A stretch of 64,000 nucleotides of DNA from Cyanobacteria bacterium P01_D01_bin.156 (GTDB lineage Bacteria; Cyanobacteriota; Cyanobacteriia; Phormidesmidales; Phormidesmidaceae): NCBI GenBank assembly GCA_039024555.1, contig JBCCQQ010000001.1, forward strand, positions 351,979 through 415,978, written 5' to 3'. Each line of letters opens with the position of its first letter. The first letter of the stretch is position 1. Shown piece after piece: positions 1 to 64,000 of the stretch. A model generated the notes under the pieces. It did not search any database, was not told where the DNA came from, and was given only the letters and a program-made list of their open reading frames with translations. The translations under genes were made by a program, and so were the position numbers.

Positions 1-871
1 CGGGCTATTTCTATCTAGATAAGCTCAGCTTCCAAAAACAGCACTACCACTCCTCCAGAATGACTTTGATTTTCAGACCCTCCACCTTGAAGAGGATGAC
101 AGAGCATCTAATCGCATAAATCAGCCACAATAGCCCCTTTTCCCATAAAAGAAAGAGTGATATCTCTGTATCACTTGAGAACAGCTGTCTATACCTCTCA
201 AACAAAAGACTACAACTCTTCCTTAGGTGGTGACTCTCACTGAAGAAGCCTTCAATTTTTATAAGTAACGAGGCACACAGCAATAGATGCTGCACTAAAT
301 CCTTAAAGCCACCAAATAATTCAAGACATAATCACCCGCCAGGAATCATCCTCAACAGCAGAAAAAATTTTATTGCTTAGCACACCACCAGAGCAAGTAA
401 TAGATCAACAGCAATCTATTTCATCACTCTGAGCAGCCATCTTCCCTAATTCATCACAAATTAGCCCAAGGCGAGACAACAGGCGCACTATTCAAAAGAA
501 TTAACTAAATATCATCAAACATCGACGTATTCACACCAGGTCAAGAAGTATAAGAGCATACACACCAATTCGTCAAAAGTCTCTTGAAAGTCTCCTAGCT
601 CACAGACTCACTACACAACGATGTGGTTATATGTCAACTTAAGAGCCGCAAATCGCTTTCCTGAGAGGGCTTTTAATTATTCTACAACTGAATAAAAACT
701 GTTATTTCTGTCTTAATAACCTACAAATCATCATTTGTGATGTAGCCTACGTTACCTCTCTGGGGTAAGGCACAAAGTTTTTTCGTTTCGAAGATTTCAT
801 TAATGTTTTTGTGATTTTGTCTGCTAGTGTAAAGATTATTATATTTCGGTTGCTATTTTCTCGGAACAACA

Positions 872-2647
872 ATGGCAAACAATACCACCCTGGCTGTCAA
901 AGCCTTTATCTCGTCTTACGACAGTGAGCCTTTGACTTACAAGAATCTAGATGATGCAATTGAAGCAGTTTGCTGCAGAGCATCTTTTAGAGAACTCATT
1001 TTGGCATTTGTGAATAGTCCCGCTTTCTCTGAGGAACTGGGGAAAGAGTTTGCTGCAGCGGATGCAATCTCAGGGCTATCTGCCTGTCGCAGCCTTCGCA
1101 GCTGTTTAAATTTCTCCATTAGTCGTTTCTTTGGATTATTAGCTGAAGTAATTTCCGCCTTTAATACAGATGCCGGTACTGAGTGGAGTACGTTTGCCAA
1201 CCGAGTACACCAGTCCAACCTGGGCGGCAACAAATTGTTAGAGCGCCTGTTACGCAGCGCCGACAGCAAATTCTACAAAGATTTAGCAGCCCATCTCGTC
1301 GACGACAATCCCCACGCCATCTATCCCACCTCCAGCTATCGCGAGAGTGAGGCCCACGTAGTAAGCACGGGTGACGATCAGATCATCGAAGCCGTGATGA
1401 CCTCGCGCACATTCACTTCGATTCGCGTAGTTGAGAACTGCTTGACCCCAGAGGAAACAGTTCTACGGGATATGTATATTGCCCACGGGCGATGCGTTTG
1501 CCTAGTCGACCAAAATGTCGAAAGTTACTATGGTGAACAAATTGAGACCTACTTTAACCACCACGGTATTCATCTGGAGAAACTAGTTTATCGGGCTATG
1601 GAAGTTGACAAAGGCATCCACACCGTTGAACGGATGCTGGGAGACTTCAAAGCCGTTGGCGTCTGTCGAAATGAACCCGTTTTAATTATTGGTGGTGGTG
1701 TTCTCACCGACACTGGTGGTCTTGCCTGTGCCCTTTACCACCGCAATACTCCCTACGTGATGCTATCCACATCCATTGTGGCAGGAATTGATGCTGGCCC
1801 CTCTCCTCGCACCTGCTGCGACGGCTTTGGTTATAAGAATCTCTTTGGGGCTTACCACGCTCCAGTTCTTTCCCTTACTGATCGCTCTTTCTTTAAGACA
1901 CTGCGGAAAGGCTGGCTGCGCCATGGCATCGCTGAAATCATCAAAATGGCGACAGTCAAAAACCTGGAACTATTTGAGTACCTAGAGCAAGCTGGGCAAG
2001 AACTGATTGACACCCGTTTTGGCACCCTAAATTGCGAGCCTGGGGCAGAAATCAGTACTCTCTCCCAGAAAATTCTCGGTGCAGCTCTGCGCAGTTATGT
2101 AGAGGCTGAATATGACAATCTTTATGAAACCCACCAGTGTCGTCCCCACGCCTATGGCCATACCTGGTCCCCTGGTTTTGAAATCGAAGCAGGCTTGCTT
2201 CATGGTCATGCCGTAGCCATAGGTATGGGCTTTGGAGCTTACCTCAGTTACCGCGATAGCTGGATTACTAAAGACGAATTCCACCGCATTCTGAAACTCA
2301 TTAGCTCCTTTGGCCTCAGCCTTTGGAATGATGTGCTGCTGAACAAAGAGACCCTGTGGTCTTCCCAGGAAAAAATTGTTCAGAAACGGGGTGGCAACTT
2401 AGCCGCTCCCCTACCCAAGGGTAAGATTGGGAAGTGCGGTTACCTCAATTCCTTAACTCAGGAAGAACTATACGAAGCGATCAGCACCTACCAGCAAATT
2501 TGCCAAGACTATCCACGGCAAGGTCTAGGTATTGATCCACTCTGTAGTGATGTCGGTCTTGAAGATCCCTCAACTATTGGCCATAGCTTGATGGAAACTG
2601 TTAAGGCTCAAGCGACAGAAAATCCTGAAATGCTCTCTCCTGTGTAA
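872..2647 (+). CDS. Sedoheptulose 7-phosphate cyclase, divergent desmethyl-4-deoxygadusol synthase (DDGS/MysA-like) with ~150-aa N-terminal extension
   Basis: DHQS-superfamily motifs IGGGVLTDTGG, KNLFGAYHAP, LRHGIAEIIK, AYGHTWSP and LLHGHAVAIGM; GHTWSP is DDGS-like. Confidence 0.8.
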   Translation: MANNTTLAVKAFISSYDSEPLTYKNLDDAIEAVCCRASFRELILAFVNSPAFSEELGKEFAAADAISGLSACRSLRSCLNFSISRFFGLLAEVISAFNTDAGTEWSTFANRVHQSNLGGNKLLERLLRSADSKFYKDLAAHLVDDNPHAIYPTSSYRESEAHVVSTGDDQIIEAVMTSRTFTSIRVVENCLTPEETVLRDMYIAHGRCVCLVDQNVESYYGEQIETYFNHHGIHLEKLVYRAMEVDKGIHTVERMLGDFKAVGVCRNEPVLIIGGGVLTDTGGLACALYHRNTPYVMLSTSIVAGIDAGPSPRTCCDGFGYKNLFGAYHAPVLSLTDRSFFKTLRKGWLRHGIAEIIKMATVKNLELFEYLEQAGQELIDTRFGTLNCEPGAEISTLSQKILGAALRSYVEAEYDNLYETHQCRPHAYGHTWSPGFEIEAGLLHGHAVAIGMGFGAYLSYRDSWITKDEFHRILKLISSFGLSLWNDVLLNKETLWSSQEKIVQKRGGNLAAPLPKGKIGKCGYLNSLTQEELYEAISTYQQICQDYPRQGLGIDPLCSDVGLEDPSTIGHSLMETVKAQATENPEMLSPV

Positions 2648-2670
2648 TCAAAATCTGATTGCACGGTATT

Positions 2671-2700
2671 GGGGTGCACGGCTGTGCACCCCTCTTTTTT
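2671..2700 (+). terminator. Intrinsic terminator-like hairpin after the cyclase gene
   Basis: GGGGTGCAC-GGCT-GTGCACCCC followed by a T-run. Confidence 0.7.
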
Positions 2701-2827
2701 GTTGCTGTTGCTGATTTAGAGGATGAAACGATCTGTAGACTCTAACCTTTGTCTGGACTGGAAAAATTAAAATCATCCCGAGGATCAGCAACGCCTTTTT
2801 GTTTTATTATGTTTTGCGATCATTACC

Positions 2828-3856
2828 ATGGCACAAGAACTATTTGATATTGTTATTCCTCTCTTTTGTACTCGCTGGAATACTCAAGCAGTTTTAGAAG
2901 GATTGACGATCCACTATCAACCCCGTGCTATTCACATCATTACGCTACCTAATGAAGTGGAGCCATTGAAGAATACATCTCAAGATTGGAAAACTGCCCC
3001 TCTACATATTCATAACGAGGAGGTATTTTTCAAGGCTAGTACCGATCTTACAAAAACAGCAATTTGTGAAGAGCTTAATCTAGGAAAGTCTCTTTATAAC
3101 CCCGGTTGGTTTTATCAGCAGATATTAAAAGTAGGTGCTTTCGAGGGTATTCCTGGCTTAAGCGAATGGTATCTAGTGTGGGATAGTGACCTGCTCCCTG
3201 TTGCGACCTGGCCAGCTTTCCAAGGGGACGGCGATAATCTTAAGCACATGTTTGCACTGATCCAACACAATCAATATGGTAACCCTACTATTGTTGGTAA
3301 GTGGGCCACTTGGATTGAATCTGTTCTGGGTGTCCCCCCCCTAACTGACGCTGTGGGCACCTTTATTCCCCATCACATGTGGTTCAAGCAGGAACATCTC
3401 AAGACATTAACAGCACAGATTCAAAAGTACTACGATTCTACAGAGCCTTGGCCTGCCTTGATGATGCGCTCTGCCAATGACTTCGATACCTATGGTGAGT
3501 ACTGGATCTACAGTTCCTGGGCTGCAGCGCAAGATCCGGATTCTGTGGGCTTTTACCCCTATGAGCAATATGGAGAGACAACAGAACGTTTCTTTGATGA
3601 TGGTACCGGTATGTTCTCTGTTGCCTTAAGGAAGCATATGTCTGTGAACTCTACCGGCCCCGATGATGAATTTTCTCCTTCCTATGAAGAAGTGAGTGCC
3701 TTCATCCACGCTGAATATGGAGAGGATAATCTACCCTCTTCACTTTCGTTCGAAAGCAGTCCTCGTCATCTAAATAAGAACAGCGAGACGATGCACATTG
3801 AAGAAACACGTTCCCGCTGGAATCCACGAATGGTCAAGGAAACAGCAAACGTCTAA
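2828..3856 (+). CDS. Putative GT-A fold / DUF6492-like nucleotide-diphospho-sugar transferase
   Basis: N-terminal FDIVIP strand, GWFYQQILK, and YLVWDSD (DxD) motif. Confidence 0.5.
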   Translation: MAQELFDIVIPLFCTRWNTQAVLEGLTIHYQPRAIHIITLPNEVEPLKNTSQDWKTAPLHIHNEEVFFKASTDLTKTAICEELNLGKSLYNPGWFYQQILKVGAFEGIPGLSEWYLVWDSDLLPVATWPAFQGDGDNLKHMFALIQHNQYGNPTIVGKWATWIESVLGVPPLTDAVGTFIPHHMWFKQEHLKTLTAQIQKYYDSTEPWPALMMRSANDFDTYGEYWIYSSWAAAQDPDSVGFYPYEQYGETTERFFDDGTGMFSVALRKHMSVNSTGPDDEFSPSYEEVSAFIHAEYGEDNLPSSLSFESSPRHLNKNSETMHIEETRSRWNPRMVKETANV

Positions 3857-3928
3857 CGCAAGAAAAGGGAAAAGAGAAAAGGAAAGTCTTCCTCCTGTCT
3901 TTCCCCTTTCTCGCTGCCGTCAGGCATC

Positions 3929-4762
3929 TTAACCCTTACCCTGCAGCCCTTTCGCCGCCTGCTTAACCACATCCAACAACTCCAAGGGAAGATTTAGGCT
4001 ATTTAGGTCCACATGACCTTCCTTAGGTTTCTTCTGGGGACCGTGATAGTCACTACCGCCAGTCATCAGTAAGCCATAGCGTTTACATAAGTCTTTTAGT
4101 ACATCCTCTTCGCTGTAACTATGGTGGGGATGGTAAACCTCCACACCCATCAGACCAGCTTTCACTAGCTCCGGCAGCACTTCTTCCACGATGCCACCTC
4201 TGAATAGGTAAGGATGAGCCCACACTGGCACAGCCCCACAGCTTCGTAGCAACTCAATCCCTTCCGCAGCAGTAAACTTTTCATAAGGTACATAGGCAGG
4301 GCCGTGGTCACCAATAAATCGCAAAAATGCTTCTTGCGAAGACGTTACATGGCCAGCTGCAACCAGCGCATTGGCAACGTGGGGACGACCGGGGGCCATG
4401 CTACCCGGCATGGGAGGTAGTTCAATGGGAAAGCCAAGTTCAGCTAGCTTCTCCACCATTTTTTGTGCTCGACGGTGCCGCCCCTGGATGCGATCGCTCA
4501 GAGGTTCCTGGAGCTTTTCTGGATCTGGATAAAAACCTAAAATATGCATTGAGCGACCATTGTACGTAGTACTCAGTTCAATACCCGGGACAATTTCTAG
4601 ACCTTGGGGAGCTGCTGCTACTCTGGCTTCTTCCCAACCAAAGATCGTATCGTGGTCGGTGATGGCAAGCGCTTTCACCCCTTTTCTCACTGCTCGTTCA
4701 ACTAGCTGCTGCGGTGTCAGGGTACCGTCAGAAAACGTGGTGTGGCAGTGGAGCTCAAGCAT
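3929..4762 (-). CDS. PHP domain phosphoesterase (TrpH/YciV family)
   Basis: ELHCHTTFSDG, AITDHDT, PGRPH, AHP and TGGSDYHG motifs. Confidence 0.9.
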   Translation of the reverse strand: MLELHCHTTFSDGTLTPQQLVERAVRKGVKALAITDHDTIFGWEEARVAAAPQGLEIVPGIELSTTYNGRSMHILGFYPDPEKLQEPLSDRIQGRHRRAQKMVEKLAELGFPIELPPMPGSMAPGRPHVANALVAAGHVTSSQEAFLRFIGDHGPAYVPYEKFTAAEGIELLRSCGAVPVWAHPYLFRGGIVEEVLPELVKAGLMGVEVYHPHHSYSEEDVLKDLCKRYGLLMTGGSDYHGPQKKPKEGHVDLNSLNLPLELLDVVKQAAKGLQGKG

Positions 4763-4911
4763 GACTAAGTTCAGAAAACAGATGTTATATCTAATTATGC
4801 GGTGGTTTTGATCATCTGTAATTAACTATCCGATGCCATAGCAATCCATCACGTTCACATAAGATTAAACTCCCCACTTTTCGACGAAACGCTCACGTCA
4901 TTACGGCAATA

Positions 4912-4957
4912 AAAAACATGCCCTTGCGTAAATGTTTATACGCAAGGGCATGTTTTT
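4912..4957 (-). terminator. Hairpin terminator downstream of pntB
   Basis: AAAAACATGCCCTTGCGTA ... TACGCAAGGGCATGTTTTT long inverted repeat. Confidence 0.75.
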
Positions 4958-4973
4958 CTAAGTGAGACAAACT

Positions 4974-6398
4974 TTATGCAGTCGCCAACTTAGGCTGCTC
5001 TGCTGCAGACTCCTGAAGCCGACCCAAAATCGCATTGGTATTTGCTTTCGCATCACCAAACAACATTTGAGTATTATCCTTAAAGAACAAAGGATTCGCC
5101 ACACCAGCATAGCCAGCTGACATGCCCCGCTTCATCACCACAACATTGCGGGCCTTCCAAACTTCCAAGACCGGCATTCCAGCAATGGGGCTCTCAGGGT
5201 CTTCCATCGCACTAGGATTGACCGTATCGTTCGCACCGATAACCAGCACAACATCAGTTTCAGGAAAATCATCATTGATTTCATCCATCTCCAACACAAT
5301 GTCGTAGGGCACATTGGCTTCAGCTAATAACACATTCATGTGTCCTGGCAAACGACCAGCAACTGGGTGAATACCAAAGCGTACGTTAACACCACGCTTC
5401 ATTAGCAACTGAGTAATCTCAGAAACTGCATGCTGTGCCTGAGCTACCGCCATACCGTAACCAGGCGTAATAATCACGCTCTGAGCATCTGCCAAAAGCT
5501 CGATAGTGCCGTTTATATCCGTCTCATTCACGGTACCTTCAACCGCCTTGCCACCGCTCTTGCCAGACCCCTGACCAAAGCCACCCAAGATAACACTGAA
5601 GAAAGAACGGTTCATTGCCTGGCACATGATGTAGCTCAAGATGGCACCGCTACTACCTACCAATGCTCCAACAACAATCAACAGATCATTGGAAAGCATA
5701 AAGCCTGCTGCTGCTGCTGCCCAGCCAGAGTAGCTGTTGAGCATAGAGATAACCACGGGCATATCTGCACCGCCGATGGCAGCTACTAGATGAATACCCA
5801 GTACAGAAGAAATGGCTACCATGCCGAGCAGATAGCCAAACCCATCGGTGCCTTCCGCACCCATAAAGCCAATACCGAGAATAACGGTGCCAATCAACAT
5901 GGCAATGTTTAAGCCATGACGCATGGGCAACATCAGTGGCTTACTGCTAATAATCGCACGCAGCTTACCAAAAGCCACCACCGAACCGGTAAACGTCAGC
6001 GCCCCAATAAAGACACCAATGTAAATCTCCAGCTGATGAATGGTTTCTTCAGCACCTACCAAAGAGGTATCAGGTCCCAAATAGCTGGCGACACCGACCA
6101 GAACCGCTGCTAAACCCACAAAGCTGTGGAGAATCGCGACTAGTTCAGGCATTTCCGTCATTTCCACACGAGCAGCGACAAAGCCACCAATGGCAACAGC
6201 TGGAACAACCGCCATCACCAAAATCCCGTAGGCATCTACCTGAGCACTAAATGCGGTGGCCACTAGGGCAATCACCATGCCGACAATTCCGTAGATATTG
6301 CCACGCTTAGCAGACTCTTGGTTGGAAAGACCACCCAAGCTAAGAATAAAGAGCACAATGGCCGCTAAATACGCGACCGAAACAAGATTGTTAGACAT
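4974..6398 (-). CDS. pntB: NAD(P) transhydrogenase subunit beta
   Basis: [52 protein letters not shown]. Confidence 0.97.
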
Positions 6399-6479
6399 GA
6401 GAAGAGAGATTCTTGAATGTTGTCAAAAAATTCTTGTCTCCCTTGCTCCACCTATGGAGCAAGGGATGGGGGATAAGGC

Positions 6480-8093
6480 CTACTTCCGAAACATCTTCAA
6501 CATTCGCTGAGTGACCAAAAACCCACCTGCAATGTTGATAGTGCCAATAAAGATAGCAATGGCTCCCAAAATCACAGTGGGGGACCATCCCTGTCCAGAA
6601 ATTTGCAACATGCCACCGAGAATGATGATGCCGCTAATGGCATTGGTTACACTCATTAGTGGAGTGTGCAACGACGGGGAAACATTCCAAATCACCTGCC
6701 AGCCAACAAAGCAGGCCAGAATAAAGACCGTGAAGTGAGATAAGAAAGAACTAGGCGCACCGATACCAATGCCAATCAGGGCCAACGCGGCAAAGGCGAC
6801 ACCAATCCATTTCCATGGCAGTGAACGCTTTGATGTCTCTGTAGGTGTTGCTTCCTCTACAGGTTCTTCTACTTTGGCTTCAGGCTTTTTGGGTGCAGGC
6901 TTTTTGGGTGCAGGCCAGGTTACATGACCATCGTGGCTGACCAGCGCACCTCGGACTACTTCATCTTCAAAGTTAACCGTATAGCCACTGGCACCGCCCA
7001 TATCATTCAGTAGATGATACAGGTTCATACCGTACAGCTGGCTCGACTGTCCGGCCATGCGGCTAGCCAGGTCAGTCAGTCCGATAATTGTCACACCCTG
7101 ATGGCGATAAACTTCGCTAGGACGGGTAACTGCACAGTTACCGCCCTGCTCGGCAGCCATGTCTACGATGACTGAGCCGGGTTTCATTAGTTCAACCGTG
7201 TCTTTAGTGACCAGCAGTGGCGCTTTTTTGCCAGGAATCAATGCTGTTGTAATAATGATGTCCACTTCTTTAGCCTGTGCTGCAAACAAGGCCATTTCCG
7301 CGTCAATAAATTCCTGGCTCATCACCTTGGCATAGCCGCCAGAGCCGGTACCGTCTTCGGCAAACTCCAGTTCAAGGAACTGAGCACCCATGCTTTCTAC
7401 TTGCTCCTTGACTACAGGGCGAGTATCAAAAGCGCGAACAATGGCCCCCAAACTCTTAGCAGCTCCAATGGCTGCAAGTCCAGCTACACCGGCACCAATC
7501 ACAAGCACCTTGGCTGGAGGCACTTTCCCTGCAGCAGTGATTTGCCCAGTAAAAAATCGCCCAAAGTTATTAGCAGCTTCAATCACTGCTCGATAGCCAG
7601 CCACATTGGCCATGGAACTGAGGGCATCCATTTTCTGAGCCCGGCTAATGCGGGGTACAGAATCCATTGCCAGTGCTGTTACTCCCTTGTCAGCTAGCTG
7701 CTGGAGCAGGTCCTGATTTTGAGCAGGCCACAAAAAACTAATTAGGGTTTGACCACTGTGAGCTAACTCAGTTTCTGGGCAGTTGAGCTCGTGGTGATAG
7801 CTTGGGGGCTGTACCTTAAGAACGATGTCAGCCTGTCGCCACAGCTCGACTGCGTTGGCAACGACTTGAGCACCTGCAGCTCTGTAGGACTGATCTGAAA
7901 ACTCAGCGGGTTCGCCAGCACCCTGCTCGACCAAGACATCGAAGCCAAGAGACTGCAGCTTTTTAATTGTTTTAGGAGTTGCTGCGATACGACATTCCCC
8001 AGGGGTCACTTCTTTGGGAATACCGATACGTTTTGGGTGTTCTAAGTGCGATGCCTGTTGGCCAACAGCACCTTGCTCGAGAGCAATGGTCAT
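6480..8093 (-). CDS. pntA: NAD(P) transhydrogenase subunit alpha (fused soluble and membrane parts)
   Basis: [42 protein letters not shown]. Confidence 0.97.
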
Positions 8094-8661
8094 AGTGAAT
8101 CCTTTACTTAACTAGCTGGGTTAACGATGTGTTGTAAAGGTCCACTATGAGATTGAGAGCGCGTTTGATCTCAATCCAGCAGGAATAACTTTAGATTTAG
8201 TGGTTTTTCTTCACTGAATTGGGGGTAAATGCTCTGTGCGAAAGATCCCTTACCACCCCCATAGAGAGTCTGCTTATAAAGCTAATTAAGAGCGATAAGT
8301 TTAGTGTTGAGATCTGTCAAAAAGGCTGATATATATTGATTACATCAAATGAACGCATTTGAGTCAACAGCCTTTAATTGACAAGAAAACCCCACAACAC
8401 GGCGATGAATTGAGTATGCTAATCTTAAGAAAAGTTTCTTTCCGTAAATGTACGGGTACGGGGTCTTAATTCAGATGTTTCCCAGTAGCTTTTGATTAGT
8501 GAATAGAGTTTTTGCTAGCCTGAGTTTCGTTGCTGGTGATGCGTGTTATCGGCTGTAAGACCAATTTATGAAACCGTCCCTCTATTTAGGAACTGAGCGA
8601 TACAGCCGTGATAGTTCTAGAGGGGTCTAGTTTGTAAGGTGAGCTTGAGGAGTTAGCAATC

Positions 8662-9264
8662 ATGTTTAAGAACATTGTCCGCTGGGGCTTGGCAGGTCTA
8701 CTGTTTTCATCTGCTACGCTGGCTGGCGTGAATGTGCCCACAGTGGCTCAAAGTTATGACAGCGACGGCTTAACCCTTTTTGGCGGCACCGATTCGGATT
8801 TTCGCTTGAACTACCAGTTGCTGAACAATACACCTCGGAATAATCGCGTTAAGTGGAATTTGGAGGTACGGTCTGATCAGCTACAGACGGCTACATCAGC
8901 TTTAGTCGTTACTTTGCCTGAATCGTTCACACGATTCAACGGCCAAGTTGACCTTGATGAAATCACCGTTCGCTACGGTCGCATTGATAGAGAAGGTGAG
9001 CAAATTGAGGTGGATGAAGTACGCTGGGACGATGTGGTTTTCAGCGGTGCTAATGATCTATCGGAAGAGCTCGATAAGATTGAGATCTTTTTAGCTGAAG
9101 ATATTCCTGCTGATACTTCCATCACTCTTGAATTTGGCAAGGTTAAGAATCCGACTCGGGCTCTAATGCTGCGGACAAACCTCCAAGTATTTCCCCGTGG
9201 TCAGGAGTTGGCTACCTATGTTGGTACCTGGGAAATGTTGGTCGCTTACGAAGATCGCGACTAG
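8662..9264 (+). CDS. Secreted DUF2808-like protein
   Basis: Signal peptide, GLTLFGG, KNP and YVGTW; typical position upstream of rpmH in cyanobacteria. Confidence 0.65.
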   Translation: MFKNIVRWGLAGLLFSSATLAGVNVPTVAQSYDSDGLTLFGGTDSDFRLNYQLLNNTPRNNRVKWNLEVRSDQLQTATSALVVTLPESFTRFNGQVDLDEITVRYGRIDREGEQIEVDEVRWDDVVFSGANDLSEELDKIEIFLAEDIPADTSITLEFGKVKNPTRALMLRTNLQVFPRGQELATYVGTWEMLVAYEDRD

Positions 9265-9373
9265 CGTAATTCACGAACAAACATGCCCAGAGGCTGCTAC
9301 AACATGCTAAAATCAGAAACCGCGCTAATGGAGCGCATATAGTTTTTGATAGAGCAGATTAGGAGTAATCGCC

Positions 9374-9511
9374 ATGACTAAGCGCACTCTCGGAGGCACA
9401 TCTCGCAAGCGTAAGCGTGTTTCTGGCTTCCGTACACGTATGCGCACCACCAATGGCCGTCGTGTTATTCAAGCCCGTCGTAAGAAAGGACGTGCGCGTT
9501 TGGCTGTTTAA
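9374..9511 (+). CDS. rpmH: 50S ribosomal protein L34 (missing from ORF track)
   Basis: Hand translation [53 protein letters not shown]. Confidence 0.97.
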
Positions 9512-9535
9512 CCCGATTAGTGTGCGATCGCAGCT

Positions 9536-9916
9536 GTGGCATTACCAAAGCAGCATCGACTACGGTCCCCTCGTTCATTTTCCAAGGTTTATCGTCAAGG
9601 CCAGCGCGCTGGTGGGCGCGTCCTAGGCATTAAAGCCCTGAGAGAACCAGCACCCGGTAATGCTCCTCATGAGAGAGGTTTGCCGGGTGTTTGTTTTGGA
9701 GTGTCCATCAGTCGTAAAGTCCACAAGCGGGCTGTAGTCAGAAATCGCATTAAACGCCAAATTCATACCGCCATTAGCACCCTCCTTCCCAGGATTCATG
9801 GGGCTTGGTGGATTGTAATTAATGTCAGGCCCGCCGCAACCACCTGCGAATATTACGAATTTTTGCAAGAATTAGAGAAACTATTGGTAGAGCTGGAGGT
9901 GCTGTATGGCCATTAA
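9536..9916 (+). CDS. rnpA: Ribonuclease P protein component
   Basis: FGVSISRKVHKRAVVRNRIKR (RNR motif); follows rpmH. Confidence 0.95.
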   Translation: MALPKQHRLRSPRSFSKVYRQGQRAGGRVLGIKALREPAPGNAPHERGLPGVCFGVSISRKVHKRAVVRNRIKRQIHTAISTLLPRIHGAWWIVINVRPAATTCEYYEFLQELEKLLVELEVLYGH

Positions 9917-10295
9917 AGAGGAAGTGTATTACGAAGGTGGTCCTCACATAGGTGATCTGATCTTTCACAGTGTGCTTGCCATTACCCTCGTCTTCATTCC
10001 CCTGACGATAGGTGCCATTATCCGTGCGCTTTGGGTACGCTATCGCATCACTAACCGTCGTATTTCTGTCACTGGCGGTTGGATGGGACGTAATCGCACG
10101 GATCTAATCTATTCAGAAATCACTCGGATTGCTGTGATACCTCGAGGATTGGGTTTCTGGGGAGATATGTCAGTCCAGTTAAAAGATGGGAGCCGTTTAG
10201 AAATGCGCTCTCTGCCGAATTTTCGGGAGCTCTACGACAAAATCCTAGAGCACATTTCTCCAAAAGCTCAAGAAGCTAGCAAAGTTCGTATCTGA
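9906..10295 (+). CDS. Bacterial PH domain membrane protein
   Basis: YEGGPHIGDL, RYRITNRRISV; conserved cyanobacterial rnpA-yidC context. Confidence 0.85.
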   Translation: MAIKEEVYYEGGPHIGDLIFHSVLAITLVFIPLTIGAIIRALWVRYRITNRRISVTGGWMGRNRTDLIYSEITRIAVIPRGLGFWGDMSVQLKDGSRLEMRSLPNFRELYDKILEHISPKAQEASKVRI

Positions 10296-10703
10296 GCATC
10301 CCTAAGGATAAAAGCCATTACACAAACTTTTTAGAGCGTGGAGGGATATATCTCTCCACGCTTCGCTTTCATGAGTAGCCCCATCCAATCCGTAATCATC
10401 GCAATTCAAAGCTCAGACCCATAATTGCCAAGTAGTAAGAGCAGATGTGAGGAGCGTAGACTAAAGAGATTTTGCAGCTACCAGAGCAAAATTCCCTAAA
10501 AGTTCGTAGAGTTTTCATTCTGAGATTGCATGACCTATTTTCCTGGCGAACAGGTAGGATAACCGTCAATTTATGAGGTAGAACACCGTCTAATACAATT
10601 TTTGTTTGGCTGAAAAACTGGCTCTTTTTGGAGTCAACACCCCTAAGGCCTGCAATATTCAGATACATTAGAGTTCGGTATGCAATTTGCTTGGTAAGCT
10701 CGC

Positions 10704-12005
10704 ATGGATTTCGGTATTGGATTTCTGACGAACAATATAATGCTGCCAATCCTAGATTTTTTCTATGGGATTGTGCCTAGCTATGGTCTAGCTATTGTGG
10801 CGTTGACCCTTTTAATTCGCTTTGCGCTCTATCCCCTGAATGCGGGATCGATTCGCAATATGCGTCGCATGAAGATCACTCAGCCCCTCATGCAGAAAAA
10901 GGTCAAAGAAATCCAAGAACGCTACAAAGACGATCCGACTAAGCTGCAGTCGGAGATGAGCGGCGTCTACAAGGAATTTGGTAATCCCTTAGCAGGCTGC
11001 TTCCCCGTGGTGCTGCAAATGCCTATCCTGTTTGCGTTATTTGCCACGTTGCGAGGATCACCGTTTGCAGACATTACCTATCCTGTAAACCTGCAGGTCC
11101 TTCCCCAAGAAGCTATTGAGCAAGTTCAACCCCAAGCATTTTCTTCCAAGCCATCTAGTCTTTACATTGCTGATGGTGAACATTTTCCAGTCTCTGCGGT
11201 GCTACCTGCAGGAAATCGCATTGCTGTTGGGGATACAGCCACGGTTCGTCTCCAATCTACGGATGGTGAATCAGTTGAAAAGCTAGCTAGTAAGTACTCT
11301 GAAGAACCATCAGCTTTTGTACCTCAGTGGGAAGTCACAAAAGGACAGGAGCTGGTCAAAATTGATGAAAATGGTCAGATTACAGCCCTAGCTGCTGGTG
11401 ATGTAACAGTTCAAGCAAAGGTTAAAGGGCTAGCTGCAAATAAGGGATTCTTGTTTATTAAGGAATTAGGACGCATTGGTGCCCTTGGAGATGATGGTGA
11501 AATTCACTGGGACATCCTGGGCATGGTCCTTTTCTTTGGTTTGAGCTTGTACGTAAACCAGCTTTTATCCGGTCAATCCTCCAGTGATAATCCTCAACAG
11601 GAAACAATCACAAAGCTGACACCCATCCTTTTCTCCGGCATGTTTCTGTTTTTCCCATTGCCTGCAGGAGTTTTGCTTTACATGGTTCTGGCCAATGTTT
11701 TCCAAACGGCCCAATCATTTATTCTTTCCAAAGAACCCTTACCTGAAAACATTCAAGCCTTGGTAGATGCTCAGGAAGCAAAGGCGGTTAAGGCTGATCG
11801 CGGCGCCCTTGCATTTGAACCGGGTTCTAGAAAGTCAGCTGACAAAGCTGGTAATAGTCGAAACAATCAAACGACTGCGAAAAAGTCTGGTAAGCCTGCT
11901 TCTACAGCAAATGACACTGCCAAAGGCAGTAAGTCAAGTAGCAATCGGTCTAAAGGCAACAAAAAGTCTGGCGGCAGCTCTAAAAAGAAGGTCTCAAATC
12001 GGTAA
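10704..12005 (+). CDS. yidC: Membrane protein insertase YidC
   Basis: [42 protein letters not shown]. Confidence 0.97.
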
Positions 12006-12059
12006 GGTTTGGATAGACTTGTGATTGGCATGTAAGGGCTAAACAAGCGTAGGTAACTT

Positions 12060-12581
12060 ATGGGTGACCAGCAAGATCAGGGCAGTATTCAGTGGCTATC
12101 ACAGTTGCTAGAGCATCAGGGACTAACTACCAGTGTTACTGGTAAGCATGTAGATGATGATTTAGGCGACAGTAGCTTCTGGCTGACCATTGAAGATTCT
12201 GCTTTGACTCAGGCTCAAGTAGAGGGTCTCTTAGGCGACAAAGGTCGTGTCTTAGACGCGATTCAGTATCTTGCCAATACCGTGCTCAATATAGGTCAAG
12301 AATCTACTGACCAACAGTCCTACACGATTGAATTACACGGCTACAGGCAGCAGCGCCAGGATGAACTTAAAGCTATTGCGGAGCAGGCTGCAACCGCTGC
12401 TATTGAAACCGGAGCTGAGCAAGAGTTGGCTGATTTATCATCTGCTGAACGTCGACAGGTGCATACGTTTTTGAAGGCTTACGGTGGTTTAGAAACCTTC
12501 AGTCGTGGCAGAGAGCCTGATCGTCGCTTGGTTGTCCGGGCAATAACCGGTGATGGAACTATTGATGGAGAGGATGAATAG
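12060..12581 (+). CDS. jag: Jag/KhpB family RNA-binding protein (KH + R3H)
   Basis: GRVLDAIQYL, LSSAERRQVH, SRGREPDRRLVV. Confidence 0.9.
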   Translation: MGDQQDQGSIQWLSQLLEHQGLTTSVTGKHVDDDLGDSSFWLTIEDSALTQAQVEGLLGDKGRVLDAIQYLANTVLNIGQESTDQQSYTIELHGYRQQRQDELKAIAEQAATAAIETGAEQELADLSSAERRQVHTFLKAYGGLETFSRGREPDRRLVVRAITGDGTIDGEDE

Positions 12582-12673
12582 ACTGGACTGAAAAGCCACA
12601 CCATCACGCAGCTGCTTTCTTGTCCACACTTGTCATGAACGTTTGCTTCCTTTGATAGGAAGATACAGCCACC

Positions 12674-13183
12674 ATGCAGCGAATCTATATTCCTCATTTA
12701 GTCAAAGATCCGGGGCAAACCCGTACTATTAAAGTCAATGACTATATCAGTGAGTTAGAAACACTCACTCCGGTCAAAGGACACATTCAAATCCAGCATC
12801 GCGGCAATTTTTTGGATGTATCGGCGCAAGCTGAAACGATTACCACGTTGACCTGTCACCGTTGTTTGCAGAATTACAACACCCGGATTCAAGTGGATAC
12901 TTCTGAAATCATCTGGCTGCAAGAACCTCACTCAGAACTCTACGAAGAGGAAGTCGAAGTCAGTTTAGAAGATCTGGTGGAGACGCTCTCTCCCCAGGGA
13001 CATTTTGAGCCTCAGACCTGGCTTTATGAACAGCTATGCTTGGCCATACCCCAGCGTCAGCTCTGTGACCAATCCTGTCAAGGGATCATAAATCCCTTAG
13101 CCAGCGATCTCAATAATGAGAACTCAGGGACAGATCAGCGTTGGGCCGCCCTATCTGCCCTCAAACAACAGCTTTCTGATTGA
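12674..13183 (+). CDS. YceD/DUF177 family protein
   Basis: LTCHRCL, LCDQSCQG, DQRWAAL. Confidence 0.9.
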   Translation: MQRIYIPHLVKDPGQTRTIKVNDYISELETLTPVKGHIQIQHRGNFLDVSAQAETITTLTCHRCLQNYNTRIQVDTSEIIWLQEPHSELYEEEVEVSLEDLVETLSPQGHFEPQTWLYEQLCLAIPQRQLCDQSCQGIINPLASDLNNENSGTDQRWAALSALKQQLSD

Positions 13184-14700
13184 CCATGGCATTTCGTGAG
13201 GAGCTTGGTTTACTGATTCGGGCTCGCTACCCCCTGGTGTATATCCCCACCCGTGAGGAAGAGCGAGCAGAAGATGCGATTACCATGGTCGCTACAAAAA
13301 ACGGTCATCGAGCCGTTTATGTATGGGATTTTGTAGATGGCTATCGAGGGAGTAACCCGAATGATGTAGGAGCCGCTCGCCGTAATCCATTACAAGCGCT
13401 TGAATTTGTTGAAAAACTCTCTGCTAGTACGGCTGCAGTTTTTGTACTACGAGATTTTCATCGGTTTTTAGATGATATTGCAGTGTCTAGAAAGTTGCGT
13501 AATCTGGCACGCAGTCTCAAAGCTCAGCCGAAAAATATCGTTATTCTGTCAGCAGAATTAACCATTCCCGACGAGCTGAGTGAGTTACTCACCGTTTTGG
13601 AGTTTCCACTGCCCAATGTTGATGAAATTCAGCAGGAGGTGGAAACCCTGCTGGGGGCCATGGGTAATTTGCCTAAAACTAAGGCCATGGACGGGTTAGT
13701 GCGCTCATGCCAGGGCCTCTCTATGGAACGGATACGCAGGGTTTTAGCGAGAGGAATTGCCGCCAATGGGACCTTTAACCCCGACGATATTGACTTGATT
13801 TTAGAAGAGAAGCGACAAACGATTCGCCAGACGCAGATTCTGGATTTCTATCCGGCTACTGAAAAGATCTCGGATATTGGTGGACTGGATAATTTAAAGG
13901 ATTGGCTAATCAAACGAGGGGGTTCATTCTCAGAGCGTGCTCGCCAGTATGGGCTTCCCCATCCTCGGGGATTGATGCTGGTAGGTATTCAGGGTACGGG
14001 GAAATCCCTGACGGCAAAAGCCATTGCCCACCATTGGCAACTGCCCCTGCTGCGTTTGGATGTAGGCCGTTTATTTGCGGGTCTAGTGGGAGAATCTGAG
14101 TCCCGCACTCGCCAGATGATTCAACTCTCAGAAGCGCTCGCGCCCTGTGTGTTGTGGATTGATGAAATTGATAAAGCCTTTGCAGGGTTTGAAGGTCGAG
14201 GGGATTCAGGGACTACTAGCCGGGTGTTTGGCACGTTTATCACTTGGCTATCAGAGAAGAAATCTCCGGTTTTCGTAGTGGCGACGGCCAACAATATTGG
14301 TGCGCTACCGCCAGAGTTAGTGCGTCGTGGCCGATTTGATGAGATCTTCTTTGTAGGATTGCCCAGTCAATCGGAACGGGATGCCATCTTTAATGTGCAT
14401 TTAAGTCGTTTGCGGCCTCACAATGTGAAAAGCTACGATACGGGCCGTCTAGCGTACGAAACACCTGATTTTTCTGGCGCTGAAATCGAACAAGCCATTG
14501 TTGAAGCGATGCACATTGGCTTTAGTCAGAATCGTGATTTTACGGTGGATGACATTTTAGAGGCGGCTAGTCAGCTTGTCCCCTTGGCCCGCACAGCAAA
14601 AGACCAGGTGGAAGCACTTCAGGCATGGGCTGCTTCAGGTAGGGCACGGTTGGCCTCACGACAATCTGCTTTAAGCGATCGCATCAAGAAGCTGGACTAG
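13180..14700 (+). CDS. ycf46: Ycf46-like AAA ATPase
   Basis: DIGGLDNLKDWL, Walker A GIQGTGKS, Walker B LWIDEIDK, RRGRFDEIFFV. Confidence 0.9.
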   Translation: MTMAFREELGLLIRARYPLVYIPTREEERAEDAITMVATKNGHRAVYVWDFVDGYRGSNPNDVGAARRNPLQALEFVEKLSASTAAVFVLRDFHRFLDDIAVSRKLRNLARSLKAQPKNIVILSAELTIPDELSELLTVLEFPLPNVDEIQQEVETLLGAMGNLPKTKAMDGLVRSCQGLSMERIRRVLARGIAANGTFNPDDIDLILEEKRQTIRQTQILDFYPATEKISDIGGLDNLKDWLIKRGGSFSERARQYGLPHPRGLMLVGIQGTGKSLTAKAIAHHWQLPLLRLDVGRLFAGLVGESESRTRQMIQLSEALAPCVLWIDEIDKAFAGFEGRGDSGTTSRVFGTFITWLSEKKSPVFVVATANNIGALPPELVRRGRFDEIFFVGLPSQSERDAIFNVHLSRLRPHNVKSYDTGRLAYETPDFSGAEIEQAIVEAMHIGFSQNRDFTVDDILEAASQLVPLARTAKDQVEALQAWAASGRARLASRQSALSDRIKKLD

Positions 14701-14799
14701 GAAATACAGTATTGCTTGTCATTTGAGCTTCCTATGGAAAGAGCGACCCTGTTGCCGTAGCTCAACTAATATTGATACCCCTTTGGTCAAAATATACCC

Positions 14800-15090
14800 A
14801 TGGCATCTGAAGATAAAAGGCTGCTCGAGTCCTTTTACATTAAATTTTTGAGTACTGATAGCAGCTGGGTTAACTCGATATATATCAAAGCTATAGGCGG
14901 TACAGTGGCTGGCGCTCTTCTAGTATCAATTCCGCTGTTCTACTCAGAGATTGAATCCGTAGAACAGCTCTCTGCTATGCAGCTATGCCTCATTTTTCTA
15001 GTCATGGAAGCCTGTATCCTATTGACGGTCACACTAGGCGATAAGTTTGTGGATGAGATCGCAAAAGCCTTGGACAATGTCCATTTATAG
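14800..15090 (+). CDS. Small hypothetical membrane protein (2 TM)
   Basis: 96-aa ORF with two hydrophobic segments. Confidence 0.55.
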   Translation: MASEDKRLLESFYIKFLSTDSSWVNSIYIKAIGGTVAGALLVSIPLFYSEIESVEQLSAMQLCLIFLVMEACILLTVTLGDKFVDEIAKALDNVHL

Positions 15091-15108
15091 CCAGAAGCTA
15101 TGCCGTGA

Positions 15109-15152
15109 TAAAAATTCATGTGTGAGGAATCGTTCCTCACACATGAATTTTT
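15109..15152. terminator. Bidirectional terminator between convergent genes
   Basis: AAAAATTCATGTGTGAGGAA-TCG-TTCCTCACACATGAATTTTT perfect inverted repeat. Confidence 0.8.
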
Positions 15153-15180
15153 TACCTACACCACCTATACGAAGTGAGCT

Positions 15181-16353
15181 TTAGGCTTCCTGCTCTAGTT
15201 CTGCAGCTTTGACCGTAATCGTTTGGGCCTGATCCCCCCGACGTAGATTCAAGCGTAAACGCTGGCCAATCTTAGCCTGATCCACGTAGGACTGCAGCTG
15301 ATTTGAAGTTTCCAAGGATTGCTCGTCAATCCGAGTAATCACATCTCCACGGCGCAACCCTGCAGCAGCAGCGGGAGTATCTGGCAGCACCCGAATCACT
15401 AGCACGCCCTTCACCTCAGGAATCAGCATGCTGGAGTTAGGATCTTCATTATTGCGTTTCGCAATCTCGGGCGTTAAATCTGCAATTTGCACACCCAGGT
15501 AGGGATGGGCGATACGCTCACCTCGGGCTAACTGAGCCTGGATAGATTTTGCTTTATTAATAGGAATTGCAAACCCAATCCCCATGGCATCGGCCCGGAT
15601 TGCGGTATTAATACCAATCACGTCACCTTTACTATTCAACAAAGGACCGCCAGAATTACCAGGATTAATAGCCGCATCTGTTTGGATAAAGTCGAGACGC
15701 TTATTGGGAATCCCTACCGTAGCGCTGGACCGTTTTAGGGTACTAACAATACCCAAGGTTACCGTATTATCCAGACCGAGAGGATTACCCACTGCGATCG
15801 CCCAGTCACCCACATCCACAGTGTCTGAATCGCCCAACGTGGCAACGGGTAAATCTTCTGCCTTAGCATCAATCTTGACAACAGCCAAATCAGTCAACTC
15901 GTCTGCTCCCTCAACGGTGCCTTCAAAATTGCGACCATCCTTAAGGGTGACAGTCACCCGATCCGCTTCAGCCACCACATGGGCGTTGGTCAAAATGTAA
16001 CCGTTACCATCGACGATAAAGCCAGACCCTTGACCGCTCAGCCTCTCCTGTTGAGGAATACGCTGGAATGTATCGGGGCCAAAGAATCCTCTAAACAATG
16101 GATCGTCATAGAACATGTCAGGCACATTGCGGGTGATAGTGCGTTCCGTGTCAATGCGCACCACAGCATCTCCCACCTGCCGGACCGCGACCGCTACAAA
16201 ACTTTCGCTAGAGAGTTCAGCTGCTTCAGCCGGTGCTTGGGTTAATGCTTCTACCGGTTGCATTCCCGAGAAGAAAAATAGCAAAAGTGCCGAGAGGCAA
16301 GTCAGCAACCATCGGCTCAAGCGGTTCGCTGTAGACAGATCGAAAGGCTTCAT
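15181..16353 (-). CDS. HhoA/HhoB/HtrA family serine protease (trypsin + PDZ)
   Basis: [35 protein letters not shown] and PDZ domain. Confidence 0.95.
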
Positions 16354-16544
16354 AAGGCGTTCTCTGAGACAGTATTAGTCCTATTTTCAAAAATCTGTGG
16401 CATTCTTGATCATGCCCAGAAGAACCAACATAAAAATTTTGTTCTATTGTGGCAGGTTCGTTTCCAATCGTGGGCGGTAACCCACCCTGGAAATCATCAC
16501 CCATGGTTCAGGAGGGTATAGCAAACAGTTATGGGTGAGAGAGC

Positions 16545-16970
16545 ATGGCAGGCAGACGTAAAGTAATACTGCTATTGAGCATGGGGAGTTTTCTTTCCCT
16601 GACGAACTGTCAAGCTCTGCCCTCATTATTTGAACCCAGCTATGAATCGCAGCTGGCTGAGCATCTAGCAACCATAGGCGCAAAAATGTACGGTGCCTAC
16701 TGGTGTCCGCACTGTGCTAGACAACGGCAGCTTTTTGGTGATGCAGCCATACTTGTACCCTACGTAGAGTGCGATAGTCGTGGGGTTAACCCCCAGGTAA
16801 CTTTGTGTAATACAGTAGGCATCACTGCCTATCCTACCTGGGAAATTGGTAGTGGTTTTTATCTGGGGACCCAGTCCCTAAGGCAACTGGCTCAGCTATC
16901 AGGGTTTACTCCACCCAGTGAATCAGCGAGTAGGTCGGATAGCTGGGGGAGTTTTAGTCCAGCTCTGTAG
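16545..16970 (+). CDS. Thioredoxin-like protein, probably exported
   Basis: MYGAYWCPHC, YVEC, YPTW. Confidence 0.8.
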   Translation: MAGRRKVILLLSMGSFLSLTNCQALPSLFEPSYESQLAEHLATIGAKMYGAYWCPHCARQRQLFGDAAILVPYVECDSRGVNPQVTLCNTVGITAYPTWEIGSGFYLGTQSLRQLAQLSGFTPPSESASRSDSWGSFSPAL

Positions 16971-17091
16971 CTATAGATTAGAGACCAGACCTGATTGGGG
17001 TGAGATGCTCAAACTGCTTTAGAATGTAACTGAAGAATAATTTTATAAGACCTCCACTACGGAGGTATGTATAGGAGGATAACGAAGCACC

Positions 17092-17196
17092 ATGGGTGGA
17101 GAAATTTTTTCGGTTGCAGTCACCATGTTTGTCATCGTCATGGTTGGCTTGGGTGTTGGTTTTCTAATGCTGAAGCTCCAGGGTGCTGAAGAGTAA
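17092..17196 (+). CDS. petM: Cytochrome b6f subunit PetM (missing from ORF track)
   Basis: Hand translation MGGEIFSVAVTMFVIVMVGLGVGFLMLKLQGAEE*; AGGAGG upstream; adjacent to ycf39. Confidence 0.92.
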   Translation: MGGEIFSVAVTMFVIVMVGLGVGFLMLKLQGAEE

Positions 17197-17404
17197 CTTG
17201 TCACATTAGGCTTAATGTTCATAAAACAGACAAAGCCTGAGAAGTTAGTGTAATTTTTCTCAAAGTTATTCAGCTATTCGTTCTCAAAGCGGGGCTCGCA
17301 ACATGCGACTGGCCCCGTTTTTGCTTAATGTGCCATCGGCGGTTTTCGAACGATGCAGCGTCTGTTAAGCTTAGTAAAGCGTTAAGTTTTGTTTAGAGTC
17401 CAAC

Positions 17405-18361
17405 ATGAGCATATTGGTGGTTGGTGCAACGGGCACGCTAGGTCGTCAGATTGTACGCAATGCGTTAGATGAAGGATTTGACGTTAAGTGTCTTGTTCGT
17501 AACTTCCAAAAAGCGGCCTTTCTTAGGGAGTGGGGAGCCCAGCTAGTGCAGGCCAATATTTGCGGCCCTAAGTCTTTGCCTCCCTGCTTTGAAGATGTGA
17601 CAGCGGTTATTGATGCAGCAACTGCTCGTCCCCAAGATTCTGTTTACGATGTGGACTGGGATGGCAAAGTTAATCTAATCAAAGCCGCTCTCGAGGCCAA
17701 TGTGGAGCGCTACGTATTTATCTCCATCCTTAACTGCGAGAAATACTCCCATGTGCCCCTGATGGATGTGAAGCACTGTACGGAGCAGTTTTTAGAAGAG
17801 TCAGGTATCAACTACACCATTTTGCGTCCCTGTGGTTTTTTGCAGGGTTTAATTGGCCAGTATGCTATTCCGGTACTAGAGAAGCAGGCCATCTGGGTCA
17901 TGGGTGAAGCAGCTCCCATTGCCTACATGAACACCCAAGACATTGCTCGATTTGCCGTACGTTCACTGAAAGTCCCTGAAACCAATAAGCGTTCTTTTCC
18001 CCTAGCCGGTACCCGAGCTTGGGGTGGGTATGAACTGGTGCGTTTATGTGAGCGTTTGTCAGGGGAGGACGCTAAGGTATCAACCATGTCCCTAGGACTC
18101 CTGCGCGGTGTGCGTAACTTTGCTAACTTCTTTCAGTGGGGCTGGCAGTTTGCTGATCGCCTAGCCTTTGCAGAGGTCAGTGCTGGAAGTGACCCCCTGG
18201 ATGCGGAAATGGACGAAGTTTACAGCACCTTTGGCCTAGACAAAGCTGACATAACGACTGTGGAAGAGTATTTGGGTGAATACTTCAATCGCATTCTGAA
18301 GAAGCTCAAGGAGCTTGACTTTGAAAGCGGTCGTGAAAGCAAGAAGAAACTACCGTTTTAG
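17405..18361 (+). CDS. ycf39: Ycf39-like atypical SDR/NmrA protein (PSII assembly)
   Basis: LVVGATGTLGRQI, AAFLREWGA, VPLMDVK. Confidence 0.88.
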   Translation: MSILVVGATGTLGRQIVRNALDEGFDVKCLVRNFQKAAFLREWGAQLVQANICGPKSLPPCFEDVTAVIDAATARPQDSVYDVDWDGKVNLIKAALEANVERYVFISILNCEKYSHVPLMDVKHCTEQFLEESGINYTILRPCGFLQGLIGQYAIPVLEKQAIWVMGEAAPIAYMNTQDIARFAVRSLKVPETNKRSFPLAGTRAWGGYELVRLCERLSGEDAKVSTMSLGLLRGVRNFANFFQWGWQFADRLAFAEVSAGSDPLDAEMDEVYSTFGLDKADITTVEEYLGEYFNRILKKLKELDFESGRESKKKLPF

Positions 18362-18717
18362 AGTTTTGACTGAGTTAGCGGCATCGCTGATACTCAGTCT
18401 GACCGGGATAGCCATATGAATAGTGGAGGATTTGTCAGAGCACTCAAGTATAGGTTTCCTACTAAATTGCGCTAGGTCAACGAATTTTGGCCAGGCCCCA
18501 GAACCAGTCACTCAGGGCTCTTCCAACTTTCACTAAAATCCTATGGGCAGAACAAACCGCCACCTTATGCCCATAGGGCAGGGAGCGTTTCAGGTAGAAA
18601 AGCCCTGAGCAATCCTTTTTTTCATGTGCCAATCATATCAAGTAGGCTTGATGGAGATTGCTTCCAGCTACCAACTGTGGCTTGGAGTTCTGATTGTCCA
18701 GGTTTACACAATTATGT

Positions 18718-20214
18718 CTACACAATTGGATAATTTGCTGTTTCAATCGGTAAAAAAACCATCCAAGTAACCCCACCAGGTCGTTCCCTCACGGTTAACT
18801 TAGCCCCCAGCGCCGTAAACAGAGCTTTGGTCGTTTGCAAGTTGAGACTCAATCCCCCCGTATCTGGTTGAAACATGAGCAATTTACCCAGGGCTTTGAG
18901 GGTGGGTCGATGTTGTTCGTAGGTAGAATTCACATCTGCCTGAAACTCAAGCTTTAGCTGATCACCAGCGGCCATTACATGGAGTTGAATTTCTCCCTTA
19001 GGGGCAACACTGTGAGTAAATAGCTCGACTAACCCCGTCAAGACTTGTTCTAGTAACGTGGGGTCGCTGGCCACCATGGGTAAGTCTTTGGGGAGTATGA
19101 CCTTGATGTTCAGATTTCTGCGCGTAGCAGCCTGTTCCCATTTGGGAATCGCCAATTGAATAATTTCGGTGAGAGCAGTCGCCGTCAGAGCAGAACGTGG
19201 ACCTTTATGGGCAGCCGCTTCTAGCTCAGCTGCCTTAAAAATTAAGTTAAAACGGTCAATTTGTTGTGTACAAGCATTATCAATTTGTTGAAGCCGCTGT
19301 TTTGCCTTTTCCACCAAATCTTTGCGGCGAATAAGGGAACGGGTGAGAGTTCGAATAGTGGTTAAGGGCGTACGAATTTCATGAGCCATTGCCTTAAGCA
19401 ATTCAGTATCGAGGCCATGGGCTTCACCCCCACCGTTGTTAATAACTTGACTGGGAGAAACGATACGCTCGATAACTGTACTGGGTTTTGGTACGGGTAA
19501 TGAGGACAGCATCCAGCGGCTAAACTGGCTGACAATACGATAATCCGGAGCCAGAGGGGCAAACATTTCCACCAGTGGATCGATAAAGTCAAGTTGTTTA
19601 GGATTGGTTAGCAGTATCCGAGAGCGCAACAGCTGCCAAACCTGGGTAATAACAGCGGGTGTAAACGAAAATTGAAATCGGAGCTCATCATCCGCATCCC
19701 GACCCAAGACAAGGACGAGGCTAAATCGTTCGGTCAATAGTAAACAAAATTGCTCTCCGGATAGAGGGTCTCCCCCAATCAGCGGCAATACGCGAGCTGC
19801 TGTGGTGTTGATGGGCGGTTTCTCATCCGCTGGCATCAGCTGGGAAAAGGCTTGGGAAAACTGGTCCAGCGGTGGTGGAATAAAGACCCAGTTAGACAAC
19901 CGAATAGTTAATTCAGGAGACTCTACCACTGGGAAAGGGCCACTCAGCAGTAGACCAGTCGGCTCGGTTACAGTTCGGTGCGATCGCTTAGACCGACGGG
20001 AACAGCCTGTGGGCTGGGGCATTGTTTGGTGGAGCAAATGACTCAGAGACGTGACTGCCCCTTGCCACTCCGCTTCGGCGCGCTCTGCCTGATACTTTTG
20101 ATGGGATTCTCCATCAGCAATATCAGAGTTCAGAATATTCCAGTCCGTCGCCTCGGCCCCAAGTTCTCCTAAGGCAACCAAACTACTAATTGTGGGTAAA
20201 AACTGCTCCACCAT
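18718..20214 (-). CDS. hik2: Sensor histidine kinase, Hik2/CSK-like
   Basis: MAHEIRTPLTTIRTLTR H-box; degenerate HATPase tail LMFQPDTGGLSLNL. Confidence 0.75.
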   Translation of the reverse strand: MVEQFLPTISSLVALGELGAEATDWNILNSDIADGESHQKYQAERAEAEWQGAVTSLSHLLHQTMPQPTGCSRRSKRSHRTVTEPTGLLLSGPFPVVESPELTIRLSNWVFIPPPLDQFSQAFSQLMPADEKPPINTTAARVLPLIGGDPLSGEQFCLLLTERFSLVLVLGRDADDELRFQFSFTPAVITQVWQLLRSRILLTNPKQLDFIDPLVEMFAPLAPDYRIVSQFSRWMLSSLPVPKPSTVIERIVSPSQVINNGGGEAHGLDTELLKAMAHEIRTPLTTIRTLTRSLIRRKDLVEKAKQRLQQIDNACTQQIDRFNLIFKAAELEAAAHKGPRSALTATALTEIIQLAIPKWEQAATRRNLNIKVILPKDLPMVASDPTLLEQVLTGLVELFTHSVAPKGEIQLHVMAAGDQLKLEFQADVNSTYEQHRPTLKALGKLLMFQPDTGGLSLNLQTTKALFTALGAKLTVRERPGGVTWMVFLPIETANYPIV

Positions 20215-20484
20215 GGCCCCTAGATGTCTTGAGTTAGTGTTACCACGTATCAGTCGCTGGTGCTAAATGGCACAAACAATCGGTCTAACCATTGCTTTGC
20301 CCCAGTAACGCATCTATATAGAGACTACTGGTAACACTCCTACTCTGGCTATGGTGTAGAACCGAACGTTGCTAGGCTAAGTTCGCTCTACAAGACTGTC
20401 CGCTGGCTGAATTTGCAGGCCCATAAAAAGACTGGTAAGCGCCATAGCACCTACCAGTCAGAGTAATAAGTTTTACCAGCTAGA

Positions 20485-20817
20485 CTAGCCAAACCATGTA
20501 GACGGAATTAATGCTTCAGCGGCAGTAGGCTGGGTCGATAATTTTTGAATACCCTGATGCACTAGCTGGCGCATTTGCTGATGTTGCTCAGCAGAATAAC
20601 AACTTTTAGGAAGGTCTAGTGAACAGGCACTATCTGTAACCGTCATGTAGCGTGCAGGTAAGCGACTAAGCACAAAGGTGGCTAGCCGATCTCTAGAATC
20701 TTCACTATTGATAATCTCCTGTTCCATGCTTCCATTGGCCAACACATCATCAATAATTTCGTTGACGACGGGTAGGGCAATGTTGATGATACTGTTGGCC
20801 ATGGTGATGATCTCCAA
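20485..20817 (-). CDS. ComFB-like (late competence development) family protein
   Basis: INIALPVVNEII...FVLSRLPARY pattern. Confidence 0.55.
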   Translation of the reverse strand: MEIITMANSIINIALPVVNEIIDDVLANGSMEQEIINSEDSRDRLATFVLSRLPARYMTVTDSACSLDLPKSCYSAEQHQQMRQLVHQGIQKLSTQPTAAEALIPSTWFG

Positions 20818-21162
20818 TATTAGGCGATGTGAATAGTTATTTTCGTTGTCCTTATGGTGTAGAGCAGCTTAATTTAAGCGTTCTGAAGTCTTAAACACTT
20901 AAATTTTCCTTGCCAAAATATAAGAACAAAAAAGGACTAAAAAGATACATCAAACACCTAGGTATCTCTTTAGATGCAAATCGGGGATCGCTTTTATTTT
21001 AATGCTCCCCTCTTAAACTATTGCCATTTTTCACGACGATCAAACACGATCAACTCATCTTTAAGGAACACTAAATATTTGTGTCAAAGGTAAAGTTGAA
21101 TGTGAGCACTTTAATAAATAGTGATTAACATCCACCAAAAACTTTTGATTTTATAGTTTGGT

Positions 21163-21711
21163 GTGGGCATATTTAGTAACTTGATAGCAATGCAACTGTT
21201 AATTTGCCCTGGGTATCACTCTACCGATTTAACCAACTCATTTGTGCGTTGTTTGCAGCGTCAGATTTCACCTCATCACATATGGCTTTGGCCATCTGGG
21301 CAAATGTGGGATGTTAACTCATCCTGTTTTTTGTACAAGAGGGAGCGAAAACCGGAACAAAATACTTTGCTGCAGATTATTGCCTTTAGTGCTGGTGTCG
21401 TTGTGGCCTATCCCATAGCCATGTTCTGGCAACGCCTAGGGGGGCAAGTGCGTTTGTTAGCGCTGGATGGGTGGGGGATGCCCTTGATAGGCAATCTTGA
21501 AATTTATCGTATGAGCCACGACCTATGGACCCATAGGACAACATACTTGCCAGCGCCCACAGAAAGTAACGGTTTTTTCTATGCCACGCCGACAGTTGAG
21601 CACTTATCTCTTTGGCAATCACCCCATGCAACCATTGGGATGGGAGCCATTAACGGCAGTGAACAAGCAATGACCGCTTTAGATTTTATTACAGCGGTTT
21701 TAAACAGCTGA
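21163..21711 (+). CDS. Conserved cyanobacterial hypothetical protein (alpha/beta-hydrolase-like); start may be 21190
   Basis: ICPGYH, IAFSAGVV, ALDGWGMPL, SHD motifs. Confidence 0.65.
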   Translation: MGIFSNLIAMQLLICPGYHSTDLTNSFVRCLQRQISPHHIWLWPSGQMWDVNSSCFLYKRERKPEQNTLLQIIAFSAGVVVAYPIAMFWQRLGGQVRLLALDGWGMPLIGNLEIYRMSHDLWTHRTTYLPAPTESNGFFYATPTVEHLSLWQSPHATIGMGAINGSEQAMTALDFITAVLNS

Positions 21712-21992
21712 GCATGACTACGGTTCCATCCAAATCTGCTACTAAATAGAAACGTGTCATGGATAGATGACGAAATTCATAACTTTTGTCTATGAAAATA
21801 AAAAAATACGGGAATTTTGAAGGCAGATATCTACTCTAAGACCTGGCTATAGCAGCCTGTTTTAGGCAATCAGCTTGAGCCTGCGAGAAAACCGGATTTC
21901 TTAAAGTTTGTCCAATCCTTTAGTGTCTAATTGTAAAATAGACGACTATTATCACGGTTTCCGTTTCCCGACCTGTCTCATTCATCACTGCT

Positions 21993-23840
21993 ATGACTTC
22001 AACGTCTGTAAAGCCTGCGGCTAAGGCAAACTTGGCTCTTCAACGAGCGACCGGTGCGTTTGCGTTAATTGACAGCCTGGTGCGCCACGGTGTTCAGCAT
22101 GTGTTTGGCTATCCTGGAGGGGCGATTCTGCCGGTTTATGACGAGCTATATAAGGCAGAAGAGCGGGGAGATATTGAGCACATTTTGGTGCGCCACGAAC
22201 AAGCGGCATCCCATGCAGCGGATGGCTATGCTCGCGCCACTGGAAAAGTAGGCGTGTGTATTGCCACCTCTGGTCCGGGTGCCACTAACTTAGTAACAGG
22301 CATTGCGACGGCCCAGATGGATTCAGTGCCAATGGTGGCCATTACAGGTCAGGTAACCCGCAAAGCTATTGGCAGTGATGCCTTTCAGGAAACCGATATA
22401 TTTGGCATCACCCTACCTATTGTGAAACACTCCTATGTGGTGCGGGACCCACGACACATGGCTGAAATTGTGGCCGAGGCGTTTTACATTGCCCAGTCTG
22501 GTCGCCCCGGTCCAGTGTTGATTGATGTCCCTAAGGATGTGGGTCTAGAAGAGTTTGACTACTTGCCAGTAGAGCCCCAGTCCATTGCAATTCCTGGGTA
22601 TAAGCCCACCACTAAGGGGAATCCTCGTCAGATTGTTAATGCGATCGCACTCCTGCAGCAGGCTAAAAAGCCGTTACTTTACGTTGGTGGTGGCGCCGTT
22701 ATTTCCGGTGCCCATGCTGAAATCGCTCAACTGGCTGAGCATTTCCAAATCCCAGTGACTAACACTCTGATGGGTAAGGGAGCCTTTGACGAACAGAATT
22801 CTCTTTCCGTTGGCATGTTAGGGATGCATGGTACCGCCTACGCTAACTTTGCCGTCAGTGAATGTGATCTATTGGTAGCGATTGGAGCACGATTTGATGA
22901 TCGGGTAGCCAGTAATTTGGAGCTATTTGCCCAGCACGCTCGGGTCATTCACATTGATATCGACCCAGCAGAAGTGGGCAAGTGTAAAGTACCTGATGTG
23001 CCCATCGTGGGCGATGTCAAAACTGTATTGACTGAGCTACTAACGCGTCTGGGTGCCCCTACTGACCCAGCTCAGACCGGTGCATGGCGTGCTCGCATTG
23101 ACCAGTGGAAAACAGACTACCCTTTAAGGGTGCCTACTTACAGCGATAAGCTATCGCCACAGCAGGTAATTGCAGAAGTAGGCCGTCATGCCCCCGATGC
23201 CTTTTACACCACGGATGTAGGACAGCATCAAATGTGGGCAGCTCAGTTTTTGCAAAATGGTCCCCGTAAGTGGATTTCGAGTGCGGGACTTGGCACCATG
23301 GGCTACGGTTTGCCTGCCGCCATGGGCGCTCAGATGGGTGTAGGTGATAACCAAGTGATTTGTATCAGCGGCGATGCCAGTTTCCAAATGAACCTGCAGG
23401 AGCTGGCCACCCTAGCCCAGTACAACATAAAGGTAAAAACTGTCATCGTTAATAACGGTTGGCAAGGGATGGTTCGTCAGTGGCAACAAGGGTTCTATGG
23501 TGAGCGCTATGCGTCTTCTAATATGGAAGTGGGCATGCCGGACTTTGAAAAGCTGGCAGAGGCATTTGGAGTGAAAGGTGTTGTTGTCAAGGAGCCAGGG
23601 CAGTTAGATCAGGCAATTGCTGAGATGGTAGCCCATGATGGTCCCGTATTGTTGGATGTGTGGGTGCGTCGGGATGAGAATTGTTATCCTATGGTGCCAC
23701 CCGGCAACAACAACTCTCAGATGGTTGGTTTGCCAGAACCTGCAACCAAGCGTCCGGTAGAGGTGATTCATTGCAGCAACTGTGGCGCAGATAACAAAGC
23801 GAGCCACAAGTTTTGTTCTGAGTGTGGGACGAAATTATAG
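21993..23840 (+). CDS. ilvB: Acetolactate synthase large subunit with C-terminal zinc ribbon
   Basis: [34 protein letters not shown]; CxxC...CxxC tail. Confidence 0.97.
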
Positions 23841-23842
23841 GT

Positions 23843-23897
23843 TTCAATAAACTAGGCAATAATTCTGTACCCAAAGGTAATTGCCTAGTTTATTGAA
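23843..23897. terminator. Hairpin downstream of ilvB
   Basis: TTCAATAAACTAGGCAAT ... ATTGCCTAGTTTATTGAA inverted repeat. Confidence 0.7.
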
Positions 23898-23900
23898 CTA

Positions 23901-24490
23901 CTAACCAATACTTTGGCCATCTTGGATAAGAATGTGTCGTTTGGGCTGGCCTAGTTGAATATCGGCAATCTTAAACCCAGGTAGGTTGATCCACACCTGA
24001 TTACGACTGCTGGAGAGCATTAAAGTCGAGGATGAAGCTGAGTCAATGCCACCGCCCAATGTCGATGGACTCACAAAGGCACAAATCTCTGCATAGATTT
24101 GTGAGATAACTCCATCAAGTGGTACAACAGCTTGGGTATCTTGTAGTTTTGCCTCAACACTTTGTAGTGTGCCTTGGGCGGACTGTACCTGCCCTCGGGC
24201 CTGATTAATCTCCTCAATACGTTTGCCAGCCCTCGCACAGCGACTGCTTGACGCTGTTGTTACCCCGTGCAGCGGCTTGTTCTACCTGTTCTGAACGGGC
24301 GCACCTGCAGTTTGTAACGCTAGAGCTTCTTCAGCTTCTGTGGCCTGAGATCGAGCAACATCGCGATCCGTACGGTTTTTGGTCTAACTCTTTTTTGGAA
24401 ATAGCCCCCGCAGTATAAAGGTCTTTGTAGCGAGACCAGCTGTTTGTTTACTGTCGTAATGTGGCCTGGGTTTGTTCTAGCCGGGTAGTG
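23901..24490 (-). pseudogene. Decayed HlyD/RND periplasmic adaptor (MFP) gene fragment
   Basis: Hand translation across frameshifts and a stop: RLEQTQATLRQ*..RYKDLYTAGAISKKELDQ / RTDRDVARSQATEAEEALALQTAG / RSEQVEQAAAR / AGKRIEEINQARGQVQSAQGTLQSVEAKLQDTQAVVPLDGVISQIYAE...IADIQLGQP. Confidence 0.75.
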
Positions 24491-24728
24491 ACTTATTAAT
24501 CAGCTTAATTATTTGCAGACGTCAACTAGGTAGTGAGTCGATGTTCGATGGCGGTGAGCTGCGTTGTGAACTCTTGTCAATCGGCGCTCTTGGGTTGTGC
24601 TGCTGAAGTCAAAAGACCTGAGTGTGTTAGGGTGAGCTAGTAATCCAAGGCTGGGTAGCATGCTGTTAGTTTGAGCGCAAGGGCGCATGCTACCTGTTGG
24701 TTGCCTATGCTTTGCTATAGAGGTGATC

Positions 24729-24920
24729 ATGGTGGACAAAGCTTTGGTATTTGAGAAAGCCGTTGCAGCTTACCAAGAAAGTTGTAAGCGAAATGATCTT
24801 GCTTTTGAGCAGCCTAGCGAAGAGCACTCTAATCTGATTCACGATGTTATGTATCTAAGGGTTAGTCCAGGCAGCTATGTGGCTAAGTATGATGTTCGGC
24901 GGCAGCGAGTGCTTGGATAG
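24729..24920 (+). CDS. Small hypothetical protein
   Basis: ATG at 24729 after GAGGTG RBS; followed by hairpin at 24940-24977. Confidence 0.65.
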   Translation: MVDKALVFEKAVAAYQESCKRNDLAFEQPSEEHSNLIHDVMYLRVSPGSYVAKYDVRRQRVLG

Positions 24921-25020
24921 CTAGAGTCTTGCCGTTTAGCGCGAAAGCTCCTGATGTATATGTCAGGAGCTTTCGCATATGTTAAAAAATTGATTTGAGA
25001 TCCCTGGTTACCTTAGTGAA

Positions 25021-26163
25021 CTACATTTTCCCTAGGCGAGCGCCTTTGTAGAAGTGGGTAAGAATATCATCGTAGTCGTGGCCCTGGTATGCCATGCCGC
25101 GGGCTCCCCATTGACTCATACCAATGCCATGGCCAAATCCATTACCTGACACTGTAATGCCAGTGGGAGTTACGGCTAAATCAAATTTAGTGCTACGCAA
25201 ACCTAACTTTTGACGGAAGGTATTGCCAGTGACGGTAAGAGTACCTTCATCACCAATAATGCTCATGCGTTTTGCCCGACCCTGGGGACTACGACTGAGC
25301 ACTTCTACTGCTTCGATGGTACCGGGGTAACCGATACGTTCTCCAACTTCTTCTAGGGAAAAGGCAGACTGCCAACTATAAACGGGCGCACTATGGTCAA
25401 AATCAGGAACACCGCGCAGATAGGGAACTGCCTTTGACCAGACATGCTCTGAATTTTCGGTGTGGCCGCCGGAAGATGAATGGAAGACAGCTTCAATCAC
25501 ACGACCGCCATGGATAAGAACTTTACCGCTAGTGGCGTCTACTGCTGATTGGGTAGAGGGAGCTTCTTGCTGAATGCCTTTATACACTTGGGAAAGTTGG
25601 GTGTTGCTGAGATCAAAGGAGCGGCCCCTGGCTTTCCGCTGATGGTAAAGGGCATAGGACCGGGCGGCAATCGCTTGCGATCGCAGTGCTTCCTGAGGCC
25701 AGCTAGTGGGCATTTCACTACCAACGACGCTGTAGAGATAGTCGTCAATATCAACGTAGTTAATGGCAGTAACTCCGTTTTCGCTGGGAATCAGTTTGAC
25801 CCGACCGCGATACCAGCGATCACCAATCCACACAAATCCATTGTCAGACGGTTCTAACCAAAAGGTGTTGGCCTGGCCAGACCGTCCACTATAATCACTC
25901 AGCTCCAAACGTCCACGAGTTTCATCAACGCTGACGGGCTCTAATTCTGAGAGTTGCATCACCGTTTGTCCACGGCTGTCGCGCACAGTGCCCGGAGTAG
26001 AGCTACCAATTTGTACCTGCTGGGCGTCGTTGCGAATAGCAACCCTAAGCTCGAGGGCTTGAGCGGGTACCAGCCAGAGCAACCAGAGCAATGCACCCCA
26101 CCAGCTACGGCGGGCCAGTCGTGCTATTAAGTTCCAGGAAAAAGAAGTCGTCATGGCAAACAT
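25021..26163 (-). CDS. SpoIID/LytB domain peptidoglycan lytic protein
   Basis: YLYSVVGSEMP, QAIAARSYAL, QVYKG, GFGHGIGMSQWGA. Confidence 0.92.
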   Translation of the reverse strand: MFAMTTSFSWNLIARLARRSWWGALLWLLWLVPAQALELRVAIRNDAQQVQIGSSTPGTVRDSRGQTVMQLSELEPVSVDETRGRLELSDYSGRSGQANTFWLEPSDNGFVWIGDRWYRGRVKLIPSENGVTAINYVDIDDYLYSVVGSEMPTSWPQEALRSQAIAARSYALYHQRKARGRSFDLSNTQLSQVYKGIQQEAPSTQSAVDATSGKVLIHGGRVIEAVFHSSSGGHTENSEHVWSKAVPYLRGVPDFDHSAPVYSWQSAFSLEEVGERIGYPGTIEAVEVLSRSPQGRAKRMSIIGDEGTLTVTGNTFRQKLGLRSTKFDLAVTPTGITVSGNGFGHGIGMSQWGARGMAYQGHDYDDILTHFYKGARLGKM

Positions 26164-26329
26164 CAGAAATGGGGGCGACCTAGCCTAGAGTTCCCAGGGG
26201 TATGGGATACCGTTTCAGAATAATGTCTACAGGGATGTGTGCCAATTGACATGTGCCAGTTTGCGAACGGGATTCGCCACGCATAATACACCTTGGCTCG
26301 AATGAAGCACAACCGAACTGTAAGGCAGC

Positions 26330-27688
26330 TTACAAAAGTTTTGCAGATTCGTACAAACGTCGCACAGTGGCCATAATCTTTTCACCATAGTTAGGGTCCA
26401 CTGACCAGCGTCCGCTCAGCTGATCCACAAAAACAGCGCTACCGCGACTAATAAATCGAAAGCGTGGATCTACCAATTCTTGCACTAGAGGTTCTTTGCT
26501 GGCGTACCCTTTGAGCCGTTGAATGTGGGCACGCACCCCTAAACGAGCGCTGGGAAATGAAGCTCCTTCGGGCGGATTGCCAATAGTCCCCAGACTAGCA
26601 AAGTTATTTTGGGAGGGCTTCACATTGCCACCAAACCGCAGGAATGAGGTTTCCACACACATTTGACAAAAGGCGATGTCCCAATTGACGCCTTCCTTAT
26701 AGCCCTCTTCGCGATAGATTTTGTGGATGTCGGGAAAGTCCTGCAGTGCTTTATCGTTGTTGCTCTTGAGAAACATCAGCAGGTTCACTGGCGACGCATT
26801 GCCGTGTTTCATAATTTGGTCAATGAGACCGGGACAAATGGCTAAGGCTGACTGGGTTTTTAGCTGGACAGTACGGGTAGCCGCCTCCCAGCCAATGGAA
26901 ATATTAAAGTCTCGCAGATCTACGGTTTTGACATAAACAATGTTGCCGTACCGCACACGCTTAATATCGTCTTTGTCAGATAGGTCAATCCCCAAGCTAT
27001 CGACTAAATCGATGGGCAAATAGGAGTTGTTGTTTACAACAATGCCTTTTTCATCGTAAAGCCCTCCATTAATGGTGATATTGACCGTGGGAAAGTCAGT
27101 TTGGGGCGTGGTTGGAGGGGCTCCACTAACACGACGGCTCCAGGTGGCTAAACCATCCGCCAACCCAATTGCAAAGTCACGGCGGCGAGTAGTGAGTAGA
27201 TTGCGATCTCGCTCATTGGTCAGATAAGCCACTTCCATCAATAAGGAAGCAGGTTCCACCTGGCGGCAAAAGGCCAAACGCCCCATTCCAGCTGATGTGT
27301 CTGGAAGAGCACCGCGGCTAGGTAATGGCTGAACTCGCCGCATTAGGGCCAAAATCATCAGTTCAGCATCAGCTTTACGGACTTCGTTCTTGGCAATGTA
27401 GTATGCCGTAATACCCCGGGTCTCAGGATTTTGAAACGCGCCTGCATGGATCTCGAGAGCGACGTCACCGGGACGATTACGAGCATTAATCCAGCGGATG
27501 CTGTCCTGTAGACTCAGGTCGTCCGGTACAGAAAGCACAGTTAGATTTCGTGATCTCAACTCCGGCACAATCAGGTCCCGGAGGCGCATCATTTCCTGAG
27601 CTTCCGTGAGTCCGCCCACCCTCACACCAGAGTCTTGGATCTGATTTTCAAATCCACCGTGGCCTGCTGAGATGAAAATTTGTGCCAT
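26330..27688 (-). CDS. tftA: Amidase_3 + glucosaminidase-like protein (hormogonium tapered terminus morphoprotein TftA-like)
   Basis: IFISAGHGG, VALEIHA, LLMEV amidase motifs; C-terminal AFCQMCVET...QNNFASLG...LSGRWSVDPNYG. Confidence 0.75.
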   Translation of the reverse strand: MAQIFISAGHGGFENQIQDSGVRVGGLTEAQEMMRLRDLIVPELRSRNLTVLSVPDDLSLQDSIRWINARNRPGDVALEIHAGAFQNPETRGITAYYIAKNEVRKADAELMILALMRRVQPLPSRGALPDTSAGMGRLAFCRQVEPASLLMEVAYLTNERDRNLLTTRRRDFAIGLADGLATWSRRVSGAPPTTPQTDFPTVNITINGGLYDEKGIVVNNNSYLPIDLVDSLGIDLSDKDDIKRVRYGNIVYVKTVDLRDFNISIGWEAATRTVQLKTQSALAICPGLIDQIMKHGNASPVNLLMFLKSNNDKALQDFPDIHKIYREEGYKEGVNWDIAFCQMCVETSFLRFGGNVKPSQNNFASLGTIGNPPEGASFPSARLGVRAHIQRLKGYASKEPLVQELVDPRFRFISRGSAVFVDQLSGRWSVDPNYGEKIMATVRRLYESAKLL

Positions 27689-28380
27689 AAAGCCCTGTAA
27701 AGCTTACTCGTCAAGACATGTTCCTAATTTCCCCGCAAGGATACATCAATTTCTTGATATATGGGAATGGCAAGTGTCGCCAACGCCATGTAATTCTTGT
27801 CTGTAGTTGCTTATAAGCTACAGACCTAGGACAACATCCGTATAGTGCAGCTGAAGGATTTTGGATGAGATTGCGATAGCTGCTGAAAGTTAGTTGCTAA
27901 AAGGCAACCCTTGGCAGAATAGCAGTACTTGGAAAAACTCTTATAAAAATGCGAACTGGCACCAATTTTAAGAAGTTGCAAAAGAGCATCAAAAAACTAC
28001 GTCAAAAACATTAAAAACGATTTCATTTCAAGGCTTAATGTTGGAAAATCTATGATTTCTAACGTGTGAGACATCCTGTTCTATTCGCTTGCATCCTAGA
28101 TTTTATTGATAAGTATGTATTCAAAACATTAAGCAATATAGCAAGCAGCGCTTTATTAACAATCCTCATTTATCTTAGTGATCAATACCCAGTCACAGGG
28201 CTTGTTCCTGCTCATCATCCAAACATTTGCTCATACATAAGAAATGTATCGCATTAATGATGTATGACATAGTTTTCTCTTTAGAGATAACGTTCTAGTT
28301 CTACGAACAGAGCTCGCATAGGGTTAACGTCTAGTCAAATTATTGACTAACCCTTTTTAGGCAGTACGGGAGGTTTAGTT

Positions 28381-28557
28381 GTGGTTACGGAAACACGAAC
28401 CGTTGTTATTCAACCTGAAGCAATGGTTACAACAAACAACCCCAGGCAAGATACTGTTACATCTTATTTAGGCATCGGGGTATTAGCCTATGTCTTGCTC
28501 TTATACGCTTTCGCACCTAGGAGTAGGTACCCTGAACGACATAAGAACTCTTTGTGA
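28381..28557 (+). CDS. Putative 58-aa single-TM small protein (missing from ORF track)
   Basis: GGAGG RBS then GTG; MVTETRTVVIQPEAMVTTNNPRQDTVTSYLGIGVLAYVLLLYAFAPRSRYPERHKNSL*. Confidence 0.5.
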   Translation: MVTETRTVVIQPEAMVTTNNPRQDTVTSYLGIGVLAYVLLLYAFAPRSRYPERHKNSL

Positions 28558-28606
28558 CGATCACGCGAAACAGAGTGCAACTTCTTGTCTCAAAAATTTT
28601 TTGTAG

Positions 28607-28651
28607 AAGGGCGAACGAGGGGACTCGAACCCCCGAATGGTGGAACCACAA
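28607..28651. repeat. att site: displaced 3' half of tRNA-His
   Basis: AAGGGCGAACGAGGGGACTCGAACCCCCGAATGGTGGAACCACAA, identical to 45578-45622. Confidence 0.95.
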
Positions 28652-28799
28652 GCCGTTTGTACTGATACGAGTTTGCAAGGGTTATAGCTATAGCCACTGC
28701 TATAACAGTGATTAACACTTATAGTTTCTATGTACTATCATACAAAATAGTACATAAAGCTAGCCTAAAATTAGGCTAGTGGTTAGGCTAAAACCCTGA

Positions 28800-29894
28800 A
28801 TGGCTAAAAAATCACCGGCTGATTTGCTGCAGGAAGCGAATCAGCGTTTGAAGGCTGGCAAGGTACCGGTGCGTATCGTGACCCAAGCCAAAACTGATCG
28901 ATTGTACTTGCGAGCAACGCTGCCGCCAAAGTCGGATGCGACTAAGCAATATTCCCATCAGCAAAGGATTTCGCTGGGAGTCTACTGTAATCCAGCTGGG
29001 ATTAAGCGAGCTGAAGCAGAAGCGCAAAAACTGAACCATGAGTTGATGTTGGATCAGTTTAATTGGTCCAACTGGCAAAAACGGAATCGCCCATTGCCAG
29101 TACAGACCGTGAATGATTGGTTGGCCGCTTTTGAGTCGGACTACTTCACGCGTCGGGAACGGAACGCCAAAAGTCAGACGACCTGGAATAAGGACTACGC
29201 ATCACCCTTTAATCGATTACCAGCAGATGTGGAGTTGACTGCAGCCGTTTTAACGAAAACCGCTGAGAGCTATCCACCAGACACCCGGTCTAGAAAGCGG
29301 GCTTGTGATGCTTATAGTGCATTAGCACGTTTTGCTGAGATTGAAATAGATCTCAAACCACTGCGGGGTAAGTATCGTCCGACGGCAGTGAGTAGAGAAG
29401 ACGTCCCGAGCGACGAGCTGATTTTGGAGTGGTGTCATCACATTCCCGATTCCAATTGGTTAAACTTCTACCGTCTGGTCGCCTGCTATGGGTTACGAAA
29501 TCATGAAGCATTTCTCGTTGATCTCGGGAAGCTCAAAACTGACCCGATTGCAACGGTGACGGGTGGCAAAACGGGCTATCGTGCTGTGGCCCTTCCGTGT
29601 CCAGTTGGCTGGTGGGAGTCTTGGTTTGAAGGACAAGACCTAACCCTACCGACCATTAACGCTCAAACGAATAGTCATTATGGCAATGTCAGTAGTCAGT
29701 ACTTTCGCCGCTTAGAGCTGCCTTTCAGAATTTATGATTTGCGCCATGCCCATGCCGGACGTATGGCGATTAAAGGAATTGATCCTGCCATTGCGGCCAG
29801 ATCTCAAGGCCATAGTCTAAAGGTGCATTCAGAGATCTACCTGAATTTTCTAGGAGCCGAGCAATTGCGTGGTCTGCTAGATGATTTGCGGTAA
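28800..29894 (+). CDS. Tyrosine recombinase / site-specific integrase
   Basis: YGLRNHE (R), GGKTG (K), YDLRHA (R), QGHS (H), SEIY (Y); N-terminal LYLRATLPPK arm-binding-like region. Confidence 0.92.
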   Translation: MAKKSPADLLQEANQRLKAGKVPVRIVTQAKTDRLYLRATLPPKSDATKQYSHQQRISLGVYCNPAGIKRAEAEAQKLNHELMLDQFNWSNWQKRNRPLPVQTVNDWLAAFESDYFTRRERNAKSQTTWNKDYASPFNRLPADVELTAAVLTKTAESYPPDTRSRKRACDAYSALARFAEIEIDLKPLRGKYRPTAVSREDVPSDELILEWCHHIPDSNWLNFYRLVACYGLRNHEAFLVDLGKLKTDPIATVTGGKTGYRAVALPCPVGWWESWFEGQDLTLPTINAQTNSHYGNVSSQYFRRLELPFRIYDLRHAHAGRMAIKGIDPAIAARSQGHSLKVHSEIYLNFLGAEQLRGLLDDLR

Positions 29895-29995
29895 TCCAAA
29901 GAGGCTTCAAGTTTTCCTGGTTGATTGGTTGCCCAGGTTGACTAAAAGGAACAAAGTCCTTGTCAAATCTAAGGGATGCCGCATTCAGTTCTATG

Positions 29996-30286
29996 TCACC
30001 CAGACTTTTTTACCTTATGTCTAGATGATTGTAACCACATAAACAGACCTGAAATAATCAGAGTTAAGAGTCCCAATGCGTTAAGAATAGGGTAAATAAA
30101 CTCCAGGTTAATACTGCCAAATTTGCCTCGATGTAACTCAAGCAGCCATAGAAAACCACTGGCACGACCGCCAGCAACCGCAAACTGAAACCCCATACCG
30201 GTGGTTAGCGTAAGTAATAAAGGGAAGGCAACGAAGGGAACTAACGCCCTATGGAGTTGGCGTAAACGAACTTGATTAATTGACAT
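29996..30286 (-). CDS. PepSY-associated TM helix-like small membrane protein
   Basis: LRQLHR...PLLLTLTTG...LELHRG...IISGL pattern. Confidence 0.7.
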   Translation of the reverse strand: MSINQVRLRQLHRALVPFVAFPLLLTLTTGMGFQFAVAGGRASGFLWLLELHRGKFGSINLEFIYPILNALGLLTLIISGLFMWLQSSRHKVKKSG

Positions 30287-30292
30287 TGTTGT

Positions 30293-30664
30293 TTACCGAT
30301 GCCCCCTTTTCAAAGACAGTAACAGAAATGGAGCTGCAATCATTAGTCCAAAGATGGATTCGCCAAAACCTAAAGAGAAACCATCGGCTAATTTAGCGGT
30401 TGATACTGTATGGAGGGGTGAACCTGGGCTAGCTGGTACTGATTCGATCGCTGTGACACCCTCTGCAGGGTTTTGTTGTTTCTCCAGCTCTGCTGCATCA
30501 TTGCTAGTCTCATCAGATGGCTGAGTTGTCTCCTCAATGTTGGCAGTTTCGGGTTCCGGAGAGTGAGAATGATTCGTATGGGCAAGCGCAGGCTGTGACT
30601 GACTGCTGTAGGCCAGCACTCCCCCCAGAAAAACTAATTGCAATTGAACCTTGTTGTGGGCCAT
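30293..30664 (-). CDS. Secreted His-tipped protein with C-terminal TM anchor and basic tail
   Basis: Signal peptide ending PALA, then HTNHSHS, acidic low-complexity linker, GFGES + hydrophobic helix + KRGHR. Confidence 0.7.
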   Translation of the reverse strand: MAHNKVQLQLVFLGGVLAYSSQSQPALAHTNHSHSPEPETANIEETTQPSDETSNDAAELEKQQNPAEGVTAIESVPASPGSPLHTVSTAKLADGFSLGFGESIFGLMIAAPFLLLSLKRGHR

Positions 30665-30694
30665 ATCGATTAATAGTAAATGAACTGAAAAGTA

Positions 30695-31537
30695 TTAGGT
30701 ATTTTGACGTTTAGCAGGGAGTTTACGGTGACGAAGGTATAGCCCCACAACAGCCATAAGAATTGAGATAGCAGACAACATGTGAACGATATTGAATGCT
30801 GTTCCGGGGAAGAACCAGGAATCGGTGCGTAGAAATTCAATAAAAAATCGTCCTAGCGGATACCAGATGAGATACATCAAGGCGATATCTCCGGGCTTCA
30901 GATTGTTTTGGAAGCGTCGAGATAGCCAGAAAACAAGAAAAAAGCCGATAAAGTTCCAGAGCGATTCATACAAAAATAAGGAATGAAATCGGACACTTTC
31001 TGGGTATGCGCCAAGATTGTTATAGGGGGCAAGGCGATGGGCCATATCAATCCGTAATCCCCAAGGAAGACTAGTCGGGGGACCATATAATTCTTGATTG
31101 ATAAAGTTGCCCCAACGCGCAATTGCTTGTCCTAAGGGCAGTCCTAACGCAATCCCATCTAGATAAGGCAGTGGATTCAAATTACGGAGTCGGGTGAATA
31201 CCCACAATGCCAGTCCACCCGCTATAAATCCTCCAAAAATATGAATGCCACCGCTCCAAACTTTGAGGATCTCTCCTGAATTTTGTAAAAAGTAACCTAG
31301 CCCAGAGGCATCTCGCGGAGACTGGACAAACACATAGTAGAGTCGTGCCCCGATAAACCCTGGGATTAGTATCCACAGCAGCATATCCCACAAATTATCA
31401 GGATCTTCTCCTCTACGGGCGACCTCGCGACTGGCAACGATGGATGTAGCTAAAACGCCAGCTAACATCAGCACGCCATACCAACGGAGGGCGAAAGGTC
31501 CAATGGAAAAAATGATTGGATCAACTGGGGGGAACAT
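30695..31537 (-). CDS. lgt: Prolipoprotein diacylglyceryl transferase (island copy)
   Basis: LRWYG, IGARLYYV, GGIHIFGG, GQAIARWGNFINQELYG, RFFIEFLR. Confidence 0.93.
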   Translation of the reverse strand: MFPPVDPIIFSIGPFALRWYGVLMLAGVLATSIVASREVARRGEDPDNLWDMLLWILIPGFIGARLYYVFVQSPRDASGLGYFLQNSGEILKVWSGGIHIFGGFIAGGLALWVFTRLRNLNPLPYLDGIALGLPLGQAIARWGNFINQELYGPPTSLPWGLRIDMAHRLAPYNNLGAYPESVRFHSLFLYESLWNFIGFFLVFWLSRRFQNNLKPGDIALMYLIWYPLGRFFIEFLRTDSWFFPGTAFNIVHMLSAISILMAVVGLYLRHRKLPAKRQNT

Positions 31538-31558
31538 ATCTTTAAGCTGAGGGCAATG

Positions 31559-32044
31559 CTATGAATGTTCTGAGAAAGTTGTTGTTGAACCATCTTTTTC
31601 AAACGCAAAGACTGTGTAGGGTTCAACATAGTTACCCGATTCCATGCCAGGAGAACCAATGGGCATCCCTGGTACGGCAATACCAGCAATATCCGGCTTT
31701 TCCATTAGCAGGCGAGCCACATCTTCTGCAGGGATATGGCCTTCAACAACATAGCCATCTACGACAGTGGTATGGCAGGACTTTAGGTTGTCAGGCACAC
31801 CGTACTGCTCTTTAATAGCCGTCATATCCTCCGTAATCTGGTCGTTCACTTGGAAGCCAGCGTCATGCATATGTTCAATCCACAGCCCACAACAGCCACA
31901 TGTGGGACTGCGGAAGACATTGATTTCGCTAGCCAGGGCCGCTTGGGAAATTGGTGCCGGTGCCGAAGCCAGAGCACAGCCGGTGATAATCAGGCTCATG
32001 GTGATTAGGGCAAGGCTCCCAACTTTTTTAATGCGATGGATCAT
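31559..32044 (-). CDS. DUF411 (CopG-like) metal-binding lipoprotein
   Basis: Lipobox IITGC; SPTCGCC, SCHT, EGHIPA, VPGMPIGSPGME. Confidence 0.9.
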   Translation of the reverse strand: MIHRIKKVGSLALITMSLIITGCALASAPAPISQAALASEINVFRSPTCGCCGLWIEHMHDAGFQVNDQITEDMTAIKEQYGVPDNLKSCHTTVVDGYVVEGHIPAEDVARLLMEKPDIAGIAVPGMPIGSPGMESGNYVEPYTVFAFEKDGSTTTFSEHS

Positions 32045-32091
32045 GATTTCGATGTGAACTGGGGTAGATGAACAATAAAACTGGAATTCTA

Positions 32092-32994
32092 TTAGAAACT
32101 GACTGGCGCATCAGTTTTTACTGATTGTGTTTGATAAGTAGCGGATAGACGATCTAACTGTTGCATCAATGTGATAACGCCTAGTAATAACAGGGCTGAG
32201 AAGACATCGCCGCCCCAACTGTCATGTAACCACTTAAACCAAGCTGTTTGATCAGTGCCATGGAAAAAGGTGAGTAATGTGTTGCGCAACAGATTCCCCA
32301 TAAAGCTAATTAAAACAGCGCCAGTTAGCATGGTAGTGACTTTCCAACGGTGGCGAAGATTATCTGTCCCGTGGAGCAGTAACAGGGCTACATAAAGACA
32401 GGTCATAAGCATTTTTAGCCCAGCGCAGTAAGGGGCGACTTCGACAATGCGATCGCTAACCAAAATATAGGACTGGTCCACCGTTACAGCCATACCAAAC
32501 ATGCTCAGAACGGTGCCGACGATAATGGCAATCACCCGCTGGAGAGGCATCAGGTAAGGGGCGACTAGATACGAGATATCGGTCGGAGTGGCCAGCAGCA
32601 CAAATAGCAACGGCATCCCCATCAACCGTATCCCTGGCAATCCTTTAAGGTAAAGGACCAGACCTGCCAGCAAGATTGGCAGGGATAGGTTGATCAGGTT
32701 TGTGAGGGCACCGGTGTAGAAAATAAGTGCAAGGGCAATAAACGCAATGCCCAGTAAATGTAATTGGTCAGGTAGTTTGCGCCAGCAGGCACGTTCCTGC
32801 CATGCCGCCATCCCAGCGTAGGGAAAACCGATGATGGCGTAGGAAAAGTATTCATGTTCTATGCTGACGGATTTATTGAGCCAGCCGTCGATCCAATGCA
32901 TCAGTAAAGGACCGTATAGGATGGCTAGCAGCAGTGCGATCGCACTTTCCGCTGGGTAGCGCTGGATAGATTTTGAGAGTTGCATAGCAGGCAC
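32092..32994 (-). CDS. Exosortase, cyanoexosortase B (CrtB)-like
   Basis: WIDGWLNKSVSIEHEYFS; catalytic Cys (VEVAPYCAGLK), Arg (NLLRN) and His (WLHDSWGG); multiple TM. Confidence 0.85.
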   Translation of the reverse strand: MPAMQLSKSIQRYPAESAIALLLAILYGPLLMHWIDGWLNKSVSIEHEYFSYAIIGFPYAGMAAWQERACWRKLPDQLHLLGIAFIALALIFYTGALTNLINLSLPILLAGLVLYLKGLPGIRLMGMPLLFVLLATPTDISYLVAPYLMPLQRVIAIIVGTVLSMFGMAVTVDQSYILVSDRIVEVAPYCAGLKMLMTCLYVALLLLHGTDNLRHRWKVTTMLTGAVLISFMGNLLRNTLLTFFHGTDQTAWFKWLHDSWGGDVFSALLLLGVITLMQQLDRLSATYQTQSVKTDAPVSF

Positions 32995-33027
32995 GATTTC
33001 AGTCCTGCACTAGGCTGGCAGACAATG

Positions 33028-33044
33028 ATGAAATAGAAATGAAA
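33028..33044 (-). promoter_or_regulatory. CopR-type direct-repeat box upstream of the exosortase-lgt operon
   Basis: TTTCAT-TTCTA-TTTCAT on the minus strand; CAGCCT 10 nt further. Confidence 0.7.
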
Positions 33045-33050
33045 TCGCGG

Positions 33051-33851
33051 CTAGGACATCTCTTGAATCTGCACAACGGCTGATACGGGTTCTGGTACAT
33101 TGGCTTCCACCGTGCGGGCAGCGGAGATAATCAAGGCCGCTCCCATCAGGGCCATGATGGCATTTTCAGCAAAACTGACCACGCCCAGAGGCGCTTTAGA
33201 ATTGCCACCAACACAGGCACAGTTAAGGGCCAACTTATCGATGTAGACAGCTTTTACCACCGAAGCGATGCCGCTGACACCTACCGCCAGGGAACCAATT
33301 CCTGTTGCCAACGGTGCAATACCTGCGAGAAAACCCAACCCAATGGCCAGTTCCGCAAAGGGATACACCTTGGCATAGGGTTTTAACCGTTGCGTAATTA
33401 AGTCATATTTAGCAAAGCTTTCGGCAAAAGCGTCTATGTCCATTAGCTTGAGCGAGGCCAACATGCTGAGGGAAATGCCCATGAAGCCGCTGAGCCCCAG
33501 AGATGTAGCCAAGGCCATCAGTCCAGCGGTGGAGAATAGGGCAATGACGGGGGTGTAGGAATACTCGGCTGTTTCGGCGTCTACATCGAAGTGACTGGCC
33601 AAGTCACTGTATCCACCAATGCGTTCATCACCAAAGAAAATCTGGGGTGTGGTGGGAACCTGATGCTCAGCTTTAAAGGCGGCAACGGTATCAGACGAGG
33701 TTAAATGTATGTCCTCGAACTCAATCCCTTTTTGCTGCAATAGGGCAACGGCTCGCAGACCCCAAGGGCACTGATGGTCTGGGGTGACCATGCGGTAGAG
33801 ACGCACGGGATGGGCAATAGCAGTAGGCGTTTTAGAAATAGTTGTGGTCAT
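33051..33851 (-). CDS. Glutaredoxin-MauE/DoxX fusion redox membrane protein
   Basis: HQCPWG, TTPQIF, RIGGYSDL glutaredoxin domain; YPFAEL and LNCACVGG MauE domain. Confidence 0.88.
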   Translation of the reverse strand: MTTTISKTPTAIAHPVRLYRMVTPDHQCPWGLRAVALLQQKGIEFEDIHLTSSDTVAAFKAEHQVPTTPQIFFGDERIGGYSDLASHFDVDAETAEYSYTPVIALFSTAGLMALATSLGLSGFMGISLSMLASLKLMDIDAFAESFAKYDLITQRLKPYAKVYPFAELAIGLGFLAGIAPLATGIGSLAVGVSGIASVVKAVYIDKLALNCACVGGNSKAPLGVVSFAENAIMALMGAALIISAARTVEANVPEPVSAVVQIQEMS

Positions 33852-33901
33852 GGTAATGGCTCCTGAAGGCGTGTAGCGGTTCCAGGTGATTCGATACTCC
33901 T

Positions 33902-33933
33902 AGGCTAAACCCTACAGTGAACTTTAGGGTCAA
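33902..33933 (-). promoter_or_regulatory. MerR-family type promoter/operator for the Grx-MauE gene
   Basis: -35 TTGACC, 20-nt spacer, -10 TAGCCT; dyad ACCCTACAGT-GA-ACTTTAGGGT (33909-33930). Confidence 0.7.
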
Positions 33934-33970
33934 GGGGGCTAGCGCTACGGTCACATCTAGAAATAAGACG

Positions 33971-34003
33971 TTTCACGCTGATTTCATTTTTCTGAGATAG
34001 CTT
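33971..34003 (+). promoter_or_regulatory. CopR-type box and -10 element for the two-component operon
   Basis: TTTCAC-GCTGA-TTTCAT, 10 nt, TAGCTT. Confidence 0.75.
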
Positions 34004-34032
34004 GAAAAGCACCTGTAGGTGTATTTCTAAGG

Positions 34033-34731
34033 GTGATGCGAGTATTACTGGTGGAAGATGAGCCAGATTTAGGGCAGGCGATTAAGCGCACCTTGACCCA
34101 AGAAGCCTATGTGGTGGACTGGTTGCAGTCAGGGGGCGAGGCCCTGGCCTACCTGGAATGTGATGTGAATCTTTACACCGTGGCCGTGTTTGATTGGATG
34201 GTGCCGGAATTTTCTGGCTTAGAGCTGTGTGCTTGGTTGCGTGAGCATCACCATGGTTTGCCCGTATTGATGCTCACGGCTAAAGACCGGGTAGAAGATC
34301 GAATTGCAGGGCTGGATGCTGGGGCCGATGACTATTTGGTTAAACCCTTTAGCATGGCAGAACTGTTGGCCCGACTGCGTGCCCTGCGACGACGGCCAGT
34401 AGATTTTCAGACAGCGCAGTTGACCTGTGGTCCGTTATTGTTGGATTGCGATCGCAGACTCGCCTTTCTCCATTCAGGCACATCCGCTGAACAACAGATT
34501 GAACTCACCCAAAAAGAGTTTCAGTTGTTGAAGTACTTTATGGAACATCCCAATCAAATTCTCACCCGTGACCAAGTGTTAACCCAGCTGTGGGAGATTG
34601 GGGCTGAACCCAGCAGCAATGTGGTGGCTGCTCAAATGCGACTATTGCGACGTAAGCTGGGACCGTATGACCACACGATTGAGACCGTCTATGGCATGGG
34701 ATATCGGTTTATTCCGGCACAAAGCGAGTAA
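34033..34731 (+). CDS. OmpR-family response regulator (CopR/RppA/NrsR-like)
   Basis: LLVEDE, FDWMVP, MLTAKD, GADDYLVKPF, SNVVAAQMRLLRRKL, IETVYGMGY. Confidence 0.9.
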   Translation: MMRVLLVEDEPDLGQAIKRTLTQEAYVVDWLQSGGEALAYLECDVNLYTVAVFDWMVPEFSGLELCAWLREHHHGLPVLMLTAKDRVEDRIAGLDAGADDYLVKPFSMAELLARLRALRRRPVDFQTAQLTCGPLLLDCDRRLAFLHSGTSAEQQIELTQKEFQLLKYFMEHPNQILTRDQVLTQLWEIGAEPSSNVVAAQMRLLRRKLGPYDHTIETVYGMGYRFIPAQSE

Positions 34732-36061
34732 GCCACAAAATCAGCTATTCCAGCAATCACGCCTCCAACTAGCCGCCTGGTATGCCGGGGTGATGGGGGT
34801 GATTTTGGCATTGTTGGGATTTGGCATGTATCGAGCCATTGCCCATGCCCACGCAGTGACGGTTGACAGAGAAATTAAATCGGTTGCTGATGCGCTTAAA
34901 TTAATACTCTCTGATCAGCAACAACTACAACAGCTGCCCGCCCAAATCCTGCCCGATCTATGTCTGGGTGAGCAGCGTTGTCTGGAACCGATACAACAAA
35001 CAAGCAGCCCCTATCTGCAAGGTTATTACATCCGTATTATCAGCCCAGCGGGAGAACTGTTAGCGACCGCAGGAGCCCGACCTCAAGGTATACCCGTCAC
35101 TATTCCAACAGCAACCTGGCAAACGGTGTGGGATGACAGTAATCAGCACTATCACCAAGTCGCCTTAGAGCTTTCTCCTACGATAGGGCCAACAGCTCAA
35201 GCGCCGGAGAGCTGGGCTTATTTAGTCGTGGGGCGCTCATTTCAGGATTTTGATCAATACCTGGCGTCAGTTCGCTGGAGGATTTTGCTAGGGTTATTGC
35301 TGGCGTTGGCTTTGGTAGCACCAGCCAGCTGGTGGCTGGCGACTCTGGCCATGCGTCCTATCTATCGCTCCTACAGCCAAATTCAACAATTTACAGCGGA
35401 TGCAGCCCACGAGTTACGCACGCCCCTAGCCGCCATTCGAGCCACGGTAGAGTCTGTTTTACGATTACCTCACCTGTCAGAAGCGGATGCTCAAGATACG
35501 CTGGGCGTCATTCATCGCCAAAACCAGAGGCTGTCCAACCTGGTCAGTAATTTACTATTGCTCTCGAAGCTGGATATTCAGGCGTATCCCACTAAGCAGG
35601 CCCCTTGCAATTTGGTGGATTTAATTCATGATATTGCCGAAGAGATGGCCGCGTTTGCCCTACAAAAAAAGATTGCTTTAGATATTGATGTGCAAACCGA
35701 CGCCGTAGTCACTGTTTTAGGGGATGAAGAAAATCTCTATCGGTTGTTGCTCAATTTAGTCAACAACGCCTTAACCTATACGCCAGAAGGCGGACGTGTA
35801 ACACTCACGCTTCAGCAACAGCAGCAGCAGGCGCTGATTTTAGTGACGGATACCGGTGTGGGTATCGCACCGGAAGACCAGGCGAAAATCTTTGACCGGT
35901 TTTATCGGGTGGATACGGCTAGATCTCGACAGACGGGCAATTCAGGGTTAGGGCTTGCGATCGCAACCGCCATTGCCCAAGCCCACAAAGGGACTATTAC
36001 CGTTTCCAGTCAACCTGGCCAAGGCAGCACATTCACGGTTTCTCTCCCCATTTCATTATGA
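34691..36061 (+). CDS. Sensor histidine kinase (CopS/RppB/NrsS-like); start uncertain (ORF opens at 34598)
   Basis: LAAWYAGVMG TM1, FTADAAHELRTPL, NLVNNALTYT, DTGVGI, FDRFYRVD, SGLGLAI. Confidence 0.9.
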   Translation: MAWDIGLFRHKASKPQNQLFQQSRLQLAAWYAGVMGVILALLGFGMYRAIAHAHAVTVDREIKSVADALKLILSDQQQLQQLPAQILPDLCLGEQRCLEPIQQTSSPYLQGYYIRIISPAGELLATAGARPQGIPVTIPTATWQTVWDDSNQHYHQVALELSPTIGPTAQAPESWAYLVVGRSFQDFDQYLASVRWRILLGLLLALALVAPASWWLATLAMRPIYRSYSQIQQFTADAAHELRTPLAAIRATVESVLRLPHLSEADAQDTLGVIHRQNQRLSNLVSNLLLLSKLDIQAYPTKQAPCNLVDLIHDIAEEMAAFALQKKIALDIDVQTDAVVTVLGDEENLYRLLLNLVNNALTYTPEGGRVTLTLQQQQQQALILVTDTGVGIAPEDQAKIFDRFYRVDTARSRQTGNSGLGLAIATAIAQAHKGTITVSSQPGQGSTFTVSLPISL

Positions 36062-36083
36062 TTTCATAACACTCTCTTACCTT
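36051..36083 (+). promoter_or_regulatory. CopR-type box and -10 element upstream of the second response regulator
   Basis: TTTCAT-TATGA-TTTCAT, 10 nt, TACCTT. Confidence 0.7.
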
Positions 36084-36113
36084 AGAAAATAGATTAATTA
36101 AACTGTTTTCGTT

Positions 36114-36854
36114 ATGGAATCTCATAGTATTTTGCTGGTCTCTAATAATGACCAAACTAGCCAGCTAGTTCAGATGGAACTCGGTCTAGAAGGCTATCGA
36201 GTCATGTTTGAGCAAGACAGCACGTCAGGATTTATGACCGCCCGTCGCCATGAACCCCAGATACTGATTCTAGACACAGCAGTCCCAGGATTATCTCCCT
36301 TGGAAATATGTGCCGCATTAAAGCAAACGTCCCCTGATATCAGGATTATTCTTCTCACTGATGCTAATAACATTAATTTGCTCGACCCTGTTGCGGATGA
36401 TTACCTGTTCAAGCCCCTAAGTCTCACCGAATTAATACTAAGGGTAAGGCTCAATTTGAAACGTCACTCCCCTGAGAAAGCACGGCTATTGCAGTTTGAA
36501 GACCTACGGATTAACTGTGACAGTCGTACTGTGTATCGTGGTGAGCGCTTGGTTGAGCTGACTGTCAAAGAATATAACTTGTTGACCTATTTTATGGGGC
36601 ATCCACAGCAGGTGATTGAACGTGACCGCTTGCTTGAGGAAGTCTGGGAGTATGCATTTATTGGCAACAACGATGTGTTGTATGTGTGCATGCGCAGCCT
36701 CAGAAACAAATTAGAAGCCAATGGAGAACCCCGCCTAATACAAACCGTACGCGGGATTGGCTATGTTCTCAGAACTCCCGTAGGTGGGTATAAAGAAGAC
36801 GCCAATGAGGATGAAGACTCAACTTTGCCTGAGTTAGCCACCACCCATCGATAA
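36114..36854 (+). CDS. OmpR-family response regulator with atypical receiver
   Basis: Winged helix LTVKEYNLL...LIQTVRGIGY; receiver reads LVSNN instead of LVEDD. Confidence 0.85.
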   Translation: MESHSILLVSNNDQTSQLVQMELGLEGYRVMFEQDSTSGFMTARRHEPQILILDTAVPGLSPLEICAALKQTSPDIRIILLTDANNINLLDPVADDYLFKPLSLTELILRVRLNLKRHSPEKARLLQFEDLRINCDSRTVYRGERLVELTVKEYNLLTYFMGHPQQVIERDRLLEEVWEYAFIGNNDVLYVCMRSLRNKLEANGEPRLIQTVRGIGYVLRTPVGGYKEDANEDEDSTLPELATTHR

Positions 36855-36856
36855 TA

Positions 36857-36889
36857 TTTCATGCTGATTTCACAATCGGTCGATATAGT
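36857..36889 (+). promoter_or_regulatory. CopR-type box and -10 element upstream of the efflux operon
   Basis: TTTCAT-GCTGA-TTTCAC, 10 nt, TATAGT. Confidence 0.78.
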
Positions 36890-36924
36890 CTGAAACGCGC
36901 ACGCTGAAGTCGTAGATTAGCGGA

Positions 36925-38664
36925 ATGAACCAGCCACCTGAATCTCCTGAAACATCCGTATCAGAAGAAAGTTACGATATCGAGAATGCTGAACCTTCCC
37001 GCCCCTGGTGGAAATCATCCGGTAGAGCCCTGTTAGGTCTGGGCGTTTTTGCCGTCTTGAGTACGGGCATTGTCGGTGCTACCCACATGCTCTCCTCCTC
37101 GGCCATGGAAGGCCACGATATGGGCGGCCATGGCGGCCATGACATGTCGGGCCACGATATGGGCGGCATGTCCCATGATGAGATGATGCGGGTGGATGGG
37201 GCCTTTAACCCAACACCGGTTACCGTGGAGGTGGTCAAAGCAGCTCCGCTAGATGCCAGTGTTAATTACACTGGGGCGATTTTGCCCTACACAGAGGTCA
37301 CGGTTTATCCCCGTGTGGCCGGTCAGCTCTCAAACTATGATGTTTACCCCGGTGACTGGGTCGATGCTGGGCAGCTGTTAGCTAACCTGGATGCCATTGA
37401 GCGGGTCAGCCAGACAAGTGAAGCTCAAGCATCGGCCACAGCCCTGCTTGCAGCTGCTGACGCCAGCCAGTTTGAGCTAGAAGAACAACAACAGGAAATC
37501 ATCCAAATTCAGGCGGACCTCGACTATCTCATTCTCGACCGAGATCGCTTTGAGACCTTGACGGCAGAAGGGGCCACCTCCCAATCTCAATACGACTTGG
37601 CCGCATCCCAGGTAGATGCCAAACGAGCCATGTTAGTTGGTGCTAAGACCAAACTCACCCGGCTGCAATCCAAGGTAGCCAGCGATCAGGCCCAGGTAGA
37701 ACGTGCTCGTGCTCAGATCAATACAGCATCTGCCTTTGAAGGCTACACCCAAATTTCAGCGCCAATTAGCGGCATTGTGCAGGCCCGCATGGCCGATCCA
37801 GGCGTTGTTGTTCAGCCTGGAATGGGAATTTTCAAAATTGGTGATTACCAGCAGGTAAGACTCCAGGCCAATGTGGCTCAACAGGATGCTAACCAGATTC
37901 GGTTGGGAACACCGATTGTGGCTAAGATCCAGGGTACGAATGCAGGTGTCATTCAAGGAGAAATCACCAGCATTTTTCCCCAAGCGGATTTGGAGACTCG
38001 CACGGTCACCGTAGAAGCCGTGGTGGATAACCCAGAACGACGATTGCTGTCGGGGCAGTTTGTGGATATGGAGATTATCACGCAGCGACGTACCGAGGCG
38101 CTTGCAGTGCCGCAAAAAGCTGTTGTGAGCTTTGACGGTGAGGCAGCAATCTGGGTGGTAAATGGCAGTAACGCCCAGCGGCGACGGGTGACAACGGGGA
38201 TGATGAGTCACGATCGCATCGAGATTACCGATGGTCTCAAGGCAGGCGATCAGGTAATTACCTCGGGCCACAGCCGCCTGATTGAGGGAGGAGCCGTGAC
38301 CATTGTAGATGCCCTGGGTAACCCCACCGATAGCTTTGTGAGCACTGCAGACAGCTCGTTAGAACTCTCTCTAGTCAGTCCTGACACGGTAAAAGCGGGT
38401 AAAAATGAGATTACCTTTATCTTGAAAAATATAGAGACCGGGGAACGGGTAACCGTATCTGCCGATGATTTAGCCCTCGACATCACCATGCCTATGAAAA
38501 ACATGGCACCGATGATGGCCAAAGTAGAACTGTCAGCCACGGACAACCCTGGAGAATTCAAGGTCAACACCCATCTAGGCATGAAAGGTGACTGGATTAT
38601 AGATGCCAACGTGACCGATGACGAACAGGCTGGCAAGGCTCGCCTCACCGTGCCAGTTAATTAA
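36925..38664 (+). CDS. RND periplasmic adaptor (MFP) with His/Met-rich N-terminal repeat and C-terminal YtkA/FixH-like domain
   Basis: GHDMGG repeats, VYPRVAG, ISAPISG, LLSGQFV; C-terminal MPMKNMAPM...GMKGDW. Confidence 0.88.
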   Translation: MNQPPESPETSVSEESYDIENAEPSRPWWKSSGRALLGLGVFAVLSTGIVGATHMLSSSAMEGHDMGGHGGHDMSGHDMGGMSHDEMMRVDGAFNPTPVTVEVVKAAPLDASVNYTGAILPYTEVTVYPRVAGQLSNYDVYPGDWVDAGQLLANLDAIERVSQTSEAQASATALLAAADASQFELEEQQQEIIQIQADLDYLILDRDRFETLTAEGATSQSQYDLAASQVDAKRAMLVGAKTKLTRLQSKVASDQAQVERARAQINTASAFEGYTQISAPISGIVQARMADPGVVVQPGMGIFKIGDYQQVRLQANVAQQDANQIRLGTPIVAKIQGTNAGVIQGEITSIFPQADLETRTVTVEAVVDNPERRLLSGQFVDMEIITQRRTEALAVPQKAVVSFDGEAAIWVVNGSNAQRRRVTTGMMSHDRIEITDGLKAGDQVITSGHSRLIEGGAVTIVDALGNPTDSFVSTADSSLELSLVSPDTVKAGKNEITFILKNIETGERVTVSADDLALDITMPMKNMAPMMAKVELSATDNPGEFKVNTHLGMKGDWIIDANVTDDEQAGKARLTVPVN

Positions 38665-38748
38665 AGTCATATCCCTACTGTTTTGCTGCATAGGGAACAG
38701 CGGGGACGCTGCTCACACACGTCTACACGCACTCAAACCAATAAAATC

Positions 38749-39219
38749 ATGAAAAAACTGTTATTGAGTCTAATTGCAGTAAGCGCATTGGCGACTGGCT
38801 GTGAAGGGGCATCAACTTCTTCTGAGCCTACTATATCAGGGGCATTGGAGGCTGCTGCCAATGATAATAAAACAGAAATGAACAGCATGGAGGGCATGGA
38901 AGCCACCAGTGAGGGGAATGTAGAAATTACTCTGGTGAGCCCTGATGCAGTACCTATGGGAGATGCGGAACTTGTTGTTGCGGTGAAAGATGCGGCCACA
39001 GGTAAACCGGTCACCACTGAGAATTTAGAGGTAGAAATCTTTATGCCCATGGACGGCATGGACGATATGACCACTGAAGCAGAAATTTCACCGGATGCTG
39101 AACCAGGTCAATACAAGGTTGCTACTTACTTGGGTATGGCAGGCATGTGGGCTGTTAACACCACTGTTGACGAAGGAGAACAACAGGGTAAAGCTCACTT
39201 TATGTTTGAAGCACAATAA
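38749..39219 (+). CDS. Met-rich YtkA/FixH-like lipoprotein
   Basis: MKKLL...LATGC lipobox; MNSMEGM, FMPMDGMDDM, GMAGMW. Confidence 0.8.
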   Translation: MKKLLLSLIAVSALATGCEGASTSSEPTISGALEAAANDNKTEMNSMEGMEATSEGNVEITLVSPDAVPMGDAELVVAVKDAATGKPVTTENLEVEIFMPMDGMDDMTTEAEISPDAEPGQYKVATYLGMAGMWAVNTTVDEGEQQGKAHFMFEAQ

Positions 39220-39341
39220 ACAGCAGTTGAGCCATTAGAAGTAGTCCATCTCCTAATGGCTGAATCTAAACCCCAGTGTCTCAAATCGAATAAATCTCTT
39301 CCAGAGAGCCTTCCTAAGCAATTCATGCGCCACCGCTTTCC

Positions 39342-42300
39342 ATGAAAGAATTTCTCACCCGCTGGTCTATTAAAAATCCGGTTGTTGTCACCGCTCTTTA
39401 TATTGCGGTGGTTATGCTGTCCTTACTGACGCTGTTTCTACTCCCGGTGCGGATGATGCCCTACGTGGAAAGCCCTCTGGTGTCAGTGGTATCTATGGCC
39501 CCTGGTGCATCACCAGAGGAAATTGAAACCTATATCACTAAACCCATCGAACAGCGGCTAAGCGTTTTGGATGGGGTGCGATTTATCCGGTCTAGTTCCC
39601 AAAAAGATAATTCCATCGTCACCATTCAGTTTGCTTGGGGAGGCAATGTCGATAAGGCGGTACAGTCGGTGCAAAACATTATGACAGCGGCTGAAGGTGA
39701 CCTGTTATTTGATGGCATTAACTTTAGATCCTACTGGGTGCTACCGATTGATCCATTAAATCGTCCTGTACTGACGCTGGCGCTCAGGGGTGAGAATTGG
39801 GACCCCCTCCAACTGAGAGAATTTGCTGACAATACGTTAGTGGATCGGCTGACTCAGGTGGAAGATGTGCAGGCTGTATCTATTTTTGGGGGCTACCGTC
39901 GTCAGCTACAGATTATTGTAGATCGTCAGAAGCTAGCGGCCTATGGACTGTCCATTGTGCAGGTACGGGATGCCATTGATGCCAATAACATTAGCCAAAG
40001 TGCAGGGACTTTGACGCAGGGGGATAGCGAAATTCTGGTGCGCACCGATGAGCGCACCCTGGGTGCTGCCGAGGTCATGGATTATCCCGTTTTAGAACAA
40101 AATGGTCGCGTGGTGTATGTGCGAGATGTCGCAACGGTTAAAGACACCTATGAAGAGCGCCGCAGCGGCTATCGCTATAACGGAGAATCGGCCCTCGCGG
40201 TCAATGTGATTCAGCAACCAGACTCTAGTTCTCCCCAGGTAATTAAGCGGGTCAGGATGGAACTGGAGGCGATCCAAAACGAATACCCTGGCATCGAATT
40301 TCAGGAAGCCTATGACAACTCCTACTTAGTTAACCTGATTGTCAGCAGTACGTTCCAGGAGCTGTTGGTGAGTGTCGTTCTTGCTGGACTGGTGATTTTG
40401 ATCTTCCTCGAAGACTTTCGATCCACGGCGATCATTATGATCTCTATTCCCACTAGCTTGGCCCTTTCTACCCTGCCGTTTATTCCCATCGGCATGTCCC
40501 TCAACTCGTCTACGCTGATTGGCATGATGATGGCCATTGGTAAGTTGGTGGATGATTCGATTATTGTGCTCGACTCCATTGATCAAAAATTACGAGCAGG
40601 GTTGATGCCCGTTCAGGCGTCAATTAAGGGTACTGGGGAAGTCTTTTTAGCCAGTGCAGCGGCAAGCTGTGTGATGATTGCGGCATTAGTGCCCACCATT
40701 CTCTCGGGTGGACTCACAGGTCTGATGTTTGTGGGCATTGTGTGGCCCATGGTGTTTGCGTTTGTGGCTTCGTTGCTGGTGTCAATTACGCTGATTCCGC
40801 TGGTGGCTGCGTTTACCCTCAAGCCTCATTCTGATCAACCCCAGCGGCGTACCTGGCTACAGCTGCTGACTACACCTGTGCGTTTTGGCTTTAACAAATT
40901 AGAACGGGGCTATGCCTGGTTGTTAGATCTGTGTATGCGGAATCGAGAGATCACCCTGGCCATTGCAGGGGCTTCGGTGGTTCTGGCAATCATGCTTTAC
41001 GGTCTGATTCCCCAGGAGATGATGCCCCTGGGAGATTCGGGACAGTTTGTCGCCACCTTAGAAATGGAGGCAGGTACCTCTTTTGCAGCCACTGATGCCG
41101 CAGCAGGTCGGTTTGAAGACATTATCTTGCAACAGCCAGAAGTAGAGAAAGTGTCTGCTCAGATCGGCTTTGAGCTAACGCGAAATAGCACCTATTTTAC
41201 GGGCTATAGCATGGGCGGTGTGAATACGGCATCAATGACGGTGACTATCACTCCCCTGAATGAACGGCGACGGGACATTTGGGAGATTATGGACGGCATT
41301 GAAGCGGAGGCTAAACAGACTATTCCCGGTATTCGTCGGATCGGAATTAAGGAAATGGGAGTAGATGTAATGGCCACCTCTGCGGCTCCCATTCAGCTAG
41401 CGGTATATGGCGATGACTTAGAGACACTCCATCGCTTAGCTCAAGGTGTTTTAGACATTGCCGAAGCCAATCCTGACCTCAAGATGCCGTTTACGAGTTC
41501 GGCCCTGTCTCAGCCCGAGTATCGGCTTAATATTGATCGCCGCCGTGCCCAGGAGCTAGGTCTGACGGTACAGGCGGTGTCCCAGCAAGCCTACTATGCC
41601 CTCAATGGCGGTATGACCCGCCGTTATTACAATCGCCCCAACCTCCGGCAGAATTCCATTCTGGTGCGGTATGACGAAAATGCTCGCGGTACGATGCAGG
41701 ATCTGTCAAATACTTACATCACCACCAAAACAGGCCAACAGGTACCCCTGAGCACAGTGGCGACACTTGAACCTCGCCAAGGTCCCACCTTGATTGAGCG
41801 GGTGAATGGGAAGCGGGTGGTGTACGTGAATGGCTATTACCGTAAGAATGCCCCTGCCTCTATGGATTTGTCCATGGCGGTGGCAATGCAGGCAGGCGAA
41901 GAACTAAACTTTCCCCCCGGCTATGGTGTCGATTCCATGGGGGACATGACCGATATGATGATCGAATTTGCCCGGTTGCTCAAGGGATTATTGGTATCGC
42001 TAGTGCTGCTGTACATCATTTTGGTGATTCAGTTTGGTTCGTTTATCCAGCCCCTGGTGATGATGCTCTCTGTGCCGCTACAGCTTGTGGGGGTATTTGG
42101 TGCACTGTTACTGTTCAATCACACCCTGTCCACCGTGTCGATTTTAGGAATTGTGATTCTCTCTGGGGTTTCGCTATCGGCAGCGATTCTGTTACTAGAG
42201 CTGATTTTAGCGAAGCGAAAGGAGGGCGTGCCGCGTGCGATCGCAATTCGTCAGGCTGGCCCTATCCGCCTTAAAGCCATTGTCATGACCACCGTCACCA

Positions 42301-42521
42301 CCCTGATCGTCATCGTCCGATTAGCCTTCTTCCCAGAAACAGGAATGGACGCCTATTCACCCATTGCTACTGTTATTTTGGGTGGCCTAGTGATGTCTAC
42401 GGTTCTCACATTAGTTATAGTTCCGGTGGTTTATTCCTACGTGGATGACGCGACAGAGGCATTCAAACGCCTAAAACAACCCTCAAAGAGAAAGCAGCTA
42501 GCTCGTGCAAAGCTTTCTTAG
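39342..42521 (+). CDS. RND efflux permease (AcrB/CusA superfamily), Met-rich
   Basis: 1059 aa; PGASPEEIETYITKPIE, GKLVDDSII, RLKAIVMTT, ATVILGGL. Confidence 0.93.
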   Translation: MKEFLTRWSIKNPVVVTALYIAVVMLSLLTLFLLPVRMMPYVESPLVSVVSMAPGASPEEIETYITKPIEQRLSVLDGVRFIRSSSQKDNSIVTIQFAWGGNVDKAVQSVQNIMTAAEGDLLFDGINFRSYWVLPIDPLNRPVLTLALRGENWDPLQLREFADNTLVDRLTQVEDVQAVSIFGGYRRQLQIIVDRQKLAAYGLSIVQVRDAIDANNISQSAGTLTQGDSEILVRTDERTLGAAEVMDYPVLEQNGRVVYVRDVATVKDTYEERRSGYRYNGESALAVNVIQQPDSSSPQVIKRVRMELEAIQNEYPGIEFQEAYDNSYLVNLIVSSTFQELLVSVVLAGLVILIFLEDFRSTAIIMISIPTSLALSTLPFIPIGMSLNSSTLIGMMMAIGKLVDDSIIVLDSIDQKLRAGLMPVQASIKGTGEVFLASAAASCVMIAALVPTILSGGLTGLMFVGIVWPMVFAFVASLLVSITLIPLVAAFTLKPHSDQPQRRTWLQLLTTPVRFGFNKLERGYAWLLDLCMRNREITLAIAGASVVLAIMLYGLIPQEMMPLGDSGQFVATLEMEAGTSFAATDAAAGRFEDIILQQPEVEKVSAQIGFELTRNSTYFTGYSMGGVNTASMTVTITPLNERRRDIWEIMDGIEAEAKQTIPGIRRIGIKEMGVDVMATSAAPIQLAVYGDDLETLHRLAQGVLDIAEANPDLKMPFTSSALSQPEYRLNIDRRRAQELGLTVQAVSQQAYYALNGGMTRRYYNRPNLRQNSILVRYDENARGTMQDLSNTYITTKTGQQVPLSTVATLEPRQGPTLIERVNGKRVVYVNGYYRKNAPASMDLSMAVAMQAGEELNFPPGYGVDSMGDMTDMMIEFARLLKGLLVSLVLLYIILVIQFGSFIQPLVMMLSVPLQLVGVFGALLLFNHTLSTVSILGIVILSGVSLSAAILLLELILAKRKEGVPRAIAIRQAGPIRLKAIVMTTVTTLIVIVRLAFFPETGMDAYSPIATVILGGLVMSTVLTLVIVPVVYSYVDDATEAFKRLKQPSKRKQLARAKLS

Positions 42522-42559
42522 GAACGATAGTCCAAAGGGCTCACTAACCACATCATAAT

Positions 42560-42602
42560 TTTAGTTGCGAGATACAACTAAATAGTTGCATAATCGAACT
42601 AT
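42560..42602 (+). promoter_or_regulatory. Tandem palindromic operators upstream of marR (likely autoregulatory)
   Basis: TTTAGTTG-N7-CAACTAAA then ATAGTTG-N7-GAACTAT. Confidence 0.65.
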
Positions 42603-42620
42603 TAGTTTGATTTTATCTGC

Positions 42621-43052
42621 GTGCCCAATTCTCCTGATTTACAAGGCCAGTTAATAGCGCTAATTCGTGCATTTGGTTTGCACCGACCCGACCAAACACC
42701 CTGTGGACAGACGGTAACGGTGGCAGAAGCCCATGCCCTGATGGAGCTATCTAATGGGCAGTTGCTGTCTCAAAATGAACTATCCACACGTCTCAGCCTA
42801 GAAAAAAGCACAGTCAGCCGTCTGGTCAAAATCTTAGAACGACGAGGATGGCTCCAACGTAGTCGCAGTGAAGCAGATCGCAGAGTCATACAGCTGACAC
42901 TGACAAAAAGCGGACAAAAAGCAGCGGGGCAACTTGCCACTGCACGTCGAGAAAAGTTTGATCGCATACTCTCTGCAATTCCCAAGGAACAACAGACAGT
43001 TGTACTCGATTCCCTAAATATTCTTGTGGAGGCTATCCATGAAAGTGAATAA
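42621..43052 (+). CDS. MarR family transcriptional regulator
   Basis: TPCG, LSLEKSTVSRLV, DRRVIQLTLTKSG. Confidence 0.9.
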   Translation: MPNSPDLQGQLIALIRAFGLHRPDQTPCGQTVTVAEAHALMELSNGQLLSQNELSTRLSLEKSTVSRLVKILERRGWLQRSRSEADRRVIQLTLTKSGQKAAGQLATARREKFDRILSAIPKEQQTVVLDSLNILVEAIHESE

Positions 43053-43545
43053 TCAACTGATCCATCGGCCAAAATTCGTTTGGCTAGCGGGCTTGATTGC
43101 GCTAGCCGTTGTTATCGGAGCCGGTCTACGGCAGACTGTTCTTCATCAGCGACAGGCTGAAGTGGCTATGCGAGGGGCACAGATCATGCCCTTTGATTTA
43201 GAGACAACAACCCACCACTTTGAGCCATTATCAGATGGAGGGCTGCAAACCGTCATTGCAGATGCCCCCATAGACCCCGAGCAGGTAAAACTTATTCAGA
43301 GCCATCTGGAAGAAGAGGCTGGCAAATTTCAATCCGGTGATTTCTCTGATCCTGCCGCTATTCACGGGGATGCTATGCCCGGACTAAAACAGCTCAGAGC
43401 GGGTTACCGTGCCATGACAGTTGAGTACACAGCGCTGCCAGATGGCGGGCAAATTCGCTACACCGCTCAGCAGCCTATTCTTGTTACAGCAGTGCATGAC
43501 TGGTTTGCAGCACAGCGTTCAGACCATGGTCATCATGCCCAGTAA
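43039..43545 (+). CDS. Exported His-containing hypothetical protein
   Basis: GGAGG RBS, N-terminal TM; MPFDLETTTHHF, IHGDAMPG, DHGHHA. Confidence 0.75.
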   Translation: MKVNNQLIHRPKFVWLAGLIALAVVIGAGLRQTVLHQRQAEVAMRGAQIMPFDLETTTHHFEPLSDGGLQTVIADAPIDPEQVKLIQSHLEEEAGKFQSGDFSDPAAIHGDAMPGLKQLRAGYRAMTVEYTALPDGGQIRYTAQQPILVTAVHDWFAAQRSDHGHHAQ

Positions 43546-43548
43546 AGA

Positions 43549-43581
43549 TTTCATCGTCATTTCACAATTTGTCGCTACCAT
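43549..43581 (+). promoter_or_regulatory. CopR-type box and -10 element upstream of the multicopper oxidase
   Basis: TTTCAT-CGTCA-TTTCAC, 10 nt, TACCAT. Confidence 0.75.
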
Positions 43582-43657
43582 CAAACTCTATTGCAATCAT
43601 TAGCTCCTCTAGTCTCCTGAGAGCTTTTCGGTTCAATCAGTAAGCGTTATTCCGTCC

Positions 43658-45112
43658 ATGAGTTTCCAACAGGTCCCAATTAAGCGCAGGAATTTTCTAA
43701 AACTGAGTGCAGTGACAACAGCATCAGTTATGTTGTCCCAATGCTCCAGGCAAACGTCTTTTGTTGAAGAAGCCTCTTCTAATCTGCTGCTACCAGATGT
43801 AATCAAAAGTGAGAACGGCTTACTTAGCCTGGATTTAGAAGCGAGTGCTCAGTCAGTTTCCTTAAATGGCAAAACCGCTAACCTATTGACCTACAACCAG
43901 CAATCGCCAGGACCTCAGCTGGAGGCGAAGCCAGGTGATACAGTACAAATTCGCTTTACCAATCGACTCAATCAGCCGACTAACCTGCACTTCCACGGGC
44001 TGCACATTTCCCCCACAGGCACCGGAGATAACGTTTTTCTAGAAATCTCTCCTGGCGAAAGCCATACCTACGAGTTTCAAATTCCTGAAGACCATCCAGC
44101 GGGAACGTTTTGGTACCATCCCCACTATCACGGGTTGGTGGCTGAACAATTGTTTGCAGGACTGGCAGGATTGTTTATTGTGCGGGGAGCCTTAGACGAT
44201 ATCCCTGAAGTGAAAGCGGCCAAGGAGACCGCCTTAGTCCTTAAAGATTTAGCCCTAGATCGCCGAGGCAATATTCCTAACCCTGGTCATATGGCTCAAA
44301 TGACCGGACGCATTGGTGATTTGCTACTGGCCAATGGTCAGCTTAATCCAGAAATCAAGGTGGCCCAGGGAGAGTTGCTGCGATTAAGGCTGCTGAATGC
44401 TTCGCCGTCCAGGTTTTTCCAGCTTTCGTTGGAAGCGCATCCACTCTTGTTGATCGCTACAGATGGAGGTGCGATCTCAGCTCCCATAGAATTGGATAAC
44501 TTAGTCCTAGCACCTGGCGAACGAGCTGAAGTTTTGATTCGTTCCACCCAAACATCGGGACAGTACCGTTTACTTAATACTCTCTTCAATCCAGCCCAGG
44601 GAATGATGGGCGGCAGCGGAATGATGGGCGACCCATCAAGGCAAAGACGTACTGAAACAGTTGCAACACTGGCCTACAGTGGGACGACGACAGAAACACC
44701 TTTACCCACTGCATTATTGCCCATAGCGCCCCTCCCCGAACCCCAGAGAGTGAGGCAGTTTACGCTGAATCACGAACACGGCATGGTGTTTTTAATCAAT
44801 GGACAAGCCTTTGACCATAGCCGCGTCGATACCCAAGTGAGCCTCGGTACCGTCGAAGATTGGGAAATCATCAATACCGGGGCCATGGCCCATCCCTTTC
44901 ATGTCCATGTCAACAAATTTCAGGTGATTAGCCGCAACGGGCAAACCGAACCCTACGCGGCCTGGAAAGATGTTGTTTCCATCAACCCTGGTGAACGAGT
45001 ACGCATTCGTATGGCCTTCCAAAACTACACCGGTAGAACCGTTTATCACTGCCATGTACTAGACCATGAGGATCGAGGCATGATGGGAATTCTCGATATT
45101 CAATCGGCTTAG
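43658..45112 (+). CDS. Multicopper oxidase (CueO/SufI family), Tat-exported, probable lipoprotein
   Basis: KRRNFLK...LSQC; LHFHG, WYHPHYH, HPFHVH, HCHVLDHEDRGMM. Confidence 0.95.
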   Translation: MSFQQVPIKRRNFLKLSAVTTASVMLSQCSRQTSFVEEASSNLLLPDVIKSENGLLSLDLEASAQSVSLNGKTANLLTYNQQSPGPQLEAKPGDTVQIRFTNRLNQPTNLHFHGLHISPTGTGDNVFLEISPGESHTYEFQIPEDHPAGTFWYHPHYHGLVAEQLFAGLAGLFIVRGALDDIPEVKAAKETALVLKDLALDRRGNIPNPGHMAQMTGRIGDLLLANGQLNPEIKVAQGELLRLRLLNASPSRFFQLSLEAHPLLLIATDGGAISAPIELDNLVLAPGERAEVLIRSTQTSGQYRLLNTLFNPAQGMMGGSGMMGDPSRQRRTETVATLAYSGTTTETPLPTALLPIAPLPEPQRVRQFTLNHEHGMVFLINGQAFDHSRVDTQVSLGTVEDWEIINTGAMAHPFHVHVNKFQVISRNGQTEPYAAWKDVVSINPGERVRIRMAFQNYTGRTVYHCHVLDHEDRGMMGILDIQSA

Positions 45113-45580
45113 GGCCATAACTATGGCCTAAATTTCGAATCGGCATCCAGTGCCCCTAAGGAAATCCTTGTACTCACTCAATTTGATAGACCTAATGCCT
45201 GCATTTCCACTGCTGCTAACGGGAATTTAACCAAAACCCATAGTTTATCTGCAAAATTTACTAGGCGATGCCTATATTCAGGCAAGATATGACCTAAATG
45301 CCGTGAAGAACAATTGTTCTCTCGCTCTCCGCTTTAATTACTTAAAAGACTGAAAATGATCTTTTCAACATAGGCACCAACCATGCGGCTTGAAAATACC
45401 AGTTTCCCAAATACATCTAGAAACCAAATATAAATTCAGGCTGGAGTTAATCTAACTATTTTTTAGCGATTACTGAAAGGACTGTGAGAAAGGGAACTAA
45501 GAGCTTTGAATGGTGGAACTAAAAACCGATGTCTAAAGCTCAAATTTAGGCTAATTAATTTCAGCAATTACTGAAATAAG

Positions 45581-45654
45581 GGCGAACGAGGGGACTCGAA
45601 CCCCCGAATGGTGGAACCACAATCCACTGCCTTAACCACTTGGCTACGCTCGCC
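45581..45654 (-). tRNA. trnH: tRNA-His(GUG), with encoded G-1; CCA not fully encoded
   Basis: GGCGAGCGTAGCCAAGTGGTTAAGGCAGTGGATTGTGGTTCCACCATTCGGGGGTTCGAGTCCCCTCGTTCGCC cloverleaf, anticodon GTG. Confidence 0.97.
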
Positions 45655-46145
45655 ACGTAACGGCATTCTATCATAGCACCCATGTTGAGCAATTGTATGG
45701 TTTACCATGATATTTATCGCTATGTGGTGGCTGATGGTGTGCTTGGGGATTCCTAAGATGTGCCTGCTTGCCTATGTCCATCTAATAACTGGATAAACAG
45801 CATCAACCACGACAGTTTTTTTTCGCAAGGCCGTAGATATTAGGTTGACTAAGGTGCAAAATATCACCTTTATTTCAAACGTAGCTGGGTTTCAAATTCT
45901 CTAGTTTTGCAATTGTTCAACAAGCCAGCCAATCGGGCGAACAAGTTACTTGAAGGAGATGTCAGAGGTTGGAACCTAGAACTAAGTCCGAGATTTATTG
46001 CTAGCCTAGAAAGCTCACGAGTCGAAAAATATTATTCAGTAGCTTCCAATGTTAGCCATTTTGCGCGTTTTGCCGTCAGGTTGACATTTGTCAAGCGTTT
46101 TTCCTACCCGTTTAGTTTCAGTCTTTTGTTAGAACCTTTAAACTC

Positions 46146-47048
46146 GTGACATCTACAGCTTACCTTCTCATTTCCCACGGTAGTCGAGACCCGCGCCATC
46201 AGATAGCGATGAATCGTTTGGCTCAGCTTGTGCGTGAGCGGCTACAACCTCTGTCTGATTCATGGTCGACAGCACCTTTGGCCCCTACCATGGGAGTTAA
46301 GCCCTACTCCCCGTCCTTAACTCAGCTACCATCCGGTCGCAATAACCGACGACGCGAGCAAGCAGGCGGTGTGATGATAGTTGAGCCCATGGCAGCCCAA
46401 AAAAGTTCTGCCCCTCTCCAGCCATCCTCTCAGAACCATACCTGTATTGTTGGTTCTGCTGCCTTAGAGTTTGGGTTGCTGCCATTACATCAACAAATTA
46501 TTGAATTTGGTCGTCGTCTAACTTCAGCAGGCGTCAAGCGCTTGCAGCTAGTCCCTCTGTTTCTACTGCAGGGGCGTCATGTCATGGACGACATTCCTGA
46601 AGAAGTGGATCTGGCGCGTCGTGAACTAGGGGGGTGTATTGACATTCATGTGGGAGATCACATCGGTGGATATGGGGCCATGCGTGATTTAATTGCTAGT
46701 CGTTTAGCAAGCACACCGAGAAAAGGACGTTTGCTGGTGGCCCATGGCAGTCGTCGTCCTAAAGGCAATCGCTCGGTAGACCAATTGGCAAAATCATTGG
46801 GAACAGCCGTTGCCTACTGGAGCAATATGTCTGAAATTGAAGATCAAACTATTCAGCTAATGCAGCAGGGCTGCTCTACCCTGACAATTTTTCCCTACTT
46901 TTTGTTCGCTGGCGGAATTACAGATGCCGTAGCTCATTTAACGGAAGAGCTGGCTGAGCGTTTTCCTCGAACTAAGTTTCGTCTGCTACCGCCGTTAGGA
47001 GCCACAGTAGATATGGCCGATCTGGTGGTGGATAACCTAAGAAGTTGA
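46146..47048 (+). CDS. Sirohydrochlorin chelatase (CbiX/SirB family, two domains)
   Basis: LISHGSRDP, VPLFLLQGRHVMDDIP, VAHGSRRP, PYFLFAGGIT. Confidence 0.88.
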   Translation: MTSTAYLLISHGSRDPRHQIAMNRLAQLVRERLQPLSDSWSTAPLAPTMGVKPYSPSLTQLPSGRNNRRREQAGGVMIVEPMAAQKSSAPLQPSSQNHTCIVGSAALEFGLLPLHQQIIEFGRRLTSAGVKRLQLVPLFLLQGRHVMDDIPEEVDLARRELGGCIDIHVGDHIGGYGAMRDLIASRLASTPRKGRLLVAHGSRRPKGNRSVDQLAKSLGTAVAYWSNMSEIEDQTIQLMQQGCSTLTIFPYFLFAGGITDAVAHLTEELAERFPRTKFRLLPPLGATVDMADLVVDNLRS

Positions 47049-47324
47049 GACCATTTTCTTCCAAAGATATGGTTGAGGTGTTTCCAGCCAATTGATTACG
47101 TGTTTCAGTTAACAATCACACATTAGCCATAGCTCTGAATCTAGTGCGCAGCAAGCGGCGTTATCAACTAAGGTTAAGGATAAATTAAGCAGTATTAACC
47201 AGATCTGTTAAATAGGTTTTTGTATCCCTGCTGTATTGATTTTGGCAAAATTCTCTGGTGGTGTTTGCCAAAATCGATTTGTCATATTTGATAGACACCT
47301 TCCCCCCATCCCAATGCGAGCAAC

Positions 47325-48131
<807 letters not shown>

Positions 48132-48167
48132 TGGTAAAGCTTAGGGCCACCGGTCACCCTTGGCTAC

Positions 48168-49157
48168 ATGGTTTGGGTTTGTTTGGGTATGGAAGAGCAG
48201 TGGGGCATTATTAACAGCTCTGGTGAGGGCGATACGGTTGAACTTTCAGTAACCGACAACTCCGGTGAACGGATTGATCGATGGCTATCCCAGCATTGTG
48301 AGCTGTCCCGTAATCGAATTCAAAAACTGATTGAGCAGGGTGCCCTTAGTATCAACGATCAACCCTGTACCAATAAAAAGGTGACAGTAAATCAGGGAGA
48401 TTGGCTACAGCTTAGAGTGCCTGCAGTGGAACCCTTTGCCCTGGTTCCTGAAGCGATTCCGTTAGATATTTTGTACGAAGATCGTTATCTGGTAGTGGTC
48501 AATAAACCGGCTGGGATGGTGGTTCACCCGGCACCAGGGCACGCCAAAGGAACATTAGTGAATGCCATTTTAGCCCACTGTGGCGATCAGCTGACGGGTG
48601 TGGGCGGAGTACAGCGTCCTGGTATTGTCCACCGGTTAGATAAGGACACAACAGGAGCCATGGTGGTGGCTAAAACAGAACCTGTATTACATCATTTGCA
48701 GGGTCAGATTCAAGCGAAAACAGCGCAGCGAGAATATTTAGGCGTCGTGTTTGGAGCGCCCAAACTATCAAACGCCTGGGAGACGATTGATGCCCCTATC
48801 GGTCGCCATCCCAAGGAGCGCAAAAAGATGGGTGTGGTTCCTTTAGAAAAGGGAGGCCGTTCAGCGGTGACCCACTGGCACATCCAAGAGCGTTTAGGCA
48901 ACTACACGCTGATGAACTACCGCTTAGCAACTGGACGAACCCATCAAATTCGCGTGCATAGCGCGATGGTGGGGCATCCAATCGTTGGCGATATGACCTA
49001 TGGGGCTGGTCGTTCAGTTGGTGTCAATTTACCGGGGCAAGCGTTACATGCCAGACAGTTAACCCTGACCCATCCCATCACTGAAGAGCAGATCGTTGCG
49101 ATCGCACCACTGCCCACTATTTTTGAGACCTTGCTGCAGCGCTTACGCCAAAGATAG
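48168..49157 (+). CDS. RluA/RluD family pseudouridine synthase
   Basis: S4 domain, NKPAGMVVHP, GIVHRLDKDTTG, TGRTHQIRVH. Confidence 0.93.
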   Translation: MVWVCLGMEEQWGIINSSGEGDTVELSVTDNSGERIDRWLSQHCELSRNRIQKLIEQGALSINDQPCTNKKVTVNQGDWLQLRVPAVEPFALVPEAIPLDILYEDRYLVVVNKPAGMVVHPAPGHAKGTLVNAILAHCGDQLTGVGGVQRPGIVHRLDKDTTGAMVVAKTEPVLHHLQGQIQAKTAQREYLGVVFGAPKLSNAWETIDAPIGRHPKERKKMGVVPLEKGGRSAVTHWHIQERLGNYTLMNYRLATGRTHQIRVHSAMVGHPIVGDMTYGAGRSVGVNLPGQALHARQLTLTHPITEEQIVAIAPLPTIFETLLQRLRQR

Positions 49158-49299
49158 CCTCATATGGCTGCGCCATTTACATCAGGCCACCAAGATAGAT
49201 ATGCAAACAAAAAAGCGGTACCGAAACAGCACCGCCTTGAAAGAGTTATATCAGAGCTAAAGAGTTAAGCTTTCAGCCACACAAGTCAAAACAGGTTGC

Positions 49300-50118
49300 C
49301 TAAGCTTCTTGCTTAACCTTTTCAACTGCCGCTGCAGCAACTGGGTCGTTAACAGGGAAACCAACCTTACGGTAAGGCACACCAGATAGGAAGTTAACGC
49401 CAACAGCAGATACCCGCTGAGAAGGTACGGGCTGGCTGTTGCTTAAGCCACGAGCCATGTCCATATAAAGGGAAGGACTACCCGCTTTGGGCTTTTGCTC
49501 TTGGGGCGTAAACCGACGAATGCTGCTCTGGAATACGGGCTTGGGAAAGCCGAGAACAGAACGATAGTATTCGTCGTAACGGGGAGACTTGATATTGAAA
49601 GGCAGCTCACCCTCATTCCTAGAAGGTAGAACACGACGACGCTGGTAAGGCAAGATATCGTCGCCAAAGTTGTCTAAATACTCGTCGCTATTGAGCAGGT
49701 CATCAACAAACCCCTCAATACCCTTAGTTGCAACAACAATCGACCAAGCTAGAGTTTCTGCTTTGCCAAAGATGTCACGGCCCAAAACGCGCTGAACCGT
49801 CTGCTCCACAAAACGATAGTTACTATTCATCTTGTAGAAGCTGTTGCGATAGGTATTCGACAACAGCAAACCGCGCACAAACTCACGCACAGTAATCTGA
49901 TTGCTGCGCAGCTGAGACTCTAAGAATCTCTCGCGGTCAGCTTTAAAGGCATGGAAAAAGATCTGACGGTAAGCCGCTGCAATCAGATCATCGATATCAG
50001 TCGCAGACAGAATATTCTGAGTTGAATAAATCTTAGGCTGATCATCTCCAGGAATTTCATAGCCCTCAACCCGAGAATTTTGGCTAACCGGTGAGTAGTT
50101 CAGCAGAGGAATCGCCAC
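49300..50118 (-). CDS. cpcG: Phycobilisome rod-core linker CpcG
   Basis: [40 protein letters not shown]. Confidence 0.93.
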
Positions 50119-50254
50119 TTGAGAATCTCCAGAATATGAGGAAATTTAACAAACGTTAATCATTACTATAAGGGTTTATGGTGTCATGACCGGTGAGGCC
50201 AAGGAAAATATCACACAGCTTAACATTAAAAAAAAGGCCTGTTTGTCAAGCTAT

Positions 50255-50902
50255 CTATGGGTTTCTAGCGTTCTTACTATTCAAAAATTGCTGCCATTGG
50301 GTAGGAGTATTGCAGTTTTGTAACATATTAAAATCGTTCACATTCAGTGCGGTAACGGTTTCGTGGGCTAACCAGTTTTGAAATGACTGAATGTTTTGCT
50401 GAATAGCTTGGTGCAGGCTGGGTAGACAGCGTTGATGGTAAAACCCGCACAACGGTTCCCATCGATGGCCGCGTTTAGGTAGTGCTGCGATCGCAGGTTG
50501 ATCGATGTCCCTTAGGCTTTCGCACCATTGCTGGAGTGTCTTTGCCTCTAACCCAGGTAGATCACAGGCTAAGACCATCAGCCAGTCGGGAGTATCGCGA
50601 TCTTGCTGCTGCTCATGGGCATGAATCATGGCCCACCCCTGACTCAATGCCATCAATGGCCCCGCTCTCTGAGGTTGTTCCCTCAACAGGACAACGGAGG
50701 TATCTAATAACGGCGCGTAACGCTCTGGCCAGGACGTGAGTATATAAGTGCGGGTAGTACAGGTGTTGGCCACATGACTGATGTGAGCTAGCAAAGGTAT
50801 GGGCTCAGAATTCTTGGCGGGCCAGGGAAGTAAGGCCTTATCTTGTCCCATCCGGCGGCTCTGACCGCCCGCCAATATCAGTGCCGCAAGATTTAACGTC
50901 AC
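50255..50902 (-). CDS. mobA: Molybdenum cofactor guanylyltransferase
   Basis: LILAGGQSRRMGQDKALL, GPL, LACDLP, EPLCGFY, NCNTP. Confidence 0.9.
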   Translation of the reverse strand: MTLNLAALILAGGQSRRMGQDKALLPWPAKNSEPIPLLAHISHVANTCTTRTYILTSWPERYAPLLDTSVVLLREQPQRAGPLMALSQGWAMIHAHEQQQDRDTPDWLMVLACDLPGLEAKTLQQWCESLRDIDQPAIAALPKRGHRWEPLCGFYHQRCLPSLHQAIQQNIQSFQNWLAHETVTALNVNDFNMLQNCNTPTQWQQFLNSKNARNP

Positions 50903-50911
50903 AGGCCAGTA

Positions 50912-51631
50912 CTATCTCTGACGCTGACGTTTTACGGTGGCCCAGCGTTGACCTTTATAAAAATAAAATAAACCTAAAAAGCCCGATAGGAGTGCATAGG
51001 CAGCGCGTAGTCCCCAGCCTGCATGATTGAATAGCCAGTTATATAGACTAAAGGCCAGCCCCCATAGGCCCGTTTGACGTTTGCCAAGTTCGGTCAGCTG
51101 ATTTTGTAAGGAATTGTCTTCACTTAGGGTTTCGACATTCTCCAGGCGAACTGGCGGTTTTGATTGAGTGGCGGTGTACCAATAAAATCCAACGCTGCCA
51201 GATTTAGACGTTTTCTGTTGTAGAAAGGCATCCGTCGCCTGCCGGGCCTGGTCAAAGGATAAATTTGCTTGACTGCCGACTTGTTGTACCCATAGGTTGT
51301 GGCGAATTGGGTAACCAATGATCAAAATCAGCGGAAATGTCAGGCCTAATAAAAGGAAACGCAGGCCCATACCCATATTTGGCGATAGGTAATAGGTGAG
51401 TGAGCCTAGAATTAACCCCAGCAGAGCTAACAAAATCGGGCTGGCAATCTCAACGATTTCTAGGCTGGCTAGCACCCCACCCACAATGGGTAACGAATAT
51501 ACATAAGTGTCAATACTCCAGACCGCTACAAGCTTGCCAGCAATTGCCAATCCACAGGCCAAGATGCCCAAGAGCCAGTAAATTCCAAGCTGCTTTGGAG
51601 TCGATGTTACGTTCATGGGTAACAAAAACAC
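50912..51631 (-). CDS. Hypothetical membrane protein
   Basis: Long ORF with about 4 hydrophobic segments, directly upstream of mobA. Confidence 0.7.
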   Translation of the reverse strand: MFLLPMNVTSTPKQLGIYWLLGILACGLAIAGKLVAVWSIDTYVYSLPIVGGVLASLEIVEIASPILLALLGLILGSLTYYLSPNMGMGLRFLLLGLTFPLILIIGYPIRHNLWVQQVGSQANLSFDQARQATDAFLQQKTSKSGSVGFYWYTATQSKPPVRLENVETLSEDNSLQNQLTELGKRQTGLWGLAFSLYNWLFNHAGWGLRAAYALLSGFLGLFYFYKGQRWATVKRQRQR

Positions 51632-51840
51632 ATGGTCAACGGAAACACAACAGGGAGATGCGCCTTAAATCAGGCTCAAAACCCCTAGACAACGCACATC
51701 TAGTGTTTAACAGCCAAGCACGCACTAACCATACCACTAGGTTGACTTTTCTCCCATGATGGATTTATGACCAAATTTAGATAGTACAATTGAACTGGTT
51801 TTGATCTATTTAAGCTTATTGATATCCACAAAGGAGTCTG

Positions 51841-52317
51841 GTGGAGATGTCTTCTATTCAAACGAGTCAGCTCATTTCGTTGCTGATTAATAATGTTCTG
51901 ATGGTGATTACGGTGGCGTTAGTTGCTTTGGGGGCCTGGTTGCGATGGCGCTGGTTACACACCTCGCCAGTACCTGAGTTCAGAGAGGGACGAGCAAAAC
52001 GTCGCCGTTGTCGCTGGGCCTACATTAGCTTTTTGTTAACGTTGGTGACGTTGTTAGGGATGCTGATCAGCCTATGTGCGTTGTCCCTCAGAGCAATTGT
52101 GGGTTTCAACATGCTGGTGGTTGGAGCAATGTTTTTTTTCTTGGTAGGGGTGTTAGCGCTTGTGGCTGCTATGGGATTGTGTTTCTGGGATATGTGTTTT
52201 GCGATCGCACCTAGCCGAAGAGATCGCCCCCAGGCCCCAGCGGTCTTACTTTCAGGTGCTTCTGTGGTCGGTTTTTCTCCTCGGCGTAGGCGTGGCTCCC
52301 GTCGATCAAGGCGTTGA
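51841..52317 (+). CDS. Hypothetical membrane protein (3 TM, DUF2721-like)
   Basis: AAGGAG RBS, hydrophobic helices, basic C-terminus. Confidence 0.6.
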   Translation: MEMSSIQTSQLISLLINNVLMVITVALVALGAWLRWRWLHTSPVPEFREGRAKRRRCRWAYISFLLTLVTLLGMLISLCALSLRAIVGFNMLVVGAMFFFLVGVLALVAAMGLCFWDMCFAIAPSRRDRPQAPAVLLSGASVVGFSPRRRRGSRRSRR

Positions 52318-52399
52318 GGGCCAAGAAAAAATTAAAAAGGCGCGAGGAACCCTAAAGCCATGTCCTCGCGCCTAAAAGTTATTAGATTTAACTAGCGCA

Positions 52400-54313
52400 C
52401 TAACCCATGCTAGCCAGTTCTCTTTGGCCTAGAGAAAACCGCTGTCGAATTTTCTCAGCCATTTGCGCAGGCGTCAGTCCCAGAGCTGTTTTTGCTTCAT
52501 TGGGTGTGGCATGGTCTACCAGAATATCCGGTACACCTAGGCGAAGTACAGGAACATTAATATCACGATCAAGAAGCGACTCAGCGACTGCTGAACCAAA
52601 ACCGCCCATTAAGCAACCTTCCTCAAGGGTAACGACTCGCTGAATTTTTGCAGCCAGGGGAGCGATCAGCTCTTCATCTAGAGGTTTAACAAAACGGGCA
52701 TTGATGACCGTGGCTTCTACACCATGTTCACTGAGTATTTCAGCAGTTTGCATAGCGGGGTACACCATGGAACCATAGCCTAGCAGTAGCAGGTCGTCTC
52801 CCTGACGTAGCACTTCACCTTTACCGACGGGCAGTGCTTCCCAGCCTTCTTCCATCAAGGGTACGCCATGGCCAGTACCGCGAGGGTAGCGCACGGCAAT
52901 AGGGCCATCGGTATATTCGATACCGGTCACAATCATCCGCTGTAGTTCAGCTTCGTCCTTGGGAGCCATCACAACCATATTGGGGATGGAACGCATGTAG
53001 GAAATATCGTACATCCCTTGGTGGGTAGGACCATCTGCTCCGACGATACCAGCCCGGTCTAGACAGAAAAATACCGGCAAATTTTGGATACAGACATCGT
53101 GGACAATTTGGTCGTAGCCTCGCTGAAGAAACGTGGAATAGATAGCCGCTACTGGGCGCATGCCTTCACAGGCCAGACCCGCTGCCAAGGTCACTGCGTG
53201 CTGTTCTGCAATTCCTACATCAATATATTGTTGGGGTAGCTTAGCTTGCAGTTTGTCTAGCCCCGTACCCGTCGCCATAGCCGCCGTAATACCAACAATT
53301 TTGGGATTATCCTCGGCTAATTTGATCAGGGTTTCAGCAAATACTTTGGAATATTTGGGGGGTGTTGGCTTTTTGGATGGATATCCCTTGCCAGTGGATA
53401 GGTTAAAGGGGGATTGGGCGTGGTAGCCCACCTGATCGTTTTCCGCGATTTCATACCCTTTACCTTTTACGGTTACGGCATGAACCAAAACTGGGCCACC
53501 CTTAGCATGGGCTTCTTTAAATGTGTTGATTAATTCCCCCAGATTATGACCATCAACAGGCCCCATATAGGTAAAGCCAAGTTCTTCGAAGACCGCACCC
53601 ACTTTGGACATGGCTAAACGCTTCATGCCTTCTTTCATGCGGTCGAGCTCGGGTGAGAAGGAATCTCCTACAAATGGAATTTGTTTTAGCTGTTCCTCAA
53701 TGTTGTCGCTGAGAAACTGCATCGGTGGGCTCAGTCGAATTTTATTAAGGTAGCGAGGGATGGCACCAACGTTTGGAGATATGGACATTTCATTATCGTT
53801 AAGCACCACTACCAAGTTGGTATTGGGGAGGTGCCCAGCGTGGTTAATCGCTTCTAACGCCATTCCCCCAGTCAACGCCCCATCACCGATGATGGCCGCA
53901 ACCTTGTAGTCATCTCCTTGCATGTCCCGGGCGATGGCCATCCCCAAAGCGGCAGAAATACTGGTAGACGCATGACCCGCACCAAAGTGATCAAATGCAC
54001 TTTCACAGCGCTTAAGGTATCCAGCCACACCATCTTTTTGCCGCAGGGAAGAAAAATCTTGATAGCGGCCCGTGATTAACTTGTGGGGATAAGCCTGATG
54101 GCCTACATCCCAAACAACTTTGTCACGATCTAAATCCAGGGTCTGATATAAACCCAGGGTCAATTCAACCACACCTAAACCGGGTCCCAAATGCCCGCCA
54201 CTGGTGGATACTGTTTCTAAATGCTTTTCGCGAATTTGCTGGGCAATGGCTTCTAATTGTTTTATAGACAAGCCATGCAACTGGTTAGGATGGGTGATTT
54301 CACTCAGATGCAT
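52400..54313 (-). CDS. dxs: 1-deoxy-D-xylulose-5-phosphate synthase (true start MHLSEI at 54313)
   Basis: [49 protein letters not shown]. Confidence 0.97.
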
Positions 54314-54694
54314 GTTAAAAGACCCTCTAGATCGTTTGCTGTAATTATTGTGTGGCGTCTTAGTCGCGTTACTGATACGGTGCGGATAGCATGTCAAACT
54401 TCCCCGTAGCTTTTGTAACGGCACATGGTTGTCACTAGTTCACTGTAGATTAGATCAGCATTTGAAAGAGCAATCATTATAAATTTACTGCCGTCCTAAA
54501 CCACGTCCAAGGGCAATATTTGCATATCTTCCCAAGGCAGACATCCCATGAACAGTGGATAAACTTGCTATGTAACGGTCTTTGGTCGTTTGTTAGGTTG
54601 TTGACTGAGCGGAAAAATGTAGGGTTTGCAACAACACAGGGGTATCTCCTTTGCTTGGACTATAGTTCTATCAAATCTATTGAAAATGATTAAT

Positions 54695-55201
54695 ATGAAA
54701 CATAAGTCGATTTTGCGTCGTTCTATGAAGCATTTATTTTGGGCTCCAGTGGTATTAGGAATGGCTACTGGGCTAGTGTCTCCTGGCTATGCCGCTGGGG
54801 ATGATAACTATGGAGCATGTGTTGCTGGTTTAACAGGTATTGGTGTGGATGTGGCGCAAGCAGCCGCTAGCTGCGCGGGCACTCGTTCCCCAGGGACTTT
54901 AGGTGAATGCGTTGTGGATATACATGGAGATACGGGAATTGGTGCGTTGGATGCCCTAGAAGGGTGTGAGCGTTCTCGCCGTCCTGATGAGGTGGCAGAC
55001 TGTACTGCGAATATTCATAGTGCTTTGCTAGACCAGCCCTCGGTCAGTGCACTGGAACACTGTAGCCGCAGCGTGATGCCAGAGCGCTATGGCATCTGTG
55101 TGGTTGAAGTGAGCGATGAGGCTGACCTAGGTGTGGATGTTGCTTTGGATCGTTGCATTCGCGCTGGGTATCGTCCGTGGGTAAAAGTCCCCCGTCAGTA
55201 A
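54695..55201 (+). CDS. Secreted Cys-rich repeat hypothetical protein; start uncertain
   Basis: Signal peptide then ~31-aa repeats with paired Cys. Confidence 0.7.
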   Translation: MKHKSILRRSMKHLFWAPVVLGMATGLVSPGYAAGDDNYGACVAGLTGIGVDVAQAAASCAGTRSPGTLGECVVDIHGDTGIGALDALEGCERSRRPDEVADCTANIHSALLDQPSVSALEHCSRSVMPERYGICVVEVSDEADLGVDVALDRCIRAGYRPWVKVPRQ

Positions 55202-55867
55202 CTGCACTTGCTGCTTTTCCCTAAGCAGGTATAGGTCGCGTCATACAGTGTCAGCCCATGACACAGCAGGATAGGGGATTTCCCTATCCTGTTTGGCCTT
55301 TAAAGAGAGTGTTACAAAGTCTTGAAAAGCCTCATGGGGTTTTACAAAAAGATTTTTAGAGTTCAATCAGATGTTTCATCACTGCGAGATTTCATATATT
55401 CTGCGATCGCATCTGCTAGCTTTTGTTCAGGCGTTTTTGAGGGTGGCTCAGCTTGCGTATCTTCCTTAAAGAGAGTTGTTAATGTTAAAGCGCTTAGACC
55501 AAATAGAAGAACTGGGATAAAAGCCATTTTTTATCGACAAATGATTTGCCCTACCATCCTAATGACCAGTTTTAGCTAAGTCTTTTTTGCAAATGACCGT
55601 AGGCTAGAACAGTCAGTATCAGAAATTACATATTGAATTTTGACTGTTCTCTGCCCTAAGGGTGAACTCAAAAAGGGGGCAAAAGCCTTGTATATGGGAA
55701 CTGAGGATATTTAGCAGGTGCATTATGCACTTGATTTTCTACATCCTGGCTAGAGCAATCACCCATCTGCAGTACTACAAAAACGTAATCAAAGCTACAT
55801 TATTTACTGACATATCCATTTTTATCTCTTCGCAAAATTTTAAGGATCGTCTGTTTGGTTCTGCCCT

Positions 55868-57625
55868 TTATTGAGTTAAAGACCATCGACTGGCAATGGG
55901 CATGCGCCAGCCTAGGCCAAAGGCGCGATCGGTTACTTTGAGTACGGGAGGTGCCTGCCGCCGTTTAAATTCGGCACGGCTGAGTAGGTGAATGACTCGA
56001 TTTACCACGTCTTCGGCGTGTCCAGCTGCAATAATGTCAGCAGCAGACTGATGTTGTTGAATTAGACGCTCCAGAATGTCATCAAGAATGTCATAAGGGG
56101 GAAGGGAGTCTTGGTCTACTTGATCTGGACGAAGTTCGGCACTGGGTGGTTTCGTCAGAATGTTGTTAGGGATTATTTCTGTTGTGTTGTCAGTGTTAAT
56201 CAACCCCAGTGCGATATTATGCTGAGCACTCTCGTTAAGCCAGTGGCAGACGCTGTAGACCTTTGTCTTAGGAACATCGGCGATCACCGCGAGGCCGCCA
56301 TTCATATCGCCGTAGAGGGTACAGTAGCCAACGGCCATTTCTGATTTATTACCGGTGGACAGTAGCAAGTGGCCAAACTTATTGGCAATGGCCATAAGTA
56401 GGTTGCCACGAATGCGAGACTGGAGGTTTTCTTCGGTCACACCGGGCTGGGTGCCTGCAAAAAGATCTGTAAAAGTTTGGTCAAAGCCTGCCATGAGATT
56501 GCCAATGGGCAGACTTTGAGTGCCAATACCCAGGTTATGGGCCAGTTTCTCCGCATCGCTGATGGAGTGGTCTGAGCTGTAGGGAGACGGCATTAGCACG
56601 CCAAGCACATTGTCTGGACCTAGGGCCGCTGCTGCGATCGCAGCGACTAACGCCGAATCAATCCCCCCACTAAGGCCAATCACGGCTTTAGTAAAGCCAC
56701 ATTTGCGGCTGTAGTCTTGCACACCTAATACTAGAGCAGACCAAATTTCGGCTTCGGGTGTCTCTAATAAAGGAACAATTTTACCGGGTAACAGATTTTG
56801 TTGTTCCAAGTCATACTCAACCGTCTGTACGCTTGGCGTAAACCCGATGCTCCGAGTCGCTAGATTCCCCTGGCGGTCTATGGCAACGCTGCAGCCGTCA
56901 AAAATTAGGTCGTCGTTGCTGCCCACCTGATTCACATAGACAATGGGGCAATGATGATTTTTTGCAGCGTGGGAAATCATCTGTTCTCGCAGATGTTGTT
57001 TGCCCACTGTAAACGGAGATGCCGATAAATTAACTACTAGGTCCACACCCGTGGCGACAACTTCTGCCGTGGGATTCACTTCATAGGTTCGGTGACCCCA
57101 AAAGTCATCTTCATTCCAAAGATCTTCACAAATGGTGACACCGACATGAAGAACGTCATCCTCCTGCTTTAAGTAAAAGTGATTGGGGGTGGTTCCCGAT
57201 TCAAAGTATCGATCTTCATCAAAAACATCGTAAGTGGGCAATAATCGCTTGTGAAAAACGGTTTTGATACGACTATTTTCCAGCAGTGCCATGCTGTTAT
57301 AGAGAGGCTTTTCTCCCTTTTTGCTAGCCTCCGTATTAGCCTCAGCCAGTCCGACAAGCGCTGTTAAGTCTGGGGGAAGCTCTCTAGCCAGTTGTTCCAC
57401 CGTTGCTTTCATGTGTTGGATAAACCCAGGACGTAGCAAGAGATCCTTGGGAGGGTATCCACACATTGAGAGTTCTGGTGTCAATAGTAGCTGAGCGCCT
57501 TGTTCAGCCGCTATGCGGGCAGCTACTAAAATCTGTTGGGCATTCCCAGGCAGGTCACCAACGGTAGGATTCAGTTGAGCAATAGCAAGTTTCATAATGG
57601 GTGATGGATAAATCAGTTTAGACAA
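55868..57625 (-). CDS. nadE: Glutamine-dependent NAD+ synthetase
   Basis: Nitrilase domain (PEL, KRLLPTYDVFDE, ICEDLW) plus GLSGGIDS, ENLQSRIRG, TGNKSE, PSAELRPDQ. Confidence 0.96.
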   Translation of the reverse strand: MSKLIYPSPIMKLAIAQLNPTVGDLPGNAQQILVAARIAAEQGAQLLLTPELSMCGYPPKDLLLRPGFIQHMKATVEQLARELPPDLTALVGLAEANTEASKKGEKPLYNSMALLENSRIKTVFHKRLLPTYDVFDEDRYFESGTTPNHFYLKQEDDVLHVGVTICEDLWNEDDFWGHRTYEVNPTAEVVATGVDLVVNLSASPFTVGKQHLREQMISHAAKNHHCPIVYVNQVGSNDDLIFDGCSVAIDRQGNLATRSIGFTPSVQTVEYDLEQQNLLPGKIVPLLETPEAEIWSALVLGVQDYSRKCGFTKAVIGLSGGIDSALVAAIAAAALGPDNVLGVLMPSPYSSDHSISDAEKLAHNLGIGTQSLPIGNLMAGFDQTFTDLFAGTQPGVTEENLQSRIRGNLLMAIANKFGHLLLSTGNKSEMAVGYCTLYGDMNGGLAVIADVPKTKVYSVCHWLNESAQHNIALGLINTDNTTEIIPNNILTKPPSAELRPDQVDQDSLPPYDILDDILERLIQQHQSAADIIAAGHAEDVVNRVIHLLSRAEFKRRQAPPVLKVTDRAFGLGWRMPIASRWSLTQ

Positions 57626-58340
57626 ACACCATGGGCTTATCTTTCAGAGGTTCAAATGCTTCCGCATTAAATCGATAGAGGCTAGCAGGACGGCCAGCGC
57701 CTCGGGAGGTTTTAATGCCTGTATCCTTCAAAAAACCGAGCTTTAACAATCGGGTGCGAAAGTTTGAATAATCGGAAAACTCTTCTCCCAGAATGGTGGT
57801 ATACAGCTGATATAGATCGCTGAGGGTAAACATTTCTGGCAGGACATCAAAGGCCACAGGACTATATTTCACCTTGTTGCGTAGACGCATGGTGCCATAG
57901 GTGAGAATCTCTTGGTGGTCAAAGGCGAGATCGGGCAGCTGATTGAGGGGATACCAGGCAATTCCACTGACGCCATCAGCAATCAGCTCGGCCTCGGCAA
58001 AGCGCACCAAGGCAAAATAGCTGACTGATAAATAACGGATATTGTAAGCATTTTCAGCTTCTCGTGGGTCCCGCTTTGGGCCACCAAAGGAATAAAGCTG
58101 TTCTACATAGAGATTGTTAACTCGAATCTTTTCCGATAGCACTCGGTAAGAGGCTGTTTCTAGGGATTCTCCCTGGCGCACTAGGGTACCGGGCAGGGAC
58201 CATTGACCAATGAAGGGCTCCTCATGACGCATCACCAACAGCACCAACAGCCGATCTTGCTCGGTATCTACCGAAAAAATGACATTATCAATACCCACCT
58301 TAAAGTCGGCTAGGGGGTGGTCTGGTTGTTTTGCGGGCAT
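57618..58340 (-). CDS. nrtR: NrtR transcriptional regulator (Nudix + winged helix)
   Basis: WSLPGTLV, EQLYSFGGPKRDPR, LAFDH, SNFR, GAGRPASLYRF. Confidence 0.9.
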   Translation of the reverse strand: MPAKQPDHPLADFKVGIDNVIFSVDTEQDRLLVLLVMRHEEPFIGQWSLPGTLVRQGESLETASYRVLSEKIRVNNLYVEQLYSFGGPKRDPREAENAYNIRYLSVSYFALVRFAEAELIADGVSGIAWYPLNQLPDLAFDHQEILTYGTMRLRNKVKYSPVAFDVLPEMFTLSDLYQLYTTILGEEFSDYSNFRTRLLKLGFLKDTGIKTSRGAGRPASLYRFNAEAFEPLKDKPMVFV

Positions 58341-58957
58341 GGGTAGAGGTTGTGTTGACGAATGTAGGCTTTTACAACAGCGGGAATTTCGTTGGGGTGT
58401 TCTGGACACCCTTGACGCAGCGTGCTTGACGAGATGTGATGCTGACTCAAGGGTGTTGCGATCGCAACCTCAGCGCCATGATTTCTGAGTTCTTGTAGAT
58501 CTGATTCCTGTAAGCCATAGCCTGGCCGAGGAAACACCAAAATATTTGCCCAGCGCATAACATCCGCTGAGCGATACCAGTGGGGGAGATGTTTGATCAA
58601 ATCGGCCCCAATCACAAACGTAAACTTGGCCTTGGGCCAAATCCGTTGAGCCCGCTCCAGAGTCACCGCTGTATACGGATGACTCAGCTCGCGGTGAAGT
58701 TGGACGGTGCCCGGCGTGCGTAAATCTGCAATCGCCAGCTCCAGCATATCCATACGCATCTCAATGGGAGACTGATCCGTTTTCCAAGGATTATCCGATG
58801 CCCAGACGGCGACATAGTCAAACTGATGTCCTAGGGTAGCCACAATACTACGGTGCCCGTTGTGGGGGGGATCGGCACTGGTGCCAAACAGTGCCACATG
58901 GGTTGTTTTGACAGGAGGAGTGCTCACGGATAGTTCTGGAGTAGAAAGATGTCCCAT
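58310..58957 (-). CDS. nadD: Nicotinate-nucleotide adenylyltransferase (likely start 58957)
   Basis: LFGTSADPPHNGH, IGADL, PRPGY, ISSSTLR. Confidence 0.9.
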   Translation of the reverse strand: MGHLSTPELSVSTPPVKTTHVALFGTSADPPHNGHRSIVATLGHQFDYVAVWASDNPWKTDQSPIEMRMDMLELAIADLRTPGTVQLHRELSHPYTAVTLERAQRIWPKAKFTFVIGADLIKHLPHWYRSADVMRWANILVFPRPGYGLQESDLQELRNHGAEVAIATPLSQHHISSSTLRQGCPEHPNEIPAVVKAYIRQHNLYPCPQNNQTTP

Positions 58958-59045
58958 GGAGAGTCTTGCCGTTGTTAACTTAAGGGTGGTTAATCTTTTT
59001 AAATAAGCGATGGAGCAAGCGCTGGTGGATGAAATCGTTGTTATT

Positions 59046-60383
59046 TCACAGTAGGGAGTGACCACGGCGGGTGGCATCTGTCAGGTGCTCTAGAGCCGGG
59101 GAAATGTGTGCTTTGGGAACCACTGGGCTGATCACATCTCTCACATCTAGTGGTAGTCGGGTGACTGATTGAGTCGTGCGATCGCGAATTTTCTCTAAGC
59201 CATCATCCGCCATTAGGCGCTGTCCATCTCGCATCACGGGTATTAATAATCCTTCAGCGTTTGGGGGAGCAGCTTCCGTAGCGAGACCTAGCTGATCTCC
59301 TTGGGGGGAGCGAAAAATTTGCTTACGTCCCGGATAGGTCAGCTTGCCGCTGGCTTCTTTCATCACGGGGATGCTATCAATTTCCGCTAACTTATACACC
59401 CCATTGACGGGGCTGCCGGTCACCAGCTTAGTGCCCAAGCCATAGCCATCGATGCAGGCTCCAGCCTTTTTCAAGCGTAAAATCTCCCATTCATCCAAAT
59501 CCCCGCTGGCAAAAATAGGAATTCCAGGCAGTTCCTGACGTACCTGTTGGGACAGGGTGGCTAAATCCCCTGAATCTAGACGGATACCGGCCAAAGCCTC
59601 CGGCACGTTTTGTCCCAGCATTTTTGCGGCTGCCATGGTGTCATAGGTATCAATCAACAGCGCCGCTCCCGGAAAATAACGGTGAAACGCTTCAAATGAG
59701 TCTGCTTCGCTACCTTCTAGGGCCGTAATCGCCATCACCAGCGCATGGGCCATGGTACCCACCGGGTTGCGGCCTAATTTAAGGGCCGCCAACACGTTAG
59801 ATGTGGCATCCAATCCCCCGGCTAATGCCGCCCTCGCTGCCCACAGTGCAGCTTGGGGACTAAAGGCCCGTCGGGTACCAAATTCCAGCAGTTTAGCCTC
59901 TGGTCCCGCCACATCCCGCAGGCGCGCCGCGCGGGTGGCAATCAGAGTCTGATAATTAATAGCATTTAGCAAATAGGTTTCGACAATCTGGGCCTGCCAC
60001 AGGGGAGCCTCTACCCGCAGCATGGGCTCATTGGCAAAGATGGCGGTGCCTTCTGGTACCGCCCAAACATCCCCAGAGAATTGCCCGGACTCCAAGAGTT
60101 GCCAAAACTCATCGGGGGCACCTGCAAATATGCCCGTTGCCTGCAGCGCGGCCAGCTGCTCAGATGTGAAGCAAAACTTTTCTAAGTAATCTAGGGCAGA
60201 GGCTAGACCAGCTGCAATTAGGTAGCCAAATCCTTCCGGCAATCGACGCACAAACAGTTCAAAGCTGGCTCGACGTTGGTCTAAGCCCTCACCCACGTAG
60301 CAGGCAGCCATGGTCAGCTGATACAAGTCGGTCAGCAGCCCATATTCATCAGACTGCATTAACAAGGCGGCATCGTCTCTCAT
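59046..60383 (-). CDS. pncB: Nicotinate phosphoribosyltransferase
   Basis: LLTDLYQLTM, LEFGTRRA, GTMAH, LIDTYDT, IRLDSGD, ASGDLDE. Confidence 0.95.
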   Translation of the reverse strand: MRDDAALLMQSDEYGLLTDLYQLTMAACYVGEGLDQRRASFELFVRRLPEGFGYLIAAGLASALDYLEKFCFTSEQLAALQATGIFAGAPDEFWQLLESGQFSGDVWAVPEGTAIFANEPMLRVEAPLWQAQIVETYLLNAINYQTLIATRAARLRDVAGPEAKLLEFGTRRAFSPQAALWAARAALAGGLDATSNVLAALKLGRNPVGTMAHALVMAITALEGSEADSFEAFHRYFPGAALLIDTYDTMAAAKMLGQNVPEALAGIRLDSGDLATLSQQVRQELPGIPIFASGDLDEWEILRLKKAGACIDGYGLGTKLVTGSPVNGVYKLAEIDSIPVMKEASGKLTYPGRKQIFRSPQGDQLGLATEAAPPNAEGLLIPVMRDGQRLMADDGLEKIRDRTTQSVTRLPLDVRDVISPVVPKAHISPALEHLTDATRRGHSLL

Positions 60384-60400
60384 GGGAAATCATCCTATGG

Positions 60401-60421
60401 TTATGGTTAATATAACCAAAA
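60401..60421. promoter_or_regulatory. NrtR operator
   Basis: 21-bp TTATGGTTAATATAACCAAAA with GT-N7-AC core, 17 nt upstream of pncB. Confidence 0.75.
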
Positions 60422-60828
60422 TTAAAAAGGAGATTTCGGATGTTTTACAAATTTATACCCAATCTGCATAAGCGATAAGTTTGGGTTATGTCGGAAACCA
60501 TCGGGAAAAAGGGTAAAGGTTAAGGATTAGCCTATCCTAGGCTAAAACTTTCTAAAATATATGTGGAGAGGTTAAACGTAGCCCGGGACCTGCTAATCTC
60601 TGATCTAGGTGGGTGGATGCTGGCAAAGGCTGATGTCAATCACAGGTTTATGTTTATAGCTACCAAAATATTCCATACTGATTGAGATCGCGCCCCTGTT
60701 TCTCCCTTTCTCCGTTTCGCTTTTTTACGCCCCCTTCCCTTTCTCAAATCGCGTTCCTGCCCCAGGCCCTTCCCCAGGCGATGATTAGAAAGATATCCTT
60801 AAAATAATATTCATCTATTTCTCCCTCC

Positions 60829-61713
60829 ATGGCTCAGTCTTCGCCCACTGTCGAACCTACGTGGAAAACGGTTATCCGGCTCATGCGTTGGGATAAACCC
60901 ACAGGTCGTCTGATTCTGATGATTCCGGCGCTGTGGGCTCTGTTTGTAGCGGCTGAGGGGAAGCCTGACGCACTGCTACTGGTGGTGATTATTCTGGGCA
61001 GTCTGGCCACCAGTGCGGGTGGATGCGTCGTCAATGACCTTTGGGATCGGGATATTGATCCTCAAGTAGAGCGTACGCGCAGTCGTCCCCTGGCATCACG
61101 AGCATTAACAGTGAAAACTGCGATTGTGATAGCTGTCATTGCTTTTCTCTGTGCGATTGGGTTTGCCCTATATCTAAATCCGCTAAGCATTTTGTTATGT
61201 GTCTTGGCTTCGCCGGTAATTATTCTCTATCCCTTGGCCAAGCGTGTTTTTCCGGTGCCTCAGCTGGTGTTAGCGATTGCTTGGGGGTTTGCGGTGTTGA
61301 TTCCTTGGAGTGCTGTTACCCGTAGTTTAGATGTGGCGGCTTGGCTGTTGTGGGGGGCAACGGTGCTGTGGACTTTGGGATTTGATACGGTCTATGCGAT
61401 TCCGGATCGTAAATATGATGAGCAGGTGGGGGTGAAGTCTAGCGCTCGCTTTTTTGGTCGGAATACGCCCCAAGTTGTTGGATTGTTGTTTATGGGGACG
61501 GCCATATTGTTGTTATGGCTAGGAGTGTATGAGGCATTGGGAGCGGCTTATATTGTTACCTGGGCCATTGCCTGTGGGTTTTGGTTTACCCATTTTCGGA
61601 AGTTGCGCAATCCGAGGCAGCCTGCCCATGTGTATGGTCAGATTTTTCGTGAAAATGTGATTCTTGGATTTGTTTTGTTGAGCGGTATGATTATCGGCTC
61701 TTTAGTGGGTTGA
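60829..61713 (+). CDS. ubiA: 4-hydroxybenzoate solanesyltransferase (UbiA family; plastoquinone synthesis)
   Basis: RWDKPTGRLIL, NDLWDRDIDPQVERTRSRPLAS, FDTVYA. Confidence 0.93.
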   Translation: MAQSSPTVEPTWKTVIRLMRWDKPTGRLILMIPALWALFVAAEGKPDALLLVVIILGSLATSAGGCVVNDLWDRDIDPQVERTRSRPLASRALTVKTAIVIAVIAFLCAIGFALYLNPLSILLCVLASPVIILYPLAKRVFPVPQLVLAIAWGFAVLIPWSAVTRSLDVAAWLLWGATVLWTLGFDTVYAIPDRKYDEQVGVKSSARFFGRNTPQVVGLLFMGTAILLLWLGVYEALGAAYIVTWAIACGFWFTHFRKLRNPRQPAHVYGQIFRENVILGFVLLSGMIIGSLVG

Positions 61714-61775
61714 TGCGGTCTGGGTAAAAGGGAAAAGGTGCATAATAGGGTAAGTATGTTTCTAAGGGTAATGCC

Positions 61776-62411
61776 ATGGTGCAAACGCCTCCCATACCCC
61801 AGGTCCTTTACCCTGATTCAGACGGGAATCCAATGGCCGATAATACGTTGCAATATCGCTGGATTGTCTGTTTAGTTACTAATCTGAAGCACTTGTTAAA
61901 AGATAAAACGGCCTTTGTAGCAGGTGATCTGCTTTGGTATCCGGTTCAAGTGGAGGCTCCACCTGCCCCCTGTCAGGCACCTGATGTGATGGTGGTTTTA
62001 GGACGCCCGAATGGTGAACGGGGTAGTTATAAGCAATGGCAAGAAGATAATCTTGCACCCCAGGTAGTGTTTGAGATTATTTCTCCTAGCAACAGCGCCC
62101 CAGAAATGCTTGCCAAGCAAAGATTTTATGGTGAGCATGGTGTTTTAGAAATGTTTTTCTATGATCCGGAGTCCTATGAGTTTTGGGGGCTAGTCCGTCA
62201 GGGGAAAGAGGAGTCATTCTCTCCAATTACAGTATTGAATTTTCCTTGGGTTTCGCCACTCCTGAATATTCAGTTTCAGATGTTTGAGGACGGTTTAGCT
62301 GTTTTTTATCCGAATGGTGAACGCTTTAAAGAACCGGGAGAGTTTATTCAGGAACGTGATCGAGCCTTTGCAAAGCTGCGTGAGTTGGGCATAGACCCCA
62401 GTGAGCTTTGA
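61776..62411 (+). CDS. Uma2 family (DUF820) endonuclease-like protein
   Basis: YPDSDGNPMADN, APDVMVV, PQVVFEIISPSN. Confidence 0.9.
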   Translation: MVQTPPIPQVLYPDSDGNPMADNTLQYRWIVCLVTNLKHLLKDKTAFVAGDLLWYPVQVEAPPAPCQAPDVMVVLGRPNGERGSYKQWQEDNLAPQVVFEIISPSNSAPEMLAKQRFYGEHGVLEMFFYDPESYEFWGLVRQGKEESFSPITVLNFPWVSPLLNIQFQMFEDGLAVFYPNGERFKEPGEFIQERDRAFAKLRELGIDPSEL

Positions 62412-62464
62412 TATGGTGGTAATCCTTGCCATTGGGCTAGAAAACTTGGCATAGGGTTTATCAT

Positions 62465-63118
62465 TTGTGTATGTCCTCTATCAAACGTGTTGGACGCAGA
62501 GATATGATTGCCATCGCACCGATTAGATCCTGGCCAGATGGCTCGGTAGCAACCATCCCTATGGATTGGTCAGAGTATGTGCAATTGGTCACTAACCGAG
62601 GCGACCATAGTATTCCGCGTTTGAAATACGCCAATGGTTATTTAACTCTCAAGATGCCCACATTTGAGCATGGACAGTTGGATGCAATTATTGTTGATTT
62701 AATTGTTGCTATCCTTAATCAGCAGTTGCGCGATTATATCCATACGACACCGGTCACGTTACAGGTGCCTGAGCAGGCAGGCATTGAACCGGATCACTGT
62801 TTTTGGCTAAGTAATTGGGCAGCGGTCAATGGTAAACGACGTATTGATCTGGCTACGGACCCACCACCAGATATTGTGGTTGAGGTGGATGTTACCAACT
62901 TTACGAATATTGCTGACTATCTTCCTTTTAATGTGGCTGAAGTATGGCTGCTACGGGGAGAGAGTTTGGAGATTTTTGGGCTGACATCTGAGGGATATAT
63001 TAAGACTGGGGTGAGTCAGTTTTTTCCTAATGTTGCGATGTCTGGGCTCTATCAGCAGGTGATAGCAGCAATTGCTGATGGTTCAAGCCCTCCAAGAGCA
63101 ATTCGTTCTGTCATTTAA
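62465..63118 (+). CDS. Uma2 family (DUF820) endonuclease-like protein; start may be 62504
   Basis: MPTFEH, GIEPDHCF, PPPDIVVEVDVT, EVW. Confidence 0.88.
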   Translation: MCMSSIKRVGRRDMIAIAPIRSWPDGSVATIPMDWSEYVQLVTNRGDHSIPRLKYANGYLTLKMPTFEHGQLDAIIVDLIVAILNQQLRDYIHTTPVTLQVPEQAGIEPDHCFWLSNWAAVNGKRRIDLATDPPPDIVVEVDVTNFTNIADYLPFNVAEVWLLRGESLEIFGLTSEGYIKTGVSQFFPNVAMSGLYQQVIAAIADGSSPPRAIRSVI

Positions 63119-63228
63119 CAGACAATAAAGGCACTCTAATCACTGCTCTTCCTCATTCTCCTTTCTCTCTCCCCCTTTGACCTTTTTCCATACCGTCAGG
63201 CATCTTTGCCTTTCCCCCCTATTGGTCT

Positions 63229-63591
63229 TTATCTTCTCGCAGAAGAGAAGTACTTCTTTAAATCGTTGTTGCCGATGAGGTAGGCCATGATGATGCAACA
63301 TAGGATGGCCATGGCGACGCTGCCGACAGAAAGCACAATGGATAGCTGACTGCTGAGGGCGGCGAGTAGGCCAACGAGGGCAACAACGACAAGACTTAAA
63401 ATACTAACGAGCATCCATTTTGCCCAGCGGTGGCCTTGGAGGACAAAGTACATAATGATGGCGGTGAAGATGATGCGGCCGATGGCCCAGAGGTCTTTGG
63501 AGAGGTAGATTAGGAGGGCGTCTAGGATTAAAAGAGCTACAAAGAGGGAGAGGAGAGTTTTTTGGGGTTGGGGGGTGGATGGGGATGGCAT
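63229..63591 (-). CDS. Small hypothetical membrane protein
   Basis: GGAG-like RBS; about 4 TM segments. Confidence 0.7.
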   Translation of the reverse strand: MPSPSTPQPQKTLLSLFVALLILDALLIYLSKDLWAIGRIIFTAIIMYFVLQGHRWAKWMLVSILSLVVVALVGLLAALSSQLSIVLSVGSVAMAILCCIIMAYLIGNNDLKKYFSSARR

Positions 63592-63750
63592 GGTTTATGG
63601 GAGGGTAGATGAAGGTTTTTGATGGTGGGGAAGGGGGAAAGGTGAAGGGTGATTATTTGTTGCTATTTCCTCATAGGAGTAAGGATGTTCCTTTACCCTT
63701 TTTACCCTGCCCCCTTTCTCCCCTTAGTCTTTGACGATAATTAAAGTGTT

Positions 63751-64000
63751 TTATCCATTAATCCAATCGAGCAACCGACCGAATAATCTGTCTTGTAGTG
63801 GATTGTTGTAGGGTAAATAGTCTTGGCAAATCTCTTCTTCTTCAGCAATTCTTCTGCCATCTGAGTTGTGAGTTAAATATGCCCCTAGCCAATCACAGCT
63901 CCTAGCGATTAAGCTATCTAAATTTCGATCCCAGAGTTTGACGCTGTTGTCGAAACTGCCGGAGGCAATGGTGTTTCCGTCCGGGCTGAAGGCCACACTC
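63751..64000 (-). CDS. C-terminal end of a WD40-repeat protein (runs off the window)
   Basis: VAFSPDGNTIASGSFDNSVKLWD; LIARSCDWL..YL tail typical of cyanobacterial WD40 proteins. Confidence 0.85.
   Translation of the reverse strand, partial: SVAFSPDGNTIASGSFDNSVKLWDRNLDSLIARSCDWLGAYLTHNSDGRRIAEEEEICQDYLPYNNPLQDRLFGRLLDWING

What the first reader, a model, noticed from the sequence alone, without database searches (positions are those of the whole stretch)
29996..33044. Candidate new system: metal-inducible exosortase + Lgt envelope-protein lipidation/sorting cassette
Seen: five tightly spaced minus-strand genes in a mobile island. They encode a cyanoexosortase-B-like protein with intact Cys/Arg/His triad, a DUF411 lipoprotein, Lgt, a His-tipped TM-anchored secreted protein and a PepSY-TM protein. 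They sit behind the same TTTCAT-N5-TTTCAT box found at the island's metal-resistance genes. No cyanoexosortase-associated partner gene or EPS export genes, the usual CrtB context, are adjacent. Known: copper interferes with lipoprotein maturation by binding the N-terminal Cys, some Firmicute copper-resistance elements carry extra lgt plus a lipoprotein transacylase (Lit), and exosortase-family proteins are Cys-dependent transpeptidase/acyltransferase-like enzymes. Inference: this is a copper-induced lipoprotein maturation or surface-anchoring module in which the exosortase works alongside Lgt. I do not know of a described system with this combination.
Basis: partly seen in the sequence, partly recalled or inferred. 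Interest (0 to 1): 0.85.

Follow-up and report, generated by a model that had tools for sequence, protein, structure and literature searches.

The report
Copper-island exosortase paired with CopG
A copper-resistance island in a cyanobacterium carries a second, distinct copy of the membrane enzyme that sorts surface proteins (an exosortase), always placed directly before the copper protein CopG and behind a likely copper-responsive switch, where it probably serves as a spare that keeps surface-protein processing going under copper stress.

Summary
The five genes, the catalytic triad and the box are real. They lie in a 17-kb island at tRNA-His, and both crtB and lgt are second copies. The exosortase belongs to a separate, strongly supported CrtB clade (here CrtB2; 38 sequences) under purifying selection, with its own motif changes. 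The conserved unit is box–crtB2–copG, not crtB–lgt. The DUF411 gene is the known copper protein CopG, here a lipoprotein; it follows crtB2 in 16 of 16 distinct loci. The box precedes crtB2 in 13 of 13 loci and 0 of 81 housekeeping crtB genes, and it also precedes Synechocystis copM and copB. Lgt follows in only 5 of 15 loci, and a second Lgt lineage, plus a spare Lnt, entered metal loci without crtB2. CopG (87 of 173 genomes) and the His-tipped protein (42 of 173) mostly occur without crtB2 (9 of 173), and sister islands have deleted crtB2. Best reading: a copper-induced spare exosortase, with Lgt as an independent spare serving lipoproteins such as CopG. Induction, substrate and activity are untested. 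My literature searches found no exosortase described in a copper regulon.

The parts
32092..32985 (-). crtB2: second-copy cyanoexosortase B of a distinct copper-locus clade (ORF opens at GTG 32994; likely start ATG 32985)
   Evidence: TIGR04156 over cut-off; clade support 1.0 and 100/100; triad invariant; dN/dS 0.09-0.15
33028..33044 (-). TTTCAT-N5-TTTCAT direct repeat, likely CopR/RppA box, 42 nt before the likely crtB2 start
   Evidence: same repeat before Synechocystis copM and copB
31559..32044 (-). copG (DUF411) with lipobox ITGC; invariant downstream neighbour of crtB2
   Evidence: PF04214; PDB 6WIS match E 1e-35; lipobox-like Cys in relatives; adjacency
30695..31537 (-). second-copy lgt, optional member; long branch, with G140A and P186S at otherwise near-invariant sites
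30293..30664 (-). secreted protein: His at predicted mature N-terminus, acidic low-complexity linker, G[LF]GE motif, TM helix, basic tail
   Evidence: alignment A5; no family hit; 42 of 173 family genomes
29996..30286 (-). small PepSY-TM-like membrane protein, partner gene of the His-tipped protein
   Evidence: sub-cut-off Pfam hit; atlas score 0.96 to a cluster with 16% PF03929; pairing
33051..33851 (-). glutaredoxin-MauE fusion, same strand, directly upstream of the box
34033..36061 (+). rppA/rppB two-component pair, the genome's best match to Synechocystis CopR/CopS (60% and 45%)
36114..45112 (+). rest of the island cargo: response regulator, Met/His-rich RND adaptor, YtkA lipoprotein, RND pump, MarR regulator, unknown protein, multicopper oxidase; three more boxes at 36051, 36857, 43549
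28800..29894 (+). integrase-like gene at the island's left end
   Evidence: weak PF00589 hit, E 0.038; position next to the att repeat
28607..28651 (.). left attachment repeat (45 nt, copy of part of tRNA-His)
45580..45653 (-). tRNA-His(GTG), carrying the right attachment repeat 45578-45622

Best explanation
The island carries a distinct second-copy exosortase (CrtB2) as the first gene of a conserved box-crtB2-copG unit; the box likely makes it copper-induced through the island's CopRS-like pair, and the enzyme probably acts as a spare that keeps cleaving and sorting C-terminally tagged envelope proteins when copper would impair the housekeeping Cys enzyme. Shown: the clade, the gene order, the box, the intact triad and purifying selection. 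Inferred: induction by copper, copper sensitivity of housekeeping CrtB, and the substrates (most likely the genome's ordinary PEP-CTERM proteins). Lgt is read as a separate, optional spare that lipidates CopG, YtkA and other lipoproteins. The two enzymes are co-regulated, not steps of one pathway.
For: Distinct clade: 38 of 202 sequences, FastTree support 1.0; 100/100 on a 53-sequence subset, with no genome's own housekeeping CrtB inside. Box 41-45 nt before the start in 13 of 13 crtB2 loci with upstream DNA and in 0 of 81 housekeeping crtB. Same box before Synechocystis copM and copB, operons reported as CopRS-controlled and copper-induced (PMC4335983, abstract and passages). copG directly downstream in 16 of 16 distinct loci; crtB2 and CopG distances correlate over 10 loci (rho 0.75; kin share history). 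dN/dS 0.085-0.149 in the 8 of 55 unsaturated pairs. Triad kept; non-catalytic His33, His52, His79 and Cys113 mostly lost, fewer His in 7 of 7 within-genome pairs. The same regulon recruits other spare envelope enzymes: a box-led M23 peptidase-lgt-oxidase-ZIP-lnt run in G511, which has another lnt, and a second lgt in a copper locus of G497. Precedent: copper-induced lgt2/lit2 in Listeria and Enterococcus (PMC8275575, passages). Twelve PEP-CTERM-like proteins exist in the genome, none in the island.
Against: No expression or activity data. crtB2 is dispensable: a 5' relic in G020, weaker relics in G009 and G003, an internal deletion in G150, a frameshift in L192, and a contig that skips the gene. 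79 of 87 CopG-bearing genomes lack an intact crtB2. The motif changes (EYFSHG to EYFSYA; F197M; Y265F) fit a change of substrate as well as copper tolerance. His52 is not visibly conserved in other exosortase types. For Lit, copper was found to bind the substrate rather than the enzyme, so enzyme poisoning is not established even in the precedent. No CrtB-associated partner gene accompanies crtB2.
Confidence: 0.45

Rival explanations
1. CrtB2 is a specialised sorting enzyme for the His-tipped protein: it cleaves at a new G[LF]GE-TM-basic tag and releases or anchors a copper-binding protein at the cell surface.
For: The tail has the motif-TM-basic layout described for sorting signals (bioRxiv 2023.06.07.544157, passages). 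All 8 genomes with intact crtB2 encode the protein, against 17 of 79 other CopG-bearing genomes (not independent). CrtB2 has clade-specific changes near its conserved motifs.
Against: 34 of the 42 genomes with this protein have no intact crtB2. It travels with the PepSY-like gene, not with crtB2. It is absent within about 8 kb of crtB2 in L189 and L190. The window's genome has a second copy of the pair far from crtB2.
Confidence: 0.2
2. crtB2 is a passenger, captured once between the box and copG and now being lost; it works as an ordinary CrtB with no copper role.
For: Repeated deletions that keep box-copG intact; only 9 of 173 family genomes; in the 401-genome class sample only one listed match outside the family, on a contig identical to G023's.
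Against: Purifying selection equal to that on copG and lgt; retention across lineages only 55-65% identical; fixed clade-specific residues.
Confidence: 0.15
3. One reading: the exosortase works with Lgt on lipoprotein N-termini (a Lit/Lnt-like step) or otherwise matures CopG.
For: The CopG lipoprotein is always next to crtB2; lgt follows in 5 of 15 distinct loci, and these Lgts group together (support 0.977, 0.68 with another sample); no lgt in 20 of 20 long CopG loci lacking crtB2.
Against: No lgt in 10 of 15 loci; lgt recruited to metal loci without crtB2; Lnt present in 5 of 5 genomes; CopG N- and C-termini look alike with and without crtB2; no paper seen gives exosortases an acyl-transfer activity.
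Confidence: 0.1
4. CrtB2 has been repurposed as a copper-binding membrane partner of CopG, using Cys190, His257 and gained Met residues.
For: Met197 (97% of the clade, 0% of others) lies seven residues after Cys190 on one predicted helix; mean Met count 11.6 against 5.9.
Against: In within-genome pairs the Met excess is 1 or less in 4 of 7; Arg237 and the whole catalytic signature are kept.
Confidence: 0.1

Closest known systems
Cyanoexosortase B (CrtB, TIGR04156), studied in Nostoc punctiforme (bioRxiv 10.1101/2024.12.02.626408)
   Same: Passes the family cut-off; same Cys/Arg/His triad and about 50% identity.
   Different: Second copy in its own clade; no aminotransferase, TIGR04533 partner or polysaccharide export genes beside it; led by a CopR-type box and followed by copG; EYFSHG replaced by EYFSYA.
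Copper-induced lgt2/lit2 element of Listeria monocytogenes and Enterococcus (as described in PMC8275575)
   Same: Mobile copper-resistance element with spare envelope-protein processing enzymes, including a second lgt.
   Different: No Lit here; the extra enzyme is an exosortase; Gram-negative host with its own Lnt; lgt is optional.
CopG (DUF411; PDB 6WIS/6WJE)
   Same: Sequence match E 1e-35 over 120 residues, with the CGCC and CHT motifs; copper-cluster context.
   Different: Carries a lipobox here and is preceded by an exosortase gene.
Synechocystis CopRS regulon (copMRS, copBAC)
   Same: Same direct-repeat box; the island's RppA/RppB are the genome's best matches to CopR/CopS.
   Different: No copM in this island; the RND pump is only about 24% identical; no exosortase or lgt in the 12.5-kb pSYSX stretch fetched.

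Membership tests
Cyanoexosortase B (TIGR04156) | HMM score over the curated cut-off | tested here: met
   372.9 against 300; four other clade members 377-387
Cyanoexosortase B (TIGR04156) | Cys/Arg/His catalytic triad | tested here: met
   C190, R237, H257 invariant
Canonical crtB locus | Adjacent aminotransferase and TIGR04533 partner gene | tested here: not met
   Absent at crtB2 loci; at least one of the two present at 30 of 30 housekeeping loci and both at the genome's own C25 locus
Cyanoexosortase B (TIGR04156) | Processes PEP-CTERM proteins | not testable with these tools
   12 PEP-CTERM-like candidates in the genome by a simple pattern, none in the island; activity needs an experiment
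Dedicated exosortase with its own cognate target | Strict co-occurrence of enzyme and tagged target | tested here: not met
   His-tipped protein in 42 of 173 genomes, intact crtB2 in 8; only the one-way inclusion holds
Lgt (TIGR00544) | HMM score over cut-off and signature motif | tested here: met
   189.5 against 118.9; RWGNF.N.E kept, but the preceding Gly is Ala and HP is HS in the window copy
lgt2/lit2 copper element | Lit (lipoprotein intramolecular transacylase) gene | tested here: not met
   No island protein scanned hit such a family; the two small unassigned proteins are 96 and 123 aa, against 204-218 aa for Lit
CopG (DUF411) | Sequence match to the solved structure | tested here: met
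CopG (DUF411) | Copper cluster binding and oxidoreductase activity | not testable with these tools
   Activity known only through a passage in PMC13707694; the primary paper was not held
CopRS regulon | Direct-repeat box as at copM and copB | tested here: met
   that CopR binds this exact sequence is recalled, the primary paper was not held
CopRS regulon | Induction by copper | not testable with these tools
   needs RNA data or RT-qPCR
PepSY_TM (PF03929) | Pfam gathering score | tested here: not met
   19.6 against 28.8 bits; atlas gives a lead only

The most novel reading that the evidence does not exclude
CrtB2 is a copper-specific exosortase subfamily with its own substrate: under CopR control it processes a new C-terminal sorting tag (G[LF]GE-TM-basic) on a His-tipped copper-binding protein, or acts on the CopG lipoprotein, so that protein sorting itself is a copper-defence step.
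Probability: 0.25. Interest if true: 0.78.

Novelty: new variant of a known kind. Interest (0 to 1): 0.56.

Why it matters
Exosortases are known from biofilm and polysaccharide loci, and their chemistry is still unsettled. A subfamily wired to a copper regulon would extend the idea that copper attacks envelope-protein maturation from lipoprotein enzymes to C-terminal sorting. It also offers a small, likely inducible system with natural deletion variants for testing what an exosortase cleaves and attaches. The reach is limited: one cyanobacterial family, about 5% of its genomes, frequent loss.

Tried and rejected
Five-gene cassette as a fixed unit: rejected. Recent duplication of the genome's own crtB: rejected by the trees. 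CrtB2 as a stand-in for a missing Lnt: Lnt found in 5 of 5 genomes. Exosortase-CopG fusion: none among 32 longer DUF411 proteins (weak test). Fold searches of the CrtB2 model (mean pLDDT 84): no Foldseek match at E 0.001 and only helical-hairpin matches under Z 8; uninformative. The complex prediction of CrtB2 with CopG and the profile search of protein representatives were not available, so binding and reach beyond the sampled genomes stay open. No RNA holder listed. No match of crtB2 in plasmids or of its motif in viral contigs; the genome-contig scan returned one unrelated CrtB locus. A DNA profile found no crtB2 relic at E below 0.001 upstream of copG genes that lack the gene, and missed the short G020 relic. 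VPEP near the end of the glutaredoxin-MauE protein follows the last helix and is not conserved; dropped. Sigma-70 and terminator scans were at chance level. Twenty loci of other exosortase types showed no copper genes from my query set. Haft 2012, Giner-Lamia 2012 and Hausrath 2020 were not held. Searches of earlier scan findings returned nothing.
Full report
OBSERVATION. The five genes are present as described. The exosortase passes the cyanoexosortase B cut-off and Lgt passes its own. DUF411 passes Pfam, the PepSY_TM hit is below cut-off, and the 123-aa protein has no family. DUF411 matches the solved structure 6WIS at E 1e-35, and two papers equate DUF411 with CopG (PMC12341060 and PMC13707694, passages). 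The genes lie in a 17-kb island bounded by a 45-nt repeat, one copy within tRNA-His. The genome has a second crtB (51% identical, contig C25) and a second lgt (57%, C54). The C25 crtB sits between an aminotransferase and the TIGR04533 partner, the context reported for Nostoc crtB (bioRxiv 10.1101/2024.12.02.626408; abstract, introduction and passages).

THE BOX. Five sites with up to one mismatch occur in the window against 0.55 expected, all in the island. The genome-wide count alone is weak. The same repeat precedes copM and copB on Synechocystis pSYSX, and the island's RppA/RppB are the genome's best matches to that plasmid's regulator pair. Those operons are reported as CopRS-controlled and copper-induced (PMC4335983, abstract and passages; PMC4890671, passage on two direct repeats in the copM promoter). 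That CopR binds this exact sequence is recalled; the primary paper was not held. Copper induction here is therefore inferred.

A DISTINCT CLADE. Of 202 unique CrtB sequences, 38 form a clade with the window protein (FastTree support 1.0, stem 0.35). IQ-TREE on 20 of these and 33 others gave 100/100. Named members include P0018 (Sphaerothrix gracilis) and P0020 (Phormidesmis sp.). The triad is invariant. EYFSHG occurs in 0 of 38 clade members and 155 of 164 others; CAGLKMx[MV]T in 37 of 38 and 0 of 164. His33, His52, His79 and Cys113 are mostly lost and Met197 is gained. The mean Met excess is large, but it is 1 or less in 4 of 7 within-genome pairs, so I give it little weight. dN/dS is 0.085-0.149 in the 8 of 55 pairs that were not saturated, similar to copG (0.07-0.20) and lgt (0.05-0.12; no pair with the window's lgt was usable).

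RECURRENCE. A clade-specific pattern found 9 of 173 family genomes and 8 metagenome stretches; a protein search added G287. That makes 18 records. I dropped two as exact duplicates (G287 of G023; L191 of G511); three more (L186, L187, L193) are 95-99% like G494 or each other and are not independent. copG follows crtB2 directly in 16 of 16. The box lies 41-45 nt before the start in 13 of 13 loci with upstream DNA and within 250 nt of 0 of 81 housekeeping crtB. The longer loci carry copper oxidases, P-type ATPases, RND pumps, MerR regulators or rppAB. Contigs from other studies bridge the window's gene order at about 90% identity (X3 record 1, 30093-32457; X9 record 27).

LGT IS OPTIONAL AND INDEPENDENT. 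lgt follows copG in 5 of the 15 distinct loci where the next gene is visible (L188 is cut). The ten without it are all of the 55-57% identity type, so this may be a single loss. In favour of a link, these Lgts group together (0.977; 0.68 with a different sample) and 20 long CopG loci without crtB2 had no lgt. Against it, of 19 further lgt loci examined, two lie in clear metal loci with no crtB2 beside them and belong to a far-removed Lgt lineage. In G497 lgt follows the His-tipped and PepSY-like pair in a copper cluster, and the genome has no crtB2. In G511 a box leads an M23 peptidase, lgt, a copper oxidase, a ZIP transporter and a second lnt. Five of 5 genomes tested have Lnt. The window's Lgt is on a long branch with changes at conserved sites and may be under relaxed selection. 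Contigs that join the His-tipped gene to copG without lgt exist in three runs.

CRTB2 IS DISPENSABLE. CopG occurs in 87 of 173 genomes, and in many loci without crtB2 the box stands directly before copG. G009's sister island is 79-87% identical in DNA over most shared genes but lacks crtB2 and lgt. G020 keeps the first dozen codons of crtB2, G150 has an internal deletion and L192 a frameshift. CopG proteins with and without crtB2 are interleaved on the tree, and crtB2 and CopG distances correlate (rho 0.75, 5 of 5000 permutations, 10 loci; kin are not independent). This fits an old box-crtB2-copG unit with repeated loss.

SUBSTRATE. No PEP-CTERM protein lies in the crtB2 loci scanned; the genome has 12 candidates elsewhere by a simple pattern. 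The His-tipped protein has an invariant His after the predicted signal cleavage and a G[LF]GE-TM-basic tail, the layout of a sorting signal (bioRxiv 2023.06.07.544157, passages). All 8 genomes with intact crtB2 encode it, against 17 of 79 other CopG-bearing genomes, but 34 of its 42 genomes lack intact crtB2. It is a candidate, not a dedicated target.

MECHANISM. Most likely (0.45), copper activates the island's CopRS-like pair, which induces crtB2-copG(-lgt). CopG handles periplasmic copper as a lipoprotein, Lgt supplies spare lipidation, and CrtB2 supplies spare C-terminal sorting, perhaps with fewer copper ligands near its catalytic Cys. Gene order, box, clade and selection are shown; induction, copper sensitivity and substrate are inferred. 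The nearest precedent is the copper-induced lgt2/lit2 element (PMC8275575, passages), where copper bound the substrate rather than the enzyme. Rivals: dedicated enzyme for the His-tipped protein (0.2), passenger (0.15), Lgt-coupled lipoprotein step (0.1), copper-binding partner of CopG (0.1).

NOVELTY. Searches for 'cyanoexosortase' (10 papers, 9 listed), 'exosortase' with 'copper' (30 papers, 25 listed, one opened) and a five-term search on second lgt copies (0 papers) showed no exosortase in a copper regulon. I saw listings only for most of these, subscription papers are missing, and no supplements were read. All parts except the His-tipped protein belong to or resemble known families, so I file this as a new variant of a known kind. 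Interest 0.56: a recurrent, selected and apparently undescribed link, narrow in range and without functional data.

Noticed in passing
L278 (G511:C261), 1839-8242, minus strand: A CopR-type box leads an M23 peptidase, lgt, a small copper oxidase, a ZIP transporter and a second lnt: a metal locus with spare Lgt and Lnt.
   Followed up: partly
L099:9324-10247 and L101:9442-10368 (G503, G504): Another second-copy crtB lineage, outside the copper clade, directly after a VKOR-family gene and a sigma-factor-like pair.
   Followed up: no
window 33900-33935, minus strand: Inverted repeat ACCCTA...TAGGGT within a TTGAC-led promoter-like stretch upstream of the glutaredoxin-MauE gene; a similar stretch precedes merR in related loci. 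Resembles a MerR/CueR-type promoter (recalled).
   Followed up: no
window 29996-30664 and L035:8084-8697 (G000:C53): The His-tipped protein and the PepSY-like protein form a recurring pair in copper loci; a second pair in this genome sits between a regulator gene and merR. The His-tipped family is in 42 of 173 family genomes and has no Pfam or NCBIfam model.
   Followed up: partly
L067 (G287:C51): A 5,982-bp contig identical to G023's copper locus, in a genome of another family where no other crtB was found: recent transfer or mis-binning.
   Followed up: partly
family-wide: Two deep Lgt types (about 42% identical) coexist in this family; many genomes carry one of each.
   Followed up: partly
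window 42621-45112 and L036:7834-10279 (G000:C80): The MarR-unknown protein-multicopper oxidase trio has a second copy elsewhere in the genome (50-78% identical).
   Followed up: no
G000:C1:7928-9019: A second integrase 53% identical to the island's, elsewhere on the same contig.
   Followed up: no
P0130, P0131, P0150-P0152, P0159: DUF411 occurs fused to glutaredoxin, CusF-like and DUF305 domains in other organisms.
   Followed up: no
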